Part shown: positions 1-64,000 of the stretch, in pieces
Numbering within the stretch: the first letter of the stretch is position 1
How the letters are laid out: the number at the start of each line of letters is the position of its first letter
IMG/VR virus record: IMGVR_UViG_3300045988_131126
From: a virus
DNA: 64,000 nt
Strand: one strand, 5' to 3'
The notes under the pieces: model-generated
What the model was told of the DNA's origin: nothing
What the model saw: the letters and a program-made list of their open reading frames with translations, nothing else
Databases searched by the model: none
Position numbers and translations under genes: made by a program

Positions 1-397
1 CTTGAGTATTTGATCCATATTCATGAGATGGATTTGGTTTAGACATAGCATTAGAAAAATATCTTTGAACAGAATCTCTATCAGGAGTTCTATTTGCTCT
101 TTCTGATATTTTATGCGAATCATAACGAGATGCGTCAGGGGATTTTAACGATCTTTCTGATATAACAGGTTTATCATATTTTGTGTTATTATCAAATACT
201 GATATACTTCTATTTGTAATATTATCATTATATTCTTTAGCAGGAATTGCAGCGTGTCCTCTTTCTGATATTTTAGGTGAATCGAATACACTAGTTTTAG
301 CAGCATAATTACCTCTATTAGATATTTTCGGATTATCTGTTACTGAGGTTTTAGATACTGCATTTCCTCGATTTGATATATTTGGAGTATCACTCAT
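1..397 (-). CDS. Partial CDS (N-terminal part; the gene continues past the window start). The protein carries five tandem P-[KN]-I-S-[NE]-R-G type repeats.
   Basis: I hand-translated the minus strand from the ATG at 397-395 (GGAGG at 410-406, 8-nt spacer). It is stop-free to position 2: MSDTPNISNRGNAVSKTSVTDNPKISNRGNYAAKTSVFDSPKISERGHAA..KPVISERS..SHKISERANR. It is absent from the ORF track because no stop lies inside the window. Confidence 0.6.
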   Translation of the reverse strand, partial: MSDTPNISNRGNAVSKTSVTDNPKISNRGNYAAKTSVFDSPKISERGHAAIPAKEYNDNITNRSISVFDNNTKYDKPVISERSLKSPDASRYDSHKISERANRTPDRDSVQRYFSNAMSKPNPSHEYGSNTQ

Positions 398-490
398 TCC
401 TAATACCTCCATTCTTGGTATAATTACTTTATTGTTTCGGGGCTTTAATATGTATAATAATTGTATATAATAAATATGAAAATAAGATAA

Positions 491-508
491 ACTTGTATAG
501 ATTCACCA
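491..508. repeat. Left arm of an 18-bp perfect inverted repeat (acttgtatagattcacca)
   Basis: It is the exact reverse complement of 895-912. Confidence 0.9.
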
Positions 509-615
509 TTATAAAATCAAAATGAGTTATATTTAAAGACTCCCTGACCTCACCGTATAGGCACACTTCATAATGATTTGTAACATTTCATCTAGGAAAG
601 AGGAGGATAATAATT

Positions 616-879
616 ATGACAACTAATGATTTTATGAAAGCGATTTTACCAGTAGCAGGAGACATCGTAAAGGATGTGGTTATGAATAAAATGGGTAATG
701 GTGAAAATAATAATATAGAAAAAACAAAAGTCGATATAGATAAGAAAAAATCTGGAATAGACATATTTTCTAAACCTGACAAGATTGTAGTTAATGTAAA
801 TATTTATATGAATATTTATAGTGGTTTAGGATCAAATGCTTTGTCTATGACAGGTAAAAATTACATAGAAGAATATTAA
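616..879 (+). CDS. Hypothetical small protein (87 aa)
   Basis: ORF track. GAGGAGG Shine-Dalgarno (SD) site about 7 nt upstream. No domain recognised. The gene is bracketed by an 18-bp perfect inverted repeat. Confidence 0.6.
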   Translation: MTTNDFMKAILPVAGDIVKDVVMNKMGNGENNNIEKTKVDIDKKKSGIDIFSKPDKIVVNVNIYMNIYSGLGSNALSMTGKNYIEEY

Positions 880-891
880 TTCTTCTATGTA
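862..891 (+). terminator. 13-bp perfect hairpin spanning the stop codon of 616-879 (no U-run)
   Basis: tacatagaagaat / attcttctatgta. Confidence 0.3.
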
Positions 892-894
892 ATT

Positions 895-912
895 TGGTGA
901 ATCTATACAAGT
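895..912. repeat. Right arm of an 18-bp perfect inverted repeat (tggtgaatctatacaagt)
   Basis: It is the exact reverse complement of 491-508. Confidence 0.9.
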
Positions 913-932
913 CCTTTATTTTTTGCGTTTAG

Positions 933-944
933 AACAATTGAGTA
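933..944 (+). promoter_or_regulatory. Late-type promoter word AACA-N6-TA (aacaattgagta)
   Basis: 41 nt upstream of ATG 985. Member of a nine-copy set. Confidence 0.4.
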
Positions 945-984
945 ATTATAATATTAATATGGACAGAAATGGAGGCACGTCTGT

Positions 985-2379
985 ATGATGAATCCTAAAG
1001 CTATTCATGAATCAATATTGGATACTATTATCAATGGTATACAAGACTTTCCAAAAAACTTAAAGAAAAGTATTGATAGTGGTGATCGAAAGAAATTAGC
1101 TAAAACTATAGATAATAAAGTGGCCAGTGCCACTTCTATTGCTAGAGCATCTGCTGGATTGATATTTACATATCCGGTATTATGTAGTTCATCTTTGGGA
1201 ATCAAATCATGTACTATGGTTTCTAAAGCTTTGGAACGTAGAAATGTTACAATGCTGCAGATATTATTAGCGGCAAATCAAAGAACAAATCAAAATATTA
1301 TGGATTATTTAAAAGATTTCCATACTAATTTAGATTTTGACAAAATGTCTTTAGAAGATTTTGTTGATGTAATTACAGAATCAGGGACTTATGCTAAAAT
1401 GATTAGCAAACCTGAATATTTATTAGAAATGATGCCATTAAGAGAAAAGAATGTGGCATTAGAAGATTTCAGAGAAAATACAAATTATTTTTTCGAAGAA
1501 GATGTGAATGAGAATTATATTGGAAGATTTAAATTATTAAAAAGAAACGGATATGATACTATTATAGAAGCTGATAGTAATACAGATTCCGATGATGATA
1601 AGAAAAAAAATCAAACTCAGACTAAAGATAAAGCTTTCAAAACCATAAATGTATCTGGAAGAGATTATACATACGACAGTGATGCTGATGATGTAAATAA
1701 AATGACTTCACCCAATATAGATTCAAACAGATTACTTAGTTCTGAAATTAAAAAAGCGAATGAAATGGTACCAACTTTAATGCTTATTAATACTATCGAT
1801 CCATCTACAGGTGCTAATATGCAGTCTGTAGTAGGTGTTAAGAGTAGAATGATATCAGTACCATCTGGAGAAGTTGTTGGAAGAATCCTTGCCAATTATC
1901 AGGATTCTAATAATCTTCTGAAATTTATAAAACTTACTACAAGAGAAACAAGTTTTATTAAAGATTTCTTACTTGCTGTAGATAATGCTAAATTAGACGC
2001 TATTAATAATTCTAAGAAAGGCTCTGCTACAGCATTATTTAATGCTCTTGAAAGAAGATCTCAAAACGGTAAAATCAGAAAAATGGCTAAAACCGAAAAG
2101 CAATTCGCCAAAGCTATTGCTACATTAGTTATTTCTCAGGAAGATGTAGAAGATCTTAAGAAAATGAATGGTATAGATGTAGAATCTATCAGAATAATTA
2201 AACCTATTATGGAAAAATTGAATTTATTGTATTTTGTAATTATAGACGAATCTTCTGAATCTATAAAGATTCTTATAGATGGATCTGATGATTATGAAGT
2301 ATATCCATTCAGTGCTCTGGAAAAAGAAAATAAAGATGATACATATAAAAAAGTAATAAATCTTATGGCTAAGATGTAA
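985..2379 (+). CDS. Hypothetical protein; first gene of the co-directional block 985-9767 (possibly virion or internal proteins)
   Basis: ORF track. GGAGG upstream. A late-type AACA-N6-TA motif lies at 933-944. Confidence 0.75.
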   Translation: MMNPKAIHESILDTIINGIQDFPKNLKKSIDSGDRKKLAKTIDNKVASATSIARASAGLIFTYPVLCSSSLGIKSCTMVSKALERRNVTMLQILLAANQRTNQNIMDYLKDFHTNLDFDKMSLEDFVDVITESGTYAKMISKPEYLLEMMPLREKNVALEDFRENTNYFFEEDVNENYIGRFKLLKRNGYDTIIEADSNTDSDDDKKKNQTQTKDKAFKTINVSGRDYTYDSDADDVNKMTSPNIDSNRLLSSEIKKANEMVPTLMLINTIDPSTGANMQSVVGVKSRMISVPSGEVVGRILANYQDSNNLLKFIKLTTRETSFIKDFLLAVDNAKLDAINNSKKGSATALFNALERRSQNGKIRKMAKTEKQFAKAIATLVISQEDVEDLKKMNGIDVESIRIIKPIMEKLNLLYFVIIDESSESIKILIDGSDDYEVYPFSALEKENKDDTYKKVINLMAKM

Positions 2380-2404
2380 AATAATTTTCTGGAGGTTTAT
2401 AAAA

Positions 2405-3559
2405 ATGATTAAAAAATATGCTGATATAGTATATGAATATTTTGATCCATCTAATAGTACAGAATTTCGTACTTTGATGAATCTTAATGAAGAACAACAA
2501 GATCGTGTATTAGCTAACTTAGCTACTAAATTATACGATCATATTGTAAATGAAATTACTGATATTGATTTTGGAGATATTCCAACTTCCAAAGGAGATA
2601 TCACAAGAATTCCAAATTATTTGGATATGGTAGATTGTATTAATATTATACATGATATATGTGTAAGATTTAAACAGCCTACAACTGCTACTGATACATT
2701 ATTTAAAGCAATTCAAAACTTAAAAGATACTAAAGAAATATGGAGAAAGTCATTTGATATTAAAGCTGGGCTAGGCATGAATACTTATAATACTTTAGCT
2801 TTAGGTATCGTATGTAGTGTTTCTCTATTGATTTCTTCTGCTATCGAATTTATTAAGAATCAAGAAGGAGACTTTGAATTCTTAATAAATAAAGTTGGTA
2901 TGCAGAAATCTTTAGATTCTGTATTATTTAAATCATTAAAAGAATTTAACGATGGATGCGCTGATGGTACATTCATGAAGGCTATTATTATTGCCAATAA
3001 TTCTAAAGTAAATATATCTGAAGCTGAAGTTGTATCATTCGACGAAGCTGCTATGATTGATACTTTAGTAAGAACAGCTAAAGAATTTATTAATTCGCAT
3101 GGACCAGGTTTCATGAAAAATGGATTTAATAAAGCAAAAGCCTTTGCTAGTGATATTGCTAAGGGAGCAGATGCTACTATGACAGGTGCTGGTATTGTAA
3201 CTGGTATTGGCGGATTAATTGTGATAGTTGCTGTATTATTACCTACAATAAGAAATGCTGTTCATTGGTTTTTCTCATCAAAACAAAAACTTTCTGATTA
3301 TTTTGCGATTCAGGCTTCATTGTTAGAGATCAATGCTAATAATGTAAAATATATGAATTCTAAATCTTCTACAGAAAGAGAAAAGATTGCTGAAAAACAA
3401 ATGAAATGGGTTTCCAGATTTAGAGAAATTTCTAATAAATTATCTGTAAATATGAGTAAAGCAGAAAAGAGTGCTAAAAATAAATTAGAGCAAGAATCTA
3501 ATCAAAAATTAACTATGAATGACGTAGAAAAGCCAAGTAATGTGTCTGCTTTATTTTAA
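2405..3559 (+). CDS. Hypothetical membrane-anchored protein
   Basis: ORF track. GGAGG SD. Hydrophobic segment GAGIVTGIGGLIVIVAVLLPTI followed by a charged helical tail. Confidence 0.75.
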   Translation: MIKKYADIVYEYFDPSNSTEFRTLMNLNEEQQDRVLANLATKLYDHIVNEITDIDFGDIPTSKGDITRIPNYLDMVDCINIIHDICVRFKQPTTATDTLFKAIQNLKDTKEIWRKSFDIKAGLGMNTYNTLALGIVCSVSLLISSAIEFIKNQEGDFEFLINKVGMQKSLDSVLFKSLKEFNDGCADGTFMKAIIIANNSKVNISEAEVVSFDEAAMIDTLVRTAKEFINSHGPGFMKNGFNKAKAFASDIAKGADATMTGAGIVTGIGGLIVIVAVLLPTIRNAVHWFFSSKQKLSDYFAIQASLLEINANNVKYMNSKSSTEREKIAEKQMKWVSRFREISNKLSVNMSKAEKSAKNKLEQESNQKLTMNDVEKPSNVSALF

Positions 3560-3565
3560 ATGCTC

Positions 3566-3577
3566 AACAAATAAGTA
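3566..3577 (+). promoter_or_regulatory. Late-type promoter word (aacaaataagta)
   Basis: 37 nt upstream of ATG 3614. Confidence 0.35.
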
Positions 3578-3613
3578 AATAATGAAAACTTTATCCCATA
3601 AGGAGGACTAAAA

Positions 3614-4768
3614 ATGTTTTTTGAAAGTATTTTAGAGGAAGTAAATATAGATGAGCCTGTATCTGAATCTACTATGGAAGAGATCAGACAGCTCAGTATT
3701 CCGAATTTTATGGAGTCAGCTTTATCTCCATTCGATCTTGTAGATAAAGGTATATATGAAAATGCTAAAGCCTATAATGATATGGTTTCAAAAATTAGTA
3801 AAATTGAACTTAATTATTTAAGAGAAAATGGTGAAGAACCAGTATGGGAAGCATCTGATCATCAGTCTATTTTTGCTAGATTTATTGCTGGAATAAAACA
3901 TATTATCCAGGTTATTGCTGGAGCATTCCAGAAACTTATCAAATCTATTGATGATATGATTACAAATCGGTATAAAAAGCTTGGTGCTGAATTTGTAAAA
4001 CAAATGCAAAGTGCTGAGATTCGTGGTGTCGATCTTAGTAATAAAACATTTACACTTATAAAATATGAACCTGAAGTAGGTATCAGACTTCTTCATAATG
4101 CCGAAAATGTTCAGGGAAATATTAATAAGGTAGATGCTTATAAGAAAGCATGGTCTTATGTATTCACTGGTGAATCAACGAGATCTTCAGAAGGACTTAA
4201 AGAAGTAGAAGGTAATGCAGTAGATTCTTTGAGAAAAGTATTATTCAATCACTCTGCAATTGATACTTCCAAATTAAATAGCAATGCTGCTGCTAGAGAC
4301 GCATTAAGATCTGCTATGTGTCCTGCAAGAGGAAGTGCTTCTTTTGGTGAAGCTATGTATTATGTAAAAGCTTATAGAGCTGATCCTAGAGCGCAGAAAC
4401 TTAAAGCTGGACTTAAACAAATGTACCAGCGAATCAACAAAGTTTTAGGAAAACAGATCGACGTTGCTAAATCTTTACAGAAATCTATTGATGGTAAAAA
4501 AGAACCTGTACCATCTCAGGTTACAGGAAGCATCGTTTCTGGACTTAATGCATACTCTTCAATGGTAACTAGTATTTATAACGAAACAGTTAGATGCGCA
4601 TCTAAGAGATGGTCCCAGTCTTGTACTCTTACATCTAAACTTCTTAAATCTGCAAAAGGTGAATTAAAAGGTAACGCTAAAGAACAGAAATCTGCAGCCA
4701 AAGATATGAAGAATTTCGATAAAGATCAGGAAAAGAAAGCATCTAAAGCTACAAAAGAAAACAAATAA
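3614..4768 (+). CDS. Hypothetical protein
   Basis: ORF track. AGGAGG SD. AACA-N6-TA at 3566-3577. Confidence 0.75.
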   Translation: MFFESILEEVNIDEPVSESTMEEIRQLSIPNFMESALSPFDLVDKGIYENAKAYNDMVSKISKIELNYLRENGEEPVWEASDHQSIFARFIAGIKHIIQVIAGAFQKLIKSIDDMITNRYKKLGAEFVKQMQSAEIRGVDLSNKTFTLIKYEPEVGIRLLHNAENVQGNINKVDAYKKAWSYVFTGESTRSSEGLKEVEGNAVDSLRKVLFNHSAIDTSKLNSNAAARDALRSAMCPARGSASFGEAMYYVKAYRADPRAQKLKAGLKQMYQRINKVLGKQIDVAKSLQKSIDGKKEPVPSQVTGSIVSGLNAYSSMVTSIYNETVRCASKRWSQSCTLTSKLLKSAKGELKGNAKEQKSAAKDMKNFDKDQEKKASKATKENK

Positions 4769-4845
4769 TATATAATTGCAAGCATTAAGGAATCCTTTTA
4801 TAGGGTTCCTTAATGCCCTATTTAATAAATTGGAGGTTTAAAGAT

Positions 4846-7218
4846 ATGAGTAATATATTTGATATAAATACATTACTTCAAGAGAATACTTTAGCTAGTG
4901 AATTATTAGCTAAAACTTTTCCAAAAGAAACGTATATGTATTCTGCTATTAACTCATTAAATTCTTTTAATGAGTCTGTAATCGGATTTAACAAAGATCT
5001 TTATAAATCTTTAAACGAAGCAAACTCCAAATCAGAAGAGAATGCTGTTTTTGGAGATTTCTATAATAAATATGGATCTGTATTAGAAAAATATATCAAT
5101 GAGATCAATTCTATGGTTGGTAGATTTTCTATTACATTAGATAATTTGGTAGACGCTAATGCTGCTCTTTTAAAAGATCAGAATATATTAAGCTCTACGA
5201 CAGAGTTTACTGTACCTGCTAAGAAATATAAAAATCTTACAGGTGGAAAGTATCCTAAATTTAATCCATTAGAATTATATCAAAAAGAATTTGATTATAT
5301 TGGTCAGATGATGCAAGACTTAGGCCCTGTAGCAACTGATATTGCTAAGATGGAAGTATTAGCAACTGTATCAAATTCATTTTGCAATAAAATGAAAAAT
5401 AAATGGTTAGAAAAATGCATTGAGATGATCACTGGAGAAGAAGATTGTGAAAATCTTACATGCTATGCAAAAATTCTTCAAGGGATTTTTATTGAAGAAG
5501 ATACAGCTGATATTACCATAAATAGAGGTACTATTTATGCAATGAAATCTGAGATAGATGGATACGAGAAATATAAAGATAGTATTCTTGGTATTGCGAA
5601 TAAACTTATATCAGATTTCTCATATATGTCTAAGAATATAGGATCAATGTTCTACAGAAATAAAGATAACGTTCTTGCTATAAGAAGCGATTCTAATGAT
5701 GTAGAAAGTAGAGATTATAAACTTAATACATATGGAATGAATCAGTTAGATATCTTTATGAAATCCAAAGTAAATCAGGTATCCCAGTTATGTAGTTTAT
5801 ATGTAATTGCGTTATCTGTAATGATGGATAGTATAATTGGATATGTAACTCAGTGCAAAGAAATTCTTGAAAAAGTTCAGGAGGAAGTTAACAAACCTGA
5901 AGTTGAAGAAGAACCGAAAGAATGCGAATCTATGGAAACAGATTCTGATATCGAGAATAATGATGATATAGAAGAAGAGCCTGAGGAGTCTGATGAAGAT
6001 GAAGAAACAATCGACATCGACGATGATGAAGAATTCGAAGGATCTGTATCTGACGATAACGACGAACCTGCTTTTGAAGGTGAAGAAATGCCTAAGGAGT
6101 CAGAACTTGAAGGAGATGAACCTGAAACTCCTGATGATACACAGGTAGAAGAACCAGTAGAACTTGAAATGGATGAAGATTCTGCTGATTTTGAAAATGA
6201 ATCTTATTTATTTGAATATATGGATTATGCTGTCCAGAATATGCTTGAGCAGAATTCTTTGATTGAATATGTACACAAAGAAATTCTTAAAGAAGCAGAC
6301 CTTCCGAATAGCCCAGGATTAAGTAAAGATAATTCATTTATTGAAAATATACTTATAGCATTCACTAATATTATTTCTAAATTCCAGCAATTATTCCAGA
6401 AAAAGAGATCAGCTCAAGCAGAGTTTATCAAAAATAGCCAGAATAATATTAAGGAATGCAATAATTTTGGTGGATCTAAGTGTACAAGATATAACCAGAT
6501 TCAAAAACTTTATGGAATTAAACTTTATCAGTTTAATTATGAGCAATTTAAAGATTGCCTAAACTCACAAGAAGATTTTCTTGCTAAGAAATTTACACCA
6601 ATCAGCGATGCAATGAAAGCTGCCGGAGAAAATAAAATATCCATTAAAGAAGCTGTAATGAAAATGATTGGTGATGATGGATCTGAAAATCCGCCTGCAG
6701 TAGATGCCGGAAGTCTTAGTGATATGGTATCATATTGTGTAGAATATGGTAATAGAATTAAAGACGTTATGGAAGACAATAAAGCCATAAATAATTCTAA
6801 GAATACAACAAAAACTATTGTTAAGCAAGTACAACAGCAAACTGCCCAACAGAATAATACACAGGCTCAACAACAAGGAAGTAGCAATAATCTTCCAGCT
6901 CCGCAGAATGCATCTGCTTATATGACTGCTGATGATTATTTGAACGAAGCTATTGTAAAACCTGATACATCACAAGCTCCTAAACAGACAGGAAGCACTA
7001 ATGGAGATATTACTAAACAAGTACAATTATTCTTTAGTGTATCTACCAAAGTATCAAGTGCAAGAATGACAGCATACAATAAAGTATTTACAGAATACTT
7101 TACAATAATTAATGATATACTTAAACTGAACGGAAAACCTACTTATAGTAGTAAGGCTGGTAATGCTGATCAAAATAACAATAATCAGCAAACATCTCAG
7201 ACCGCCGCTACTAAATGA
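4846..7218 (+). CDS. Hypothetical large protein with a D/E-rich block of about 110 aa and a Q/N-rich C-terminus
   Basis: ORF-track frame 4813..7218. I moved the start to ATG 4846, which has TGGAGG about 8 nt upstream. Confidence 0.75.
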   Translation: MSNIFDINTLLQENTLASELLAKTFPKETYMYSAINSLNSFNESVIGFNKDLYKSLNEANSKSEENAVFGDFYNKYGSVLEKYINEINSMVGRFSITLDNLVDANAALLKDQNILSSTTEFTVPAKKYKNLTGGKYPKFNPLELYQKEFDYIGQMMQDLGPVATDIAKMEVLATVSNSFCNKMKNKWLEKCIEMITGEEDCENLTCYAKILQGIFIEEDTADITINRGTIYAMKSEIDGYEKYKDSILGIANKLISDFSYMSKNIGSMFYRNKDNVLAIRSDSNDVESRDYKLNTYGMNQLDIFMKSKVNQVSQLCSLYVIALSVMMDSIIGYVTQCKEILEKVQEEVNKPEVEEEPKECESMETDSDIENNDDIEEEPEESDEDEETIDIDDDEEFEGSVSDDNDEPAFEGEEMPKESELEGDEPETPDDTQVEEPVELEMDEDSADFENESYLFEYMDYAVQNMLEQNSLIEYVHKEILKEADLPNSPGLSKDNSFIENILIAFTNIISKFQQLFQKKRSAQAEFIKNSQNNIKECNNFGGSKCTRYNQIQKLYGIKLYQFNYEQFKDCLNSQEDFLAKKFTPISDAMKAAGENKISIKEAVMKMIGDDGSENPPAVDAGSLSDMVSYCVEYGNRIKDVMEDNKAINNSKNTTKTIVKQVQQQTAQQNNTQAQQQGSSNNLPAPQNASAYMTADDYLNEAIVKPDTSQAPKQTGSTNGDITKQVQLFFSVSTKVSSARMTAYNKVFTEYFTIINDILKLNGKPTYSSKAGNADQNNNNQQTSQTAATK

Positions 7219-7233
7219 CAGGGGGTGGCTCCT

Positions 7234-8097
7234 ATGGATATTTATGAATCTAAGTTAATTGATGTATTTAACGAGAATCAATTAATCAATAATTCAGATA
7301 TTATAGTTAACGAATTATCGTTACCGAAAGAAATAAATGCTGCCGATAAAGCAAGATACACCGATATTATCATAAGAGCTAATAAAGTATTGGAAGATAA
7401 CGGTGGCTCTAAAGAAACAAGAACAGAAACTACCATTACTAATATTATATTGGACGCATTGAAGTTTTTAGTTGGTGTATATGCGTCTGGGATAAGTGGA
7501 GTTAAAATAAACGCTGCTACTCCGAACGCGCTTAAAATAAATATGAAAGTGAATACTGCTCAAGGAAAAAAGACTTTAAGATTCAATCCTTTAAAGTATA
7601 TACTTGGGTTTGTGATAGATAGACTAGTCAATAAATTATTTGAGATCGTAGTTGCTCCAGCTCGTAGAGCGTCTATGATAAATAACTATAGAAAAATGGT
7701 GGATTCTTTACAAAAAATAAAAAGAACTTGCAAAGATGATTCTGTAGAAAAAAAATGTGATAGATTAATTGAACGTATAAATAAAGAAATACTAAAAATC
7801 TCTAATCAGAAAGGAGACAAAAATATGAATACAATTGAAGAAATGTTACAGGATGAAGATTTTGGTTTAAGTTTTGCTGAATCTAGCGATGACAGTTTAA
7901 ACGAAGCTGAATCTATTATAGAAGATACTTTACAGGAATTAGAAGAGGCTTGTGGTTCTTGCAATAAGTCTGTAAAGAAAGAAACTGCAGATGACGAAGA
8001 TGGTGAAGATGATATAGATGTGGATCCAGAAGATGAATCTGCTGAAATTGAAAATGAATCATCAGTTATTGATATAGAAGATGATTTTGAATTTTAA
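7234..8097 (+). CDS. Hypothetical protein with an acidic C-terminal module
   Basis: ORF-track frame 7225..8097. I moved the start from GTG 7225 to ATG 7234 (G-rich SD 8 nt upstream). An internal in-frame SD plus ATG sits at 7811-7827. Confidence 0.7.
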   Translation: MDIYESKLIDVFNENQLINNSDIIVNELSLPKEINAADKARYTDIIIRANKVLEDNGGSKETRTETTITNIILDALKFLVGVYASGISGVKINAATPNALKINMKVNTAQGKKTLRFNPLKYILGFVIDRLVNKLFEIVVAPARRASMINNYRKMVDSLQKIKRTCKDDSVEKKCDRLIERINKEILKISNQKGDKNMNTIEEMLQDEDFGLSFAESSDDSLNEAESIIEDTLQELEEACGSCNKSVKKETADDEDGEDDIDVDPEDESAEIENESSVIDIEDDFEF

Positions 8098-8115
8098 TTA
8101 GGAGGTAAATATACA

Positions 8116-8907
8116 ATGATTTACAGTACTAATTTTGACAATGATATGCTTGTGAATGAGGCTGTTGATGAACTGAGAGATGCCTCCATTGATTATATTT
8201 TAGCAAAAGAATCTGGTGATGCAAATTTATCAGAGCTTGCAGAATTATTAATCGAAGCAGAGCAGAAAGTTGAAAATACTAAAAAACTTTCTCTTATCAA
8301 AAGAATACAAGCTTATATTGCACGTACAAAAAAGAATAAAGAAATAATTGAAAAATATAAAGAAAAAGCGTTAAGTGCTGATGTCTCTGGATTAACTGTA
8401 AAGGTTTATGACACTAGTGATGCAAGTATTAATAAGTATATAAAAGCTTGTAATGCAGCTACAGCTAAACTTAAGCCGTTACTGAAAAAGTCATCTGGAG
8501 ACTATAATAAAGAAACAGATAAAGAAATTAAAGCTCAGATTAAAGAAATTTTAGCTGAAAGAAATAAAATTGTTAAAGAAGTGGAATCTACTACAGAAAG
8601 AAAAAGTACGGAGATGACTATTTCTAATACTGAAGTAAAGAAAGCTATTAATTTTATTGAATCTGGAAAAGCTGAGAAGATGATTAATAAAGTTTCTCAT
8701 GATCTTAATACAGCTGTAGTCGATAATAAAGATGACCAAAGAAAACTGAAAAATGGTACTCATTATGACGTAATCAATGCTATCAATGGTAATAGATATA
8801 TGATTTCTTGCGTTAAACTTATGGCAGCATATCACGCTCAGGATAATGCTAAAACTATTATCACTACAGCTGCATATGCATCCGGAAAAAAGAAAAAAGA
8901 CGAATAG
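8116..8907 (+). CDS. Hypothetical protein (coiled-coil rich)
   Basis: ORF track. TAGGAGG SD. Confidence 0.75.
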   Translation: MIYSTNFDNDMLVNEAVDELRDASIDYILAKESGDANLSELAELLIEAEQKVENTKKLSLIKRIQAYIARTKKNKEIIEKYKEKALSADVSGLTVKVYDTSDASINKYIKACNAATAKLKPLLKKSSGDYNKETDKEIKAQIKEILAERNKIVKEVESTTERKSTEMTISNTEVKKAINFIESGKAEKMINKVSHDLNTAVVDNKDDQRKLKNGTHYDVINAINGNRYMISCVKLMAAYHAQDNAKTIITTAAYASGKKKKDE

Positions 8908-8918
8908 GAGGTCTTGTT

Positions 8919-9767
8919 ATGACTATCGATGAAATGATGAATAGCATTGATGAAGATTTTGAAATTGATCCTAAAGTCGAAGAATTCACAAATAGAATTA
9001 CAGAATTTGCTTCAGAATTACCGGAGGTAGATGAAGATTTTTTATCTGAAAGTACCGAAGATGAATCATCTGAGATAAATATCACAAAATTCTATGATTT
9101 GTGTGAATCTGTACAAGAATATTTTGAAAATGTTTCAGAAGCTGCAGAAGAACTTGAAATTTCCACAGTTCTCGAAACAACTTCAAAAGAAATGCTCAAC
9201 GAATATAAAGCCAAGAAAAAAGAATATAAAGAATGTATAAAGACAGTCAAGAAATCTATTAAATCTGGAGATATTGCTACGGCAAAGAAATCACTCAAAG
9301 ATGCTCAAGATATTATTTCTGATTTTGAAAAATTAATAAAATCATACGATGCCGAGCATCAGAATGATTCTTTCTCACAAGCTTTGCTCAGTTCGTGGTA
9401 TGCTACCGTAGCACAAATTGGAACATTTACAGTCGAAGCATTGAAATGGGTGGGAATCTCAAAAGCTGCAAGAATAATATTTCCTGTTAGCAATATCGCC
9501 AAGAGCGCACTTGTAATTGGAACTTGTGTTTCTGGACTTATGATGACTATAAAAGCTAACAGCAATGCTAAAGAAGCAGAGAAAAATAAGACAATCAAAT
9601 CCAGTACTAAAATTGACGACATGACTAATGCTTCACTTAGTCTTCTTGCAAAAATGAAAGAGGCACTTTCTAAGTTAGAATCAAATTTAAGATTAAAAGA
9701 GAAAAAGACAGTAGAAGAATCTTTTGATTTATACAATTCTGATCTTTTTGGATTTCCTACAATGTAA
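8919..9767 (+). CDS. Hypothetical protein with an acidic N-terminus and hydrophobic segments
   Basis: ORF track. TAGGAGG SD. The N-terminus MTIDEMMNSIDEDFEI resembles the internal MNTIEEMLQDEDFGL of the gene at 7234-8097. Confidence 0.75.
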   Translation: MTIDEMMNSIDEDFEIDPKVEEFTNRITEFASELPEVDEDFLSESTEDESSEINITKFYDLCESVQEYFENVSEAAEELEISTVLETTSKEMLNEYKAKKKEYKECIKTVKKSIKSGDIATAKKSLKDAQDIISDFEKLIKSYDAEHQNDSFSQALLSSWYATVAQIGTFTVEALKWVGISKAARIIFPVSNIAKSALVIGTCVSGLMMTIKANSNAKEAEKNKTIKSSTKIDDMTNASLSLLAKMKEALSKLESNLRLKEKKTVEESFDLYNSDLFGFPTM

Positions 9768-9776
9768 TTAAAATAT

Positions 9777-9805
9777 AGGACTAGTAGAATTATTCTACTA
9801 GTCCT
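9777..9805. terminator. Bidirectional hairpin between convergent genes
   Basis: aggactagtagaat-t-attctactagtcct. Confidence 0.6.
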
Positions 9806-11036
9806 CTTTTACTGGATCAACTTTGGTTAAATCAAAGCTCATCGCTGATATAAATATACCTTCTTGCTTTAATAATATTTCTTTCTTAGATACCAATAAG
9901 TATCTACCGTCGTATTTTCTATTTTCAGTTTTATTTTTTACTATATATTCTTTATTAGGTGTAAGCATACTACCATCTAACTCAGTTTTAACTATCTTCA
10001 TCATTACATTAGTTCTTTCTAATGTATTCTTTTGAGCAGATATACTTCTAGTATTTTCATTATTCACCCTTTGAATCTTTACTTTTTCTGTAGAATATTT
10101 GTTTTTCGGAATATTTATATCGTATTGAGATACTTTTCCGTCTGTTGTGACACCGACAATTTTGTTATAGCTTTTTTCTTTAGTAGTATTAGTATCTATA
10201 GTGACTCTACTAGAATCTATTGTTATAACGTAAGAATTGTCTTCTATATTAATTTGCGTAGAATTTATGTTTCCTTCTACATCTACATTATCTGCTATTT
10301 TAATAATAATAGTATTAATGGAATTAGTTCCATCACTAACAGGATTTCCATCACACGATAATAGATAAGTTTTATCAAAGTCTCTAAAATATCTATATCC
10401 AGAATTATATATAGCATAATTAAGATCTAGATATTCTAGAAATTTAGTTATACTATCCATAGGTGGTAAAACTAATTGACTTATATTTACATTATTTGAT
10501 ATAGGTTCTATAACCATATTCATATGCTTTGTATAAGTATATATAAGAGAAGATAAATTAATATTTCGTACTATACCATTAATTATTTGCTTCTTATTGT
10601 CATTTAGTGACTGTATCTTTATTAAAGCTATATATCCCTTTTTATAAGCTTGACCGGTAGAATCAGAACCTTTAAAAGTTTCATTTACCAAAGTAGTATT
10701 ATAAGAAGTATCTTTATTCATTTCATAAACAAAGTTATCTTCTATATAAGGTTTCTGTAATTGAGTAGTAGAGTTCTTATTGTATTTATATATAGATAAT
10801 TTAATAGTAGCATCATTTTTATTTTTTACTAATTTATTATATAACTTAGTATTTACTTTTATACCTATATAAATAGTAGGCATATGCTTAGTCCCATATT
10901 CAAAATTTAATAATACATCAGATATAGTTTCTGTTATAAGATCTTCTACATCATCATTTGTTATAAGAGAAGCTTTTACGGTATAATTATATGCTGCAAT
11001 GATAGCATCTTTATTATCTTTAGCAACACTAGTCAT
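9798..11036 (-). CDS. Hypothetical protein (412 aa)
   Basis: ORF track. GAGGAG SD lies inside the end of the upstream gene. Confidence 0.75.
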   Translation of the reverse strand: MTSVAKDNKDAIIAAYNYTVKASLITNDDVEDLITETISDVLLNFEYGTKHMPTIYIGIKVNTKLYNKLVKNKNDATIKLSIYKYNKNSTTQLQKPYIEDNFVYEMNKDTSYNTTLVNETFKGSDSTGQAYKKGYIALIKIQSLNDNKKQIINGIVRNINLSSLIYTYTKHMNMVIEPISNNVNISQLVLPPMDSITKFLEYLDLNYAIYNSGYRYFRDFDKTYLLSCDGNPVSDGTNSINTIIIKIADNVDVEGNINSTQINIEDNSYVITIDSSRVTIDTNTTKEKSYNKIVGVTTDGKVSQYDINIPKNKYSTEKVKIQRVNNENTRSISAQKNTLERTNVMMKIVKTELDGSMLTPNKEYIVKNKTENRKYDGRYLLVSKKEILLKQEGIFISAMSFDLTKVDPVKED

Positions 11037-11042
11037 TAGTTA

Positions 11043-11903
11043 TCACTCCTCTCTATCATCAGTTTTAAATTTATTCAATATACGATTTTCCATATCATCT
11101 ATAGACTTTATAGCGCCGTATATATTAGAATCTCTTATCAATCTTGTATAATGCTGCAATAGTCTAACCAGAGCTATTTTGGTTTCGCTATCATAATTAT
11201 TACAGTTTTTATTTATCATACTTTTCATTTTATTCACATCTACCATTATCTTATTCGTGACATTAGTAAAATATTCTATTGCCCATTCTTTTATATCAGA
11301 TATAAGTTTTAAATCTTTGCCTAATTGAGTGGAATATAAATCGCCATTAGAAGATCTCAATTCTGCTTTAATTTGGCTTGTTTTCAAAAAACGTGTGATA
11401 CTTCTATCACTCATGATATATGATAAGCATTTATTTAAATCCTCTTTATCTTTACATTCACGTTTGAACACTCTAGACAAATAATTGCTTATACCAAGCA
11501 AATAATTATTATTATCGGAATAAGTATCACAAGGATACTTACCGAATAATTCTATATACATTTCTTTGGTTTTCCCTTGATTAGCCATCATAATGGATTT
11601 CATTACAATACCATTATAAGATTCTGTGTATATAGAATTTAAATATAATTGTATAGATGGTTTATTCGGTATATAATAATCAAAGTCGGCCTTTATTTTT
11701 TCCAAATCTATCTTTTTCAATTTATTATTTAATCTTTTAAGGCTAGATTCTTTCCTAAATTCTCTAATCTGCAATCTGAGTTTTCGCAAAAGATTTATAA
11801 TTTTTTCTGCAAGTTTATCCACGATATTCCAGAATCCATCAATTATCTTGGATTCGTTTATATAATTAATATCAAAAGACATCATTAATTCATTATCTAT
11901 CAT
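11043..11903 (-). CDS. Hypothetical protein (286 aa)
   Basis: ORF track. AAGGAG SD. Confidence 0.75.
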   Translation of the reverse strand: MIDNELMMSFDINYINESKIIDGFWNIVDKLAEKIINLLRKLRLQIREFRKESSLKRLNNKLKKIDLEKIKADFDYYIPNKPSIQLYLNSIYTESYNGIVMKSIMMANQGKTKEMYIELFGKYPCDTYSDNNNYLLGISNYLSRVFKRECKDKEDLNKCLSYIMSDRSITRFLKTSQIKAELRSSNGDLYSTQLGKDLKLISDIKEWAIEYFTNVTNKIMVDVNKMKSMINKNCNNYDSETKIALVRLLQHYTRLIRDSNIYGAIKSIDDMENRILNKFKTDDREE

Positions 11904-11948
11904 AACTTATCTCCTTAATAAAAAATAAATGTCATATTAATAAAATGT

Positions 11949-11980
11949 AGGGAATATGGATTTTTATCTCCATATTCCCT
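11949..11980 (-). terminator. Hairpin downstream of 11993-13102
   Basis: agggaatatgga / tccatattccct. Confidence 0.5.
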
Positions 11981-11992
11981 TATAATTAAACT

Positions 11993-13102
11993 TTATAAAT
12001 TATTAAGATCTATCTCATGATTTACAAATACTTTACTTACTATCTCCTTAACGGCTGCTGGATTATATAGATTTATCATTCTACCATATTGATTAATATC
12101 CATTTGATCTCCAATTATATTATTAAAGAAAAACATAGATTGCATAGCTGCACTTAAACAATTAAATCTATCTACAATCTGTTTATTATTAATTGCTCTT
12201 TTTGGATACATAGATGATATCAGCATTATAACTCTATCAACACTGGTAGGATTTCCTGGTGAAATTAATCCATCAGAAAATAATTTGTTGATAGCCGATA
12301 CGGTCTGAGATATAGAATATATAGATTTAAACCCTCTATTTTTACATCCCGACATAGCACCCATTAATGGTATATAAAAATACGGATCAGATTCAAATAA
12401 AGCTGCACTTGATATTCTTTTCTTAGATATATAATAAGATACAGCATCTTTTTGACCTAATAACGCAGAATTATCTTCACTACCACTTTTAGATGGTATT
12501 AATACGCATACATCTTTAGGAGTAGTTGCACATAATTGAAGATTTATCATATCATCAGATATGATCATTGCTGGTATATCATCATTTTGCCTCATATTCA
12601 TTATATATAATGCTTTAGAATTGAAATCGTAATTGGTCCGTACTATTTCCATATTCGGCACATACAATATGACATCGTTAATTATATCCATATTATAATT
12701 AAATATAGTTGTCCAAGCTTCGCTAGCCATACCTCTGTCATATTCAACACAGTTTATTAGTCTTCTAAATTCACTCCCATTGTTTCCGATATCTCTACAA
12801 ATTAAGAATATTGTAGTTTCTACACTATATCTAGTTCTAAAGAACCGTCTATAGTGTGCACACATATTGAGTATCCATGCAGAAATAAATAGATTATCAC
12901 CAGTATTTATTTTATTCTGCATTTGATCAGCTTTCTTAATGAGCTGATCAATAAAACTAGATACGTCTATATATAATTCTATTTGATTAGAATCTGAATT
13001 TTTATAATAATCATTTATCAAATTAGATAAACGTTCATATTTAACCATAGACTTATAACACAAATATTTCTCAGGTTCTAGTATATAAGAATTATTATTC
13101 AT
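11993..13102 (-). CDS. T4 RNase H / FEN-like 5'-3' nuclease (tentative)
   Basis: By eye, LYIDVSS, TTIFLICRD and AMIISDDMINLQL line up with T4 Rnh CLIDFSQ, KIVLCID and LIISSDGDFTQL. The acidic cluster equivalent to YEADD is not obvious. The start overlaps the stop of the upstream gene (TAATG). Confidence 0.5.
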   Translation of the reverse strand: MNNNSYILEPEKYLCYKSMVKYERLSNLINDYYKNSDSNQIELYIDVSSFIDQLIKKADQMQNKINTGDNLFISAWILNMCAHYRRFFRTRYSVETTIFLICRDIGNNGSEFRRLINCVEYDRGMASEAWTTIFNYNMDIINDVILYVPNMEIVRTNYDFNSKALYIMNMRQNDDIPAMIISDDMINLQLCATTPKDVCVLIPSKSGSEDNSALLGQKDAVSYYISKKRISSAALFESDPYFYIPLMGAMSGCKNRGFKSIYSISQTVSAINKLFSDGLISPGNPTSVDRVIMLISSMYPKRAINNKQIVDRFNCLSAAMQSMFFFNNIIGDQMDINQYGRMINLYNPAAVKEIVSKVFVNHEIDLNNL

Positions 13103-13497
13103 TACTCAAACATCTCCTCTGGATTATATAACTTTTCATCTGTTTCATCTTCTAAATCGTCATCTGGAATTTCAATAGTTCCATCAGATAATTTCTTTGC
13201 TAATCTTTTAAGAATGTCTTCTCTTTTTTCTGATATCGCTGTAGCTAATTCTTCAGCGTCGCCATATCCATTTTCTATTAATACTTTAGCTAATTCTCCA
13301 GGTCCTTCTTCGGTAAGGAATGATACTCCTTTACCCATTTGCTCACCATTTTCTGTAGATATATATTTTCTTAAATCTAATCTATAATCTCCTTTATTAT
13401 TCCATTGAATCTTTCTTAAAGATATAAAAGAGTTACCTTTTTCATCTATAGGAAAATTAAAATCTGGATCTACATTATAGCTAAATTCTTTACTCAT
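13102..13497 (-). CDS. PC4 / YdbC-like ssDNA-binding protein
   Basis: FISLRKIQWNNKGDYRLDLRKY..GEQMGKGVSFLTEEGPGELAKVL fits the bacterial YdbC/PC4-like pattern as I remember it (isWn...ydLR.w....mgKGitl..eE...L). AAGGAG SD. Confidence 0.6.
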   Translation of the reverse strand: MSKEFSYNVDPDFNFPIDEKGNSFISLRKIQWNNKGDYRLDLRKYISTENGEQMGKGVSFLTEEGPGELAKVLIENGYGDAEELATAISEKREDILKRLAKKLSDGTIEIPDDDLEDETDEKLYNPEEMFE

Positions 13498-13510
13498 TTT
13501 ATTATCTCCT

Positions 13511-13557
13511 TTATATTAAAAAATAATTGGATAGGTGGAATTTCTCCACCTATCCAA
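13511..13557 (-). terminator. Intrinsic terminator after 13571-14356
   Basis: 13-bp stem ttggataggtgga / tccacctatccaa, followed on the minus strand by TTATTTTTT. Confidence 0.7.
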
Positions 13558-13570
13558 CTTGATAGTTTGT

Positions 13571-14356
13571 TTATACAGTGATGAATCTGTTACGAATTGT
13601 AGGATCTTGCACGCCAACACCGCATTCTCTTAATACGTTATTCATAGCCGTAAGATCATACTGTGTAATGGATAACAGATAGTTTGATCCTCCAAAGTTT
13701 CCGAATGATGGGATATAGTTTACAGGTTTAATTTCATAAACTACTTTATTACCTTTTTCATTCTTCTCTGGAAGAAGCGCTTTCATTAATACGTTGACAT
13801 CGATGCATCTTACATATTCGTGAATAACATTTACTACTCTACTAAATCCTCCAGCAGTAGGTGTAGCAACTACATCTTCTACGTAGATTCCTTTGGATTG
13901 GAAAGATCTTGGATCTGCTTTCATTCTAGATCTGATATCTGGAATGATTAAATCATATAACAGATCTGCAGCATCCTGTGTAATTACGAATGATTCTTTT
14001 GTGTCGATCATCTGGTTATGTGCTTTCATACTCTCGATGATAGGGCCAGCTCCCCTTTTACCATCTTCTTCTGTAATTTTTCTGAATGCTTCGAATTCAG
14101 CATCAGAATTATTAATACTTCCTGGGGTGAAATCCATTACTACAGAAATAGGCACTTCCTGCTGACTGATGTTTCCTACTTCGATATAGCATCCGTGATA
14201 ATCTTTAAAAAGATTTTTAAAGATCGAATTAATGGTTGATGCTAATGTGTTTGAGGATCTGTAATCAGTGTAAGTAGTACCGGTAAAATCCTCTTTCTGC
14301 TCGATGTTGAGAGTTAATTTTTCTCTCTCCTGTTTCTGGTTGTTCTGTTCGCTCAT
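13571..14356 (-). CDS. Hypothetical protein, probably abundant (261 aa)
   Basis: ORF track. AAGGAGG SD. Visibly GC-richer codon usage than its neighbours. Both an early-type and a late-type promoter word lie upstream, and a strong terminator lies downstream. Confidence 0.8.
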   Translation of the reverse strand: MSEQNNQKQEREKLTLNIEQKEDFTGTTYTDYRSSNTLASTINSIFKNLFKDYHGCYIEVGNISQQEVPISVVMDFTPGSINNSDAEFEAFRKITEEDGKRGAGPIIESMKAHNQMIDTKESFVITQDAADLLYDLIIPDIRSRMKADPRSFQSKGIYVEDVVATPTAGGFSRVVNVIHEYVRCIDVNVLMKALLPEKNEKGNKVVYEIKPVNYIPSFGNFGGSNYLLSITQYDLTAMNNVLRECGVGVQDPTIRNRFITV

Positions 14357-14399
14357 GGTATGAGTCCTCCTTTTTATTTTTATGATTAAACTCTAGTTC

Positions 14400-14411
14400 T
14401 ACCTAATTGTT
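14400..14411 (-). promoter_or_regulatory. Late-type promoter word (aacaattaggta on the minus strand)
   Basis: About 44 nt upstream of ATG 14356. Confidence 0.4.
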
Positions 14412-14428
14412 ATGAATCAGGTACAAGT

Positions 14429-14447
14429 TTATCTCTTATATAATATA
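14429..14447 (-). promoter_or_regulatory. Early-type promoter word (tatattatataagagataa on the minus strand)
   Basis: Member of the family of about 14 TATATTAT..TGA(A/T)AA words. Confidence 0.4.
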
Positions 14448-14466
14448 TATTTATTGATAAATTTAA

Positions 14467-15489
14467 TTAAATGTATTTTGACTTATTAAATACAATATGG
14501 TCATAAGCCTGTTTGATATTATTATCATGCTTGCCAGCTTTGGTCATAATATTATTCATCTTTATTACATTTTCTTCACCAAGACTTTCGATATTAACTA
14601 CATATGGTTTAGTTCTATCTTCAGTATACGCTATAGCATATAACTTAGCATTCTTGTCTGCTACTAATATGACACTATTTGATAAGTTTGTCAAATCTAT
14701 ATCGTATCCGTATTTTACTATAACCGATGAATTAATATTTTTACAAAGCAAAGCAGATACAACTTCAGCTTCTTCATTAGTTAGAGCTGTATTATCTCTA
14801 TCTGTAAAATCGAAGTCAAGATTATAGATATTAAAAGCTCTATAAAAGTCGTGCATGAAGTTATTAGTTTCTAATAATATTTTCAAAGACTTGCAATATC
14901 CATTATAGCAATCTTGATTGATAATATTATTATACATGAAATTACCAAATTTATCTGATTGATGTTTAGCATAATCCATCATTGTGGCATATAATGTATT
15001 ATCAAAATCTTTAGTTTTAATAAATGATAATATTTTATCTAAACTATAATCAAGATAAACTGCTATCATAGTTCCGCTATGGACTTTATCACAACTAAGC
15101 ATGTAACTAAAATCTACGTTAGCTGGACAAGTATCTTTGCTTACGCTTATACCAAGCATTTCAGATCTAGGATCAATCTGTTGATAGATAAAGTCTACTA
15201 TACATTGTCTACATATAGCATATGGAATAGCTGGAGTTTCTTCCAAATCTTCTGGTTTGAAAAGAGATACAATTACATCCTGTAGATTAGCTTTTAGATC
15301 TACTATATTAAATCCTATATATCCTACTGGATTCAATAAAGTATACTTCTCCACAATATCTTTTACAAGAAGTGTTTTCTTTTCTCCTGTTTCTAAGTTT
15401 CTTACATTCGCGTTTTCTCTGTTTTTGAATGACAATATCTCGTATGTGCTTTCTGAATCATATACGATATGTCCTGGAAATAAGTTCAT
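14467..15489 (-). CDS. Hypothetical protein (340 aa)
   Basis: ORF track. AAGGAGG SD. Early-type promoter word at 15510-15529. Confidence 0.75.
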   Translation of the reverse strand: MNLFPGHIVYDSESTYEILSFKNRENANVRNLETGEKKTLLVKDIVEKYTLLNPVGYIGFNIVDLKANLQDVIVSLFKPEDLEETPAIPYAICRQCIVDFIYQQIDPRSEMLGISVSKDTCPANVDFSYMLSCDKVHSGTMIAVYLDYSLDKILSFIKTKDFDNTLYATMMDYAKHQSDKFGNFMYNNIINQDCYNGYCKSLKILLETNNFMHDFYRAFNIYNLDFDFTDRDNTALTNEEAEVVSALLCKNINSSVIVKYGYDIDLTNLSNSVILVADKNAKLYAIAYTEDRTKPYVVNIESLGEENVIKMNNIMTKAGKHDNNIKQAYDHIVFNKSKYI

Positions 15490-15509
15490 TGCAAAATTCC
15501 TCCTTTTAT

Positions 15510-15529
15510 TTATTCGTATATATAATATA
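15510..15529 (-). promoter_or_regulatory. Early-type promoter word (tatattatatatacgaataa on the minus strand)
   Basis: About 20 nt upstream of ATG 15489. Confidence 0.45.
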
Positions 15530-15533
15530 TACT

Positions 15534-16100
15534 TTATATTATTTTTGACATTTTTAAAGCGGTCAAATGTTCAGGCTTTAGTATATGTAGAACGTCATCT
15601 AATACATAAAATTTACCTTGATGATGCATATTATAATCATATACAGTTTCGTTTACACGTCCTCTATATAGATGATCATATTCTGCTAAATATACTTCAT
15701 TATAAGTTCCATGCCATGACATTCTTTTGTTCGATGGTTTAGTGTATCTACTAAATATAGTTACATAACTAAGTCCAGTATAGTATATATTTTTCGATAT
15801 TATTTTAGCTTCTTCTTTAATTTCATTATACACTTGATCTGTATGAGATCTTCTTATATCAAAAGATCCACCCGGTATTCTATATCTTTGCTCATTGATA
15901 TCCATATATATCTTATTATCTTTAAATAGAAATACTTCTACTCTTCCACGAAATATTTTATCTGGATATCCTTCTACTGTTACAATACTATTCCAATTAT
16001 TATTTACGTCATAATATCCCCCGTATCGTATAAATTTTTCAATATTAACCTGTTTAGATCTAGGTATTCTTTTTTGATGCTCATATTCCGTATAGTCCAT
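15534..16100 (-). CDS. Nudix-like protein (degenerate Nudix box)
   Basis: GRVEVFLF...RIPGGSFDIRRSHTDQVYNEIKEEAKI resembles a Nudix beta-strand plus REUxEExGU box, with N replacing R and K replacing G. It is a paralog of the C-terminus of the 35407-37731 protein. I moved the start from 16115 to ATG 16100 (GGAGGA 8 nt upstream). Confidence 0.5.
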   Translation of the reverse strand: MDYTEYEHQKRIPRSKQVNIEKFIRYGGYYDVNNNWNSIVTVEGYPDKIFRGRVEVFLFKDNKIYMDINEQRYRIPGGSFDIRRSHTDQVYNEIKEEAKIISKNIYYTGLSYVTIFSRYTKPSNKRMSWHGTYNEVYLAEYDHLYRGRVNETVYDYNMHHQGKFYVLDDVLHILKPEHLTALKMSKII

Positions 16101-16122
16101 AATAGCATCCTCCATACATAAT

Positions 16123-16134
16123 TACGTGATTGTT
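16123..16134 (-). promoter_or_regulatory. Late-type promoter word (aacaatcacgta on the minus strand)
   Basis: 23 nt upstream of ATG 16100. Confidence 0.35.
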
Positions 16135-16164
16135 TCCGTATTTGTAAAATACGGAAATTTCAGT

Positions 16165-16184
16165 TATATAATATTATAGTGAAA
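16165..16184 (+). promoter_or_regulatory. Early-type promoter word (tatataatattatagtgaaa)
   Basis: In the intergenic region upstream of 16306. Confidence 0.45.
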
Positions 16185-16305
16185 TAGTAGCAAGAGTATA
16201 AAGAACAAGATCTATTATTGACAACTAAAGATGTACCTGGACACGCCAGGGTAAACAAATCTAAATTAAAAAGTCCCTGAAGAAGGGCAGAAAGAGGTAT
16301 TTAAT

Positions 16306-16716
16306 ATGTCAGCACAGAACACAAACGGAACAACAGAAAATGTAACAATGGAACAGATCTTAGCAGCAATTAACGGTGTTAATACAAAAATTGATACCAT
16401 GCAAAAAGATATTGACTCAATGAAAGAAGATATGATCAATCTCAAAAAGCGCCAGAACGACACTGACGAGAGGTTTGAGAAAATGGAATCTGTTATTAAT
16501 GAGGCTGTTGAAGAGGAGAAATCATCAGATCGGTCAGCTCCAGCAGCAAAAGAAACAATCAAAGATAAAATCAAGGGCAACCTTAAGTTTATCATTCCAG
16601 CAGGTGTCGTTCTTACAGCTGCTGGCGGGGCACTGGCGTACGCAATCTATAAAAATAAGAATGCGTCTGTTGATGTTATCGATGACGTCGATGGAGGCGA
16701 CGTTATCGACATGTAA
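16306..16716 (+). CDS. Hypothetical coiled-coil protein with a C-terminal TM anchor
   Basis: ORF track. AAAGAGG SD. TM segment FIIPAGVVLTAAGGALAYAIY. Noticeably GC-richer than its surroundings. Confidence 0.75.
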   Translation: MSAQNTNGTTENVTMEQILAAINGVNTKIDTMQKDIDSMKEDMINLKKRQNDTDERFEKMESVINEAVEEEKSSDRSAPAAKETIKDKIKGNLKFIIPAGVVLTAAGGALAYAIYKNKNASVDVIDDVDGGDVIDM

Positions 16717-16725
16717 TATAAAAAG

Positions 16726-16753
16726 AAGAGATACCCAGAAATGGGTATCTCTT
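16726..16753. terminator. Bidirectional hairpin
   Basis: aagagataccca-gaaa-tgggtatctctt, between convergent genes. Confidence 0.6.
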
Positions 16754-16764
16754 CAAATTCAATA

Positions 16765-16881
16765 TCATGAATATTTTTTTATAAATTCATCTATTTCTTT
16801 TTTGTATTCTGGATAAGCTTCTACTACTGTAGAATATTCCATTTTACCAGATACTATCTGTTTAGCAAAATACTCTGCCAT
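16765..16881 (-). CDS. Unannotated small ORF (38 aa): MAEYFAKQIVSGKMEYSTVVEAYPEYKKEIDEFIKKYS
   Basis: Hand translation. AAAGGAGG SD 8 nt upstream of ATG 16881. It sits 19 nt downstream of the 16900-17283 gene and is below the ORF-track size cut-off. Confidence 0.5.
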   Translation of the reverse strand: MAEYFAKQIVSGKMEYSTVVEAYPEYKKEIDEFIKKYS

Positions 16882-16899
16882 TTTGTATGATACCTCCTT

Positions 16900-17283
16900 T
16901 TAATCTATCAAAGAAGTCAATAATTCGTATACATCGCATAATGCAGTTTGAACTTCTGTAACCTGTTTATTAGTATCATCTTTATTTTTTTGATATTTTA
17001 ATAGAAATTCGTTTAAAGCATTCTCCATATATGATATCTTATCATCAGCAGAATCAGGAATTAATACATATTCATACGATACTTTCTTTGTATATATATC
17101 ATAATATGCAATAGCTCTCTTTCCTTCTACTAATTTAGGTTCTGGAAAATCTTCAATAAGGAATCCTTCTTTCAATAACTCAGCTCTTGATTTATTTAAA
17201 CCATTTACAGGATCGAATGGACAAGAATGAATGAAAGTAATCATTCCTTTATTAGCTCTATCTATTCTTATGAATGTCTCCAT
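16900..17283 (-). CDS. Hypothetical protein (127 aa)
   Basis: ORF track. AAGGAGG SD. Confidence 0.75.
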   Translation of the reverse strand: METFIRIDRANKGMITFIHSCPFDPVNGLNKSRAELLKEGFLIEDFPEPKLVEGKRAIAYYDIYTKKVSYEYVLIPDSADDKISYMENALNEFLLKYQKNKDDTNKQVTEVQTALCDVYELLTSLID

Positions 17284-17335
17284 AATACGAAACCTCCTTT
17301 AAATTACTTATTTGTTTCACTTATATTTATTTAGG

Positions 17336-17415
17336 TTCTGAATCCCTCAGAATGTAAAACTAAACACTCTGAATGATATATTATTACAATGAATAAGTTC
17401 AGAATGATTCTGAAC
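17336..17415. promoter_or_regulatory. Cluster of TCWGAAT half-sites, including the perfect palindrome GTTCAGAAT-G-ATTCTGAAC
   Basis: tctgaat at 17337-17343, tcagaat at 17347-17353, tctgaat at 17368-17374, palindrome at 17397-17415. Confidence 0.55.
17377..17396 (+). promoter_or_regulatory. Early-type promoter word (tatattattacaatgaataa)
   Basis: Upstream of 17484 and flanked by TCWGAAT sites. Confidence 0.55.
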
Positions 17416-17483
17416 TTATAAACTATTAAAATCTTATGTAAGAGCTATGGCGCCATCATTCCATAGCGAGAAAGGAGAACATT

Positions 17484-18188
17484 ATGGGAACAAAATTAGG
17501 ATTTGAAGATTCAATTAGAGGGCTGGACGAATCAAAAAGAAACGGATATGGCCCGATCGTAAACTCCATAAATAGAAATGGAGGTTTAAAAAGAGACCGA
17601 TATAATTTTGGTAAATATGGAGAGAAACCATATTTACCGGAACTTGAAAGAAGATCTAACCAAGAATTTATGCCAGAACCTTACGATCCAGATTACAAGC
17701 TTTTCATTAAAGCTATGATAGATGATATCATTGGTTTACACAAACCAGTATCTGGATACATTTTGAAATTGATTTTTGATGAATATCAGAGAGGTAAAAC
17801 CTCTACAGATATTTATACTAATTTCTATACCAATTACATTAGTGGGAAGAATGATTCCACTCACTGTAATATAGCAAATAATAATCTTTATTTACTTTTT
17901 ATAAATACTTGGAATGATATTATCCCAAGAAGAGTATTAAAAGAATCAGACATAGTACTGCCTATCTTGCAGAGTTTATCAGGAGAAACAAAATTACCTG
18001 AAAAAGAAATATTTGCGAGAGAAATTGCAATTAGGATACACAATAAAGTTCCTGGTGATGATTGGAGAGAAGAAATGGACGGTAATATCCATTTATGGGA
18101 TAAACCAATCCATATTAAATATCTTTTAATTGCAAAAGATATCATCTCTTGGAATATATTCAATAAAGCAGAAGATGAGGAGGAATAA
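17484..18188 (+). CDS. Hypothetical early protein (234 aa)
   Basis: ORF track. AAAGGAG SD. Early promoter word and TCWGAAT sites upstream. Confidence 0.75.
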   Translation: MGTKLGFEDSIRGLDESKRNGYGPIVNSINRNGGLKRDRYNFGKYGEKPYLPELERRSNQEFMPEPYDPDYKLFIKAMIDDIIGLHKPVSGYILKLIFDEYQRGKTSTDIYTNFYTNYISGKNDSTHCNIANNNLYLLFINTWNDIIPRRVLKESDIVLPILQSLSGETKLPEKEIFAREIAIRIHNKVPGDDWREEMDGNIHLWDKPIHIKYLLIAKDIISWNIFNKAEDEEE

Positions 18189-18191
18189 ACG

Positions 18192-19019
18192 ATGGCAGAA
18201 GTAAGAGAAATGGTAGAAAATCCACAAGTTACAGCTGACGATATACAGAAGAACTATGAAAGAGTTTTGAAACTTATGAAAGAAGTTGCTGGTCCATTCA
18301 TTGATGAAAACTATAGATATATGAATGGTTTAGGAAGTACAGGTTGGAACTCAACCTGTACTAATAAAGTAATCGAAACTATTTTAAAGAAGTGGGGAAT
18401 AGATGAAGATATTTATTCCATCACCGGAGAAGAGAAAGATACTACTTTTATTAGTGGTCTTATCCTTATCGAAGACTTATTAAAGAATTTCTCTGTAAAT
18501 GAAATTCTTTTAATGTTTTACAGAACTTTTGATCTTCTGTCATATGACGATCTTATGTCTGATTATTCCGAAGAAATACAGGAGCAATTATACTCTGAAT
18601 TATCTAATAAACTTAGAAGGTTCATTATGGGTATGATGAATAAGTTTAATATAGATAAAAGTATATTAAAACTTCTTCCTGATTTTCATAATGCTAGATA
18701 TACATCAGAAGATCAGGTGCGTATCTTGTGGTTTAATCATTGTACTCATATTAACGTAATGGTCAGATACGGTCATCTTTATTCAGAAGAATTTACAGAT
18801 TATCTTATTGATCATATGGTTAAAAAGATGAAAAGTGTAAAAACTGATAGAGAAAGAAACGATATTCTGTTGATGATACATACGTTAATGGAAAGTCGAA
18901 GATTTATGCCTATAAGTGAAATGTTTAAAAAGAAACATGCGGAAATTATTGATAAAGCTGAAAAGAGAGTAATTTCTAATTGCTATTCTTTAAAAGAAAT
19001 TTTTAACGATTATATTTAA
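18192..19019 (+). CDS. Hypothetical protein (275 aa)
   Basis: ORF track. GAGGAGG SD. Confidence 0.75.
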   Translation: MAEVREMVENPQVTADDIQKNYERVLKLMKEVAGPFIDENYRYMNGLGSTGWNSTCTNKVIETILKKWGIDEDIYSITGEEKDTTFISGLILIEDLLKNFSVNEILLMFYRTFDLLSYDDLMSDYSEEIQEQLYSELSNKLRRFIMGMMNKFNIDKSILKLLPDFHNARYTSEDQVRILWFNHCTHINVMVRYGHLYSEEFTDYLIDHMVKKMKSVKTDRERNDILLMIHTLMESRRFMPISEMFKKKHAEIIDKAEKRVISNCYSLKEIFNDYI

Positions 19020-19038
19020 TACTAAGGAGAAAATGATT

Positions 19039-19272
19039 ATGGATACAAAAGAACTAGACAGAATCTATATAGAATTACAGAAAAGATGTGATTCAAGAAG
19101 GATTACAAAAGAACAGATCGACAATATTACAAAAAGATTCAATAAAGCTTATGATAGCTATATCGAATTTAGAAAGATATCATATATGACACCGGTTTAT
19201 ACAAACGAACTCAAAGCTATGTGTACAAACTTTTCTTCATTAAGAAGAAAAGCATTAGAGATGGTTATATAG
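19039..19272 (+). CDS. Hypothetical small protein
   Basis: ORF-track frame 19033..19272. The second ATG (19039) has better spacing to the AAGGAGA SD. Confidence 0.65.
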   Translation: MDTKELDRIYIELQKRCDSRRITKEQIDNITKRFNKAYDSYIEFRKISYMTPVYTNELKAMCTNFSSLRRKALEMVI

Positions 19273-19284
19273 GAGGGATGTGAT

Positions 19285-19557
19285 ATGAGAAAACTAGATT
19301 ATTTACGTAATAAATTAAAAACTGTAAAAACGGTTTATGATATAGATCCAAAACCGTTTTTGAAACCGAACGATTATGATATCTATCTAGCTCCTTTGAT
19401 AGATATCAACACCCATCTTAATATTGGTATTGTTATTCAGCATTACAAAATATATGATGACGGATCCGGACAGGGTAGTTATATTGATGAAGCTGAGAAG
19501 TATCTTCTAGACTTTCCAGACCGACTCAAAAAAGATAATCCGTGGTTTTGGCGTTGA
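19285..19557 (+). CDS. Hypothetical small protein; its N-terminus is paralogous to the 50867-51130 product
   Basis: ORF track. AGGAGGG SD. MRKLDYLRNKLKTVKT compared with MRRLDTMRNILKKAKT. Confidence 0.7.
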   Translation: MRKLDYLRNKLKTVKTVYDIDPKPFLKPNDYDIYLAPLIDINTHLNIGIVIQHYKIYDDGSGQGSYIDEAEKYLLDFPDRLKKDNPWFWR

Positions 19558-19562
19558 AAAGA

Positions 19563-19606
19563 AACCAGCAGAGAATATTCTCTGCTGGTTTTATCTTTTA
19601 TTTTTT
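19563..19606 (+). terminator. Intrinsic terminator after 19285-19557
   Basis: aaccagcagaga / tctctgctggtt followed by a T-rich run. CTACGATAC follows at 19607-19615. Confidence 0.75.
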
Positions 19607-19618
19607 CTACGATACCGA

Positions 19619-20392
19619 TTAAATAGTAAACATGATCGGTTGATTTTTATTAGAAGCACTTACATAAGAGTCTTTAATATAATTTAATATTTCTTCACGT
19701 TTACCAGCTTCTGTTTCAAGATCTTGCAATTTAAGATCTACATTAGCGTATACGGTTTCCATACCATCAAAATACTTAAGATTCTTATATAAGAAGTTTG
19801 CTACATCCGCTTGTGCAAGTGCTTCAAATGTTTCCATTTGAGTTGCACTAATAGTAGTTAAGCTAGGATTATGCTCTACGAATATATATATTGGATAAGC
19901 ATTAATTCTAGTACTTATATTTCCACCACCAGCACTCATTAATCTAACTCTATTAGGCGGTTCAAAGTCTACATATATACTATTATTATATAATGATAAT
20001 GAATCTGCTCTCATTTGAAGCATAAGGATATCATCTGTATTATAATAACCATTGGCTACATCGTACATACCATATCCACTTACAACATTTTGAGCCACCC
20101 CGTTACCATTAAATTTTTCCCAGTCTATATCTTTTACACCTAATATTTTATTATCTCCAATAATATCTTCATCTAAATAATACCATCCATTCTTATATGG
20201 GGTTACTCCTTGATGAAGTATATATCGTACTTGATGAGGATAATATCTAGAGAAAGTAACAAGTGTATCCTTTATTATAATATCAGCCCATTTATCCTTT
20301 CCTAAATAGTCAGGAAGGTTCAATTGTTGGGTCCCTAATCTCCATTCTATTTTTTCTAATAAAAGGGTCATATTATTAGAATATCCATTCAT
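19619..20392 (-). CDS. Hypothetical protein (257 aa), possibly structural
   Basis: ORF track. AAGGGG SD. Confidence 0.7.
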   Translation of the reverse strand: MNGYSNNMTLLLEKIEWRLGTQQLNLPDYLGKDKWADIIIKDTLVTFSRYYPHQVRYILHQGVTPYKNGWYYLDEDIIGDNKILGVKDIDWEKFNGNGVAQNVVSGYGMYDVANGYYNTDDILMLQMRADSLSLYNNSIYVDFEPPNRVRLMSAGGGNISTRINAYPIYIFVEHNPSLTTISATQMETFEALAQADVANFLYKNLKYFDGMETVYANVDLKLQDLETEAGKREEILNYIKDSYVSASNKNQPIMFTI

Positions 20393-20412
20393 AAAACGTC
20401 ACCCCTTATTTC

Positions 20413-21069
20413 CTATTCTTCAATAAAAGATTCAGACACATACTCTCCAGTCTTTTTGTTTATTTTCTTTTTCTCTTTGTTTATTTCAAGGAATATATAT
20501 CCCATAGATAGATATACTCTGTAATATGGAACAGTTGTTCCTTTTCTATTAAATATTTTTCCTTTTTTAACAAACCCTCCAAGCTCGGATAATGCTTCGT
20601 TAGCTTCTTGTACTATTTTTCTTACAACAGCTTCGCATTTTCTATATTCATCGGATTTAGTTGTTGTTGTAGAAGTGGTTAAATTGCCATTTAAATCTGT
20701 ACCTACAGTTCTCTGATAATCTTCACTTATATTGAAAGTATACAAAACCATATAATCTGCAGTTTGTTTTAAGAAGTCTGCCTTTTTATTGCCAGATTTT
20801 AATACAGCATAATCGTACTCTTTATATTTACCATTTAAAGCTTTATCGAAAACACCTTGGGCTATATTGTAAGCCTCTTCTCTAGAAACTTCTGGTTCAA
20901 CTTTTACATTTTTATATTTGAATAATTCTTGCAAAGATTCTTCTGTACAATCATAACTTACATCTTCGTCAAGCATGTCTCCGACTGTAAAAGTTTCAGG
21001 TTCATTAACCTCTTCTTTTATAGAATCGATATAATTGTTATCATCTAATAAATCACCTATATTGTTCAT
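20413..21069 (-). CDS. Hypothetical protein with repeated [IV]GD[LM]LD[DE] N-terminal motifs
   Basis: ORF-track frame 20413..21105 (TTG start). ATG 21069 (MNNIGDLLDD) is an alternative start, so the start is uncertain. Confidence 0.65.
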   Translation of the reverse strand: MNNIGDLLDDNNYIDSIKEEVNEPETFTVGDMLDEDVSYDCTEESLQELFKYKNVKVEPEVSREEAYNIAQGVFDKALNGKYKEYDYAVLKSGNKKADFLKQTADYMVLYTFNISEDYQRTVGTDLNGNLTTSTTTTKSDEYRKCEAVVRKIVQEANEALSELGGFVKKGKIFNRKGTTVPYYRVYLSMGYIFLEINKEKKKINKKTGEYVSESFIEE

Positions 21070-21105
21070 ACCAACACTCTCTTTCTGTGTATCATTATAC
21101 ACCAA

Positions 21106-21272
21106 ATCTATTATATAATCGTCCTAATCTCCATCAGTATCTAAGCTATATTCTTTTGGTAAAAGGTTTTTATTATTTATATCTTTTACTGTTTTGAAAA
21201 TTGGTTCTAATTTTTATCGGTTTCATTCAAAGATTCATCACAATTACTTTCTAATAAATCTCCTACTGTCAT
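21106..21272 (-). pseudogene. Decayed 5' gene fragment, or a recoded leader, upstream of 20413-21069
   Basis: SD plus ATG at 21272 gives MTVGDLLESNCDESLNETDKN then a stop. The -1 frame then reads KLEPIFKTVKDINNKNLLPKEYSLDTDGD, a single TAG (21126-21124), and continues in frame into the downstream ORF. Confidence 0.4.
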
Positions 21273-21283
21273 AAAAATCTCCT

Positions 21284-22150
21284 TTATAAATATTTTTTAG
21301 TACAGAAATCTATTATTTCATCTCTTACATGATCTTCTATATTAACCATTGCTATATCTCCGGTAGTTTTATTTACCAATCTTACTTGATTAGCATTTTC
21401 TGTAAGAGATATATCATTATACTCAAATTCTAATGATTCTGTAAACATTTTAAGATTAGCGGATTCCTGTTTGACGAAATCTATCACTCCTGGAGTAATA
21501 ATAGGAATAAGCAAACCAGAATCATTTTCTGTAAGATATAATCTGTTTCCATTATCGCATATTCCAGATTCTTGAATACAAGCACCTTCAGATACAATCT
21601 TTTCTGTATATGCTTTATCATGGGATGGATAAATTACTCTATCATAAGTAATTAATTTAAGACCTTTTACCTCTCCACCTCTAGCAGTCTGTTCTATTCT
21701 ACCTAAAGCGCGTAAAGACCAAGATGGAAGAAATCCATCAAGCAAATCTTGATTAAATTCTGCTCCTTTAGCATTATTAGTTCCTCTATATCTACCTTTA
21801 ACAAAATTACCTTCTGTCCATAAAGCTGTAAATATAGCAACTGTATTGTTCGGATCAATAGTTTGCTGTCTTTGTAAACTACTATCCATAGGATGACCAT
21901 TTTCTGCTCTCATATTACCAGTTTTAACTAATTCTTGTGTTCTTGAACAAGTAATCTGAGGGAATAATTCGTTATCACTATACCACCTTAAGTTTCTATT
22001 TCTCATATTAGCTTCCTGCAAAATACCTTCTGCAGTAACCTTATTAGTACCATTTCTATCTACGTCTATTTTTACGGGAAATTCCTTGTTCGTAAGACCC
22101 GTTTCAATGATTATATAACCCATATTTTTTAAAGGATTAGTACGAATCAT
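21284..22150 (-). CDS. Prohead core protease, T4 gp21-like
   Basis: By eye, QEANMRNRNLRWY, RAENGHP and LPSWSLRALG align with T4 gp21 QAEVVNRNKRLY, GELNHP and IPGVSSRGLG (the catalytic His and Ser regions). AAGGAGG SD. AACA-N6-TA upstream. Confidence 0.75.
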   Translation of the reverse strand: MIRTNPLKNMGYIIIETGLTNKEFPVKIDVDRNGTNKVTAEGILQEANMRNRNLRWYSDNELFPQITCSRTQELVKTGNMRAENGHPMDSSLQRQQTIDPNNTVAIFTALWTEGNFVKGRYRGTNNAKGAEFNQDLLDGFLPSWSLRALGRIEQTARGGEVKGLKLITYDRVIYPSHDKAYTEKIVSEGACIQESGICDNGNRLYLTENDSGLLIPIITPGVIDFVKQESANLKMFTESLEFEYNDISLTENANQVRLVNKTTGDIAMVNIEDHVRDEIIDFCTKKYL

Positions 22151-22179
22151 GACTCTAATTCCTCCTTTTAATATTCAAT

Positions 22180-22191
22180 TAATAAATTGTT
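22180..22191 (-). promoter_or_regulatory. Late-type promoter word (aacaatttatta on the minus strand)
   Basis: 30 nt upstream of the protease ATG at 22150. It is divergent with the word at 22223-22234. Confidence 0.45.
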
Positions 22192-22222
22192 TCGGATCAT
22201 AGCCTATAAATGTACCAGGGTA

Positions 22223-22234
22223 AACAATATTATA
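22223..22234 (+). promoter_or_regulatory. Late-type promoter word (aacaatattata) with the upstream ATGTACCAGGGTA element
   Basis: 30 nt upstream of ATG 22264. Confidence 0.45.
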
Positions 22235-22263
22235 ATTATTGAACTAAATGGGAGGAATAAGGT

Positions 22264-24756
22264 ATGCATAGATATATCCCAATGCAAACGGTAGTATTCA
22301 GAAAACAATCTCTGACTGGTATGAATAATTTGGTATATATGAATGAAAGCAGATTTATCAATTATGCTTTCATTGAACCGAAGAAGAACAGTCCTTACAA
22401 AGCCAAAAAAGAATATCTAAATGCTTGCGATAATTCCAAATTTTTAAATGAAACTGGAAGTATATCAAAAGTTACAAAAGTAATTAATAGTATAATGGAA
22501 TCGGGAAGCAATAGTCAAAAAGAAGAAACTATGAGATATATAAATAATAACTTGATTCCAAAATTAAACAGAGATGCTACATCTATATTTGTAAATCAGA
22601 TTAATAAAAAGTTTTTGAACGAAAATTACACTAATAGTATTAATGATACTATTAGTATTTATAAAGAATGTGATCGTGTATTAAATAATGACAAGAAATT
22701 AGCAAAGAGATTTAATTTTGATAAATTTATTCAGGAGAATTACAATAGGAAAACTCCTAAAGAATTGGTCTTCTCTTTATGTGAAATGATAGATACATAT
22801 AATATCAGTCCAAAACAAAAATATTATATAGCTTTAGAGTCTGTACAATACGCTTTATATAATTCTCCAGTAAAAATGGATAATGTGGCTAAAGATATAA
22901 CTGATTATTTTTTATTGAGGGAATCAATTATACCGGATAGTATAATGTCTGGCTATATATCTTGTGCTAAAGATAACCAATTTTTAAGCCCAGAAGAATT
23001 ATCCAAATTAAAAATAATCAAAAATGATTATAGGGATTCGTATTTAACAAAGATAAATTATATTTCATCTACATTAGATAACGAAAGAGCAAGAAATATG
23101 CTCAATAGAATTCAAAATATTAGTACGGAGGAAGATGCTTCCCAGTATATAAAAGATGTATATAATTCTATTATGAATGACGTTACATTATCAGATTCGG
23201 ATAAAACAGAATTGGAGAATTCTATATATATGATACCATTAGTATCTGGTATAGATCAATTATTTATTGACTACGAGATTAAGAAAATAGATGGAGCACT
23301 ACTGGCAACAAGAGATTTAACTGAAACTGTAAACTATATAAACGAATATTTTGAGGATACTGGAATGGTAAGTGCTCCGAATATTCGTGATACTATAGAA
23401 AGTTTCAAATGCTCACAAGATAAGACACCGAAAAGATTTGCAAGATTAATCGGTAAGTTTAATATAAACAGCGAATATGCTATTGATGTACTTATAGAAT
23501 CTTTGCCTGAATTATATCTTATAATGAGATCTATATATGTAGCGGTATATTCTAATTCTGATTTAGAATATGTAATGCAAGAATATTTGTATTTATTCGA
23601 TAGAATTGACGAATATGCTGATCAGAAGCAATATGCCGATATATATAAAGCAATATCTAAAGAGATATCATGTGTTGATAAGATATTAAACGATGGAATA
23701 CCAGACCAAGAGATATCTGAAAGATATATAGAATATAAATCTACTCTCGATAAATCTTTACAAAAAATAGATAAATTGATGAGTACCCACCACGATATTT
23801 TATCGGAAAATACAAGTTTATTTAATGATATGAGTATAGAAGAATGTGAAAGTCTAATTACTACTTTAGCTAATGGAATGGATTCAGTAAATAGATTAAA
23901 TAAAGAAGAATTGCTATCATCTATATCCGATAATATAAGATTATTTACTATAAATTCTGATAATCTTAGAAATCTTTCTAATATATTGATGATAAGCAAA
24001 TGTGTAGATAAATCTGCCTATCAAAGTTGTTTGATTCAAAGAGCTTCTAATGATGATTGTACCAAAGCTGAAAATCTTATTATTGCAAATGAATTATCTT
24101 ATCTTAAAGATTATTGCTATCCAAAAGTAGACGAGATAACCGAATGTGTAATGATAATAGAATCAGTAAAATTATTAGAAGAATGCTTTTTTGAAGATAT
24201 AGTAAATGAAGCCACAGGAAAACCAATTGGTAAAAAGAAAAAGAAGAAATTGACATTTAATGACCTTCAGATAGCCATGAAAGCATTTGGAGCTAAATTA
24301 AGACAAATAAATACTAAAGCTGCGTCTATGTGGCAAAATATAGATGCTAAAGCAGCTAATATAACCAAAGGAATGCAGAGGGCGTTGACATCAGATAGAA
24401 GAGAAGCCATTATAAAAGGATCTATTATACCATCGATGTCTTCTTGCATTAAATCTATTATAGCTATATCTGGTACAACATTAGTCGGATCATTCTTTGG
24501 CGCACCATATGTAGGAATATTAACAGCTGTAGGTATATTTGCAGTTAATAAAAAATTAAACGATAGAGAGAGACTTTTAATTTATGATGAAATAGATACA
24601 GAGTTAAAAGTTGTAGATAAAGAAATAGAGATGGCACTTCAAGATGGGGATACTAAGAAGTATAGATTTCTATTAAATTATCAGAAAAAATTAAATAGGG
24701 AAAAAACTAGAATAAAATATCACACTACACCAATAGCCAGAAAGATTCCAGTATAA
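22264..24756 (+). CDS. Hypothetical large head-module protein with C-terminal TM segments
   Basis: ORF track. GGGAGG SD. AACA-N6-TA at 22223-22234. It lies between the protease and the acidic / major-capsid genes. Confidence 0.75.
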   Translation: MHRYIPMQTVVFRKQSLTGMNNLVYMNESRFINYAFIEPKKNSPYKAKKEYLNACDNSKFLNETGSISKVTKVINSIMESGSNSQKEETMRYINNNLIPKLNRDATSIFVNQINKKFLNENYTNSINDTISIYKECDRVLNNDKKLAKRFNFDKFIQENYNRKTPKELVFSLCEMIDTYNISPKQKYYIALESVQYALYNSPVKMDNVAKDITDYFLLRESIIPDSIMSGYISCAKDNQFLSPEELSKLKIIKNDYRDSYLTKINYISSTLDNERARNMLNRIQNISTEEDASQYIKDVYNSIMNDVTLSDSDKTELENSIYMIPLVSGIDQLFIDYEIKKIDGALLATRDLTETVNYINEYFEDTGMVSAPNIRDTIESFKCSQDKTPKRFARLIGKFNINSEYAIDVLIESLPELYLIMRSIYVAVYSNSDLEYVMQEYLYLFDRIDEYADQKQYADIYKAISKEISCVDKILNDGIPDQEISERYIEYKSTLDKSLQKIDKLMSTHHDILSENTSLFNDMSIEECESLITTLANGMDSVNRLNKEELLSSISDNIRLFTINSDNLRNLSNILMISKCVDKSAYQSCLIQRASNDDCTKAENLIIANELSYLKDYCYPKVDEITECVMIIESVKLLEECFFEDIVNEATGKPIGKKKKKKLTFNDLQIAMKAFGAKLRQINTKAASMWQNIDAKAANITKGMQRALTSDRREAIIKGSIIPSMSSCIKSIIAISGTTLVGSFFGAPYVGILTAVGIFAVNKKLNDRERLLIYDEIDTELKVVDKEIEMALQDGDTKKYRFLLNYQKKLNREKTRIKYHTTPIARKIPV

Positions 24757-24772
24757 GGAGGTGTATATAAAC

Positions 24773-25705
24773 ATGGGACTTATTAGCAACTTATTTACAG
24801 AATCTGAATTTGACGATTATAGATTTATCGAAAAAGTATTAAGAGAAGCAGATAATGATGATGAAGATAACTTTGATATGCCTGACGATAATACTGACGA
24901 TAACGAAAACCAACCTGATAATACCCCAGAACCTGAAGATGGTAATGCATCAAACGATGATAATGCTGGGGATGAATCTAGCGATGAAGATAACTTCGAT
25001 ATGCCTGATGATACAACGGATCCCCAAAGTGACGAAGGCGTAGATACGCAGTCTATGGATAATCCCGACTCACAATCTACCGATACACCGGACACACAAT
25101 CGAATGATACATCGGGCGAGAGCGGAGAAGAAGATAACTTTGACTTACCAGACGATGACACTGGTGGGCAAGCTCAAGACGCTAATGGTGGGGATACAAC
25201 AGGAGATCAATCTACTGATGACGATATGTCTGGAGGAGACGATGATAACTTCGATATGGATGATAGTACTGCTGATAGCGGAGATGGAACTGCCGATGAT
25301 ATGTCTGGAGATAATGCAGGAGATATGTCAGGCGGAGAAGATCCAGATCAAGATTTAAAAGATGCAGAAAATGATATATTCAATGGATTATCAGATCAAG
25401 ATAAAGTTATCAAGATTAATGAATTAAAAGATCTATATCAAGATTTATATAATCGTATAATAACCTTATATGATAAAGTAAATGATATACCTAAAGACGA
25501 TGAATTGATTAAAGTATATAATTTTGTCATAGATAATCTTAGTGATCTTAAGCAATTTGTTTATGATTACCTTACAAATACATTTGATAATAAAACTTAT
25601 CTTGAGAATATGGTTAATTATAAAAAGTATCTTAGCACTTTGAACGTTATAAATGGTATTCTTGAAGAGATAAGAAAAGGGCTATATAAAGAGTCAGGTA
25701 ATTAG
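24773..25705 (+). CDS. Highly acidic repeat protein (4 x [DE]DNFD[ML]PDD); scaffold-like by position
   Basis: ORF-track frame 24761..25705. I moved the start to ATG 24773 (TAAGGAGG SD). It lies immediately upstream of the capsid gene. Confidence 0.7.
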   Translation: MGLISNLFTESEFDDYRFIEKVLREADNDDEDNFDMPDDNTDDNENQPDNTPEPEDGNASNDDNAGDESSDEDNFDMPDDTTDPQSDEGVDTQSMDNPDSQSTDTPDTQSNDTSGESGEEDNFDLPDDDTGGQAQDANGGDTTGDQSTDDDMSGGDDDNFDMDDSTADSGDGTADDMSGDNAGDMSGGEDPDQDLKDAENDIFNGLSDQDKVIKINELKDLYQDLYNRIITLYDKVNDIPKDDELIKVYNFVIDNLSDLKQFVYDYLTNTFDNKTYLENMVNYKKYLSTLNVINGILEEIRKGLYKESGN

Positions 25706-25715
25706 GTCTTTATAT

Positions 25716-25727
25716 AACAATTTAGTA
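25716..25727 (+). promoter_or_regulatory. Late-type promoter word (aacaatttagta) upstream of the capsid gene
   Basis: 59 nt upstream of ATG 25786. Confidence 0.45.
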
Positions 25728-25785
25728 AATATTTAAGTAAAATATTATGTTATATTTGATATAAATTTGAAAGGAGATTCCCGAA

Positions 25786-27558
25786 ATGATCGCAGGAAAT
25801 ACTACTAATACAGTCATGGGTGGTTCTTATAGTGCTGATCACGCACTTTATAACTTCTCAGAACAAGTTAAAAACTTATTTGAAGATATGGAGCAGACAT
25901 CTCAGCACAACATTCTCAGTGAGACATGTAAAGTGCTTAAAGATGATCTTGCTTCTGATCAGCTCAAGAAATTCTTCGTTGAAAATTCTTGTGATGTAAA
26001 CGAATACGTTGAAAGACCTCAGGCTCTTGAGGAACACTACAACGATATGGAACAGCTGTATGAAAACGATAAGAAAGCTCTTATGGAGAATACAGCTATG
26101 GGAACAATCAACCCTATCGTTGGTCTTACATTCCCAATGCATAAACTTATTCTTATGAATATGGTTTTTGATAAAGGTGCTATTCAGAAAATGATCGCTC
26201 CACAGCAAGCATTCACTGTTGCTATGGAAAGACGTATCATGATTGATACTGAAGGAAATGAGCTTGACCTTTACAAAGATCAGAATAAACTTACTGCAGC
26301 TATTAAGAAAACTGCAGCTGTTAAAGAGATCGAACTTCAGCTTCCTGTAACTGATGATACAGAAATTGTAAATCAGTATCTTGATGGTATGGCTGGTGTT
26401 GATCATCTTAACGTTGAAACATATGTATGTGCTGTTAAAGTACCTAACGTATATTTCGAAAAAGGTGATATTCTTCCGGATGAAAATGGATATCTTGGAG
26501 AGGGAGAAGAAGCTACAGAAGCTACAACAAAAGATGTTTGGGTTCGTACAAAAGCTAACTTCGTTCCGATCTATGATGATGACGGAAGAGGACTTACACA
26601 TAAATTCAAATTCACCCACAAAGTACTTGAGGGTTCAGAAGTAAAAATTAAAGATGACTGTGATGTACTGACAGGTTATATGAAGAAAGACCGTCTGATG
26701 ATCCAGTCTAACAAGGGTGTTGTTACAGCTGTTAAGGTATATGCAAGACTTGATACATCTTCTGCAAACCTTACTACATGCTCTGCATCCTGGAAACAGA
26801 TCACAAGCCTTGTAGAGATTCCTGAAGGTATGCCAATCAATACCACAATCTCTCCGCAGGAAGTTAAAGATATTGCAGCAATGTATAATATCAACCAGAT
26901 TACAAAAGTTCTGGATATTACAAAAACATTACTTGCAAACTATAAAGATGATGATATTAAAGAATCCCTTGATACGTCTTATCTTGGATTATCTGAGGAC
27001 GAGAAATTCTTTAATACATACGATTTTGCTCCAAGAGCATCTTACTACAGTGACCATGTAAATTGGAGACGTGATACATTCTTCGATTTCTTCGATGAAT
27101 TCGTTGAAAGAATGCTTCGTGTACTCAATGATCCGAACGTTACTGTTACTATCTTCGGTGATGCTTCCATCATCAGAAAGATTGCTCCGGTAGAATATAG
27201 CTATCAGTCTCCATCCAACATTGGACCAGTAGAACTGGATTATGTTAAGACTGTAACTACATCTCACCATAGAGTATATCAGTTCATCGCATCTGATAAG
27301 ATGAGATTCTCTAATGATCTTATTGTAATTCTCTGCCCAAGAGGAACAGATAGAATCATATACAGAATCTATGATTATCAGACATATGTATCCAATGAGA
27401 TCCGTAATGCAAATAATCCATCCCTGCCAGCTATTCATGCATTTGAAAGATACAAATTCTATGAATATCAGCCAGTTCAGGGACGTATTAAGATTAAGAA
27501 TCCTACAGGTCTTATTCCAGAAACATATGATGTTGTTCCGGTTAAACATATTGCTTAA
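25786..27558 (+). CDS. Major capsid protein, T4 gp23-like (putative)
   Basis: INPIVGLTFPMHKLILMNMVFDKGAIQKMIAPQQAFTV resembles gp23 GPAVMGMVRRAIPNLIAFDICGVQPMNSPTGQVF. C-terminal NPSLPAIHAFERYKF resembles DPKNFQPVMGFKTRYG. Biased codon usage, a late motif upstream and a strong terminator downstream. Confidence 0.7.
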   Translation: MIAGNTTNTVMGGSYSADHALYNFSEQVKNLFEDMEQTSQHNILSETCKVLKDDLASDQLKKFFVENSCDVNEYVERPQALEEHYNDMEQLYENDKKALMENTAMGTINPIVGLTFPMHKLILMNMVFDKGAIQKMIAPQQAFTVAMERRIMIDTEGNELDLYKDQNKLTAAIKKTAAVKEIELQLPVTDDTEIVNQYLDGMAGVDHLNVETYVCAVKVPNVYFEKGDILPDENGYLGEGEEATEATTKDVWVRTKANFVPIYDDDGRGLTHKFKFTHKVLEGSEVKIKDDCDVLTGYMKKDRLMIQSNKGVVTAVKVYARLDTSSANLTTCSASWKQITSLVEIPEGMPINTTISPQEVKDIAAMYNINQITKVLDITKTLLANYKDDDIKESLDTSYLGLSEDEKFFNTYDFAPRASYYSDHVNWRRDTFFDFFDEFVERMLRVLNDPNVTVTIFGDASIIRKIAPVEYSYQSPSNIGPVELDYVKTVTTSHHRVYQFIASDKMRFSNDLIVILCPRGTDRIIYRIYDYQTYVSNEIRNANNPSLPAIHAFERYKFYEYQPVQGRIKIKNPTGLIPETYDVVPVKHIA

Positions 27559-27571
27559 TCAAACAAAAAAT

Positions 27572-27610
27572 AAACCACATACGGGAAATCCCGTATGTGG
27601 TTTTTCTTTC
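27572..27610 (+). terminator. Intrinsic terminator after the capsid gene
   Basis: 15-bp stem aaaccacatacggga / tcccgtatgtggttt followed by tttttcttt. Confidence 0.8.
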
Positions 27611-28197
27611 TACTTAGTGTCCGGATATAATACATATTTGAATATATCCTGAATTGAATCTTTTAGAATATTCGATATTGAATAATTCAAATATTCTTTT
27701 ACCTCCTCTGGAAGGTTGGATACACTGTTTAATCTGTTATTAGCGTCGCATTCCAGTTTATTTATCAGGAATTCTTTTTCAAACTGAATTGCATCAGATT
27801 TTTGTGTATCCTTATCTTTCTTATTTACTTCGTGCAATAAATAAGATGAGCAAGCTCCTACGAATTCTAAATTCGTCGGTTTGTTCATCTTTTTGTAGTA
27901 TTTGAAGACTGCATCAAAAGTTTCAGTATGTGGTTCCTTCCACAATTTTTCTACTACAAACCTTAAATTTCTTTCGGACTTATTCATAGTCCTGATTTCT
28001 GTATCGTTATATTTAGAAACATATTTTGTTGTTTCTATGTATAAAGCCATCATCTTTGGTCTTTCCTTGTTATTGACCAAACTTTCACAATATCTTTTAA
28101 GTATATACTTAAAAGATATTTCTCCTTTGTACGCATTAGGTATTATACCTAATCTTTCAGTAAATTCATTAATTTCATTTTCTGTCGGTACTCTCAT
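27610..28197 (-). CDS. Hypothetical early protein (195 aa)
   Basis: ORF track. GGAGGA SD. Early promoter word and a TCTGAAT palindrome upstream. Confidence 0.75.
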   Translation of the reverse strand: MRVPTENEINEFTERLGIIPNAYKGEISFKYILKRYCESLVNNKERPKMMALYIETTKYVSKYNDTEIRTMNKSERNLRFVVEKLWKEPHTETFDAVFKYYKKMNKPTNLEFVGACSSYLLHEVNKKDKDTQKSDAIQFEKEFLINKLECDANNRLNSVSNLPEEVKEYLNYSISNILKDSIQDIFKYVLYPDTK

Positions 28198-28239
28198 TTT
28201 GTTTCCTCCATTCTTTTATCCAATTATCCAAGCAAAATA

Positions 28240-28278
28240 GAATAACGTGTAGATATATAATGTATCTACACGTTATTC
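28240..28278 (-). terminator. 16-bp hairpin. It is either a terminator for 28333-28977 or a leader hairpin of the 28197 transcript.
   Basis: gaataacgtgtagata / tatctacacgttattc. It overlaps the 3' end of the early promoter word. Confidence 0.4.
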
Positions 28279-28292
28279 ATTATAATAATATA
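28273..28292 (-). promoter_or_regulatory. Early-type promoter word (tatattattataatgaataa on the minus strand)
   Basis: Upstream of 28197 and next to the TCTGAAT palindrome. Confidence 0.55.
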
Positions 28293-28303
28293 CAATTCAA
28301 TAC

Positions 28304-28330
28304 TCTGAATTATTCAGAATGGTTCTGAAT
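28304..28330. promoter_or_regulatory. TCTGAAT-T-ATTCAGA palindrome plus an extra TCTGAAT half-site
   Basis: Palindrome at 28304-28318, half-site at 28324-28330. It is adjacent to the minus-strand early promoter word. Confidence 0.55.
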
Positions 28331-28332
28331 GT

Positions 28333-28977
28333 CTACTTTTGTGTATCTCTACAATGCATAGAAGTCCTGTGAAGGTATTTATTAAAGGTTACCAATGGAG
28401 ACGTAGTGCTGCCACATTTAGGGCACACCATATTGTTTATATGAGTTTTTAAATCTGGTACATCAGATAGTCTTTGATCAGAAATACATCCGCAATTAAG
28501 ACAAAGTACATCATCTTCTGTCATTATAGCTATAATATTTTCTTTATCTGAAATACTATACTTTTTACTATAATAATTAGCAATCATTTCTGGATCTTTT
28601 TCCATAGTATCATATGTAGCTTTATATGGTTTAGCCACTATTTTTTGTTTAGATTCTTTCCTTGGAGATTTATCTAAATCTCTTTGTAAAGTTAAGAACT
28701 TGTAATTATTTCTTTTAGCATTAATAAAATAGTAGATATCATCTTTAATAGCTTTAGGGCCTGTGCAGTATTTCGTAAAGAATTTTTGTATACCGTTATA
28801 ATCTATTGCTATATTCCCAACAGGTTTAGGTATTCTATCAGGATTTTCTGCAGATATTGCTGTCATCGTTATACTCGTAGTTGGTGGGTAATTCATCATA
28901 TACTCTTTAATGTATTTACCTTTTACACTAAACTTGTCTATACAGTTTAAATCGAACCCAAAATCGTTTTCTTCCAT
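28333..28977 (-). CDS. Hypothetical protein with a C-terminal zinc ribbon
   Basis: ORF track. CLNCGC...CPKCGS near the C-terminus. AAGGAG SD. Confidence 0.7.
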   Translation of the reverse strand: MEENDFGFDLNCIDKFSVKGKYIKEYMMNYPPTTSITMTAISAENPDRIPKPVGNIAIDYNGIQKFFTKYCTGPKAIKDDIYYFINAKRNNYKFLTLQRDLDKSPRKESKQKIVAKPYKATYDTMEKDPEMIANYYSKKYSISDKENIIAIMTEDDVLCLNCGCISDQRLSDVPDLKTHINNMVCPKCGSTTSPLVTFNKYLHRTSMHCRDTQK

Positions 28978-29054
28978 ATTTTTAACTCCTTTTCTTTATC
29001 CTCTTAGGTGTGAAAACCTATTATTTTATATAAGAGTTACGGATAGAGTAATAG

Positions 29055-30854
29055 TTAAAACTTAGGATCTGTAAGCTTTACTTTATCCTCATTCAATACT
29101 TTAGTTAAATTATATATGGCTTGTACTGCTTCATTTGTAGAAACTTTAATATTATTTCCACCAAGATCTATATATACTGCTTTAGAATTAATCTGCTCCC
29201 TTAACTCTCTATTGGCTTCTTCTGACCAAACAGCTTTTACAGAACACTGGTCACCATCATAGTCACCACCAATGGATTTAAGATAAACATTACTGAATAC
29301 TAATGTATCAATGAACTTATTGGAAGTATCACTTCCAATATCAGATTCTCTAATCTTTGGATAGAATGGATAATATGTATTATTTACATATATCTTTTCG
29401 GTTTCTTTTGTTGTACTTACTCTTACTAGTATCGGAAACTCGTTGAAGTAAGAATCCATAGGGAATCGAGTAATAAGAATGGTTTTATCCTTACATGCTT
29501 CACATGCTGCCATATATAATACATCACACCATGTAAGCGGCCTATTAATAAGAGAAGATTCTCCCATTATATCACCGCCAGTTTTAGCATACTTAGCTTT
29601 AGATACTTTCTTACCTTTAAATACTAATCCTAAAGTTCTTCCTGTCTTTTGATCGGTTAATGTAACTGGTTCTAATCTCTTAGAGAAAGAGAAGATAAAT
29701 TTATCTATTTGAGAATCTATCTCTTCATCAGAAAAAGTTATAAGTGGATCTTTAGGTTCAAACGGTACTAATTTTTTAGCTTTCGGATCGTAGACTTGCA
29801 TCAATTCTACATTTTGAAATAGATTTTCAAATAATCTTTTAGTCTGGAATATAATAAATGGCTTAAAGTTTACCAATGCAGATGCTAATGGTAATGCTGC
29901 ATGGTCTGTATCTACCATTAAATCTTCCATAGCTTCTACTTTTAAATCTGGAGCTGATAATACCAAACGTGTACCCATATCTGTAGATTTACTTAATACA
30001 GCTTCACGTATAATACCTGTCTTACCAGCTAATCCAATGCCATCATCTTTATTTTTAGAAGTACCAAATAAAGCATTAGATATATTTAATAAAGTTTCTT
30101 GTATTCTAGCATTAGTAGTATTCTCTATAGATAATCCGTAATCCTGAGTTTCTTGTATAGCTTTAGATGATATTATTAATGATTGATAATACTTATTAAT
30201 ACCACCAGCTCCAACAGCACCTTTAACCTTAGTATCCATATCTCTATAGAACGGAGGTATTACAAGAAATTTATCAAGAAACATCATTTTCTTGCATTTA
30301 TATAAGAATTGTATCTTTGTTGATCTAGTTCTTGTACCAGTTTCTTTTATTTTTATTTTATTTATATTTTTTCTAAGGAATTCTATACCAGTATCACCGC
30401 CAGATTGTACCTCTTGAATTAAACCATCCTGGTCTACTTTATAGAATCCTATCCCTGATACTATATTTCTAATTCTTTTATCTATACTGCACCATACTTT
30501 GTAGCAAAATGGATGCATGAACCACCCATGTAAATCAATATAACCAAATATATTAGCTCTATCATCTTTAGTTATACCGAATATTTCTTGAGATAATAAT
30601 CCTTTCGGAGCAGGATAGCCATCTCTAATAAATAATAAAGTATCTGTGATCTCTTCTACATTATTTTTCTTTATAAAATCTTGATAATCTAATAAGTCTA
30701 CCTTAAGGTGATTCATTTCTGCTTCATTCAAAACTCTACGACCATTGGTAGACACCCCATGAACAACAAGATTTACTATATTAAACTCTTCTTTAGTTAA
30801 AGTGAATTGTCCAGATTTACGCTGATAGTTTAGTGCACCTAAAATACCTGTCAT
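29055..30854 (-). CDS. RNA polymerase beta-prime subunit, N-terminal half (phage multisubunit RNAP)
   Basis: FLVIPPFYRD (compare VLPPDLRP), GKTGIIREAVLSKSTDMGTRLVLSAPDL (compare [24 protein letters not shown]), ITRFPMDS (compare NRAPTLH), IGGDYDGDQCSV (compare NADFDGDQMAVH). Confidence 0.85.
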   Translation of the reverse strand: MTGILGALNYQRKSGQFTLTKEEFNIVNLVVHGVSTNGRRVLNEAEMNHLKVDLLDYQDFIKKNNVEEITDTLLFIRDGYPAPKGLLSQEIFGITKDDRANIFGYIDLHGWFMHPFCYKVWCSIDKRIRNIVSGIGFYKVDQDGLIQEVQSGGDTGIEFLRKNINKIKIKETGTRTRSTKIQFLYKCKKMMFLDKFLVIPPFYRDMDTKVKGAVGAGGINKYYQSLIISSKAIQETQDYGLSIENTTNARIQETLLNISNALFGTSKNKDDGIGLAGKTGIIREAVLSKSTDMGTRLVLSAPDLKVEAMEDLMVDTDHAALPLASALVNFKPFIIFQTKRLFENLFQNVELMQVYDPKAKKLVPFEPKDPLITFSDEEIDSQIDKFIFSFSKRLEPVTLTDQKTGRTLGLVFKGKKVSKAKYAKTGGDIMGESSLINRPLTWCDVLYMAACEACKDKTILITRFPMDSYFNEFPILVRVSTTKETEKIYVNNTYYPFYPKIRESDIGSDTSNKFIDTLVFSNVYLKSIGGDYDGDQCSVKAVWSEEANRELREQINSKAVYIDLGGNNIKVSTNEAVQAIYNLTKVLNEDKVKLTDPKF

Positions 30855-30909
30855 TATATTAGACCTCCTAATATTAATATTATAATAAAGTTACAGATAG
30901 CAGAAAATA

Positions 30910-30937
30910 AGCTAGTATGGGTTAACCCATACTAGCT
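30910..30937 (-). terminator. Hairpin overlapping the stop of 30922-31239
   Basis: agctagtatgggt / acccatactagct, followed on the minus strand by a T-rich tract. Confidence 0.5.
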
Positions 30938-31239
30938 GTATTTAAAATATTTATTCGTATTGATTTATCATCAACTACACTGTTTATGAAATACTTATCT
31001 CCATAAATATGTAGAAAGGTTCCATTAATTAATCCTTGCATTTCATTAGCGTCTTTTTTGTTCTTAAATGCTATTACGAAAGGATTAATTATTTTATTAT
31101 CAACAGATATATTCACAGTATCACAGTTACCAAATAGATTATATAGAAGCATAACCTCTTCAAAATGATTAAGTATATATTCTTCTATACTTATATCAGA
31201 GGAACTGGACAACGAGTTTATGAATCTACATCTATCCAA
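30922..31239 (-). CDS. Hypothetical protein (105 aa, TTG start)
   Basis: ORF track. AAGAGGAGG SD 9 nt upstream of the TTG. Confidence 0.65.
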   Translation of the reverse strand: MDRCRFINSLSSSSDISIEEYILNHFEEVMLLYNLFGNCDTVNISVDNKIINPFVIAFKNKKDANEMQGLINGTFLHIYGDKYFINSVVDDKSIRINILNTASMG

Positions 31240-31439
31240 AATCTTAATCCTCCTCTTTTACATGTCTCCATTGACAGCATCTTCTAATACTTCGGCTTGT
31301 TTAGCTTGCTGTGCTCTCTTACTTCTAGATTCACGATCTATTATATATTTCAATGTATTGACATGCCCAAAAGGTATATTAGTCAATTCAAATATAGTAG
31401 TTCTTCCTCTAAAATAAGTAGCTATACCGACACACTCTC

Positions 31440-32990
31440 CTATAAAGCCGCCAGTGCTGCCAATCTGTGACGCGTAAAAACCAATTCATCTGCAGAGATA
31501 GCTGTAGCTGGAATAACTGCATTACATTCAATACATGTTGTTTCAGGAATCTGATAAGAGATAGATTCGTCACGTTTACTGATCTCCTGAATATACATAA
31601 GAATTGCATGATACTGGTCAGAAGACAGTTTACGAATAGTCTTACCAAACTGAATGATTTTAGATTTAGCTGTTTTAGCTGTATTATTTGTATAATGACG
31701 ATACTCGATAGGATCAAGAGTCATTGTATTCTTATTAATATAATAAATAGAATCAATATAAGATACAAGTGCAATAATATCTCTATATTTCTCTACGAAT
31801 GCTGTATCAAGCATAGCAATTTCAAATACCATATTGAAGATAGATGGTTCTCTAAATCCAATAGCAAAATCTTCAGATACAGGTACAACCTCAGATTTAT
31901 ATAATCCTTTAGGTTTAGCGATATTTCCATTATAAATATTATAGAATTTTGTTTTAGCTTCATCATTCTCAAACTTAACGAAATCCATAATATCAAGATT
32001 ATCAGTTAAGAATACATGCTTATTATCTGTAGGACAGTTTGTAATCGGCATATATGCTTCTCCTTCAAATGTAGCACGAAAAGCACCAAACCAATAATGC
32101 TCGATATCGAAGAAGCTTGTGCACTTAGCCCACTCTTCCATTGAAGCAGGCTTATCTCTATCAATAATATGATCATAAAGCATTTTATATCTTACAGATT
32201 CAGAATTCATTCTACTTCCGCCAGGATTATTGAGCTTATCAATTTCTGCACCTGTGAAACCAAGCATTCTAAATCTGTTACCTGTATTATATGCTACCCA
32301 ATCTGCAGCTTTTCTATTAGGATTTTCTACTGTATCAAGTACAGCATTTAATGCTACTGGCTTCTTAGATATTGTAAATGCAGAAAGGTCATATTTTTTA
32401 GCTACAACCTTAATTTTGGATTTTACTGAAGCTTTTAATTTCTCATTGATAATTTCATCATCTCTTGTTTCCTGAGTAGTGGTTGCAGTATTTTCATCTT
32501 CATCCTCGTCGTCATCAGGAAATTCGATATCATCAAGATTAGTAGGAATATTATACTCTTCTTTTTTAGGAGCATTATCAAATCCAATTATTTTCTCAGG
32601 ATCTGCATCTACTTTTACATCTGCCATTTCTTTAAGTTCATCGTTTGATGTAGGAGTCGCAGACGTTGTTAATACTGGCTTTTCTTCTTCATTCGTATGA
32701 TCTGATTCAATTTCAAATTCTTCTTCATTTGTATATTCATCATCTTCTATGATATTAGAATAACCTGTTGTGTATTTAACGGTTTTTTCTACTTCTTCTT
32801 GCTGATCTGGTTCTTTTTTAGCTACGCTTTTTGTTACTGATCTACCAGTAATAGCACTAGCTACTGTTTCTTCGTCTCTTTCCTGCGGATAAGCATAATG
32901 TACTTCGTTTCCATCATTCTTAAGATCACTAAGAGATACGGAATCTTCTGGTCTTGCGTTGTCTGTAAAAACTTTGTTTTCTGTGGACAT
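31440..32990 (-). CDS. Hypothetical protein (516 aa) with an acidic N-terminal third; possible -1 frameshift extension
   Basis: ORF track. AAGGAGG SD. See the finding on 31258-31482. Confidence 0.75.
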   Translation of the reverse strand: MSTENKVFTDNARPEDSVSLSDLKNDGNEVHYAYPQERDEETVASAITGRSVTKSVAKKEPDQQEEVEKTVKYTTGYSNIIEDDEYTNEEEFEIESDHTNEEEKPVLTTSATPTSNDELKEMADVKVDADPEKIIGFDNAPKKEEYNIPTNLDDIEFPDDDEDEDENTATTTQETRDDEIINEKLKASVKSKIKVVAKKYDLSAFTISKKPVALNAVLDTVENPNRKAADWVAYNTGNRFRMLGFTGAEIDKLNNPGGSRMNSESVRYKMLYDHIIDRDKPASMEEWAKCTSFFDIEHYWFGAFRATFEGEAYMPITNCPTDNKHVFLTDNLDIMDFVKFENDEAKTKFYNIYNGNIAKPKGLYKSEVVPVSEDFAIGFREPSIFNMVFEIAMLDTAFVEKYRDIIALVSYIDSIYYINKNTMTLDPIEYRHYTNNTAKTAKSKIIQFGKTIRKLSSDQYHAILMYIQEISKRDESISYQIPETTCIECNAVIPATAISADELVFTRHRLAALAAL

Positions 32991-33010
32991 ATTTTACTTC
33001 CTCCTTAAAA

Positions 33011-33436
33011 TTATAAATCGTCTTCATCATCGAAGTCATCTTCAAATCCAGTTTTAACTGAACCCAAGATATTATCTATTTCATCAGCAGACTGTTTAGT
33101 TTCTGCTGCAATTTTCTCTTTGTTTTTATTTCGAGCTTTTATAACTCTTTCCATAGGTTTAGTATTTAATGGAATAGGTTTATCACCTAATAAGACATTA
33201 GCATATCCATATCCAAGCAATTCATTCATTTCCTGTTTAGAAATATTACCATCTGTCTCTTCCATAATTTCATTAAATTTTTTAGCTTCCGCTATTTTCT
33301 TAGGAATAATAACTTTATCGAACACATCCAAAGCTCTATCAGCATCATCTTCTTTTTCTGGATGAAGCATTGGATCATCTTCCTTAGGAGCAGGTTTGAA
33401 ACCGAGTTCTTCAGGAGTCATTTCTACTAAAGCCAT
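33011..33436 (-). CDS. Hypothetical acidic protein (141 aa)
   Basis: ORF track. AAAGGAG SD. Confidence 0.7.
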   Translation of the reverse strand: MALVEMTPEELGFKPAPKEDDPMLHPEKEDDADRALDVFDKVIIPKKIAEAKKFNEIMEETDGNISKQEMNELLGYGYANVLLGDKPIPLNTKPMERVIKARNKNKEKIAAETKQSADEIDNILGSVKTGFEDDFDDEDDL

Positions 33437-33454
33437 AAATATATCTCCTTTCTT

Positions 33455-33841
33455 TTATCCGTTATATAATTCGGTTAAAGTAACTTCATTATTTTTGGAT
33501 ATATTAGCTTTTAATGTATAAATAGAATCATCAATATCTAATTCTATTAAAAGAATTTTGTTTTCTTGTAAACTTATATTTACGTCTACTTGAGTAAAAT
33601 ACGGAAGAAATCTATTTATTTGATCCTCAATATTTTCTTCTAAGTCAACAATAGTTTCAGAATTCATATATCTATATTTACTAACCAGTCCTACTCCAGC
33701 TTCTGGGGCAATGGAAATAGTACCTGGTTCTAATAATATTAATCTACATACTAAAGTTAGTATTGCATCTTTATCTTTTATAACTAGAGGTTTATTGAAC
33801 GTACTTGTCGTAAACAAGTGATCTGTAAAAGTTTGCATCAT
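33455..33841 (-). CDS. Baseplate wedge protein, gp25 / GPW-like
   Basis: AILTLVCRLILLEPGTISIAPEAGVGLVSKY...LEENIEDQINRFLPYFTQVDVNIS follows the gp25 pattern (sIknsLlgiitTrkGsRpfdPeFGcdL....ve.nIesav..yEPRi....V.v). Confidence 0.6.
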   Translation of the reverse strand: MMQTFTDHLFTTSTFNKPLVIKDKDAILTLVCRLILLEPGTISIAPEAGVGLVSKYRYMNSETIVDLEENIEDQINRFLPYFTQVDVNISLQENKILLIELDIDDSIYTLKANISKNNEVTLTELYNG

Positions 33842-33885
33842 TTACCTCCTTTAAATCTTACTATAAAGTTATTCAAATACAATTA

Positions 33886-33904
33886 TATATTATAATAGTG
33901 AATA
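33886..33904 (+). promoter_or_regulatory. Early-type promoter word (tatattataatagtgaata)
   Basis: About 33 nt upstream of ATG 33937. Confidence 0.5.
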
Positions 33905-33936
33905 CGAAGACAAAAATATAAAAGGAGGAAGTCAAT

Positions 33937-34656
33937 ATGAAAAATATATTAGCCGTATTTAATTGTGTACTTAAAGTTATGCATACAGAAGAAGATTGGA
34001 CGGAAGATGACAGATATTTTATGATATCACGTCAGGATTTATTTGCTGCTTTAGAAGAAGCAGAACAGTATATTTCAGACGTGTTTAATGAAGTGTATGG
34101 GAAAATCAATAATACCGAATGGCCATATAAACTGGTGAATGATGAGTATGATATTTATATAAAAATACTTAATGATAAATTTGAGTCGACCGGATATGAA
34201 CCAGATTCTGTAGATATGCTGACATTTGACCATGATATTAGATCAAATGATGAGTATCTGAAATATGTAGATTATGTGGAATATAGGTATGACTTCAAAA
34301 CAAGAAAAAGCAAAAGATATGAGAATGTTTATGGATGTGAACCTATAAGGCGGGATATTGGAGATAGCAAAAAATATCCAAGCTTTAAAATAGGCGATAT
34401 AGTAAAGCTTCAATATTCTGATAAATTATATGTTGTAAGCGGTGCTCCAACTATTAACAGTTTAAATAGAACTGTATGGAATCTGACATATTGTATACTT
34501 CCGTATATATGTGGTAAAGAAACCGATTTGTTTGTTGATGGTGAAAAAGAAGGAGTACATGAAAGCGAATTAGAACTTGTGTCTAAAGGTAATAATAAAC
34601 ATTTGCATTTAGATTATAAAAAGGGTACGTATATTATAACTGATAAGGAGAATTAA
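33937..34656 (+). CDS. Hypothetical protein (239 aa)
   Basis: ORF track. AAGGAGG SD. Early promoter word at 33886-33904. Confidence 0.75.
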   Translation: MKNILAVFNCVLKVMHTEEDWTEDDRYFMISRQDLFAALEEAEQYISDVFNEVYGKINNTEWPYKLVNDEYDIYIKILNDKFESTGYEPDSVDMLTFDHDIRSNDEYLKYVDYVEYRYDFKTRKSKRYENVYGCEPIRRDIGDSKKYPSFKIGDIVKLQYSDKLYVVSGAPTINSLNRTVWNLTYCILPYICGKETDLFVDGEKEGVHESELELVSKGNNKHLHLDYKKGTYIITDKEN

Positions 34657-34657
34657 A

Positions 34658-35098
34658 ATGCGTATGAATTACTTAGAATTAGCTGATAAATTAAAAGAAA
34701 ACACTATAACTCGTTTAAAAGAGGAAGTGATCCCATTAAATGAATTTACAGTAAGTAAAGATATAACCGGACTGGATCATAATATAATGATGGGAAATGC
34801 AAGCGAAAATCATCCAAACAGAATCAAAATATTTATTGGCAAGAAACCGGCCATTACTATAGCTTCTACTGGAGGAGAGGATGAACCTGCTGAAGTAAAA
34901 ATATTACCAAATAAACAAAGAGCCGAAGGATTAATTGGAGGTCCGAAAGAATTAAATAAATATATAAAATTTTTCAAAGAAAACTATGATCTTGTATTGC
35001 GTATAACTGATGACATGATGAATTCGGTAGATAAAGGAATTAGTAAACAATTGGAAAATGAAATTAAAGAAGAATTAAAAAGAAGGAGCAAAAAATAA
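34658..35098 (+). CDS. Hypothetical protein (146 aa)
   Basis: ORF track. AAGGAG SD. A terminator follows. Confidence 0.75.
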   Translation: MRMNYLELADKLKENTITRLKEEVIPLNEFTVSKDITGLDHNIMMGNASENHPNRIKIFIGKKPAITIASTGGEDEPAEVKILPNKQRAEGLIGGPKELNKYIKFFKENYDLVLRITDDMMNSVDKGISKQLENEIKEELKRRSKK

Positions 35099-35104
35099 TT
35101 TAAG

Positions 35105-35149
35105 CAGTATGAGATGGAGTAAAACCCGTCTCATACTGTTTTATTTTTT
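35105..35149 (+). terminator. Intrinsic terminator after 34658-35098
   Basis: cagtatgagatgg / ccgtctcatactg (one G-U pair) followed by ttttatttttt. Confidence 0.8.
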
Positions 35150-35318
35150 GTGATATTTTAATAAAATATAAATTTTAGCAAATGAGAAATATATTATGTA
35201 TTTAGGAACAAACCAAAATAGAATACAAAGAAGTACAGTATTCCTTAAATGATGTAAAAATTTACAAAAGATGATCTAAATTATATTTGCAAATGTATAG
35301 AAAATGACTAAATATATG

Positions 35319-35354
35319 GTAGTAAGACCGAATATTCGGTCTTACTACTTTTTT
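35319..35354 (+). terminator. Second, orphan intrinsic terminator
   Basis: gtagtaagaccgaa / ttcggtcttactac followed by tttttt. No ORF lies between it and the previous terminator. Confidence 0.7.
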
Positions 35355-35406
35355 GTATATCTGAAACATTTCAGTAATTAATCAAATAAAGGAGAGTACA
35401 GTTATT

Positions 35407-37731
35407 ATGAACGAAATAGCATTAATGGAAGCAGCCTCTTCTGTATATAAAAGAAAATATCAATGCCCTTACTGTAACGAAAAATATGATAGAATTAAAC
35501 TTGTGGATCATATAGAAAAGAAACATTCGGAATTCATTCCAAAAGACTTTACTGCATCTAGAATAGTATTTAATACCGTAAATAAAAAAGAAAAAGGCAA
35601 ATGCACTATATGTGGAAAAGAATCTCCATGGGACGAAGATAAATGTAGATACGATAGATTTTGCAGTGATAAATGTAAAAAAGCTTACGAGCAACTAGCT
35701 GCAGAAAGATTAAAAAGGGTAAGAGGAATGACTAAGCAAGAAATGCTTAAAGATCCAGAATATCAAAATAATGTAATGCTTGCCAATAGAAGTATATCAG
35801 GAAAATATAAATTTCAAGATGGAACCATAAGAACTTATGTAGGTTCTTATGAGCATAAGTTTTTGGAATTTATGGATAAATTTTTAAATGTAAAAAGCGA
35901 GGACCTAGAAACTCCTGGGCCTATAATAGAATATAAGTTTAAAGGAGAAACTCATAAGTGGATTACTGATGCTTATTATGCTCCATATAACTTAGCATTT
36001 GATATTAAAGATGGCGGAGATAATCCAAATAAAAGAGAAATGCCTGAATATAGAGCTAAACAAATAGCAAAAGAAGATGCTATTAGAAAACAAGGTAAAT
36101 ATAATTATATAAGATTAACCGATAACAAGTTTGAGCAATTGATAGAATTAATGCTTGAATTAAAAGAATTATATATAGAGAATAATGGAGAATATAATCC
36201 TATTATAAGAATCAATGAATCTACTGTATTAGAAAGCAAGAAAGCCAAAGACTTAGGACCTAAAGTATGTAGTAAATGTGGATCTAAAAACATAGGAGTA
36301 TTTTTCCAAGGAGAACCTATCTACAAATGTAAAGATTGCGGAGAATATTTAGGAGTAGTACCATTTAACGAATCTGCTTCAAACGATATAATCCAAAATG
36401 CGTTTAATTCAGTAATTCATACTATTAAATGGTGCAGAATGGATGACTCTGCTTTTTGCAGTATAAATGAATATAACAAGCCAAAGATAATTAGCGATAA
36501 TTCATTCTCTGCTGGTAAATTTGCGTATGAATCTGGAATTGATGCTGTAGTAAAAACTATTAACTATAACAATATTTTCGAAAATGGAAAATATTCTGCA
36601 AGATGTGATAATAATGAATTAATTATCACGATTGATAAATTGAATAACATGAATGAATCATATATTATAGATGAAATATATAAAGGAGATAATAATATGA
36701 TTCGTGAAAATAAATCTACACTTGATCCAAATCATAAAACTAAAAAGACTGATACAACTTTTAAGTTTATAGATCTTAAAGATCCTAGCGTAGATAAATA
36801 TTTAAAACAAGACAAATATTGTACAGAGTATTGGGATTATATTCATAAAAGTTGCATAGGTGAAATAGTTATAGATGCTGATAGCGATTGTATAGCAGGA
36901 TATGTATTCTTAGATAATAAGAAATATCCGGGATTTATAACTCCGGTTGTAGTGATTAAGAAATATAGAGGATATGGATTATCTTCTAAGCTTGTAAAAG
37001 ATGCCATAAATAAATATAAGGCCATAGATTTAACTGTAACGAAAGATAACGAAGTTGCTATTAAATTATATAAAGATAACGGGTTCGTTATAATTGGAGA
37101 CGGTAATTCCAAAAATGAGTATTGGATGAAGCTCAAAAGCAAGCTTACTGATGAAGAGAAATCTAAATCACTAAAAGAATTTTCTATAATAACTCCATCA
37201 TCTGATAAACCTTCTCAAGAAGGATTTATTGGTCATGGATCTTGGAATGCTATTAAGAAAGTTAATGGAGAACCATATAGAGAGCGTGTAGAAGTAATTA
37301 TATTTAATAAGGAATTAGATAAAGTACTTATTGGTACTAGAAAATCTGATGGTAGTGTTAAACTACCTGGAGGTGGTACTGATAAGAATTCTTCATTAGA
37401 GTCTCAAGCTGCTAAAGAATGTCAAGAAGAAGTAAAGGTAAATATAGATAATCTTAAGTATATCGGAAGTTATTCTATGTCTAATGAACAGGCTAGGTAT
37501 AAGGATGATGTATATAAAGGACAATACACGTATCTATATTTAGCAATTTATGATTCTGATTATACTGGATATATTAGACCAGAAGATCTTGATTCTTTAT
37601 ATGATACAGCTGAATGGATGAGTATTTATGATGCTAAAAAATTATTAAAGAAGAGATCTGTAGATTTATACAACTTATTTAACTATAATTATAAATTATA
37701 TATTAATGATTTATCGTATTTAAAATTATAA
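35407..37731 (+). CDS. Multidomain protein: C2H2 and FCS-type zinc fingers, PD-(D/E)xK-like nuclease, zinc ribbon, GNAT acetyltransferase, Nudix-like domain
   Basis: - Zinc fingers: CPYCNEKY..HIEKKH and RFCSDKCKKAY.
- Nuclease: SYEHKFLEFMD..IEYKFKGETHKWITDAYY..LAFDIKD (D..DxK).
- Zinc ribbon: CSKCGS..CKDCG.
- GNAT motif A: VVIKKYRGYGLSSKLV..
- Nudix-like: RVEVIIF..LPGGGTDKNSSLESQAAKECQEEVKV. Confidence 0.6.
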   Translation: MNEIALMEAASSVYKRKYQCPYCNEKYDRIKLVDHIEKKHSEFIPKDFTASRIVFNTVNKKEKGKCTICGKESPWDEDKCRYDRFCSDKCKKAYEQLAAERLKRVRGMTKQEMLKDPEYQNNVMLANRSISGKYKFQDGTIRTYVGSYEHKFLEFMDKFLNVKSEDLETPGPIIEYKFKGETHKWITDAYYAPYNLAFDIKDGGDNPNKREMPEYRAKQIAKEDAIRKQGKYNYIRLTDNKFEQLIELMLELKELYIENNGEYNPIIRINESTVLESKKAKDLGPKVCSKCGSKNIGVFFQGEPIYKCKDCGEYLGVVPFNESASNDIIQNAFNSVIHTIKWCRMDDSAFCSINEYNKPKIISDNSFSAGKFAYESGIDAVVKTINYNNIFENGKYSARCDNNELIITIDKLNNMNESYIIDEIYKGDNNMIRENKSTLDPNHKTKKTDTTFKFIDLKDPSVDKYLKQDKYCTEYWDYIHKSCIGEIVIDADSDCIAGYVFLDNKKYPGFITPVVVIKKYRGYGLSSKLVKDAINKYKAIDLTVTKDNEVAIKLYKDNGFVIIGDGNSKNEYWMKLKSKLTDEEKSKSLKEFSIITPSSDKPSQEGFIGHGSWNAIKKVNGEPYRERVEVIIFNKELDKVLIGTRKSDGSVKLPGGGTDKNSSLESQAAKECQEEVKVNIDNLKYIGSYSMSNEQARYKDDVYKGQYTYLYLAIYDSDYTGYIRPEDLDSLYDTAEWMSIYDAKKLLKKRSVDLYNLFNYNYKLYINDLSYLKL

Positions 37732-37736
37732 ATTGT

Positions 37737-37767
37737 AACCCCATAATCTGTATTGGATTATGGGGTT
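37737..37767 (+). terminator. Hairpin after 35407-37731
   Basis: aaccccataatc / gattatggggtt. Confidence 0.55.
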
Positions 37768-37777
37768 TCTTAATGGC

Positions 37778-37811
37778 TCTGAATATATTCAGAATATGAT
37801 AGATTCAGAAT
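37778..37811. promoter_or_regulatory. TCTGAAT-AT-ATTCAGA palindrome plus a TCAGAAT half-site
   Basis: Palindrome at 37778-37793, half-site at 37805-37811. It sits directly upstream of the promoter of the HTH protein gene. Confidence 0.55.
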
Positions 37812-37820
37812 ATATAATTG

Positions 37821-37840
37821 TATATTATTACTGTGAATAA
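37821..37840 (+). promoter_or_regulatory. Early-type promoter word (tatattattactgtgaataa)
   Basis: 34 nt upstream of ATG 37874 and next to the TCTGAAT palindrome. Confidence 0.55.
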
Positions 37841-37873
37841 ATAAAATTTTTCAACACTAAGGAGGAAAAACTT

Positions 37874-39034
37874 ATGAAGAGATCTAAAACAAACACATAC
37901 TATAATTTTAACGCTCCAACAGTAGAAGAACTGGATCCCGTCAGTAAAAAGATTTATGATGGGTTATGTAATGGTGAAAACAAAAAGGTACTTTCGAATA
38001 AGTATAAAGTACCAATGACTGCAATCATCGCATTGCAGAAAAGGTTTAAAACCGGTACAATTGCAAATTCGCAGTTACCTGAAATGGTGCAGAAAACGGA
38101 AACTACTGACAAATCCAAAGTAATTCAAATCGGAAACGATTCAGATTCTAGCAAAGATAGTGTAGAAACTAAATCTAGAAAGAAGAGAAAAACTGTTAAC
38201 GAGGATGATATAGATTTAGTTATCGAATTTGTCAAAGATGGATATACATCTAAACAAATCGCTGAATTGACAAATTTATCAATATCTACAATATCTAGGA
38301 TACGAACCAATAATCGGTCAGAGTGTCAGTCTTCCAAAACAAACACCGAGAATACTATCAGCACTACTGAAGATCATAAAACTCATTCAGATATAGTACC
38401 TATAGGTACTTCTATCAGAGTTGGGTTAGTAGCTGACAGGCATAATATGCCTGTAAATGATTTTATCTTCAAGACATCTTTATCTAAGTCGATCATGTTC
38501 GATTATGATAAAATTGAAGATATCTGTAGAGAATACATCGACGAGATGGTTGATTTCATCAATGGAGAAGCTCAACAGAAGTTAGTAGTGTACGTGACTG
38601 GTATTCAGTGTGTATTATCTTCTTTGATCAAAGTAGCTAATGAAAAGAAGGTAAATTTAACACTGAGACACTATGACTCAGACACTAATACTTATCACAC
38701 TCATGTGATATGGGATCAATTTGGTGGTTCCACACCTGTAGAGATAGATGAGTTATTAGTAAACTCAAAAAGTTCTTATACATATAAGTGTGATATAAAA
38801 GAACTTATTGAGAATAAATCATGCATAAAGATAGTAGAGGTTCATTATAATAATGATACCGTGGTCTATCAAGATGCATACTTGGTAAAAAATACTGATG
38901 ATATGTTTATGCTTGTGTCTGACATGATGAAGAAATCAGACAAAGATGTATCAATCTATGCCAAAGGCTATGATTTGATTAAAGGTCGATTCGTGTTAAA
39001 CGGAATTGATCTTAAGTTAAAAAATAAAAATTGA
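37874..39034 (+). CDS. Putative transcription regulator with two HTH-like segments
   Basis: KKVLSNKYKVPMTAIIALQKRF and DGYTSKQIAELTNLSISTISRIR look like HTH motifs. TCTGAAT palindromes and an early promoter word lie directly upstream. Confidence 0.5.
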   Translation: MKRSKTNTYYNFNAPTVEELDPVSKKIYDGLCNGENKKVLSNKYKVPMTAIIALQKRFKTGTIANSQLPEMVQKTETTDKSKVIQIGNDSDSSKDSVETKSRKKRKTVNEDDIDLVIEFVKDGYTSKQIAELTNLSISTISRIRTNNRSECQSSKTNTENTISTTEDHKTHSDIVPIGTSIRVGLVADRHNMPVNDFIFKTSLSKSIMFDYDKIEDICREYIDEMVDFINGEAQQKLVVYVTGIQCVLSSLIKVANEKKVNLTLRHYDSDTNTYHTHVIWDQFGGSTPVEIDELLVNSKSSYTYKCDIKELIENKSCIKIVEVHYNNDTVVYQDAYLVKNTDDMFMLVSDMMKKSDKDVSIYAKGYDLIKGRFVLNGIDLKLKNKN

Positions 39035-39064
39035 GGAATTAGGTCCTCATTTGTGTCCAAACGG

Positions 39065-39106
39065 AAACCCAGGTACTAATATTAGTACCTGGGTTTATTT
39101 TTTTTT
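39065..39106 (+). terminator. Intrinsic terminator after 37874-39034
   Basis: aaacccaggtacta / tagtacctgggttt followed by a run of nine T. Confidence 0.85.
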
Positions 39107-39150
39107 AGGAATACATTAAAATAAAGAGAAATCGAAGGTAGGTGATATAA

Positions 39151-42100
39151 GTGCCAATATTTGTTGACGATACAGAAGCTGTTAATGAAAAAGTTAACAG
39201 TTTCTCAGCATTCATATCTACTAAAATAATAATTGATGAAAAAGAAAATAAGATATTTATCAAAGGAATTAATTATGATAAATTTCTTATAAGAATAAAA
39301 GATATGTATGAAACTAAATCGGTAAATAAATTATTTACAAAAAACTATACTCCATTTACACAAAAATTATGGGAGAAAAAGAAAATACCTGGATATAAGA
39401 GAAAAGTTACAAATTTAGAAGTAGATTTATTTTTTGCTAGCGAATTATATAATATATTAATGCAATTAGCTGATTATTATAATCTCAGATATTATCGTAG
39501 AATGGCAGAATATATAAAGAAAAATACTTATTTGGATAATCTCGATAAAAATATTGATGTAAAAGTTGATATAAATAGACTAAATAGTATATTGAACGAA
39601 GATTACAAGCCTAAAGATTTTCAAGAAGAATTTATCAAAAAATATTTCGAATATAAAGAAATATATGATCTAGATGGGTATATATTATCGTTTGATCAAG
39701 GTTTGGGAAAGACATTTACCGCAGCTTGTATATCGGAACTTATACATCCAGATCAAACAATAATAGTATGTATGAATACGCTTAAAGAGAACTGGGCTAA
39801 TGAATTAAGATTATATTTCAAAAAATATAATGATATCGAAAGATTCAAAAGAGAAGTATATGTATATGGAGTTTCTAAACCAAAAGAATACTCCAACGAT
39901 ACAAGATATATTATCGTAAATAATGAATCAATAAATAAAATATTTCCATTAGTTAAGAATACAAATTCTACTATGATAATAGTCGATGAATGCCAAAATT
40001 TTAGAAATTTAGATTCATTGCAAACCAAAAACATGCTCAAATTAAAGCAAATAACTAAGTCCAAAGACAATCTTATGATGTCCGGTACACCTATAAAAGC
40101 TAATCCGAGCGAAATAGTACCAGCTATGATGATGATTGATAGAACCTTCACTTTAGATTTAGCCAAACTATATATAAAAGCATTTACAAGTAATACCGAT
40201 ACATTGTCTGATGTGGTTCAGACAAGGTTTAATAGAACTATATATAGAAAAACAAAAGATCAAGTTTTGGATTTACCATCTAAAACTGTAACTAATTTTA
40301 AATTAGAGTATAAAGATGAAGATCCTTATTTGATGATAAATGTAAAAAAGAAAGTAGCGGATAGATTTCAAGAAATACTTGAAAGCTATAAAGACGAGGT
40401 AGATTCTGTTAAAGATGAATTTAGAGAAACGACTTTAAAATATTCATCACAAGATAGAACTACTACGTTAGACTATATAAAATTTGTTGATAAAGGACAA
40501 GATTATGAATCTGTACATGATTCGTTATATGACTTATATGATGGATTTATCAAGAATAATGTATATCCTAATATAAAAGATAAAGATGAATTAAAAAGAT
40601 ATAAATACGTAGTAAGTGTATATGTATATATAACTCAAAAATGTTTTTTCTTAGCTATGGGAGAAGTTCTACCAAAAATAAAAGCTAAAGCATTTAATGA
40701 GTTATATGATAATAATAAAGATCTTATATATAAAATGATCAATAATAATCCAAAGAAAACAGTTATTTTTTCTACTATAGTAGAAGTTGTAGATCATATT
40801 TGTGATGATCTTAATAAAAACGATATAAAAGCTGTAAAGATAACTGGATCTGTAAAAAATCGAATGAATATTATTAATCAATTTAGAGAAGATGATACTG
40901 TAGATGTATTAGTAGCAACCTCTCAAACTATGGGAACTGGTGTTACATTAGTAGAAGCAAACCAAATGATGGTATTTTGTCCTCCGTATAGAAAAGCAGA
41001 TTTTGATCAAGCCTGTGATCGTATATATAGAATAGGACAAACTCATCCGGTAAATATTTATAATATAATAGGATCTACTTCATCTAAAGACATAACTACA
41101 AGAATGACAGATATATTAGATTGGTCAGATCAAATGGTTTCTTCTGTATTAGATAATATAGTTAATGAAGAAGCTTTAATAGAAAAATATAAAGGAGAAG
41201 ATACTAATATGATCATGTTTGAAGAAGCTATATATGATTCTAAACATACAGAACCGGTATATATAGTATTGATGCATACCGGAACTATGCTGGCTAATAC
41301 CATAAAGGCTGTAACAAAAGATGAATTTTCCCATTCATGTATATCATTTACAAGTAAACTTGATCCGATGTTTTCTTTTGGTAACAAGAAAACGTCATAT
41401 ATTGCCGGGCAACCTGGATTTGTTCAGCAAAATACCAAGGACGAGTTTTTTAAGAAGAAAAAATCTGTTTATGAAATATATGTAATGTTTGTAAGCAAAA
41501 GTCAAAAACAGAAGATGATAGATAGATTAAAATGGTTCAAAGAAAAAGATAAATATTTAGGGTATGATATTATAGGATTAATTAAATATAAATTAGGCAT
41601 ATCTAGCGATGATAATCTTAAAAAATGGTTCTGTTCAAGATTTGTAGCAGAATTATTAGGCCAAGCTGAAGATTTGGGCAGGGATGCTAGTTTATTTAGT
41701 CCTCAAGATTTTAAAAATGATTTGAATTTTATTTCTTTAGTTAATAAAGGCGATGATTTATATAATTATGATTACAAAGTGACAGAGCGAAACTTAAAAA
41801 AAATAAAGGAAGGAGATTATTCGTATAACGAATCTGATGCAAATATGGGAATAATAGAAAAAGCTTTACTAGAAATGGACAATACAGATGATATTAAAGA
41901 ATCAACTTTATTAACTGAGACACTAGAAGATTTTCTTAATAACGGTATGACTGTAAGTGAATCTTTAGCATTAAATGAAGCCACATTATCTTCTAAAGAA
42001 AGAAAATCTTTACCTGATAAAACATTTGGTTTACCAGAAAAAAGAAAATTTCCTTTAAACGATTACGATCATGTAATTTTAGCTATTAAATTCTTCAATA

Positions 42101-43737
42101 GATGCGACAAGAAAGATCAAGAGGAATTAGCTAAAAATATAATTAAAGCTATGAAAGTATATAAAGTTCCTACTGATAAGATAGGTAAAAATAATAAATT
42201 AAGAAATTATATAAATGGGTCTTTAAAGGAATTTGCTATTCATGAAGGATTGCTTAGTAAATATAAAACAGAAAAAAGAGAGATAACTCCTAAAGTTTCT
42301 AAAAAAGAAGCTGCTAATAAAATGGTGAATTATTTAAATAGCTTACTGAATGGAAAATATAAGCAATTTAAAAAGTATATAGAAATTGCAATTGATGATA
42401 AATATATAACCAATTTTATTAAAGATTCAGATTCTAGATATGTTCATATAGATTTATACTATTTCAATGTACCTGAAAAAGATCAGGATATACAGATTAT
42501 ATCATACGGAAAATGCAAAACATTTGATGATTATGAAGATAAGCTTCCTAAAAACATGATAGACGATCTATTTGGAGACCTCGAAAAATTTGCGAAAAAT
42601 TTATCCGGAGACGGTGTATATGATGTATACAGTATTCCCGATCAAGGATGGTCTTTAGAAGGAACCGTAGGATTTGATTATACAAAAAAATATGAAACTG
42701 TTAAAGTTAATAAGAAAACAGGAGAAGTAATGAAAGAATCAGTTTTGGATGAGGGATTATTCAAAAAAGATCCTTACAAAGATACAATTAAGAAATACAG
42801 AAAATATAATCCTTCAAGACCAGATTGTGATAAAACGATGAAAGACATAGAAAATACTCTGGTTAACGATATAGCTAAAAATATTAGAACGAAATTAATT
42901 AAAGTTGAAAATAATGAAGACGACACTGTATCTGTAATATTTAAAACAGATAAAGTATCTGGGTTAAATAAAAGATGTTTTGACGCTGTTATTAGATCTA
43001 AAGGAGTAACACTTCTAAATGAATCGTATAAGCTAATTACAGTTAAATATAAAGATTGTATTTTACTTGTATCGACTAGTGATGAAGATGATGACGATAT
43101 CGAATCAATTTTTAGAATAGATCTATCTGTTTTATATTGTAAAGAGTATTCTGATGCTTGCAAGATTTCTATATCATCTATAGAGGTTTTATGTAAAAAT
43201 GTAAATATAACATATACGTCTTTAGTAAATCCTGCGTTTGTGTCATTCTCCGTAGCCGGAGGAGGAAATGCTTATACAGATAAATATCCGAATATAGAAA
43301 AAAATACCGGATGTAAAATAATACCTAAAGCATTCGCGATATATGTATTTTCTAATAATGCAATACATGAATCTGTAGGAGTTCCTGTTGTAGGTCTTAC
43401 TAGCAAAACACCAGTAATAGTAGATAATATGTATAATAATGCATTTACTTCATTAGAAATGGATGAAGAAATAATACGTAATTGCATGATGTCTTCTACT
43501 AAAGCATTACTAAATAAAGAGGATAAATTCTACGTTCCTTATATTCCATATATACAGGAATCTTTAAATATAGATCCTAACATAGGATTTTATAGAGATA
43601 GAAATGGTATATTTGTAATGAACGAGAATACCAAATTAAGATCTCCTTCATATAATGACGTAGATGATATAGATGATAGAACTATATTATATGTAACATA
43701 TGGAGAATTAAACGATTCTAAATTAAACGATTTATAA
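39151..43737 (+). CDS. SNF2-family helicase fused to a permuted papain-like (YiiX/YaeF, C92-type) domain and a long C-terminal region
   Basis: SNF2 motifs: FDQGLGKTFTA, IIVDECQNFRN, MSGTPIKANPSEI, TGVTLVEANQMMVFCPPYRKADFDQACDRIYRIGQ. Then FSHSCISF...KWFCSRFVAELL, with His before Cys as in permuted NlpC/P60. GTG start. Confidence 0.8.
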   Translation: MPIFVDDTEAVNEKVNSFSAFISTKIIIDEKENKIFIKGINYDKFLIRIKDMYETKSVNKLFTKNYTPFTQKLWEKKKIPGYKRKVTNLEVDLFFASELYNILMQLADYYNLRYYRRMAEYIKKNTYLDNLDKNIDVKVDINRLNSILNEDYKPKDFQEEFIKKYFEYKEIYDLDGYILSFDQGLGKTFTAACISELIHPDQTIIVCMNTLKENWANELRLYFKKYNDIERFKREVYVYGVSKPKEYSNDTRYIIVNNESINKIFPLVKNTNSTMIIVDECQNFRNLDSLQTKNMLKLKQITKSKDNLMMSGTPIKANPSEIVPAMMMIDRTFTLDLAKLYIKAFTSNTDTLSDVVQTRFNRTIYRKTKDQVLDLPSKTVTNFKLEYKDEDPYLMINVKKKVADRFQEILESYKDEVDSVKDEFRETTLKYSSQDRTTTLDYIKFVDKGQDYESVHDSLYDLYDGFIKNNVYPNIKDKDELKRYKYVVSVYVYITQKCFFLAMGEVLPKIKAKAFNELYDNNKDLIYKMINNNPKKTVIFSTIVEVVDHICDDLNKNDIKAVKITGSVKNRMNIINQFREDDTVDVLVATSQTMGTGVTLVEANQMMVFCPPYRKADFDQACDRIYRIGQTHPVNIYNIIGSTSSKDITTRMTDILDWSDQMVSSVLDNIVNEEALIEKYKGEDTNMIMFEEAIYDSKHTEPVYIVLMHTGTMLANTIKAVTKDEFSHSCISFTSKLDPMFSFGNKKTSYIAGQPGFVQQNTKDEFFKKKKSVYEIYVMFVSKSQKQKMIDRLKWFKEKDKYLGYDIIGLIKYKLGISSDDNLKKWFCSRFVAELLGQAEDLGRDASLFSPQDFKNDLNFISLVNKGDDLYNYDYKVTERNLKKIKEGDYSYNESDANMGIIEKALLEMDNTDDIKESTLLTETLEDFLNNGMTVSESLALNEATLSSKERKSLPDKTFGLPEKRKFPLNDYDHVILAIKFFNRCDKKDQEELAKNIIKAMKVYKVPTDKIGKNNKLRNYINGSLKEFAIHEGLLSKYKTEKREITPKVSKKEAANKMVNYLNSLLNGKYKQFKKYIEIAIDDKYITNFIKDSDSRYVHIDLYYFNVPEKDQDIQIISYGKCKTFDDYEDKLPKNMIDDLFGDLEKFAKNLSGDGVYDVYSIPDQGWSLEGTVGFDYTKKYETVKVNKKTGEVMKESVLDEGLFKKDPYKDTIKKYRKYNPSRPDCDKTMKDIENTLVNDIAKNIRTKLIKVENNEDDTVSVIFKTDKVSGLNKRCFDAVIRSKGVTLLNESYKLITVKYKDCILLVSTSDEDDDDIESIFRIDLSVLYCKEYSDACKISISSIEVLCKNVNITYTSLVNPAFVSFSVAGGGNAYTDKYPNIEKNTGCKIIPKAFAIYVFSNNAIHESVGVPVVGLTSKTPVIVDNMYNNAFTSLEMDEEIIRNCMMSSTKALLNKEDKFYVPYIPYIQESLNIDPNIGFYRDRNGIFVMNENTKLRSPSYNDVDDIDDRTILYVTYGELNDSKLNDL

Positions 43738-43746
43738 AAAATAAAA

Positions 43747-43772
43747 CGGAATACTCCATATGGAGTATTCCG
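43747..43772 (+). terminator. Hairpin after the SNF2 fusion gene; first module of an early cassette
   Basis: cggaatactcca-ta-tggagtattccg. Confidence 0.55.
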
Positions 43773-43793
43773 TAATATCTTTATTTTTTGATC

Positions 43794-43813
43794 GTATACT
43801 ATCATATTGAAAA
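43794..43813 (+). promoter_or_regulatory. Early-type promoter word, divergent copy (gtatactatcatattgaaaa)
   Basis: It occupies the same cassette position as the copies at 50791 and 58507. Confidence 0.4.
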
Positions 43814-43870
43814 AATAAATAATAATATAAATCATACTTATTTAAATAAGTGTGTAGAAAGAGGTATGAT

Positions 43871-44089
43871 ATGAGAAGAGATGAATTCATGAACGCGCAC
43901 GAAGTAAGAATGAGCGAGCTTGAAAAAGCTTGCGAGGATCTTAACGAGATTCTCGGCTCCGATCCTGTAGAAGGATTTGAAGATGATATCCTGGATCCTT
44001 CCCTAGAAAGCGAAAGAGGAATCCAGGATATCCAGACAAAGAATTCTCAAGATTTGGATGACTTATTGAAGGGTCTTGAGAATTTATAA
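43871..44089 (+). CDS. Hypothetical small acidic protein (72 aa) in an early cassette
   Basis: ORF-track frame 43850..44089. ATG 43871 follows the conserved TAGAAAGAGG block. Confidence 0.7.
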   Translation: MRRDEFMNAHEVRMSELEKACEDLNEILGSDPVEGFEDDILDPSLESERGIQDIQTKNSQDLDDLLKGLENL

Positions 44090-44098
44090 AAAATAAAT

Positions 44099-44124
44099 AA
44101 CGGATAAGTAAATGCTTATCCGTT
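44099..44124. terminator. Bidirectional hairpin
   Basis: aacggataag / cttatccgtt, between convergent genes. Confidence 0.55.
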
Positions 44125-44848
44125 ATTCTTTCCCAAAAGCTGATTTATTTTTTCTTGCTCCAGGTATCTGTCTTCCCTTAGATGCTTTTACTGGAGCACT
44201 CATAGCTTTTTCTGATTTTTGTTGATCTCTTTCAAAATCTGATAAATTAAATCCGTTCTCCGGTCTACCTAAATAATTTACCATATTTTGAGCATATCCA
44301 AACATATCTACTGTATCTATTAGATATTTAAATCCTAGAAATAGATCTGATATCATATCTACATATATAGATGGATCTGATATAGTTATTCTTACTCCTT
44401 GATTTTGGATATTATTCCATTCGATCACTACTGGATCGAACCATAAATATTTACCATCTGGTAATGACATTTTTAATGTATTTCTTCTTTTACAAGTTAA
44501 ATTACCATCTTTAACTTCAAAAGTATTATCTATCATCCATTTAGATGCCATACTTACTAATTCTCTTAATATAATAATATCTTGTATACGGATCATTACA
44601 CTTCGATCCCAATTGTCACCTCCTACGTCTATAGACATATAATACGAAAAACATCTTTTAATAGTTACTGCTACCTGAGTATCGTCATATTTCGATTCAT
44701 AACGATACTCACTGTGAAAAAACCTTCTACTATTATCTATACTTGAATTCTTTTTGGATAATAGTACATTAAATCGCAGATTAATATTATTCCCTAAATA
44801 CATCATATCATCTGTGATTTTATCATAATCTACGTATTCAACTTGCAT
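44123..44848 (-). CDS. Hypothetical protein (241 aa)
   Basis: ORF track. GGGAG SD. Confidence 0.7.
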   Translation of the reverse strand: MQVEYVDYDKITDDMMYLGNNINLRFNVLLSKKNSSIDNSRRFFHSEYRYESKYDDTQVAVTIKRCFSYYMSIDVGGDNWDRSVMIRIQDIIILRELVSMASKWMIDNTFEVKDGNLTCKRRNTLKMSLPDGKYLWFDPVVIEWNNIQNQGVRITISDPSIYVDMISDLFLGFKYLIDTVDMFGYAQNMVNYLGRPENGFNLSDFERDQQKSEKAMSAPVKASKGRQIPGARKNKSAFGKE

Positions 44849-44897
44849 ATTAACTGTTTAACTCCCTATTATTTATAAAAATATATTATTAAACAGT

Positions 44898-45641
44898 TTA
44901 TCTGGATATAAATTTCCAATTAAGATCTTTCTTCCAACTGATATCATAAGTTCCATTAGATACAGCTATAATTACATCATCTGTCATTCTTCCATAAGAA
45001 TCTAATGATGACAGCATGAAAGAATCCGGATTATTATATATTTTTAACCCAAAATATAAATCTGGGTTTCTAGAAACTTTTCTGGCTTTTTCTACTAAAG
45101 GTATATAACCAGCCAATACGTCAGTAAATGTAATAATCTCCTCTCCCCATTTATCTTCATAAAACTTTATCGGTATTTTATAATAAGGCTCAAGCCTTAT
45201 ATCTGATCCATGCTTTGGACCATTCTGCCTGAATCTAAATACAGAACTTCCAAATATATTATCCCCATCTGGAGATTCTGATAATCTAACTATTGGATAT
45301 TCTGTATCAAGCTCTAATCTTTCTGACGGATATTCTGAAGTATCTCCAGTATACGTGACATATTCCGTAACTTCCTTATCTTTGCACTTATCATTAATAT
45401 CACGTACAATGCTCGGTAATGATTCTTCTACTATAGCATCTGCTACCTTTGTTGCCGTTTTAACAGCACTATTTAATATTGTATCTGCTATACTTGGTTC
45501 TTCTTTCCTCTCCTCCTTAAGTTCTTCATTATCAGAAAAGCACTCTGATAATCTTTGTAATTTTGTTTTGTTATTTACGGAATTACCCTCATAAAAAGTT
45601 TCATAAATTTTATCCGTAAGTGCATCAATAAAAATTCCCAT
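44898..45641 (-). CDS. Hypothetical protein (247 aa)
   Basis: ORF track. AAGGAGAG SD. Early promoter word at 45662-45681. Confidence 0.75.
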   Translation of the reverse strand: MGIFIDALTDKIYETFYEGNSVNNKTKLQRLSECFSDNEELKEERKEEPSIADTILNSAVKTATKVADAIVEESLPSIVRDINDKCKDKEVTEYVTYTGDTSEYPSERLELDTEYPIVRLSESPDGDNIFGSSVFRFRQNGPKHGSDIRLEPYYKIPIKFYEDKWGEEIITFTDVLAGYIPLVEKARKVSRNPDLYFGLKIYNNPDSFMLSSLDSYGRMTDDVIIAVSNGTYDISWKKDLNWKFISR

Positions 45642-45661
45642 TGTTTTCTCTCCTTTTCATT

Positions 45662-45681
45662 TTATTCATCTATATAATATA
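45662..45681 (-). promoter_or_regulatory. Early-type promoter word (tatattatatagatgaataa on the minus strand)
   Basis: 21 nt upstream of ATG 45641. Confidence 0.5.
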
Positions 45682-45698
45682 TAAAGAAAAGAAATTTT

Positions 45699-45724
45699 GG
45701 AAGTATACTTTTCAGTATACTTCC
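45699..45724 (-). terminator. Hairpin overlapping the helicase stop codon
   Basis: ggaagtatac / gtatacttcc. Confidence 0.5.
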
Positions 45725-47256
45725 GATTCATAATCATGATATAATATTTTTCCTTTTTCTTTTTTAGACTCTAATCTAGCATGTCTATTTATTAATTCCA
45801 AATCACCTATCTCTACTTCTGTACATCTAGTAGCATATTTATCGAATATAGGTTTCTTATAATTATAATATTTCTTTATCTGATGAAAACTTTTATCTAC
45901 TATTTCTATATACATAGTATTATTTGCTCTGGTTCTACCTAATGTCTGTCTAGCCAAAACCTCTGATTTAAATGGTTCTGCTAATACTACAGTCATCTTT
46001 AATCCATCTATATCTACTGCAGCTCCTGCTGATTTAGTTGTAGATAATATTAATCTTTTATTTAAAGCTTGTTGTTTTTCTTCTTCTGATACCATAGAAG
46101 TATATACACCGACGTTATTTCTAAATTCCTGATGGTTTTCTATGATCCAGTTGTATACTTCTGATATGGCATTATTTGTACCTATATATACCAGGCATTT
46201 TTCATATAATCCAACATTTTCTTCTATTATTTCGAATAATATATCAAGCATCATATAGAAATTATCATTAGTTACTATTAGATTAGTGTACTTATTTCTG
46301 TCTAATCCATATTGGTTTTTACAGCTCGATATCTGTTGCGGAGTAGGTTTACTACTATACAATATACTTAAATATTCAGTATGAGGATCAGTTTCAGGAT
46401 CAAATAAATCTATTGCTAATACATTTTTAAATGATAATTGATAAATATTGTTTTCAAATTCATTTGATCTTAATGCTGTTGCAGTAATATAATAATTCTT
46501 ATAGGTATTTGTATAGTAATCTATTTTCATCATATTATCAAAATTTTGATGAGCCTCGTCGTAGAATTTCAATCCTATTCTTAAATATTGAAATAATTCA
46601 GTTATTTTATCCCATCCATGAGTATCACCATAACTCTTTAATGTAGAATGAGTTACTGTAAAATATTTGATTTTCCTTATTTCTTCTGGTGTTTTGGTTA
46701 ATAATCTATATATACAACCAGAGCCTTTTATATTATATATCTCCTTATCTGTTACATTCGTGTACTGCTTAATTCTATCTATCCATTGAGTTAACCAAGA
46801 ACTTTGCGAGGTTATAATGATAGATTTAATACCTAAATAAGCACTAGTAGCTATAGCTATATAAGTTTTACCTTTACCTGTATATAGATTTAATTGTAAT
46901 TGAGATTTAGTAGCTGTATCTCTATATTCTTCTTTACCTATAGTAAATCTTAATGCTTCTTTTTGTACATCGTTTCTTGGTAAAGTCTTTATCATAATAT
47001 CATTATACATATCGAACTCATCACTCATATTACGTTCTACAATAGCTTTTTGCTCCATTATTTTTTCGACAAAATAAACGTCTATACCTCTCGGGAGATA
47101 TAGAGTACGATTTTCCGTGTCATAAAATAATCCCTGATAGTAATATTGGTGATTCGTTGGGTTAAACATTAAGAAATATTTCTCTAAATCTGGATGTGAT
47201 CCAAATTCATAATCAGTTATTTTTATACATGTATTTTTAACTATTATTTTACTCAT
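45712..47256 (-). CDS. SF2 DEAH-box DNA helicase (UvsW/RecG-like class)
   Basis: LYTGKGKTYIAIA (motif I), KFYDEAHQNF (motif II), YYITATALR (motif III), LSTTKSAGAAVDIDGL (motif V), RQTLGRTRA (motif VI). Confidence 0.8.
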   Translation of the reverse strand: MSKIIVKNTCIKITDYEFGSHPDLEKYFLMFNPTNHQYYYQGLFYDTENRTLYLPRGIDVYFVEKIMEQKAIVERNMSDEFDMYNDIMIKTLPRNDVQKEALRFTIGKEEYRDTATKSQLQLNLYTGKGKTYIAIATSAYLGIKSIIITSQSSWLTQWIDRIKQYTNVTDKEIYNIKGSGCIYRLLTKTPEEIRKIKYFTVTHSTLKSYGDTHGWDKITELFQYLRIGLKFYDEAHQNFDNMMKIDYYTNTYKNYYITATALRSNEFENNIYQLSFKNVLAIDLFDPETDPHTEYLSILYSSKPTPQQISSCKNQYGLDRNKYTNLIVTNDNFYMMLDILFEIIEENVGLYEKCLVYIGTNNAISEVYNWIIENHQEFRNNVGVYTSMVSEEEKQQALNKRLILSTTKSAGAAVDIDGLKMTVVLAEPFKSEVLARQTLGRTRANNTMYIEIVDKSFHQIKKYYNYKKPIFDKYATRCTEVEIGDLELINRHARLESKKEKGKILYHDYESEVY

Positions 47257-47370
47257 TGCACCTAATTCCCTTCTTTGAGAGCTTTATTTACTTATTTGTA
47301 CGTACAAAAATGATTCCGTAATATCTTTATTTTTGTCAAAATTATAGATCTTAATAAATCCTAATACAAA

Positions 47371-47390
47371 TATATATTATATAGGTGAAA
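47371..47390 (+). promoter_or_regulatory. Early-type promoter word (tatatattatataggtgaaa)
   Basis: Followed by AATAAAAAGAAAGGAG, a leader shared with the copy at 48154. Confidence 0.5.
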
Positions 47391-47414
47391 ATAAAAAGAA
47401 AGGAGCCGATAATT

Positions 47415-47720
47415 ATGGCTAAATTTATAACAGACGATACCAAAGATTCATTGGCAAAAGATTTTTATGATTTTTGTAACGGGATAATTTCTCAAGTTGA
47501 AAGTTTACATGGTATTTTTAATGACGATGTGTATAGTAATATTATACACGAATTTATCAACGTAGTTAAAAAAGAATATGAATTATACGATAAGTTTGTA
47601 GGACCTATTAATCACGTAAGAAGATTCTATCCAAATGCTACTTATAAAAATACCATTAATAAACTAAATAAACTAGATCCCGAAGTAATACGTAAAGAAA
47701 TAGAACGATACGGAGATTAA
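47415..47720 (+). CDS. Hypothetical small protein (101 aa)
   Basis: ORF-track frame 47385..47720. I moved the start to ATG 47415 (AAAGGAG SD). The GTG at 47385 lies inside the promoter word. Confidence 0.7.
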   Translation: MAKFITDDTKDSLAKDFYDFCNGIISQVESLHGIFNDDVYSNIIHEFINVVKKEYELYDKFVGPINHVRRFYPNATYKNTINKLNKLDPEVIRKEIERYGD

Positions 47721-47760
47721 TACAAAATATATAATTACAAGAAAGGGGTATTATGTTTAT

Positions 47761-48093
47761 ATGGGACGTTATCGTAATATTAATGTGTGTGAAAATTTTG
47801 GCTGGATATCTGATTCTATTGTACTGAAAGCCGAAGAAGAATTGCTAGACTATATAAATAAAACGATAGAATATTTGGACAATCTCTGGAAAAGCGGAAA
47901 AATATCAGCTGAAGACTTTAAATCAATTATACTCAACTATGAAGTTCAATATGATTTATATACAAAAACTTTTCTTGATACTTTTGGTTATTCCATAGAA
48001 GTAGAAGAGGATAAATGTAGCTTTGTCAAATATTTTAATAAAGCTATAGATAACGATTATTATACCTATTCATATGGATATATAAAAATATAA
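47761..48093 (+). CDS. Hypothetical small protein (110 aa)
   Basis: ORF track. AAAGGGG SD. Confidence 0.7.
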   Translation: MGRYRNINVCENFGWISDSIVLKAEEELLDYINKTIEYLDNLWKSGKISAEDFKSIILNYEVQYDLYTKTFLDTFGYSIEVEEDKCSFVKYFNKAIDNDYYTYSYGYIKI

Positions 48094-48153
48094 TTAATGA
48101 CGAAAACAAGCTACCTGAATAGCTTATTTTCAGTTTATTATTTTTATGAGTTA

Positions 48154-48174
48154 TATATATCATATATGTGAAAA
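48154..48174 (+). promoter_or_regulatory. Early-type promoter word (tatatatcatatatgtgaaaa)
   Basis: Upstream of the MazF-like gene. Same leader as the copy at 47371. Confidence 0.5.
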
Positions 48175-48196
48175 TAAAAGAAAGGAGTATTATATT

Positions 48197-48853
48197 ATGG
48201 ATAATACAAAATATTTAAAAAGTGATATTGTTTCTAAACCAGTTATTAGAAGATGGGATCTTCATTATTGCTCATTAGATCAGGATATACTTCCTGATTC
48301 TGGTTCTGTTTTAATTGGGAAAGCTAATAGGCCATGCTTAATAGTTAGCTCTAATGAATATAATCAGATGTCAGATAAAGTATTAGTAATGCCTTATTGC
48401 AGTAATAACAGAGATGATTTAACAGATGAAGAGTACGTAAAGCAGGCTGCAGAAAGAGGAGAAACTTTAATACCAATGGTATTAAATAGAAATGCCAGAT
48501 CATTTCTTATCATTGATCAACCTAGATTAATTGCAAGAAAGATGCTCAGAGGATATGTAGGAACACTTGATGTAGAAGCAAACGAAAAATTAGCAATTAA
48601 AGTAACGGAAGCTGTATTTAATTATATGATTGATCCTGAAGTGTTTACGAAAACAGAAATATTCAAATCAATGGTTAACGAATACTTTGCTAATAATTTT
48701 ACTGTTGATGCTACAGACGAAAGTATTTCAACTCCTCCAAAAGATGTCGATGAAAAACCAAAGTCGGTCCCTAATACTATTCAGGAAGATTACGGAATAA
48801 TATGCATGAGAAGATCTAAAGAGGAAAATGCTAAATATGCATTAGCAATTTAG
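48197..48853 (+). CDS. MazF/PemK-like (CcdB/MazF fold) protein with a C-terminal extension of about 90 aa
   Basis: RRWDLHYCSLDQ..GSVLIGKANRPCLIVSSNEYNQMSDKVLVMPYCSN...FLIIDQPRLIARKMLRGYVGTLDVEANEKLAIKV parallels E. coli MazF GDLIWVDFDP..GSEQAGHRPAVVLSPFMYNNKTGMCLCVPCTT...LADQVKSIAWRARGATKKGTVAPEELQLIKAKI. I moved the start to ATG 48197 (AAAGGAG SD). Confidence 0.65.
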   Translation: MDNTKYLKSDIVSKPVIRRWDLHYCSLDQDILPDSGSVLIGKANRPCLIVSSNEYNQMSDKVLVMPYCSNNRDDLTDEEYVKQAAERGETLIPMVLNRNARSFLIIDQPRLIARKMLRGYVGTLDVEANEKLAIKVTEAVFNYMIDPEVFTKTEIFKSMVNEYFANNFTVDATDESISTPPKDVDEKPKSVPNTIQEDYGIICMRRSKEENAKYALAI

Positions 48854-48883
48854 ATTAATTAAATACGAAAGAAGGAAGTATAA

Positions 48884-49447
48884 ATGTTAAAGGGAGAGGG
48901 AAAGTACGGATTGAAGGAATTTGTAAAGAAAGAAGGTGTAAATTATCATAATAGAAATTTAAAAACTGGAGCATGTTTTGAGCAATATGATAGACAGGGT
49001 AACCTTATATATTATAATTGCTCATTCTTGCTTGCATCTAATGCTGTATTAAATTATAAACAGGAATATGCTTATAATCATATAGCACATATAGTATCAT
49101 ATAGAGATTCTGATGGGGTTAAATGGGAAAAGCAGTATACTCCAGAGGGATTTGATATTGTATACAAAAATAAAATATTTAAAGTAGCTTTTAGATTTAA
49201 ATATAAAACCAATAAAATCATAGCTATAGAAAGCAATGGTCATAAAGATATTATAGATATATCCAAATGTAAATCTATATCAATAATAAACGGAATAGAT
49301 TTTTCTGATAGATTCTTATTAGAAAACAAAAGTTTATTCGATTATTTTATATCAGATTTACCAGCGACCGATTTACAAGAAAAAATAATAGCTTTTAAAG
49401 ATGATGAATTATCCGATAAAGTATTAAATTATTTGAAAGAGGTATGA
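48884..49447 (+). CDS. Hypothetical protein with one YD-repeat-like unit
   Basis: ORF track. FEQYDRQGNLIYY and SYRDSDGVKWEKQY. Confidence 0.6.
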   Translation: MLKGEGKYGLKEFVKKEGVNYHNRNLKTGACFEQYDRQGNLIYYNCSFLLASNAVLNYKQEYAYNHIAHIVSYRDSDGVKWEKQYTPEGFDIVYKNKIFKVAFRFKYKTNKIIAIESNGHKDIIDISKCKSISIINGIDFSDRFLLENKSLFDYFISDLPATDLQEKIIAFKDDELSDKVLNYLKEV

Positions 49448-49450
49448 CTA

Positions 49451-49645
49451 ATGGAACATTCAAAATCTACTAAAAAAGATCTAATGAAACAAATGATCAA
49501 GAAATTAAATAAGCAGGATAAAGAAATAAACCAATTAAAATTGCTACTCTATAATAATATTCAAACTAAGAGATTAATTCAAGATGAAAAACCTTCTCGC
49601 CAAATTAGTTTTCTTAGAGGGGAGGATGAAACATTTTATGATTAA
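49451..49645 (+). CDS. Hypothetical small basic protein (64 aa)
   Basis: ORF track. AAAGAGG SD. Confidence 0.6.
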   Translation: MEHSKSTKKDLMKQMIKKLNKQDKEINQLKLLLYNNIQTKRLIQDEKPSRQISFLRGEDETFYD

Positions 49646-50354
49646 ATCATTCTATGCTGTTTTGGATTTAAAGAATCCAGATTTAGTTATTCAGAAAATA
49701 GATCCAGTAAATTTTAAACTATATAGAAAATGGAAGAATGGAGTAGAAGAATGGATCACATTCTATTATCTTGCAGATGGAAAACGTATTCTTATTAAAG
49801 AATATAAAAACTCTACTGGATACGAATTTAAGATTGATACCGAAAATAAAGAATTCATGTATAATGATAATCTTGGTAATTGGTATAAATATAATATAAT
49901 TACCCATGATTACGAATCTGTAGACTTAACTCATAGATATGATAATAATGGAAATCTTATATATTATAAGTCTCCAGAAGGAGTAGAAGAATCTTATCAG
50001 TACGATGACAATAACCTGATACAGAAATATGAAAAGAGAGTAGATGGAGAAATAGTATTAACCCGTACATATCAAAGATACATAGCGAGAGGTTCATCAG
50101 AAGAATATTTTATGGATGAACCTTTAACTCAAATTCAAGAGAATACTAAAGATTTATACTCTGAAAGAACTTATGATATGAAAGGAAGAGAGATTCTTTA
50201 TGAAGACGAAGATAGAAACGGAGATAGAATAATGGTTGGAACTAAATATGAAGATAAAAGAGCACATGTAATGGTGTGGAAGAATGGAAAGTTTATTTAC
50301 GAATACTATGTCAAAGAAGGAGACGAAAATTATGGAAAAGGATTCAAAAAATAA
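49638..50354 (+). CDS. YD-repeat-like protein
   Basis: ORF-track frame 49584..50354. The start is probably ATG 49638 or 49626, after GGGGAGG. Repeat units: HRYDNNGNLIYYKSPEGVEESYQYDDNNLIQKYE and RTYDMKGREILYED. Confidence 0.6.
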   Translation: MIKSFYAVLDLKNPDLVIQKIDPVNFKLYRKWKNGVEEWITFYYLADGKRILIKEYKNSTGYEFKIDTENKEFMYNDNLGNWYKYNIITHDYESVDLTHRYDNNGNLIYYKSPEGVEESYQYDDNNLIQKYEKRVDGEIVLTRTYQRYIARGSSEEYFMDEPLTQIQENTKDLYSERTYDMKGREILYEDEDRNGDRIMVGTKYEDKRAHVMVWKNGKFIYEYYVKEGDENYGKGFKK

Positions 50355-50718
50355 TATGGTTATAGATGATAAGCCAGGACAGGCATTTTCTATGGTTTCA
50401 CCATACGGAGTTATGCCACACGATGTTTTGTGTAAACCACGTAAAAGAATAGAATATATTTTATCTCCTAAAAACTGTCCTGATGAGGGAATTATACCGT
50501 TACCGTTTTTACTTAAAATAAAAGATGAAGACAATTATTTAATATTTAAAGGTTTACAAACTGTAAAATTATCTAGCGAAGAATCTTATGATAAAATAAC
50601 AAATAAAAACATCATAAGATATATACTAAAAGAGCACATTGCTGCAGTATTTCGAGCAAGCTATAAAAATAATATCGATTTTTTAAAAGCACAAGAATAC
50701 GGAGAATTAACAGATTAA
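50332..50718 (+). CDS. Hypothetical protein (128 aa)
   Basis: ORF-track frame 50284..50718. ATG 50332 has AAGGAG 9 nt upstream. Confidence 0.65.
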   Translation: MEKDSKNNMVIDDKPGQAFSMVSPYGVMPHDVLCKPRKRIEYILSPKNCPDEGIIPLPFLLKIKDEDNYLIFKGLQTVKLSSEESYDKITNKNIIRYILKEHIAAVFRASYKNNIDFLKAQEYGELTD

Positions 50719-50725
50719 AAAACGA

Positions 50726-50756
50726 GAAAGCTATCCAATGGATAGTTTTCTTTTTT
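50726..50756 (+). terminator. Intrinsic terminator; first module of an early cassette
   Basis: gaaagctatcc / ggatagttttc (one G-U pair) followed by tttttt. Confidence 0.8.
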
Positions 50757-50790
50757 CTACGATACGCGTAATATCTTTATTTTTTGATCA

Positions 50791-50809
50791 TATAATATTA
50801 TAGTGATAA
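50791..50809 (+). promoter_or_regulatory. Early-type promoter word (tataatattatagtgataa)
   Basis: Inside the modular cassette 50726-50866. Confidence 0.55.
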
Positions 50810-50866
50810 TAATAAAAAATAATACATAAATCCTATATAATAAATATAGGTAGAAAGAGGAACAAT

Positions 50867-51130
50867 ATGAGAAGACTTGATACCATGAGAAACATTTTAA
50901 AGAAAGCTAAGACCAACGATCTAACAAAAATAAAATCGAAAGCGCTTACGCCGCTTATGTATGATAAAGATAAGCATACATTTTTACAACTCTCTCCATT
51001 GTGGGAGGGACATGGATGGAACTCAAAACTAATAGGTGTGAGAGTACCTCACACCTATTGGATTGGGGAAGTACTTGTAACAAAATATGAGGATTTTAAA
51101 TTAACACTTCCTCGGAGATACTATAGATAA
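50867..51130 (+). CDS. Hypothetical small protein (87 aa) in an early cassette
   Basis: ORF track. The conserved TAGAAAGAGG block lies 6 nt upstream. Confidence 0.7.
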   Translation: MRRLDTMRNILKKAKTNDLTKIKSKALTPLMYDKDKHTFLQLSPLWEGHGWNSKLIGVRVPHTYWIGEVLVTKYEDFKLTLPRRYYR

Positions 51131-51135
51131 ATTAT

Positions 51136-51169
51136 AAAGAGGTGTAAGGATTATACCTTACACCTCTTT
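51136..51169. terminator. Bidirectional hairpin
   Basis: aaagaggtgtaagg / ccttacacctcttt, between convergent genes. Confidence 0.7.
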
Positions 51170-51194
51170 ATACCCAAAACTATTTTATTTTTTA

Positions 51195-53315
51195 TTAAAT
51201 ACTCATTATATTACTATATGGAATATTGTTGTTTCCGTTAGTCTGAATATTTACAGACTTAAGCGGGAAATTACCAATATTATCATTTATAATAGTTGTA
51301 TAATCAATAAACTCTACAACCCATTTAGGTACTGCTACATCTAACGGTATTGCTAATGATGTAAATTCATTACCTTTACTTGTAGCTTTTCCTTTAAAAA
51401 TACTTGTATCCTTTAATACGTTCTTTATCTTTTCGTATGTTTCTGGATAAGTATCTTTTATTTTTTCTACAGTTTCTTCATTTACAACTACTTTTACAAT
51501 ATCCATACTATTTCTAGCTGTTAAGTCAAATCCTTCAAGACCATCATCTTTAATATCATTCCATATAACCGCAGCTTTTATACCTTGTATACCCATAGGA
51601 TCATCATAATGATCCATAGATTTTACATTTACCGGTTTATAGAATTCTTTTTCTCCATTATTAAGAGATCTAAATATCTTTTTATCTAATATCGCTAATC
51701 TCTTTATAATTCTAACTTGATCTATTACATCTGTATCAAGTATCTCTTCATATAATATCTTAGATAAAGCTGACTGTATAGATTTATTTAAGGTTACCTT
51801 TCTAATTTGTAAACCTTTAATATCCATACTTTCTTCTTCTGGTACTTTATGACCTTCCTGAAGTTCCTGTTTAGATGCATAGTTCTTCATACCTTCTGTT
51901 AATAATGCTCTTTTCATAAGAAACTCATTTTTCATATAGATAAGACATTTTCTATCTTCTCCATAAGAATGATTAGCTTTAGTATATTCTACCATATAAT
52001 CATTTACCAAAGCACCTACTATATAAGCCATAATATTAACCAATGAATATCTTAAATTATCAGAACCAGTTTGCTTATTAGGATTTACCAATCTTTTTCT
52101 AATTACAATATCATCATTAATGAAATCATAATCTTCATAATCTTCTTCAATAGGTTTAGTTTCTCCTAATACTGGATTATCTATTTCATTTAAGATTTTG
52201 AATTTGTGACCTTTACATTTCTCAAGACCAAATCTGAACCAAGCTTCAAGACTAATAATAGCACTATCTGTATCAGAGATACCAGCAATATTTTTAATCA
52301 TATTATCGCATCTATCAACTTTATCCATATATTGATATTTAAAATATACAAACTCTTTTAAGATATCTACTAAAGTATCTATCTCTACTTTGATTTCTTT
52401 TGGTGGCTCGTTTGGATCCATAAATGGTTGATCTAATTTTTCCAATAAAATTAATAATGCATTCGTCATTGATGCATTATCCATGAACTCGTAAAGGTTA
52501 TTTTTGTAATACAGTCTATTTATATCTTCTTGATCAAGTCTATTAATAATATCCCATATGATCTGTAAATCCATTTCATCAGGTAACCATTTTATTAATC
52601 CTTGCTTATAATCACCTATAGTAAGTACAATTTTATTGAAACATTCTTCTTTAGAAATATTACGATCTAATATATCGCAGTCTCTATATCTTCTTTCTTT
52701 TCTTTCACTTACTACACTATCAATAAACCATACAACTTCTTCAAGAGAAGCAAATTTAACGTTATTAGATAGAAAGCTTTCGAAAAACATAGTTGCTGTA
52801 CTAATGAGTTCTCTACCTGTTGTAGTAATGGATTCTGCTACAAAGATATTATAAAACATTGCTTGACATTGACCAAGTACACCGTATATTCCATTACAGT
52901 CAATTTTATCAAGTAATTGCAATAGATTATATTTCACAAACATTTCAGATCCTTTTGGATACTTAAACATTTCTGCTTTATGAACACCTCGCATTTCCAT
53001 AAATCCTCTAATCATTTCTATTAAAGGATTAGGAACTGTTCCATGTCTCATAAACATTACTCCAGATGGAGTACATATTGGTTGCTGAGATGCTATATAA
53101 TTTGTAAACTCTGATAATAACATCTCATGTTCTTTCTTATTGTAGTTATTGACTATTTTACATTTAGTATCAACAAATCTTTTCTTTACAGAATAATCAA
53201 TAGCATCTTTTATCTCTTGATTATTTAGGCTTGGATATATTAAAGACATTACTGTATGCATTTGCTGCATATATCTCATAACGCCAGCCGAATTATCTAC
53301 TGCTGAATTAACCAT
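51195..53315 (-). CDS. Family B DNA polymerase, polymerase (palm/fingers/thumb) part only
   Basis: MSLIYPS (motif A-like) at residues 23-29, KIDCNGIYGVLGQ (motif B, KxxxNSxYG), GISDTDSAI (motif C, DTDS). It has its own SD, AAAGGAAG. No exonuclease motifs are present. Confidence 0.75.
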   Translation of the reverse strand: MVNSAVDNSAGVMRYMQQMHTVMSLIYPSLNNQEIKDAIDYSVKKRFVDTKCKIVNNYNKKEHEMLLSEFTNYIASQQPICTPSGVMFMRHGTVPNPLIEMIRGFMEMRGVHKAEMFKYPKGSEMFVKYNLLQLLDKIDCNGIYGVLGQCQAMFYNIFVAESITTTGRELISTATMFFESFLSNNVKFASLEEVVWFIDSVVSERKERRYRDCDILDRNISKEECFNKIVLTIGDYKQGLIKWLPDEMDLQIIWDIINRLDQEDINRLYYKNNLYEFMDNASMTNALLILLEKLDQPFMDPNEPPKEIKVEIDTLVDILKEFVYFKYQYMDKVDRCDNMIKNIAGISDTDSAIISLEAWFRFGLEKCKGHKFKILNEIDNPVLGETKPIEEDYEDYDFINDDIVIRKRLVNPNKQTGSDNLRYSLVNIMAYIVGALVNDYMVEYTKANHSYGEDRKCLIYMKNEFLMKRALLTEGMKNYASKQELQEGHKVPEEESMDIKGLQIRKVTLNKSIQSALSKILYEEILDTDVIDQVRIIKRLAILDKKIFRSLNNGEKEFYKPVNVKSMDHYDDPMGIQGIKAAVIWNDIKDDGLEGFDLTARNSMDIVKVVVNEETVEKIKDTYPETYEKIKNVLKDTSIFKGKATSKGNEFTSLAIPLDVAVPKWVVEFIDYTTIINDNIGNFPLKSVNIQTNGNNNIPYSNIMSI

Positions 53316-53400
53316 TTAAATATCTTCCTTTCTTTTAGAATTATTCTTATGTGTTCGCAAAGATAATATATCATTAAAACTAGTATAAGGTTAAAATAAG

Positions 53401-53412
53401 AACATATGTGTA
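53401..53412 (+). promoter_or_regulatory. Late-type promoter word (aacatatgtgta)
   Basis: 64 nt upstream of ATG 53476. Confidence 0.35.
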
Positions 53413-53475
53413 AAAATGGCTTGTTAAAGTTATGATTCTAAAAATAAAGATTATGAATTTAAGGAGGACAATATC

Positions 53476-53946
53476 ATGTCATTATTTGATACAGGTTCTG
53501 AAAAGATTACTTTAGAAAATACATTTGATGAAGATCAGAAAGATTTAGTTATTGAAGCTCTTATTTATGACGAAGTTTCTCATCTTCCTCAAGAGAAAAT
53601 TGAAGAGTTCTGTAAACCGAATGGAGTTGGAGAAGAACTTGTTATGGAAGGTAAGATCTCTAAGAAAACTATTGTACGTCTTAATAGACAGGACGACCTT
53701 GCTAGACGTAAAAAGATTATGGCTCTTAATCTTGCTAAAGAAGCTAATGATCCATTATATGCTAAATCTGTTATGTTTCGCCAGAAACAGAAAGAATATG
53801 TAGCAAAGATTATGCAGAAATATGGAAATAAAGCTGAGAGACTTGCTAAGCAGGCTCAGCAGGAATTCTTACATCCTGCATCTGATAAGAAAGTTCTTCC
53901 AGCATCCTTTATGAAAGCTGGCGGAGCTGAACGTGTTGGCCAATAA
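53476..53946 (+). CDS. Hypothetical protein, probably abundant late protein (156 aa)
   Basis: ORF track. AAGGAGG SD. AACA-N6-TA at 53401-53412. GC-richer codons. A terminator lies downstream. Confidence 0.75.
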   Translation: MSLFDTGSEKITLENTFDEDQKDLVIEALIYDEVSHLPQEKIEEFCKPNGVGEELVMEGKISKKTIVRLNRQDDLARRKKIMALNLAKEANDPLYAKSVMFRQKQKEYVAKIMQKYGNKAERLAKQAQQEFLHPASDKKVLPASFMKAGGAERVGQ

Positions 53947-54010
53947 TTAATATAAACATATAAGTAATTCTGATAAGTAAAATACCTTCAATAATAATCA
54001 ACGAAAGATA

Positions 54011-54059
54011 TGAGAGTAAGTGGATTAATTTCCACTTACTCTCATTATTTGTTTTATTG
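54011..54059 (+). terminator. Intrinsic terminator after 53476-53946
   Basis: atgagagtaagtgga / tccacttactctcat followed by a T-rich tract. Confidence 0.7.
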
Positions 54060-54149
54060 ATATATTATAAAAATAATTAAGTTATAGGATTTTGAAAAAT
54101 ACATACAGTTCTACAACTTAATAAGTATAAATAGGGAGGATTAGAACTT

Positions 54150-56357
54150 ATGGACGAATTATTTAATGATCTTTTAAATCCGGAGCCATTTATATCAAAG
54201 ATTCAATCTCGATTTAATGAGATACAACCTTTGATAATTGATGATCTGACGCACTATGAAAATTATGGTGAATATGTACCGCTAGTTAATACTGGAGCGA
54301 TCAGTATTAACACTTCTAATTTGAGTAAAGAGAATATTGATTCTCATTTTACTTGGATTTATAATATCATTGCTGATGGCATTGAGCAGAAAAAAGTTCA
54401 TGATATGATAGTATATATTACATTTATGGATAATGTACAAATTAGATTATCTATATTTGATTATATGCTTAATCTTATTATGTGGAAACTACCTTTGCAA
54501 GCCGGAGATTCTTTAACAAGTAATTTCCTATTCTTTGATGATTGCATCACGCAGGATTCTATCAAAGATTATATTGATTTTAAATTCATTGATATTCACA
54601 GAAGAGATTTTAATAACTGTGATATGAATCAAATGATTGATGAGACAATATACAAATTTATGTATATTGATGACTTTGCTTATTATCTTATCAATACTAT
54701 CAATGAAAAAGATACTATTGATTTAATGAAGAAGTCCCAAGTAGCATGGGATACATTGCATTTTTCTACGGTACAATATCCGTTGGAAGACAAGAAAGAT
54801 GCTGCTATGGATATGACAAACAAATTAATTGCAGTAATAAAAGCACCTGATTCTGAGCATTGTTTAAGGGATTCGTTCAGAGCTAGAGAAGGTGTTAACC
54901 CAAAACAGTTCAGGGAAATGATTTGCAATATTGCAACTAAACCCGATGGTAATGGAAGTATCTTTAGTATCGACCTCGATACAAACTATATGCAAGAGGG
55001 TGTAGCAAAACCTGAATATTATACTATTGATAGTAGTGCAGCAAGACAAGCACAGATCTTAAATAAAGAGAATGTAGGACAATCTGGAGCATTTTCTAGA
55101 AAATTAAGATTAAATAATATGCACGCTAAAATTCATCCAAACCCAAAATACGTTTGTAATTCAAAAAGATTCTTGCCAATATTTATTAAAGATATGAAAG
55201 TATTAGTAAGATTCAAAAACAGATATTTCAGATTTAATCCAAAAGGAATGGAGTATAAAGTATCTCCACATCCAGAAAGAGATAATGTAAATCTTATAGG
55301 AAAGACTTTATATTTTAGATCTCCGGAAACATGTGCTTCACATGCTAGAGGAGAAGGGATTTGTTATAGATGCTATGGGGATTTGGCATATACGAATGCA
55401 GATATTAACCCAGGATGTATGGCATCAGAGTTATTGTCTTCTGTATTAACCCAGCGATTATTGTCTGCTAAGCACTTATTAGAGACAAATGTAAAAGCAT
55501 TAAACTGGGTTCCGGAATTCAAAGATATTTTTGCTGTAAACTGGAATATGATTATGATTATGGATGATTTCATTCCAAAGAAATGGAAACTTATTATATC
55601 ATCAGATGATATTTATCAGGAATCAGAATATGATGAGTTTGATTATAACTCATGCATAACTACTTTCAATGTAATGGATCCTGATGGAAATACCATTCTT
55701 ATCAAAACAGAGGATTTAGACAACTTATATATTTCTCCAGAGTTAAGAAAAGTAATGGATAATCAGAAACTTGTAGATGATCAGTATATAATCGATTTCT
55801 CTGATATTATGGGGATTCATTTATTTATGGTCAATATTACAAATAATGGATTATCTGCAACTCTTGAACGATGCAAAGCTACTCTTGATAAACAAGCTAT
55901 TATTAAAGAGTATAAAAATGATATCGGATTATTTACACAAGGATTTATCAATACTATTATTGAGGGTGGACTTGATACAGATGCAGTTCATTGTGAAGTA
56001 CTTATATCAAATCAGTTACGTAGAGTCACAGACGATTTAGGAGATTCTATGTTACAACCTGAGTGGGAATATCCAAATGAACCATACAAGATCGTAACTC
56101 TTGATACAGCGTTAAAAGAGAACCCAAGTATCACTACATCATTGAATTATCAGTATATACAGAAACAGTTATTCAAACCAATTACATTTAAGAAAAATAA
56201 ACCTGGTATGATGGATTTATTCTTTATGGAAAAACCACAAGAATATATGAATGTAGAATTGGATTATAACCCGAAATTCAAAGATGACGTTGATGATGCA
56301 ATTGATGGATTTATTAATCCTATTTATCACGTAGATGAAAATGGTAATAAATTATAA
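54150..56357 (+). CDS. RNA polymerase beta-prime subunit, C-terminal half (phage multisubunit RNAP)
   Basis: SAARQAQILNKENVGQSGAFSRKLRL (compare [27 protein letters not shown]). RSPETCASHARGEGICYRCYGDLAYTNADINPGCMASELLSSVLTQRLLSAKH (compare RSxxTCxxxxGVCxxCYGRDLAxGxxVxxGEAVGxIAAQSIGEPGTQLTMRTFH). Confidence 0.8.
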   Translation: MDELFNDLLNPEPFISKIQSRFNEIQPLIIDDLTHYENYGEYVPLVNTGAISINTSNLSKENIDSHFTWIYNIIADGIEQKKVHDMIVYITFMDNVQIRLSIFDYMLNLIMWKLPLQAGDSLTSNFLFFDDCITQDSIKDYIDFKFIDIHRRDFNNCDMNQMIDETIYKFMYIDDFAYYLINTINEKDTIDLMKKSQVAWDTLHFSTVQYPLEDKKDAAMDMTNKLIAVIKAPDSEHCLRDSFRAREGVNPKQFREMICNIATKPDGNGSIFSIDLDTNYMQEGVAKPEYYTIDSSAARQAQILNKENVGQSGAFSRKLRLNNMHAKIHPNPKYVCNSKRFLPIFIKDMKVLVRFKNRYFRFNPKGMEYKVSPHPERDNVNLIGKTLYFRSPETCASHARGEGICYRCYGDLAYTNADINPGCMASELLSSVLTQRLLSAKHLLETNVKALNWVPEFKDIFAVNWNMIMIMDDFIPKKWKLIISSDDIYQESEYDEFDYNSCITTFNVMDPDGNTILIKTEDLDNLYISPELRKVMDNQKLVDDQYIIDFSDIMGIHLFMVNITNNGLSATLERCKATLDKQAIIKEYKNDIGLFTQGFINTIIEGGLDTDAVHCEVLISNQLRRVTDDLGDSMLQPEWEYPNEPYKIVTLDTALKENPSITTSLNYQYIQKQLFKPITFKKNKPGMMDLFFMEKPQEYMNVELDYNPKFKDDVDDAIDGFINPIYHVDENGNKL

Positions 56358-56366
56358 TTAAATATT

Positions 56367-56395
56367 GTCTCACTAGTATATCATACTAGTGAGAC
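56367..56395 (+). terminator. Hairpin after the beta-prime C-terminal-half gene
   Basis: gtctcactagtat / atactagtgagac. Confidence 0.55.
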
Positions 56396-56422
56396 TTTAA
56401 TCTAGAAAGGAGAATTTAATTT

Positions 56423-57442
56423 ATGAGCAACGTATCTATGTTTTTATTTAATGATGATGAGGAAATGAAACCTAAACCATCAGAAATTAAACGTTTACAG
56501 GAAGGTAGTGTGAAATGTATTGAAAAGAAGAAAGAACCATATGTAGAAGGAATGATCTTCGTATTACAAATGGATAGAGAGATTGATAAAGATAAGCATT
56601 GCATTATATCTCCAGGAGGATATGAGTTTAAATCCAGTAAAAGTGAAAAATCTTTACAGTTTGATTTCTTTGACTATGCAGGATATATAGATTCAAATGA
56701 TAAGACAAAGATATTATTTGAAACTGAAGTATTAGACAGACAGTCTTTTCCAGGAACTATAGATAAATTAAATAAATCATTTTGTGAAGATATAAACGAA
56801 ATTACAGAATTTTATGTTTATACTGGAGAAGATGAAGATCCAGAACTAAACTTATCTAAAATTATAGACATAAGTTTATTATTTACAGATGGTACTAAAA
56901 TTGATATCAAAGAAGAAGTTATAAATAAATACAACGAAAAGATTACTAAAACTAAAGAAAAGAAGAAGATGCCGATGATTAATAGATTATCGAGCATGTC
57001 TTTAACATTAAAATTTAAAAATCTTCCAGATGATATTATGTATAAATCTTTAAGTGAAAGTAAATCTATAACTATATTTGACATAATACAATTATCATCA
57101 TCAAGATTAGGAAAATCTGCAAAGTTTGCATTCTGTGGAGAGGTGGAAAATCATTTCTTCGAGCATGACAAATCCATATTAATAGAAAAGCAGAATTATT
57201 TGGATAATAGTGCATTCTATGATGACATAGATATACTTACAGAAGATTTTATCAAATCGGTTGATGTAATAAATTATATATCCTTCGATGATGTATTATT
57301 AATGCCGAATCTTCCGATACAGTCTATTCTTACAATTAAATATGAATTCGAAAATGGCGATGAATACTACGCAAATGATTATGTAATAGACGAGTTCAAT
57401 AGAAGAATTAAAGAAAATATGAACTTAATCCATATTAATTAA
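56423..57442 (+). CDS. Hypothetical protein (339 aa)
   Basis: ORF track. AAAGGAG SD. Confidence 0.75.
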   Translation: MSNVSMFLFNDDEEMKPKPSEIKRLQEGSVKCIEKKKEPYVEGMIFVLQMDREIDKDKHCIISPGGYEFKSSKSEKSLQFDFFDYAGYIDSNDKTKILFETEVLDRQSFPGTIDKLNKSFCEDINEITEFYVYTGEDEDPELNLSKIIDISLLFTDGTKIDIKEEVINKYNEKITKTKEKKKMPMINRLSSMSLTLKFKNLPDDIMYKSLSESKSITIFDIIQLSSSRLGKSAKFAFCGEVENHFFEHDKSILIEKQNYLDNSAFYDDIDILTEDFIKSVDVINYISFDDVLLMPNLPIQSILTIKYEFENGDEYYANDYVIDEFNRRIKENMNLIHIN

Positions 57443-57461
57443 TAAAAGGAGAATGATTACA

Positions 57462-58106
57462 ATGAAAAGCAATGAAAATAAAGAAATTTGTAGCAAATGT
57501 AGAGGAATTTGTTGTAGAAACATGCCGGGACAATACGTCCCGGATGATCTCTTTGATCATGAAATGACGAAAGAAGAGTTGAAGAAATTTATATTAGAAG
57601 TTGGGAATATATCTATAGACTGCTGGGAGCCAGATGAAGAATCAGGTTACGAATCATATTATTATTTAAGACCAATGAGAAGAAAATTAACTCTTGAAGA
57701 AGCAAAGCAAAATGTAATAACGATAGACGAGAAGGATCCTGATAATTTATCATTAGAAGATAAAGAGAAAATAGCAGAAGTGTGGGCAAATATACTCAGT
57801 TATTCGATCAAGAATTTCAGAAATCAGGATCTTACGGTTGATTATGGATATAACGAAGTTGCACTAGTATGCTGTCATTTAACCGAAAATGGGTGTGATT
57901 TAAAGTTTGATAAAAGGCCTACCAATTGCAAAGAATTAATCCCAGCAAGAGATACGGAATGCTATATAGAAGGATTATCCGAAAATGATTCAGCGAAATT
58001 ATATTATGCTAAGAAATGGGAGAAATATAATGATATGCTGAATGATATAGCAAATGAAATTGAATTCGGAAAAGACTATAAAGAATATATTGGAGAGGAA
58101 GAATAA
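57462..58106 (+). CDS. YkgJ-type CxxCxxxCC zinc/iron-chelating domain protein
   Basis: CSKCRGICCRNMPG near the N-terminus and VCCHLTENGCDLKFDKRPTNCKEL later, as in the UPF0153/YkgJ family. I moved the start from 57453 to ATG 57462 for SD spacing. Confidence 0.55.
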   Translation: MKSNENKEICSKCRGICCRNMPGQYVPDDLFDHEMTKEELKKFILEVGNISIDCWEPDEESGYESYYYLRPMRRKLTLEEAKQNVITIDEKDPDNLSLEDKEKIAEVWANILSYSIKNFRNQDLTVDYGYNEVALVCCHLTENGCDLKFDKRPTNCKELIPARDTECYIEGLSENDSAKLYYAKKWEKYNDMLNDIANEIEFGKDYKEYIGEEE

Positions 58107-58107
58107 T

Positions 58108-58455
58108 ATGATACAGGTATTTCCTAAAGATGAAAATGTAAATATGAATCTAGAAGTTCCTACATTTGTAAATACTAGGAAAAATGATTACATATTATCT
58201 AAGAAATATACTAAAGAAAAGGAGGGTCTTACAATGAAAAGACTCAATAAGAAAATCGAAACTATAAACAATATTATTCTGGCAGTTGCCATTGCCGGAA
58301 TAATATTCTGGCTCCTTGGAGATGGCCTTTTTGGTCATCTCGGAGGACTTATAGTTACTATTATAGTAACTATAAGCATTTCCTTATTGACAGTAAGGAA
58401 ACTTCAATTGAAGAATAAGAAACTTCAATTGAAGTTAATGAAAGCAAGACGATAA
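58108..58455 (+). CDS. Small membrane protein with two TM helices and a basic tail (holin-like topology; function unproven)
   Basis: ORF-track frame 58054..58455. ATG 58108 follows GGAGAGG. The internal ATG 58234 has a very strong AAGGAGGG SD. TM segments IILAVAIAGIIFWLL and LGGLIVTIIVTISISLL. Confidence 0.6.
   Translation: MIQVFPKDENVNMNLEVPTFVNTRKNDYILSKKYTKEKEGLTMKRLNKKIETINNIILAVAIAGIIFWLLGDGLFGHLGGLIVTIIVTISISLLTVRKLQLKNKKLQLKLMKARR
58398..58434. repeat. Two copies of GAAACTTCAATTGAAG, each containing the 12-bp palindrome CTTCAATTGAAG, 21 bp centre to centre
   Basis: Copies at 58398-58413 and 58419-58434, inside the 3' end of the membrane-protein gene. Confidence 0.9.
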
Positions 58456-58472
58456 GTCTTGCTTTCTTTTTT
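58441..58472 (+). terminator. Intrinsic terminator; first module of an early cassette
   Basis: aaagcaagac / gtcttgcttt followed by cttttttt. Confidence 0.75.
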
Positions 58473-58506
58473 CTACGATACTCGTAAAATCGTTTTTTTT
58501 TGAGTG

Positions 58507-58525
58507 TATATTATTATAGTGATAA
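58507..58525 (+). promoter_or_regulatory. Early-type promoter word (tatattattatagtgataa)
   Basis: Inside the modular cassette 58441-58574. Confidence 0.55.
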
Positions 58526-58574
58526 ATAATAATAAATCCTACTTTTAAAATAAGTAGGTAGAAAGAGGTATAAT

Positions 58575-58802
58575 ATGTGGAATTTATTTGGCATAGATGA
58601 TTTTTTAACAGACCAATTTTCTGAGGAGGCTTCTGCATTATTAGAAGACCCTCAGGAAGGGGATTTAGAAAAACTAAAAGATATTTTTAAGAAATATTCC
58701 TGCAACGCTATGTGGTGGGAGATAAAACCGGTGTATGACCGGTATTATTCTGAGATTGAATATAAGCTCAGAAAAATAAAAAATAAATTAGAAGAAAGCT
58801 AG
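58575..58802 (+). CDS. Hypothetical small protein (75 aa) in an early cassette
   Basis: ORF track. The conserved TAGAAAGAGG block lies upstream. Confidence 0.7.
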   Translation: MWNLFGIDDFLTDQFSEEASALLEDPQEGDLEKLKDIFKKYSCNAMWWEIKPVYDRYYSEIEYKLRKIKNKLEES

Positions 58803-58820
58803 TAATGCTAGCTTTCTTCT
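58790..58820 (+). terminator. Hairpin after 58575-58802
   Basis: agaagaaagctag / ctagctttcttct. Confidence 0.6.
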
Positions 58821-58854
58821 AATTATACTAATTTACGTATACTCTTTATTTTTT
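58818..58854 (+). repeat. 37-bp direct repeat, copy 1 (tctaattatacTaatttacGtatactctttatttttt)
   Basis: Matches 59090-59126 with 2 mismatches. Confidence 0.9.
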
Positions 58855-58904
58855 CTACGATACTATGGCAAAATTGTATTTGTAATATCTTTATTTTTTA
58901 ATTA

Positions 58905-58923
58905 TATATTATTATAGTGATAA
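58905..58923 (+). promoter_or_regulatory. Early-type promoter word (tatattattatagtgataa), identical to 58507-58525, with no ORF downstream
   Basis: Inside the ORF-less cassette upstream of the terminase gene. Confidence 0.5.
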
Positions 58924-59089
58924 GAATAGAAAATCTATATCTTATCCGGTAGTATGTCCGAAACATACATAAAAGGAAAGAGCACTTCATAGTGCTCATT
59001 ATATTACTTTACTTTATTAAGGCGGGCTTAGGTTGCGATCTTTTTGGTCGTAACCTAGGCTCAAAATCAAATAATAATATTTTATTTTT
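58924..59089 (+). ncRNA. Candidate structured non-coding RNA downstream of an orphan early promoter
   Basis: There is no SD-preceded ORF. Hairpin gagcact-tcat-agtgctc lies at 58980-58997. A 15-bp stem at 59026-59040 / 59046-59060 has three G-U pairs that form only in the plus-strand transcript. Confidence 0.35.
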
Positions 59090-59126
59090 TCTAATTATAC
59101 CAATTTACATATACTCTTTATTTTTT
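59090..59126 (+). repeat. 37-bp direct repeat, copy 2
   Basis: Matches 58818-58854 with 2 mismatches. Confidence 0.9.
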
Positions 59127-59132
59127 GTCTAA

Positions 59133-59144
59133 AACAACACTGTA
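59133..59144 (+). promoter_or_regulatory. Late-type promoter word (aacaacactgta) upstream of the terminase gene
   Basis: 26 nt upstream of TTG 59170. Confidence 0.4.
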
Positions 59145-59169
59145 ATATTGATTGAGGAGATGATGTAAA

Positions 59170-61386
59170 TTGGTAATACCTGCTGAGAAACAACAAGTAC
59201 AACCTATTACTATATATTATCAGACATCTACTACTAATCAAAGTTTCATGGATATGCATTTTCAATTAAAACAACAAGGACGTGTTAATAATAGATTTTT
59301 CCTTGCATTATACGATAGAGACTTGATAGGAGTAGATCCAAGGGATCCTAGACTTCCACAATATATGAAAGCTAAAGTGCTTAATGAATGTGCACATAAC
59401 TATTGGTATTTTATTAGAGAAGTAATACGTATTCCAGATCAAGGTGGTGCTGCTAACTCTGGTGTAAGGTACAAATTACATAGAGGAAACTTAGCATTAT
59501 CTTTTTGCTTATTAAATAACTGGAATATTTTTTTGGAATTACCTCGTCAGCATGGTAAAACCATGGCTGCGTTATGTTGGTATTTATGGGTATTTAACTT
59601 TAGAACTACCAACTCAGAAATTATGTTTATGAATAAGAAACATGATGACTCTAAAATGAACTTACAGAGATTAAAGATACTTAGAGCTGCTCTTCCTACA
59701 TATTTACAATTTGCAAATCAATATGGTAAAGATGGTACAAAATTAAGAGCATCTAATACATTAGAGACAATTACTCATATTATAAATAATAACAAGATTA
59801 CTACTAAACCTAGTGCTAGAAGTAAGACTATAGCTAATAACCTTGGTCGTGGTTGTACTATGCCTATGCATTGGTATGACGAGTATGCATTTATTGTATA
59901 CAATAAGATCATATATCAAGCTGCTACTCCTGCATACAAGACAGCATCAGAAAATGCTAAAAAGAACCATGCACCATATGGTATTCTTATAACAACAACA
60001 CCTGGCGATTTAAGTACCGATGAAGGAATGGATGCTTATGAAACAAGAAACTCTGCTACGCCATTCCTGGAAGAATTCTATGATTATACTCCACAGCAAT
60101 TAAAAGAAGTTGCTGAAGCTAATACGGATTCTTCTTTCTTTTATATAAGATTTACTTATCAACAATTAGGTTCTTCCGAACAGTACTTCAAAGAAATGGT
60201 TCGAGATCTTAAGAAAGATTGGGCTGCTATCAGACGTGAAGTTTTACTTGAGTGGTCTCTTACATCTGATAATTCTCCATTTGATCCTAATGACCTTGAG
60301 CTTATTGCTACTATGGTAAGAGAACCTATTAGAAGAATAGTATTAAGAAAAGGATTCGCTATTGATCTTTATAAACAAATAGAAGATCCTCATTATCCTC
60401 CTATTATAGGTGTCGACGTTTCTGGTGGTTATAGTAGGGACTCTTCTGCTGTAACTATTATAGATAGCAAGACTACAGATGTGGTAGGAGACTTTAACTG
60501 TAACTATATATCTACTAATGATTTGGCTCATTTACTGTATGAATTAGTAGTTAAGTTTATGCCTAATGCTATAGTAAATGTAGAGCGAAATGGTGGTTTT
60601 GGTGCTTCTGTATTATCAACACTAAAAGAAACCAAAATAAAACGTAATCTATATTATGAAATCAAAGATAGAATATTCGAGGAACGAACGTTTGGTGGAA
60701 TGAATCAAACTATAAAACATACTCAGAAATGTAAAGTATACGGATTCGATGAAACAAAGAATAGTCGAGATCTGTTAATGCAGATATTAAGAGAAAGGGT
60801 AGATAACCATAAATCTAAATTCTTATCTCCTAAGATATTAGCAGAATTACGTACATTGGAATATAAGAAGAATGGTAGAATTGAGCATACTGCTCAAGGA
60901 CACGATGACCAGATATTCTCTTATCTAATGGCTATGTATGTATGGTATGAAGGAAAAGAACTTACTGAAAGATATGGTTTACAGAAAGTAACTATACATA
61001 CGGATGAAGATGATGAAGATAGAATTGATATTGATAATAACTATACAGATATATCTGAAGCTATTAATGAAGAATCTGATATGGTTCAAGAGCAATTAGA
61101 TGTACTATCTTCTAATAAAGCTATACTATATGATGAATGGAGAGCGCAAGAAAAAGCTAAAGACCAAGAAGCTGTAAATAGGTTATTACAGACTAAAGTT
61201 GGTCAGCAAGCTTATATCGAAAAATATCATATAGATCCAGATGATCTTCCGATATTAGGGCAAGCCTATTCTATTCCACAGGATGTATTTGATGATTATT
61301 ATGATGATTTTCAAGTAGATCCATTAACTAAACAAAAGTTAGTAGAAGAAGAAAGATTAAGTAAAATATATAGTATGAAATATTAA
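59170..61386 (+). CDS. terL: Terminase large subunit, T4 gp17-like
   Basis: LPRQHGKTMAA (compare gp17 SRQLGKT, Walker A), MHWYDEYAF (Walker B, DE), ILITTTPGD (coupling motif). Nuclease part: IGVDVSGGYSRDSSAV, NVERNGGFG, GHDDQIFS. TTG start after GAGGAG, so the start is uncertain. Confidence 0.85.
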   Translation: MVIPAEKQQVQPITIYYQTSTTNQSFMDMHFQLKQQGRVNNRFFLALYDRDLIGVDPRDPRLPQYMKAKVLNECAHNYWYFIREVIRIPDQGGAANSGVRYKLHRGNLALSFCLLNNWNIFLELPRQHGKTMAALCWYLWVFNFRTTNSEIMFMNKKHDDSKMNLQRLKILRAALPTYLQFANQYGKDGTKLRASNTLETITHIINNNKITTKPSARSKTIANNLGRGCTMPMHWYDEYAFIVYNKIIYQAATPAYKTASENAKKNHAPYGILITTTPGDLSTDEGMDAYETRNSATPFLEEFYDYTPQQLKEVAEANTDSSFFYIRFTYQQLGSSEQYFKEMVRDLKKDWAAIRREVLLEWSLTSDNSPFDPNDLELIATMVREPIRRIVLRKGFAIDLYKQIEDPHYPPIIGVDVSGGYSRDSSAVTIIDSKTTDVVGDFNCNYISTNDLAHLLYELVVKFMPNAIVNVERNGGFGASVLSTLKETKIKRNLYYEIKDRIFEERTFGGMNQTIKHTQKCKVYGFDETKNSRDLLMQILRERVDNHKSKFLSPKILAELRTLEYKKNGRIEHTAQGHDDQIFSYLMAMYVWYEGKELTERYGLQKVTIHTDEDDEDRIDIDNNYTDISEAINEESDMVQEQLDVLSSNKAILYDEWRAQEKAKDQEAVNRLLQTKVGQQAYIEKYHIDPDDLPILGQAYSIPQDVFDDYYDDFQVDPLTKQKLVEEERLSKIYSMKY

Positions 61387-61390
61387 AATA

Positions 61391-61420
61391 TACCCCATAG
61401 ATATTAATATCTATGGGGTA
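61391..61420 (+). terminator. Hairpin after the terminase gene
   Basis: taccccatagata / tatctatggggta. Confidence 0.6.
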
Positions 61421-61478
61421 ATTATTTATGGATAATTAAACCATATTATAATTTAAAATAGATAAGGAGAGAAAATCT

Positions 61479-62243
61479 ATGGGAAGTAAAATAGGGTTAT
61501 GCACCATTTATAAAAGCGATAGCGGTTATAATAGAGAAACCGCAACTTGGTATACAAGTTCCGAACCGAAATTTGTATTATTCGAGCTATTACTAAATAA
61601 TTATTGTGCAATAATGGTAGAAGATAAAAAAACATTAGAAAAACCGATCAACTATACTTATCGATTATTAACAGTAGAACACGCCGAATTATATAAACTT
61701 GCAATCTCAGCAGCCTCTGATATACATGGTATATTGAAATATAATGGGTATTTTAAAAAAGAAGCTGAAGATGCAAAAATGAATGGAATATCTAATGGAG
61801 ATAAAAGAAAAATGATGAATGAAATATGGAAAGAACTTGATATTGTAAATGTCAATTCTTCTATATATGATTTAGCAGTCGATCAAAAAGTATCTATACT
61901 TGCAAAAGGTGAATCTGGTATGCATTTATATTTGTACAATAGCGCTATTAAAGATATTTTAAATTCTGATTTCTGCGCAAAAATAGCCGGAATATATAGT
62001 GAAACATATGACTTGGGATATATTTCTGATATTGATGATTTGAAAAAAGAATTGGGCCAGTATGCCAAAGAAGTATTATGTCCCATAGACGATTATATAA
62101 GAGTAATATCATCTTCAATAGATCAAATCAAAGACGCTTTAAATGAAGATAATAAAAAAGAATTTTTAGAGAAAGTAAAATTAATTATGAATTTACCTGA
62201 AAACTTTTTGGAGGAATATAAAGATGGCGTTCAAGAGCAATAG
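61479..62243 (+). CDS. Hypothetical protein (254 aa)
   Basis: ORF track. AAGGAGAG SD. Confidence 0.75.
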   Translation: MGSKIGLCTIYKSDSGYNRETATWYTSSEPKFVLFELLLNNYCAIMVEDKKTLEKPINYTYRLLTVEHAELYKLAISAASDIHGILKYNGYFKKEAEDAKMNGISNGDKRKMMNEIWKELDIVNVNSSIYDLAVDQKVSILAKGESGMHLYLYNSAIKDILNSDFCAKIAGIYSETYDLGYISDIDDLKKELGQYAKEVLCPIDDYIRVISSSIDQIKDALNEDNKKEFLEKVKLIMNLPENFLEEYKDGVQEQ

Positions 62244-62997
62244 TAACGATTACACAATTATTACAGAAGGAGAATTAGGTGCTGTATTACAGAACTTTGA
62301 TCCTGATATGGTATTCTCTGTATTAGAGAATAATCTTGAAAATAAATACAGAGAATATGAATTAAATTTAACTAATTTGGTTACTTCATACGAATATCAG
62401 TTTAAAGAATTAGCTGATCAGTATGGACAAGATAATCAGATATTTGTAACTAGAGATCAGACATATGGAATTATCATAGAAAGAATATGTAGATTCCATG
62501 ATTTAGATATGCCTATCACTACAGATAATGTAGATATTTATACGTTAGCTTCTATAATGTATGAATTCTTTGTATCAAGTTTCACTAAATATATATCAAG
62601 ATTTTTTATCTCTTATATTTATAGGGAGAAAGATTCTATATATAAAATGATTCTTAGTTTTGATGAGGATAAAAAAGTTAAAAATAACAGTATAACTTAT
62701 GCTAAAAAGATATACGACAACGATCCTCAATTAGCAGCTATTCATGCATATATACCTAAGGTTGTAGAAAGTATATGCCAATTTCCTATTACATTACACG
62801 AATACATATCTGGTGTATATAAAACAGAGCCTCAGAAAGCTGATTTTTTAAGATCGGTATTACCCGACAATGAATATTTTTATTCTAATTTTGTAGTACC
62901 GTTTATTAATAACCACAGTAGTAGAATCATTATGGATATTAGATTTGCATTACAATCTGATGTATGTCCTACTTTAAGTTTTCCACAAAATCAATAG
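62224..62997 (+). CDS. Hypothetical protein (257 aa)
   Basis: ORF track. GGAGGA SD. 20-nt overlap with the upstream gene. Confidence 0.75.
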   Translation: MAFKSNSNDYTIITEGELGAVLQNFDPDMVFSVLENNLENKYREYELNLTNLVTSYEYQFKELADQYGQDNQIFVTRDQTYGIIIERICRFHDLDMPITTDNVDIYTLASIMYEFFVSSFTKYISRFFISYIYREKDSIYKMILSFDEDKKVKNNSITYAKKIYDNDPQLAAIHAYIPKVVESICQFPITLHEYISGVYKTEPQKADFLRSVLPDNEYFYSNFVVPFINNHSSRIIMDIRFALQSDVCPTLSFPQNQ

Positions 62998-63009
62998 AGG
63001 TGATATTTT

Positions 63010-63219
63010 ATGAAGAAAAATGAGTTGGTCGTATACAGACCACCCGAATATTATTTGAATTACTCTAAAACTACTAATATTAGTCTTATTTGTAATTCAA
63101 ATCGAATGGAAAATGTAGTATTACCAATATTAACTCTTTATAATTTACTACAAAGACTACGAGGTGGAACAAATGAACAAACGACAGAAAAAGAAACTGA
63201 AGAAAAGACATACACCTAA
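63010..63219 (+). CDS. Hypothetical small protein (69 aa)
   Basis: ORF track. AGAGGTGA SD. Confidence 0.55.
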   Translation: MKKNELVVYRPPEYYLNYSKTTNISLICNSNRMENVVLPILTLYNLLQRLRGGTNEQTTEKETEEKTYT

Positions 63220-63436
63220 TATAATCACAGAATTTAGAGATACAACTCGAATAGAAGGGGCTTCTTTACCAGATGAAATATTACAAGAAATATCAGATAG
63301 TATTAAAAAGATTATGGGTACATTCAAACCAATTTCATTTAAAGATATACCATATATAGTACCTGTTATTCTAGATGAGGATACCAAAATTGAAGTATAC
63401 GATATAATTATTCAGGAGGATAATAAAAATGAATAA
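63173..63436 (+). CDS. Hypothetical small protein with a basic N-terminus
   Basis: ORF-track frame 63164..63436. ATG 63173 follows GAGGTGG. It overlaps the preceding ORF by about 47 nt. Confidence 0.55.
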   Translation: MNKRQKKKLKKRHTPNIITEFRDTTRIEGASLPDEILQEISDSIKKIMGTFKPISFKDIPYIVPVILDEDTKIEVYDIIIQEDNKNE

Positions 63437-64000
63437 CGAGAATTTAAAAACAGTATTAACAGATGAGCAAGTAGATCAAATTGCAGAGAAATTAGAAGAA
63501 AGTAGATCAGAAGATAATAGAAAGATTGAAAATCTTCCTTCTAATAAAGATACTAATGAAAGAGTACCAGAAGATCCAAATGCTTATGAATCAGAAACAG
63601 TAACAGCCTATGTAGATCCTATGACAGGAGAAAAGAAACCGGTTCCTACAGAGATCGAACCATTGACTAATATTGATTTAGATACTTCTGGATTTGATAA
63701 TTTATTAAATATGAGTGACGATGAAATCAGAAACTTAGAGATATCCGATGAGGAACTTAAAGAATCTTTACCAGTAAAAGCATCTAAAGAAGATTTCGTT
63801 ACTTTCAGAAAAGTATTCGATAGATATAGAAAAGGAGAAGACTTCTCTGTATATAATGCATTACCACCATCATTTAAGAGATTCGTAGATGAAAGCATTG
63901 CATCTATTTCTATGGAGAGTCTATCCAAAGCACAGATTAAAGATGTAAGATCAGTTATTACTAAATCCATCTTTGATGAGATTATCCAAGATACTTATCA
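63429..64000 (+). CDS. Partial CDS (N-terminal 190 aa; continues past the window end)
   Basis: Hand translation from ATG 63429 (CAGGAGGA SD) is stop-free to the window end: MNNENLKTVLTDEQVDQIAEKLEESRSEDNRKIENLPSNKD... Confidence 0.65.
   Translation, partial: MNNENLKTVLTDEQVDQIAEKLEESRSEDNRKIENLPSNKDTNERVPEDPNAYESETVTAYVDPMTGEKKPVPTEIEPLTNIDLDTSGFDNLLNMSDDEIRNLEISDEELKESLPVKASKEDFVTFRKVFDRYRKGEDFSVYNALPPSFKRFVDESIASISMESLSKAQIKDVRSVITKSIFDEIIQDTY

Follow-up and report, generated by a model that had tools for sequence, protein, structure and literature searches.

A non-coding block at positions 50,726 to 50,866 of this viral DNA raises the question of why nearly the same order of elements stands in front of several small ORFs. 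We analyzed the whole stretch of 64,000 nucleotides, called the window below. It contains one control module of ~120 bases that is reused before small ORFs and consists of a terminator, an early promoter, an RNA hairpin, and a ribosome site. We consider it probable that this composite module serves early accessory genes as a portable expression cassette, and that its repeated parts double as recombination homology.

The phage and its relatives

The source of the window is a jumbo phage of a gut-type community, as yet uncultured. Its G+C content is ~30%, and it carries genes for a multisubunit RNA polymerase. The nearest cultured relatives are the Bacillus phages AR9 and PBS1, with proteins that are ~28-31% identical. 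Both the divergent family-B DNA polymerase and two beta/beta'-like RNA polymerase ORFs of the split type find their best matches in AR9, PBS1, and Staphylococcus jumbo phages. ORFs 54150-56357 and 29055-30854 (minus strand) match PHROG RNA polymerase beta families and the RNA polymerase subunits of AR9/PBS1; in the 64 kb of genome covered, either one could be the virion enzyme. Judged by its DNA polymerase and RNA polymerase subunits, the phage groups with the AR9/phiKZ-related jumbo phages, outside the T4 superfamily.

A megablast search of region 47000-53500 against cultured phages gave zero matches, and this region is therefore without an annotated near relative. A related-locus search with the DNA polymerase returned two close relatives (A and B) and nothing else. 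They are 94-98% identical to the window, with a comparable stretch of ~23 kb each. Scanning viral contigs with GTAATATCTTTATTTTTT yielded 68 stretches and about seven true relatives (L015, L023, L031, L040, L050, L055). For the promoter word TATAWTATNATAGTGAWWA, the viral contigs among the matches listed were mostly chance hits, with L087, L093, and L193 as useful loci. Another hit, L221 from a Peribacteria MAG in the genome collection, was discarded as a chance match within a G+C-rich coding region.

One control module is reused before small ORFs

The recurring order of elements described in an earlier note on this DNA was confirmed: full cassettes span 43746-43870, 50724-50866, and 58440-58574, and the elements listed there were all found. 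All three cassettes sit 5' of ORFans in variable regions. These ORFs encode 72, 87, and 75 aa, begin with an ATG 6 nt past TAGAAAGAGG, and have no Pfam or PHROG match. An alignment and an nhmmer profile each describe one composite motif in intergenic DNA, ~100 bp long, in which an AT-rich tract is followed by early promoter, stem-loop, SD, and ATG. The ORF-less fourth cassette is also present, with borders that we place at 58786-58923, and the proposed partial copy at 47318-47414 is a degenerate cassette with promoter and SD. The second partial copy, 19596-19615, belongs to a terminator module (hairpin, T-tract, CTACGATAC; 19560-19615) but includes no other module. The predicted features are as follows.

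16167..16297, + strand: related early unit with promoter TATAATAT-TATAGT-G (predicted start 16181), a longer leader, and hairpin CCCT/AGGG abutting CAGAAAGAGG
17377..17483, + strand: early promoter TATATTAT-TACAAT-G (predicted start 17391), hairpin near the transcript 5' end, GCTATGG/CCATAGC abutting GAGAAAGGAG
19560..19615, + strand: lone terminator module between convergent genes (hairpin, TATCTTTTATTTTTT, CTACGATAC)
43746..43773, + strand: cassette 1 terminator hairpin after the SNF2-helicase ORF, 12 bp stem ACGGAATACTCC/GGAGTATTCCGT (terminator scan)
43772..43789, + strand: cassette 1 GTAATATCTTTATTTTTT T-tract module (sequence match)
43795..43809, + strand: cassette 1 degenerate early promoter TATACTAT-N6-G, predicted start G 43809 (AR9 consensus)
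43833..43864, + strand: cassette 1 leader hairpin (43833-43854, one U-G pair) abutting SD TAGAAAGAGG (43855-43864; covariance model)
43871..44089, + strand: cassette 1 ORFan, 72 aa
47318..47414, + strand: degenerate cassette with GTAATATCTTTATTTTTG, a remnant of hairpin AAATCCTA, promoter TATATTAT-ATAGGT-G (predicted start 47387), and SD AAAGAAAGGAG
50724..50765, + strand: cassette 2 terminator module with hairpin 50724-50752, T-run, and CTACGATAC 50757-50765 (terminator scan)
50768..50805, + strand: cassette 2 promoter module with GTAATATCTTTATTTTTT 50768-50785, TATAATAT 50791-50798, N6, and predicted start G 50805
50832..50860, + strand: cassette 2 leader hairpin CCTATAT/ATATAGG (50832-50850) abutting SD TAGAAAGAGG (50851-50860; 53.8 bits)
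50867..51130, + strand: cassette 2 ORFan, 87 aa
58440..58481, + strand: cassette 3 terminator module with hairpin 58440-58466, T-run, and CTACGATAC 58473-58481 (terminator scan)
58484..58521, + strand: cassette 3 promoter module with GTAAAATCGTTTTTTTTT, TATATTAT 58507-58514, and predicted start G 58521
58538..58568, + strand: cassette 3 leader hairpin CCTACTT/AAGTAGG abutting SD TAGAAAGAGG (50.9 bits)
58575..58802, + strand: cassette 3 ORFan, 75 aa
58786..58863, + strand: cassette 4 terminator module with hairpin 58786-58824, repeat TCTAATTATACTAATTTACGTATACTCTTTATTTTTT 58818-58854, and CTACGATAC 58855-58863 (terminator scan)
58882..58919, + strand: cassette 4 promoter module with GTAATATCTTTATTTTTT, TATATTAT 58905-58912, and predicted start G 58919
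58919..59080, + strand: predicted non-coding structured transcript from cassette 4 with four hairpins (fold -57.4 kcal/mol, z = -8.1)

The word GTAATATCTTTATTTTTT is exact at 43772, 50768, and 58882 and occurs with one mismatch at 47318. Allowing up to 3 mismatches, we found eight matches compared to 1.5 expected, a number equaled in none of 100 shuffles; the corresponding values for TATATTATTATAGTGATAA are six and 0.7. TAGAAAGAGG is exact only at 43855, 50851, and 58559, and the hairpins at 43833-43854, 50832-50850, and 58538-58558 each lie directly 5' of it. The copies of CTACGATAC at 19607, 50757, and 58473 are exact as reported, but the fourth starts at 58855 and not at 58856. Likewise, the promoter word was found at 50791, 58507, and 58905, but the copy at 43795 is degenerate (TATACTAT-CATATT-G). 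The layout noted as analogous for the 17484 gene is present as well, with the GCTATGG/CCATAGC hairpin abutting GAGAAAGGAG and an early promoter at 17377.

Repeat TCTAATTATACTAATTTACGTATACTCTTTATTTTTT of cassette 4 has a second copy at 59090-59126. The only small ORF in this cassette (58992-59132) was rejected, being broken in relative A by a 1-nt indel and other changes. The predicted RNA 58919-59080 is without Rfam match; over the whole window there were zero Rfam matches at gathering score, with sub-threshold noise alone at 58400-59200, and a tRNA scan found nothing. Among the accessory genes, the MazF-like assignment is borne out by a PemK domain, and the genes called YD-like had no Pfam or PHROG match. 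On the minus strand, the A-rich leader of the cassettes is a T-rich tail.

Terminator and predicted early promoter modules

Terminator-like sites are abundant in the window (29, compared to 4.2 expected). The anatomy of an intrinsic terminator is canonical at 50724-50752 and 58440-58466, and at 43746-43773 the T-run starts 6 nt past the stem. In relative B the pairing of this last stem is kept via a double change, C..G to T..A. CTACGATAC belongs to the terminator and not to the promoter; it is found also before late promoters and a convergent gene.

The mapped early promoter of the AR9 virion RNA polymerase reads ATATATTAT-N6-G+1, with the early consensus AAATATATATTAT-N6-G(+1), and in phiKZ-related phages the start site also lies 6 nt past the element (PMC5312081). 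The promoter word of the cassettes, TATAWTAT-N6-G, agrees with this arrangement and fits a predicted virion-RNA-polymerase early promoter of the AR9/phiKZ type. Exact copies number 21 in the window, 17 of them within the intergenic 8.6%. The motif is found 5' of genes for DNA polymerase, helicase, and SNF2 and of ORFans, and virion genes are without it; an AR9-type late motif, AACA-N6-TA, lies 33-70 nt 5' of genes for major head, virion, and terminase proteins. Early transcripts are predicted to begin with GATA, like those of AR9. The early promoters of core genes are without the hairpin/TAGAAAGAGG unit. We infer start sites, early timing, and polymerase identity from a phage that is ~28% identical in DNA polymerase.

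The same block could be read as a host sigma-70/SigA promoter used by the host RNA polymerase, with TTGATC as -35, TGATAATAA as extended -10, and TATAWTAT as a mere spacer. TTGATC, a 17-nt spacer, and TG-n-TAATAA are indeed readable in the copy at 50783-50811, and the PeSL cassettes of T4-type phages, discussed below, use sigma-70-like promoters (PMC2839356). But the putative -35 and -10 elements vary between copies (TTGAGT, TTAATT, AAAAAT, TAAGAA), whereas the conserved positions are the supposed spacer TATAWTAT and the G six nt on. Moreover, sigma-70-like sites occur at chance level (122, compared to 122.6 expected), and no listed site coincides with a cassette promoter. In addition, RNA polymerase subunits are encoded by the phage itself, and the promoter motif is the same as the virion-polymerase consensus of AR9. 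A host promoter is therefore highly improbable, and we favor the virion-polymerase promoter. We also rejected a hairpin promoter of the N4 type, in which a giant single-subunit virion RNA polymerase recognises a DNA hairpin upstream of the start, because the hairpin here lies ~19-30 nt downstream of the predicted start; the RNA polymerase genes found in the 64 kb of genome covered are of the multisubunit type.

The leader hairpin is under selection for pairing

We built a covariance model of hairpin plus SD. It finds the three seed copies with 43-54 bits and one diverged non-seed copy at 16269-16297 with 22.8 bits, and the rest of the window is noise. The homologue of the diverged copy in L031 has another stem, CGC/GCG. 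In 0.41 Mb of related contigs the model has 58 matches, whereas 1.05 Mb of AT-rich DNA from unrelated viruses gave none. A hairpin of at least 7 bp abutting the SD precedes four of the 65 window genes, and all four are the first genes after early promoters. In every copy the 3' arm ends before [U/C/G]AGAAAG with a spacing of 0-1 nt.

Across 17 distinct hairpin copies, 94.9% of the cells are paired, compared to 75.7% in shuffles. The covariation score of these copies is 0.467, compared to 0.115, and none of 500 shuffles reaches 0.467; two pairs are fully compensatory. When 30 distinct copies from related contigs were compared, compensatory changes on both sides were seen in six of seven pairs, and slid controls were paired at just 21-42%. 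The four outer stem pairs and the flanks are near-invariant and were fixed by the search pattern, and therefore the inner pairs alone are informative. The stem pairing of the hairpin abutting UAGAAAGAGG is under selection.

Which strand carries this structure is a separate question. The T-G wobble that had been taken as a sign of RNA function is present in the 43833 hairpin, but a single wobble is weak strand evidence. Two U-G pairs favor the sense RNA, and a C/A at the seventh pair in the hairpin type of L040/L055/L073 would favor the opposite strand, where it is G-U. The hairpin could act outside the sense mRNA, as a weak antisense terminator or, in the DNA, as a cruciform or a site of recombination. 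The 58538-58558 hairpin was in fact flagged as terminator-like in its minus-strand copy, the plus-strand leader is rich in A, and the authors of the PeSL study raised the speculation that recombination targets their stem-loop (PMC2839356). An antisense terminator is at odds with the short, AT-rich stems of 6-7 bp, compared to 11-17 bp in the real terminators here, and strong terminator hairpins already lie just 3' of the cassette ORFs (44095-44128, 51133-51172, 58786-58824). The U-G pair in the stem core at 43833 would become an A/C mismatch on the other strand. Neither an antisense nor a cruciform role fits the locking of all hairpins to the SD, and in L222 the unit directly follows an upstream stop codon on the same strand, as fits a role in mRNA or translation. 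We consider a function outside the sense mRNA unlikely. Most likely, we infer, the hairpin acts in the mRNA as a common ribosome-binding context.

Cassettes mark sites of ORF exchange between close relatives

Relatives A and B miss or replace ORFs 43871-44089, 47415-47720, 50867-51130, and 58575-58802. ORF 43871-44089 is replaced in relative B together with promoter and leader. At 47318-47414, relative A has an extra ORF and terminator, and ORF 47415-47720 is missing. In place of ORF 50867-51130, relative A has a different ORF of 142 aa with a different hairpin, and relative B has a mosaic allele. Relative A is without the stretch 58539-58843 and carries a single chimeric cassette in its place. 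At 58919-59080, finally, relative B has a leader hairpin, SD, and an ORF of 114 aa instead. Most junctions of loss or replacement fall within cassette modules or at a module edge. Some, for instance site e and the left edge of the swap at cassette 1, lie outside promoter and hairpin, at terminators or in the SD region adjacent to the start codon. A replacement at 42321-43369 has no connection with cassettes.

In the 33 distinct cassette instances we counted 21 hairpin strings, and the ORFs behind them have 29 different N-termini. The same hairpin string can precede as many as four different ORFs, and one ORF family is found with two hairpins and two different upstream terminator hairpins. At the level of the compared sequences, the cassettes thus mark sites where near-identical phages gain, lose, and exchange small ORFs. 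This exchange was absent from the earlier note and is the main comparative result of our study.

Site-specific mobility is another way to account for such differences. The units of promoter, leader, ORF, and terminator would then be mobile elements that insert at TTTTTTCTACGATAC with target duplication and are moved by a dedicated recombinase or homing enzyme. This would agree with the 382-bp insert 58482-58863, which lies between identical 15-mers TTTTTTCTACGATAC where relative A has one copy, and with the unvaried 15-mer at four window sites. But the 15-mer also ends cassette-free terminators, both at 19601-19615 and 5' of late promoters in L055, L199, and L216; the crossover in relative A lies in AAAAT, 3' of the 15-mer; and other junctions vary, some being found past the upstream terminator, others within the hairpin or at the SD or ATG. 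In addition, the 28 ORFs scanned gave zero integrase or homing-nuclease matches. Dedicated mobility is very unlikely in our view. The ~120-bp module is repeated and would therefore provide homology for recombination, by which small ORFans would be shuffled at these sites; deletion, insertion, and exchange by recombination between the repeated modules is the mechanism we propose.

Proposed function and comparison with known systems

The proposed cassette has three modules that can be separated. The terminator module (a strong hairpin and T-tract, often with CTACGATAC) would insulate the gene from upstream transcription. The promoter module, (G)TAATATCTTTATTTTTT, 4-5 nt, and TATAWTAT-N6-G, would be read by a virion-packaged phage RNA polymerase starting at the G, for which AR9, phiKZ, and phiR1-37 may serve as precedents. 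The leader module consists of an A-rich stretch and AAAUCCUA-stem-loop-UAGG abutting the extended Shine-Dalgarno sequence UAGAAAGAGG, with the AUG 6 nt on. Its hairpin would give each plugged-in ORF one common ribosome-binding context, and could hinder decay from the 5' end or stack on the helix of SD and 16S rRNA 3' end.

Several mRNA stabilisers are found in 5' UTRs of Gram-positive bacteria and their phages, such as the aprE leader stem-loop with RBS, the cryIIIA STAB-SD, and the SP82 polypurine stabiliser. They consist of a stem-loop and/or a strong polypurine, SD-like sequence complementary to the 16S rRNA 3' end and protect against 5'-to-3' decay; their stem-loops are located at the extreme 5' end or are unfixed relative to the SD. 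By anatomy alone, the cassettes share stem-loop and polypurine SD with them. In contrast to these stabilisers, the hairpin here lies ~19-30 nt past the predicted start and 0-1 nt from the SD. The original studies of the stabilisers are listed in PMC3997798 (references 106, 109, and 179).

T4-type phages carry promoter-early stem-loop (PeSL) cassettes (Arbiol, Comeau & Krisch 2010, PMC2839356; Comeau et al. 2014, PMC4122927). The cassettes of the window are an analogue of these in which the promoter is that of a phage polymerase. Both are intergenic composites of ~100 bp with AT-rich tract, early promoter, stem-loop, SD, and start codon, and both prefer sites before ORFans in plastic regions. 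In both, near-identical phages show insertion, deletion, and replacement of ORFs with a chimeric motif left behind: the difference at 58539-58843 from relative A mirrors the case of ORF192 in RB49 and phi1. In contrast to PeSL, the promoter here is not sigma-70-like but matches that of the virion RNA polymerase in AR9-type jumbo phages, the terminator forms its own hairpin upstream, and the stem-loop lies 3' of the predicted start, in the 5' UTR abutting the SD, with covariation. The phage lineage is also unrelated to T4.

With the early promoters of AR9/phiKZ-related phages the cassettes share the TATATTAT core and the G six nt on as predicted start (Lavysh et al. 2017, PMC5312081). As in AR9, predicted transcripts begin with GATA/GAAT, the motif lies 5' of replication and accessory genes, the late motif AACA-N6-TA precedes virion genes, and the RNA polymerase has split beta/beta'-like subunits. 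However, upstream of the core the AR9 consensus continues with AAATATA, and the cassettes have a T-tract and GTAATATC there. None of eight AR9 early leaders examined has an equivalent SD-abutting hairpin or upstream T-tract, and both parts are therefore without experimental precedent. The terminators resemble those of phiKZ, whose conserved motif is a hairpin with a TTAT region behind it (Putzeys et al. 2024, PMC10914365), in having a phage-specific conserved sequence right after the hairpin, here TATCTTTATTTTTT and CTACGATAC. The sequence differs from that of phiKZ, and CTACGATAC sits downstream of the T-tract.

Our reading would carry the PeSL idea, repeated regulatory cassettes as recombination linkers that shuffle ORFans, beyond T4-type phages and host-polymerase promoters. 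It also predicts from sequence an early/late promoter code for an uncultured lineage of gut jumbo phages, delimits a compact RNA motif, absent from Rfam and with clear covariation, in which the hairpin is locked to an extended SD, and flags ~29 different small early ORFs as candidates for host-takeover or anti-defence functions. More speculatively, AAAUCCUA-stem-UAGG/UAGAAAGAGG might represent a new cis-acting RNA module that gut-Firmicutes phages share horizontally. Its helix might stack on the one that the SD forms with the 16S rRNA 3'-terminal CUUUCUA or bind a phage regulator, making it a plug-and-play element for translation and stability; with promoter and terminator, it might allow an integron-like capture of early accessory, possibly anti-defence, genes. 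We hold this extension to be possible but doubtful.

Boxes of the type TTCAGAAT are without enrichment window-wide (nine, compared to eight expected). They bunch at three early promoters.

Architecture of the proposed early cassette

The earlier note had proposed that an early cassette is reused in this genome, and our alignment bears out one ordered non-coding module common to the four places it named. The sequence GTAATATCTTTATTTTTT is present in exact copies at 43772, 50768, and 58882 and with one mismatch at 47318. With up to three mismatches allowed, it gave 8 matches compared to 1.5 expected, and the promoter word gave 6 compared to 0.7. Exact copies of CTACGATAC are located at 19607, 50757, 58473, and 58855, and those of TAGAAAGAGG only at 43855, 50851, and 58559. 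The last base of each leader hairpin lies directly before TAGAAAGAGG, with the ATG 6 nt further on:

43833-43854, leader hairpin
50832-50850, leader hairpin
58538-58558, leader hairpin

Each full cassette is followed by a small ORF (72, 87, and 75 aa), in agreement with the 72-87 aa noted before. A covariance model of hairpin and SD recovered all three copies and added one diverged hairpin/SD copy (16269-16297), while the rest of the window was noise.

The phage and its predicted promoters

The window (G+C ∼30%) encodes a divergent family-B DNA polymerase (51195-53315, minus strand), whose best cultured matches are the Bacillus jumbo phages AR9 and PBS1 (28% identity). It also encodes two multisubunit RNA polymerase β/β′-like ORFs (54150-56357 and, on the minus strand, 29055-30854), best matched by AR9/PBS1-like and Staphylococcus jumbo phages, as well as a major head protein, a virion protein, and a large terminase. 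A DNA-level search of 47000-53500 against cultured phages gave no match. Related contigs came from IMG/VR and metagenomes, several with a human gut label; one contig carrying the hairpin/SD unit is binned with an Oscillospiraceae MAG, although binning is no proof of host.

Transcription from the mapped early promoters of AR9 requires no newly made protein and is therefore carried out by the virion RNA polymerase; these promoters follow the consensus AAATATATATTAT-N6-G(+1). The AR9 late promoters read AACA-N6-TA/G, and in phiKZ-related early promoters the start site likewise lies 6 nt past the element (PMC5312081). The cassette promoter word, TATATTAT-TATAGT-G, agrees with the AR9/phiKZ early class in every feature that can be read from sequence. 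It predicts starts at 50805, 58521, and 58919 (degenerate copy: 43809), and the predicted transcripts begin with GATAA/GAATA, like the AR9 early transcripts inspected. The intergenic 8.6% of the window holds 17 of its 21 exact TATAWTAT-N6-G copies. The early motif was found ahead of the DNA polymerase, two helicase-region genes, the SNF2 operon, and small ORFs, and AACA-N6-TA 33-70 nt upstream of the major head, virion-protein, and terminase genes. Between 43000 and 60000, a sigma-70 scan remained at chance level (122 vs. 122.6), and terminator-like hairpins were sevenfold enriched (29 vs. 4.2). Because of the motif fit, the gene placement, and the AR9 precedent, an early, phage-polymerase reading of the cassette promoter is well supported by analogy.

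More broadly, AACA-N6-TA, in many cases as AACAAnTnAGTA, is found 33-75 nt ahead of virion, major head, terminase, and other genes, in agreement with the consensus of the AR9 late promoters, which the non-virion RNA polymerase uses:

Plus strand, AACA-N6-TA upstream of genes at 985, 3614, 22264, 25786, 35407, 53476, 59170
Minus strand, AACA-N6-TA upstream of genes at 13571, 15534, 16900, 21284

TTCAGAAT/CTCTGAAT boxes, some as inverted pairs, cluster at 17330-17420, 28290-28332, and 37770-37815, flanking three early promoters without the hairpin/TAGAAAGAGG unit. A regulator might use these clusters as its operator; their 8-mer showed no window-wide enrichment (9 vs. 8 expected). Several predicted early transcripts open with a hairpin at +1 or at most 4 nt from it (e.g. 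GAATAACGTGTAGATA...TATCTACACGTTATTC), which looks like 5′-end protection:

17391-17420, plus strand, hairpin at transcript 5′ end
28278-28240, minus strand, hairpin at transcript 5′ end
58919-58946, plus strand, hairpin at transcript 5′ end

The leader hairpin and the SD

We searched for AAATCCTA-N(9-17)-TAGGTAGAAAGAGG, a pattern that fixes the outer stem and flanks and leaves inner stem and loop free, and obtained 12 stretches from IMG/VR, 23 from metagenomes, and 3 from genome collections. One clear chance match among the pattern hits, in a Peribacteria contig (L221), was identified. Among 17 distinct copies, covariation of the inner pairs is complete, and no copy is unpaired at pair 5 (CG 7, GC 7, UA 2, AU 1) or pair 6 (UA 6, AU 5, GC 5). 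Paired cells amount to 94.9% in these copies, compared to 75.7% in shuffles and 27-40% with partners slid. Both-side changes affect six of seven pairs among 30 distinct copies in a model-based alignment, which leans towards structure. The loops show no conservation, and [U/C/G]AGAAAG starts directly after the 3′ arm in every copy. With the covariance model, 0.41 Mb of related DNA yielded 58 matches, whereas a control of 1.05 Mb of AT-rich DNA from unrelated viruses, 50 kb of AR9 included, yielded none. Given this covariation, the pairing above controls, and the specificity of the model, the stem pairing is under selection.

Strand and function of the hairpin we infer. A U-G pair had been taken to imply that it functions as RNA: two such pairs (43833 and contig L200) favor sense RNA, but the type found in contigs L040, L055, and L073, with C/A at the seventh pair, would favor the other strand. 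Within the window, an SD-abutting hairpin of at least 7 bp is restricted to four genes (17484, 43871, 50867, and 58575), each the first downstream of an early promoter; 17484 is the gene for which an analogous layout had been pointed out. UAGAAAGAGG is complementary to the 3′-terminal ...CCUCCUUUCUA of Firmicutes 16S rRNA, but for one missing G. The invariant hairpin-SD adjacency suggests that the hairpin might stack on the SD/anti-SD helix or that, together with a bound ribosome, it might block 5′-to-3′ decay once the A-rich leader has been cleaved. The latter would resemble the aprE, STAB-SD, and SP82 stabilizers (listed among the references of PMC3997798). Rfam has no entry for the hairpin/SD unit, which might, with lower probability, represent a truly novel element acting in translation or stability.

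Leader hairpin and SD also occur without a recognizable promoter, directly 3′ of a stop codon (contig L222, at 4062 and 4360). The leader, terminator, and promoter modules are separable. The two units of L222 (CAVHMC010000029.1, binned as Oscillospiraceae), at 4060-4400, separate successive small ORFs; their stems are G+C-rich (CCTAGCCC/GGGCTAGG and CCTACCCCTT/AAGGGGTAGG), and no promoter word lies between them. No further similarity to the window was detected in this contig, a hint that the unit is more widespread and perhaps also a hint of the host clade.

Terminator and T-tract modules

TTTTTTCTACGATAC is invariably located 3′ of a terminator hairpin and T-tract, whereas its downstream neighbor varies between early cassettes, late promoters of the AR9 type (L055, L199, L216), and, at 19607, a convergent gene. 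Accordingly, CTACGATAC is part of the terminator rather than of the promoter. The T-tract (TAATATCTTTATTTTTT; allele AAAATCGTTTTTTTTT) ends ∼19-20 nt upstream of the predicted start, with equal spacing before late promoters (59115-59126 and the 880-984 spacer); it could serve as the tail of a terminator, as an upstream element of the promoter, or in both roles. Identical terminator hairpins occur downstream of different genes. Compared to L070 (relative B; see below), the terminator stems 43746-43773 and 44095-44128 carry compensatory double substitutions (C..G to T..A; AACGG..CCGTT to AGTGG..CCACT), and therefore the terminator hairpins are also under structural selection. The 37-nt repeat TCTAATTATACYAATTTACRTATACTCTTTATTTTTT is present after the terminator hairpin of ORF 58575-58802 (58818-58854) and before the terminase late promoter (59090-59126), and in relative B again 3′ of a terminator hairpin.

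Exchange of ORFs at the cassettes

Parts of the contigs of relative A (IMG/VR 3300029713_000006) and relative B (3300030447_000093) were compared; over ∼23 kb, both share 94-98% identity with the window. The large differences are:

58539-58843 (leader, ORF 58575-58802, terminator), missing in A, which has one chimeric cassette (left part matching cassette 3 at 58440-58574, right part matching the ORF-less cassette 4 at 58786-58923)
50867-51130, ORF, replaced in A, where a different hairpin with an ORF of 142 aa takes over from within the hairpin; mosaic in B
43871-44089, ORF with promoter and leader, replaced in B between two flanking terminators
47415-47720, ORF, missing in A, with another ORF and terminator inserted at the GTAATATC remnant
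48094-48165, 72-bp terminator-plus-promoter segment, missing in A
49451-49645, ORF, replaced in both A and B

The only large difference unrelated to cassette modules is 42321-43369, within the 1528-aa SNF2-helicase ORF, where 1048 nt face an unrelated ∼403 nt in both relatives; either a variable domain or an inserted element might account for it.

Across all contigs, 33 distinct cassette instances combine 21 hairpin strings with 29 different ORF N-termini. Four different ORFs are found with one and the same hairpin, and the MRRxDxMRNIL ORF family occurs with two hairpins and after two different upstream terminator hairpins. The same pattern of ORF exchange is seen at the promoter-early stem-loop (PeSL) cassettes of T4-type phages (PMC2839356, PMC4122927). 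The cassette works like a PeSL but lacks two of its defining features, a sigma-70-like promoter and a T4-type phage, and its conserved stem-loop is a 5′-UTR element, not a terminator. A full-text literature search did not link PeSL-type cassettes with jumbo phages, save for one citation in a reference list.

The MazF-like gene recognized earlier was confirmed: 48197-48853 encodes a protein of 218-235 aa with a PemK/MazF-like toxin domain (Pfam E = 6e-8), for which no clear antitoxin partner was called. The gene is preceded by a short segment, missing in relative A, that holds an early promoter and a terminator.

The ORF-less cassette

In relative B, the promoter of cassette 4 is followed by a full leader hairpin (CCTACG/CGTAGG), an SD, and a 114-aa ORF, where the window and relative A have a structured non-coding stretch. 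From this region of the window (58919-59080), a non-coding transcript of ∼160 nt is predicted that folds into four hairpins, one of them starting at the predicted +1 (fold, -57.4 kcal/mol; z = -8.1); Rfam gave no match for it. A stem of 15-17 bp with three U-G pairs can form only in plus-strand RNA. The RNA region is kept in relative A, with changes located outside the stems or in a loop.

Follow-up and report, generated by a model that had tools for sequence, protein, structure and literature searches.

Repeated early-promoter and stem-loop motifs surround small ORFans in the hyperplastic region of T4-type phages, forming units called PeSL cassettes (PMC2839356; Comeau et al. 2014, PMC4122927). 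The stem-loop terminators of these cassettes have been suggested to prevent early expression from extending into late virion genes that lie downstream (Arbiol et al. 2010, PMC2839356). T4 also offers a second arrangement, in which the start region of a gene is occluded and a late promoter lies internally; the genes e (lysozyme), soc, 49 and I-TevI are of this kind (review PMC3014915). Transcription in the phage AR9 is directed by other signals. Its early promoter consensus is AAATATATATTAT-N6-G, with the G at +1 (PMC5312081), and its late promoter consensus is AACA-N6-TA/G, the last base being +1 (PMC5312081, Lavysh et al. 2017). AR9 genes that carry both an early and a late promoter are continuously expressed (PMC5312081). 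In addition, small RNAs consisting of a start site followed by a near terminator have been mapped in 201phi2-1 and phiKZ by ONT-cappable-seq, and one such RNA keeps its position, 5' of a tail gene, in different genera (PMC11512511).

Here we analyse a 64,000-nt stretch of viral DNA (hereafter the window) and focus on the gap that precedes its terminase gene. The window is part of an AR9/PBS1-like jumbo phage from human gut metagenomes. Its large terminase subunit, TerL (59170-61386, plus strand, 738 aa, TTG start), shares 35-39% identity with its counterparts in the Bacillus phages PBS1, AR9 and BpSp and in Staphylococcus jumbo phages, and a 735-aa protein encoded at 54150-56357 matches the beta family of phage multisubunit RNA polymerases. 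A 273,686-bp ENA contig (L046) is identical to the window, and the relatives come from human-gut assemblies, Hadza samples included. The window phage nevertheless differs from AR9, the known system: it is an uncultured gut phage without nucleotide similarity to AR9. None of 50,697 phage records matched the gap at the nucleotide level. We found no tRNA or tmRNA. GC skew tracks gene orientation, and no origin-like switch was found at 58-59 kb.

Our analysis suggests, with a probability of roughly 0.6, that the gap is made of two stacked things: a mobile early cassette without a protein, which we call N, and a constant leader that belongs to terL.

Results

Layout of the gap and its transcription signals

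All features of the gap described below lie on the plus strand. On its upstream side lies cassette A, with an ORF of 75 aa (58575-58802) and a terminator hairpin with a perfect 17-bp stem (58786-58824). The 3' end of cassette A is a first copy of a direct repeat (58817-58854), which ends in the T-tract CTCTTTATTTTTT. It is followed by CTACGATAC (58855-58863), a junction word that opens each early cassette module and that also stands at 19607, 50757 and 58473, each time directly after a terminator hairpin and a T-run. The promoter-upstream element GTAATATCTTTATTTTTT (58882-58899) recurs at 43772 and 50768, and a part of it, AATATCTTTATTTTTT, is the left copy of a short repeat where N has been gained or lost.

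This element leads into an AR9-type early promoter, of the kind used by the virion RNA polymerase, AATTATATATTAT-N6-G (58900-58919), with a predicted +1 at G58919. Written out as AATTATATATTAT-TATAGT-G, it agrees with the AR9 consensus at 12 of 13 positions and has the G at +1. The promoter word at 58905-58923 is identical to the one at 58507 and differs by one mismatch from the one at 50791. Across the window, the degenerate early motif has 16 matches against 5.6 expected, and sigma-70-like sites, the promoter type of PeSL cassettes, occur at chance level (9 against 9.5 expected).

The predicted N transcript is ~170 nt long (58919-59090) and holds no conserved ORF. A 12-bp hairpin, H0 (58919-58946), begins exactly at the predicted +1 and is followed by the 6-bp hairpin H1 (58952-58968); both are invariant in the five variants of N that we collected. 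Between H1 and the next hairpin lies a purine-rich, Shine-Dalgarno-like tract, AAAGGAAAGAG (58972-58982), that varies between strains. H2 (58980-58997, 7 bp) has invariant stems and a loop that varies in L087, and it contains a GTG at 58992. A U-rich linker (58998-59023) carries most of the substitutions and indels between strains. The longest hairpin, H3 (59024-59062), pairs the arms 59024-59040 and 59046-59062 in a 17-bp helix with four G-U pairs, G59025-U59061 among them; its stems are invariant and its loop is U4 or U5. N ends in the T-tract AATATTTTATTTTTT (59076-59090), which is also the right copy of the short repeat that bounds the N indel. The second copy of the direct repeat (59089-59126) follows. 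The two copies agree over 38 nt with two mismatches, which none of 100 shuffles reproduced, and the likeness extends to 55 nt at 84% identity.

H3 is the predicted terminator hairpin of N. The tail TTTATTTTTT, found 18 nt 3' of H3 at 59081-59090, occurs 27 times in the window against 2.7 expected; about 13 of these copies are preceded by a strong hairpin and stand 26-64 nt downstream of a co-oriented stop codon, and the same tail stands 3' of the terminators that precede terL in distant relatives. H3 and its tail fit this pattern, and the predicted RNA therefore runs from G58919 to ~59090. Because 18 nt separate the hairpin from its T-tract, H3 is not a textbook intrinsic terminator.

An earlier sequence-only reading had listed seven elements in this gap. 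All are present at the positions it gave and are non-random (0/100 shuffles for the repeat, 0/200 for the fold). It counted three hairpins and so missed H0. The long stem that it described as 15 bp with three G-U pairs exists, named pairs included, and is in fact 17 bp with four; this stem, which it read as part of a structured RNA candidate, is most simply the terminator hairpin of the cassette.

A hypervariable slot with exchangeable cargo

Searches anchored on TerL and on the neighbouring gene yielded ~19 strain-level contigs and 38 more distant relatives. Among the close strains, the slot between the gene for a 115/133-aa membrane protein and terL is hypervariable, with eight alleles: A+N (the window and L046), N only (L001, L080, L088), D+N (L087), A only, frameshifted (L085), A+B (L002, L086, L084), D only (L081, L089), C (L064, L093) and empty (L097, L098). 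The proteins encoded by the cargoes A to D, 70-122 aa in length, are all ORFans. Pfam and PHROG scans covered three of them, A, B and C, together with the 87-aa ORF of the 50.8-kb cassette, and gave no match.

When the terminase-proximal regions of the relatives are compared, N proves optional, present or absent between the repeats. It is missing from ~14 of the 19 strain alleles, the empty one included, in which terL is near-identical. The 38 more distant relatives, with gaps of 36-190 nt before terL, all lack it. Where two cassettes are stacked, N is always the one next to terL. It occurs in three different cassette contexts, and across these backgrounds the neighbouring protein is 72-100% identical. 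Judged from these alleles, the hypervariable slot between an early operon and terL takes several cargoes, and N is an optional one among them.

Cassettes with a promoter of their own share one order: the word CTACRATAC, a T-rich upstream element, an AR9-type early promoter, the cargo, and a terminator made of a hairpin with a TTTATTTTTT tail. Four such cassettes are found in the window, at 43.8, 50.8, 58.5 and 58.9 kb. One copy of a 36-38-nt repeat stands after each cassette, and in every strain the last copy lies directly 5' of the terL late promoter. Copy 2 is therefore the leader that belongs to terL itself, and the presence of copy 1 follows from the stacking of two cassettes, A and N. The repeats had been read as a sign that the segment arose by duplication or insertion. 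Insertion or stacking is borne out by the presence/absence alleles and by breakpoints within the modules. The 37-bp repeat itself is not the target duplication of a mobile insert; it is a terL leader kept in all strains, whatever lies upstream.

The alleles also indicate how the cargo is exchanged. L001 and the window are related by a recombination between repeated promoter modules, with the junction within 58449-58538 / 58844-58934. The empty allele keeps the upstream spacer of N together with a single hybrid T-tract, AATATCTTTTATTTTTT, which places a T-tract repeat of 15-16 nt at the two borders of the N unit (58900-59090). In our reading, N is gained, lost or stacked through homologous recombination between the repeated promoter and terminator modules.

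This organisation resembles the PeSL cassettes of T4-type phages in that a repeated early promoter and a stem-loop terminator surround small ORFan genes, and in that the insertions, deletions and replacements which distinguish close relatives have their breakpoints inside the repeated motifs. It differs from them in three respects. The promoter is AT-rich and conforms to the AR9-type consensus of the virion RNA polymerase, where PeSL cassettes have a sigma-70 promoter; the module carries words of its own, CTACRATAC and TTTATTTTTT; and one of the cargoes, N, is RNA-only.

Folding and conservation of N

The plus-strand RNA of 58919-59092 folds at -56.7 kcal/mol (z = -9.1), a value reached by none of 200 shuffles. 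Folded in both orientations, the 172-nt segment 58919-59090 reaches -55.7 kcal/mol on the plus strand against -38.9 kcal/mol on the minus strand, where the G-U pairs weaken the fold. The view of the segment as an ORF-less early cassette with hairpins specific to the plus strand is upheld. When folding energies are corrected for GC content, the plus strand of this segment ranks in the top 0.4% of 2970 windows across the 64 kb. The protein-coding sister cassettes are equally hairpin-dense, with z-scores of -7.0, -8.4 and -6.7, so that structure alone is no mark of a non-coding RNA.

Among the five variants of N, none of the 84 stem columns of H0-H3 varies, compared with 25 of the 94 columns in loops, linkers and tail (Fisher 2e-8). 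At least ~12 independent substitution events have occurred in N, all of them outside the stems (p ~5e-4 by event count). In L087, N is 91% identical to the window, against 72% for the adjacent protein. This pattern argues for selection on the hairpins. Compensatory changes were not found among the five variants: since the stems never vary, none could occur, and pairing itself is not proven.

The distance from promoter to terminator in N is below 250 nt between its predicted ends, and the segment holds no conserved ORF, the features that define phage small RNAs of this class. In this, and in coming from a jumbo phage with its own RNA polymerases, N is like the small RNAs of 201phi2-1 and phiKZ. 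Those RNAs were detected experimentally, whereas N is a predicted RNA, varies between strains and has no sequence or Rfam similarity to them. According to our model, transcription by the injected virion RNA polymerase would begin at G58919 and, once past H3 and the T-tract, end near 59090. The resulting RNA of ~170 nt would open directly with a hairpin and close with a terminator, the usual architecture of stable small RNAs. With a promoter and a terminator but no protein, N probably makes a small, hairpin-rich early RNA.

The main rival to the small-RNA reading is a decaying cassette. N would then be formerly coding DNA that lost its ORF and became neutral, and only its terminator hairpin would be kept, shielding terL from early transcription. 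Part of this history is shared by both readings. At the place where the sister cassettes read TAGAAAGAGG-N6-ATG, N reads AAAGGAAAGAG-N9-GTG and so keeps the start-region layout of the family; it probably descends from a coding cassette, with the purine tract as an apparent remnant of the family translation start region. In addition, the ORF after the GTG is truncated differently between strains, decay is visible in another cassette, A, through its frameshift in L085, and an empty allele exists. Other observations speak against a dead cassette. The hairpins that are not terminators, H0, H1 and H2, are invariant at 50/50 stem positions while loops and linkers vary. The promoter is perfect in all five variants, better than the promoters of the coding cassettes, and N is found in three cassette contexts and in backgrounds with a neighbour protein of 72-100% identity. 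We consider a dead cassette unlikely, if still the strongest of the competing explanations.

Predicted occlusion of the terL start region

The terL translation start region (59153-59175) comprises the Shine-Dalgarno sequence UGAGGAG (59153-59159) and, at 59170, the TTG start. Two segments of the constant leader are complementary to it. An anti-start arm (59098-59110) is perfectly complementary to 59163-59175, the 3' arm of the occluding helix, with the TTG start inside, and an anti-Shine-Dalgarno arm (59114-59120) pairs with 59153-59159. The resulting long-range helix (z = -3.9) has 13 + 7 bp and closes a 52-nt loop. Two overlapping AR9-type late words (59133-59144 and 59136-59147), which match AACA-N6-TA exactly, lie 23-26 nt 5' of the terL start. 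Their +1 candidates, A59144 and A59147, predicted from the motif only, both fall in the loop, between the arms 59098-59120 and 59153-59175. An early and a late promoter stand ahead of one gene, the same arrangement as in AR9.

Opening of 59152-59175 costs 19.7-20.1 kcal/mol in transcripts initiated upstream, compared with 8.8-8.9 in the late mRNA. The cost in long transcripts is the highest of 35 genes tested. The difference of ~11 kcal/mol lies 4.5 standard deviations above that of 25 other genes, for which it is 1.3 +/- 2.2 with a maximum of 7.0. The occluding pairs are all kept in the five N-bearing strains, with G-U exchanges only, and L064 keeps them as well. L002-type strains have one central C-A mismatch and a weaker occlusion. 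Outside the window the occluding helix is weaker, with an opening cost of 15.4 in L001, 14.1 in L064 and 11.2 in L002.

Ten distant relatives have a co-oriented gene upstream of terL. The opening difference averages 6.5 among them and is above 5 in 8/10. Their leaders are non-homologous and not alignable, yet they bury the terL start region, with leader/start pairs such as CACATCC/GGATGTG in L005 and CCTTTCC/GGAAAGG in L004. A duplex-versus-shuffle test of leader against start region reached p < 0.025 in only 4/10 of these relatives, and controls with a divergent upstream gene show some occlusion too (mean 4.6).

We propose that, in a read-through transcript from an upstream cassette, the leader arms would pair with the start codon and the Shine-Dalgarno sequence and block translation. 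The late promoter between the arms would produce a late mRNA without the 5' arms, which would consequently be translatable. On these energies, the terL leader probably keeps the terminase from premature translation. Such occlusion would allow early-promoter cassettes to be inserted before terL without deregulating it.

The likeness to T4 gene e is twofold. In both, the Shine-Dalgarno sequence and the start codon pair with an upstream segment in long early transcripts, as computed here for terL, and in both the late promoter is placed so that late transcripts lose the 5' strand of the helix, the terL start site being a predicted one. The differences are that the gene here is terL, that the late promoter is AACA-N6-TA, of the type used by a phage multisubunit RNA polymerase, and that the terL helix spans 13 + 7 bp over a 52-nt loop and was identified computationally.

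A long structured leader controlling terminase expression had been suggested for this gap. A leader of this kind seems to exist, with repeat copy 2 rather than the three hairpins as its controlling element. A rival form of the idea, in which N itself is the long 5' leader of terL, read-through comes from the N promoter, and the hairpins tune early or middle terminase expression, is improbable. The continuous expression of AR9 genes with an early and a late promoter (PMC5312081) would fit it, as would the terL-proximal position of N in stacked alleles and the missing U-run next to H3, owing to which termination may be leaky. The read-through RNA, however, would bury the terL start at ~20 kcal/mol to open, two T-tracts lie between H3 and terL, and most strains have no N, so that terL does not need it.

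Coding potential and searches for relatives

The 46-codon GTG ORF (58992-59132) is intact in the window only. Elsewhere a nonsense change and frameshifts have broken it, and the stop falls at codon 10 (L001 and L080), 14 (L088) or 15 (L087), so that the ORFs of the five variants span 46, 9, 9, 13 and 14 residues. The sequence-only reading had raised this ORF as a possible true product; it exists, and its loss in all other variants indicates that N is non-coding. No gene is called over N in any public assembly, and its ORF has no Pfam match.

It is therefore very improbable that N encodes a very small hydrophobic peptide, either from the GTG ORF (MLIIL...) or from a 12-codon ATG ORF at 58954, as a membrane peptide or as the leader peptide of an attenuator. 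A Shine-Dalgarno-like tract does lie 9-10 nt before the GTG, codons 1-5 are conserved, and the 46-codon ORF of the window spans repeat copy 2, so that its translation could open the terL start region. Against this stand the scatter of ORF lengths and the burial of the GTG in H2. As for the 12-codon ORF, it lacks a Shine-Dalgarno sequence, and a frameshift interrupts it in L087. We rejected a leader-peptide attenuator since the length and the C-terminus of the ORF differ in every variant.

Searches for relatives of N gave the following results. Rfam cmscan of 56000-64000 at E <= 10 returned only chance-level miRNA/snoRNA matches and no family, that of pRNA included. When H1, H2 and H3 were searched as exact words in IMG/VR, and H3 also in GTDB genomes, L051 (the L001 contig) was the sole real match; the others, among them a 19-nt match of H1 in coding sequence of unrelated phages, are due to chance. 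A covariance model of N (R1), run over 551 kb of related loci, detected no further copy, and a 27-bit match in L024 was rejected because it has no H3. Neither blastn nor tblastx of N against all loci revealed a parent ORF, and BLASTP of the 46-aa ORF against the neighbouring 133-aa protein found nothing. The coding sequence of that 133-aa protein itself contains five hairpins kept by 17 compensatory pairs, and a 12-nt loop word is common to N and to its hairpin 2; a hairpin array lies at 58270-58470. When the single-stranded segments of N were compared with 61 translation start regions of the 64 kb as possible targets in trans, none survived multiple testing.

The pRNA of phi29 is ~174 nt long. 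A role of N in packaging, as a pac-like DNA site, a cos-linked element or a pRNA-like RNA beside terL, has only its position immediately 5' of terL and its approximate size in its favour and is the least probable reading of all, as N is optional even with an identical TerL, absent from ~14/19 strain alleles and all 38 distant relatives, and without an Rfam match, and as the G-U pairs point to RNA, not to duplex DNA.

Discussion

The system as a whole combines known kinds: a PeSL-like cassette system on virion RNA polymerase promoters, an RNA-only cargo, and a T4-like occlusion of terL.

As to what N does, an accessory small early RNA is the most likely answer. We put forward only tentatively the fuller version, in which N is a true accessory RNA gene, a horizontally shuffled and highly expressed early small RNA that shares its slot with ORFan proteins. 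The RNA might serve as a decoy, a sponge or an anti-defence RNA. N may also be the protein-free extreme of a habit of the whole lineage, in which early transcripts are built as arrays of conserved hairpins. N is a concrete small-RNA candidate with predicted 5' and 3' ends, and natural strains with and without it are available. If its RNA nature is true, N would mark the first description of an RNA-only cargo in a promoter-terminator cassette system, as well as the first in phages relying on a virion RNA polymerase.

Our results extend two principles known from T4 to uncultured, AR9-like jumbo phages of the human gut that use their own RNA polymerases. The first is the shuffling of genes at promoter-terminator cassettes. 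The second is the silencing of late genes in early read-through RNA, with the late promoter placed within the occluding helix. In addition, the conserved hairpin arrays in early coding sequences may reflect a general strategy at the RNA level, for example for stability or for protection from host nucleases or defences.

RNA structure in the early region upstream of terL

The 3' half of the gene for a 133-aa membrane protein (ORF 58054-58455) encodes a conserved plus-strand RNA hairpin array at 58270-58470, embedded in conserved coding sequence. Folding predicts five near-perfect hairpins in series followed by a terminator, with a free energy of -98.4 kcal/mol and a z-score of -14.8. Across 13 distinct strain sequences, pairing is kept in 91% of cells, compared with 33-49% in slid controls, and 17 of the array pairs show compensatory double changes. 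In the same sequences, several G-U pairs are invariant. The strain pairing, the compensatory changes and the G-U pairs together establish a conserved RNA that is structured on the plus strand. Not one of 500 shuffles equaled the array on any of the measures.

Most of the top-ranked folding windows in the whole 64 kb lie at 58.2-59.1 kb. Strong excess structure marks each of the three early cassettes that code for proteins in the family that includes N, the ORF-less early cassette before terL. The folding z-scores are -6.7 (43805-44135), -8.4 (50805-51195) and -7.0 (58521-58856), all on the plus strand, and perfect hairpins occur within the coding sequences of these cassettes, for example at 51027-51055. 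The sister cassettes have a common 5' leader (43833-43873, 50827-50869 and 58535-58577), in which AAATC is followed by a hairpin and then by TAGAAAGAGG-N6-ATG. The sequence of the leader stem changes between cassette copies while its pairing is kept: the stems are CCTAC/GTAGG, CCTATAT/ATATAGG and CATACTTAT/ATAAGTGTG in the window cassettes, and CCTACG/CGTAGG in cassette B of the related contig L002.

The loop and 3' arm of H3, the predicted terminator hairpin of N, contain a 12-nt word, CTTTTTGGTCGT (59040-59051), that is identical to L002 4905-4916. In strains of the L002 and L064 types, the matching site is hairpin 2 of the neighboring 133-aa gene; the copy of this gene in the window has 10 nt in common with H3, at 58327-58336. 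The word could reflect remote homology or a common loop motif. BLASTP between the translations of the 46-codon ORF in N and the 133-aa gene gave no match.

Elsewhere, at 22150-22264, the start regions of a divergent gene pair with late promoters strongly bury each other in long transcripts, with differences of 10.1 and 7.5 kcal/mol. This mutual burying is probably a by-product of two facing Shine-Dalgarno sequences.

Terminator tail and terL

The clade has a common terminator tail, TTTATTTTTT, often with a G after it. The window contains 27 copies, where 2.7 are expected. In relatives whose TerL is only 45-65% identical (L003, L004, L014, L019, L021, L030 and L035), the tail lies 3' of the terminator hairpin that precedes terL.

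In many relatives (L014-L019, L021, L026-L028 and L030-L038), the terL match spans 2.4-3.3 kb, although the gene itself is about 2.2 kb long. PBS1 and AR9 each give a match in separate pieces, and the annotation places a homing endonuclease between them. By these long or split matches, terL has introns or inserts across much of the clade, and it is intact in the window. Inside terL, the palindromic AACAAGGACGTGTT at 59273-59286 provides late-promoter-like words on both strands, of which the minus-strand word would drive RNA antisense to the 5' end of terL. Some late promoters in AR9 are antisense (PMC5312081).

Variable slots of the operon

In L085 (1321-1759), cassette A is present, but a T-run near the start of its ORF is one T short; the ORF is frameshifted, no gene is called there, and this copy is a cassette in the course of decay. 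Further upstream, a 339-aa gene (56423-57442) sits between an RNA polymerase subunit gene and a 217-aa gene, and other strains (L080, L081 and L086; 329-1865) have three genes of 178, 150 and 150 aa instead. Its position is a second variable slot of the same operon.
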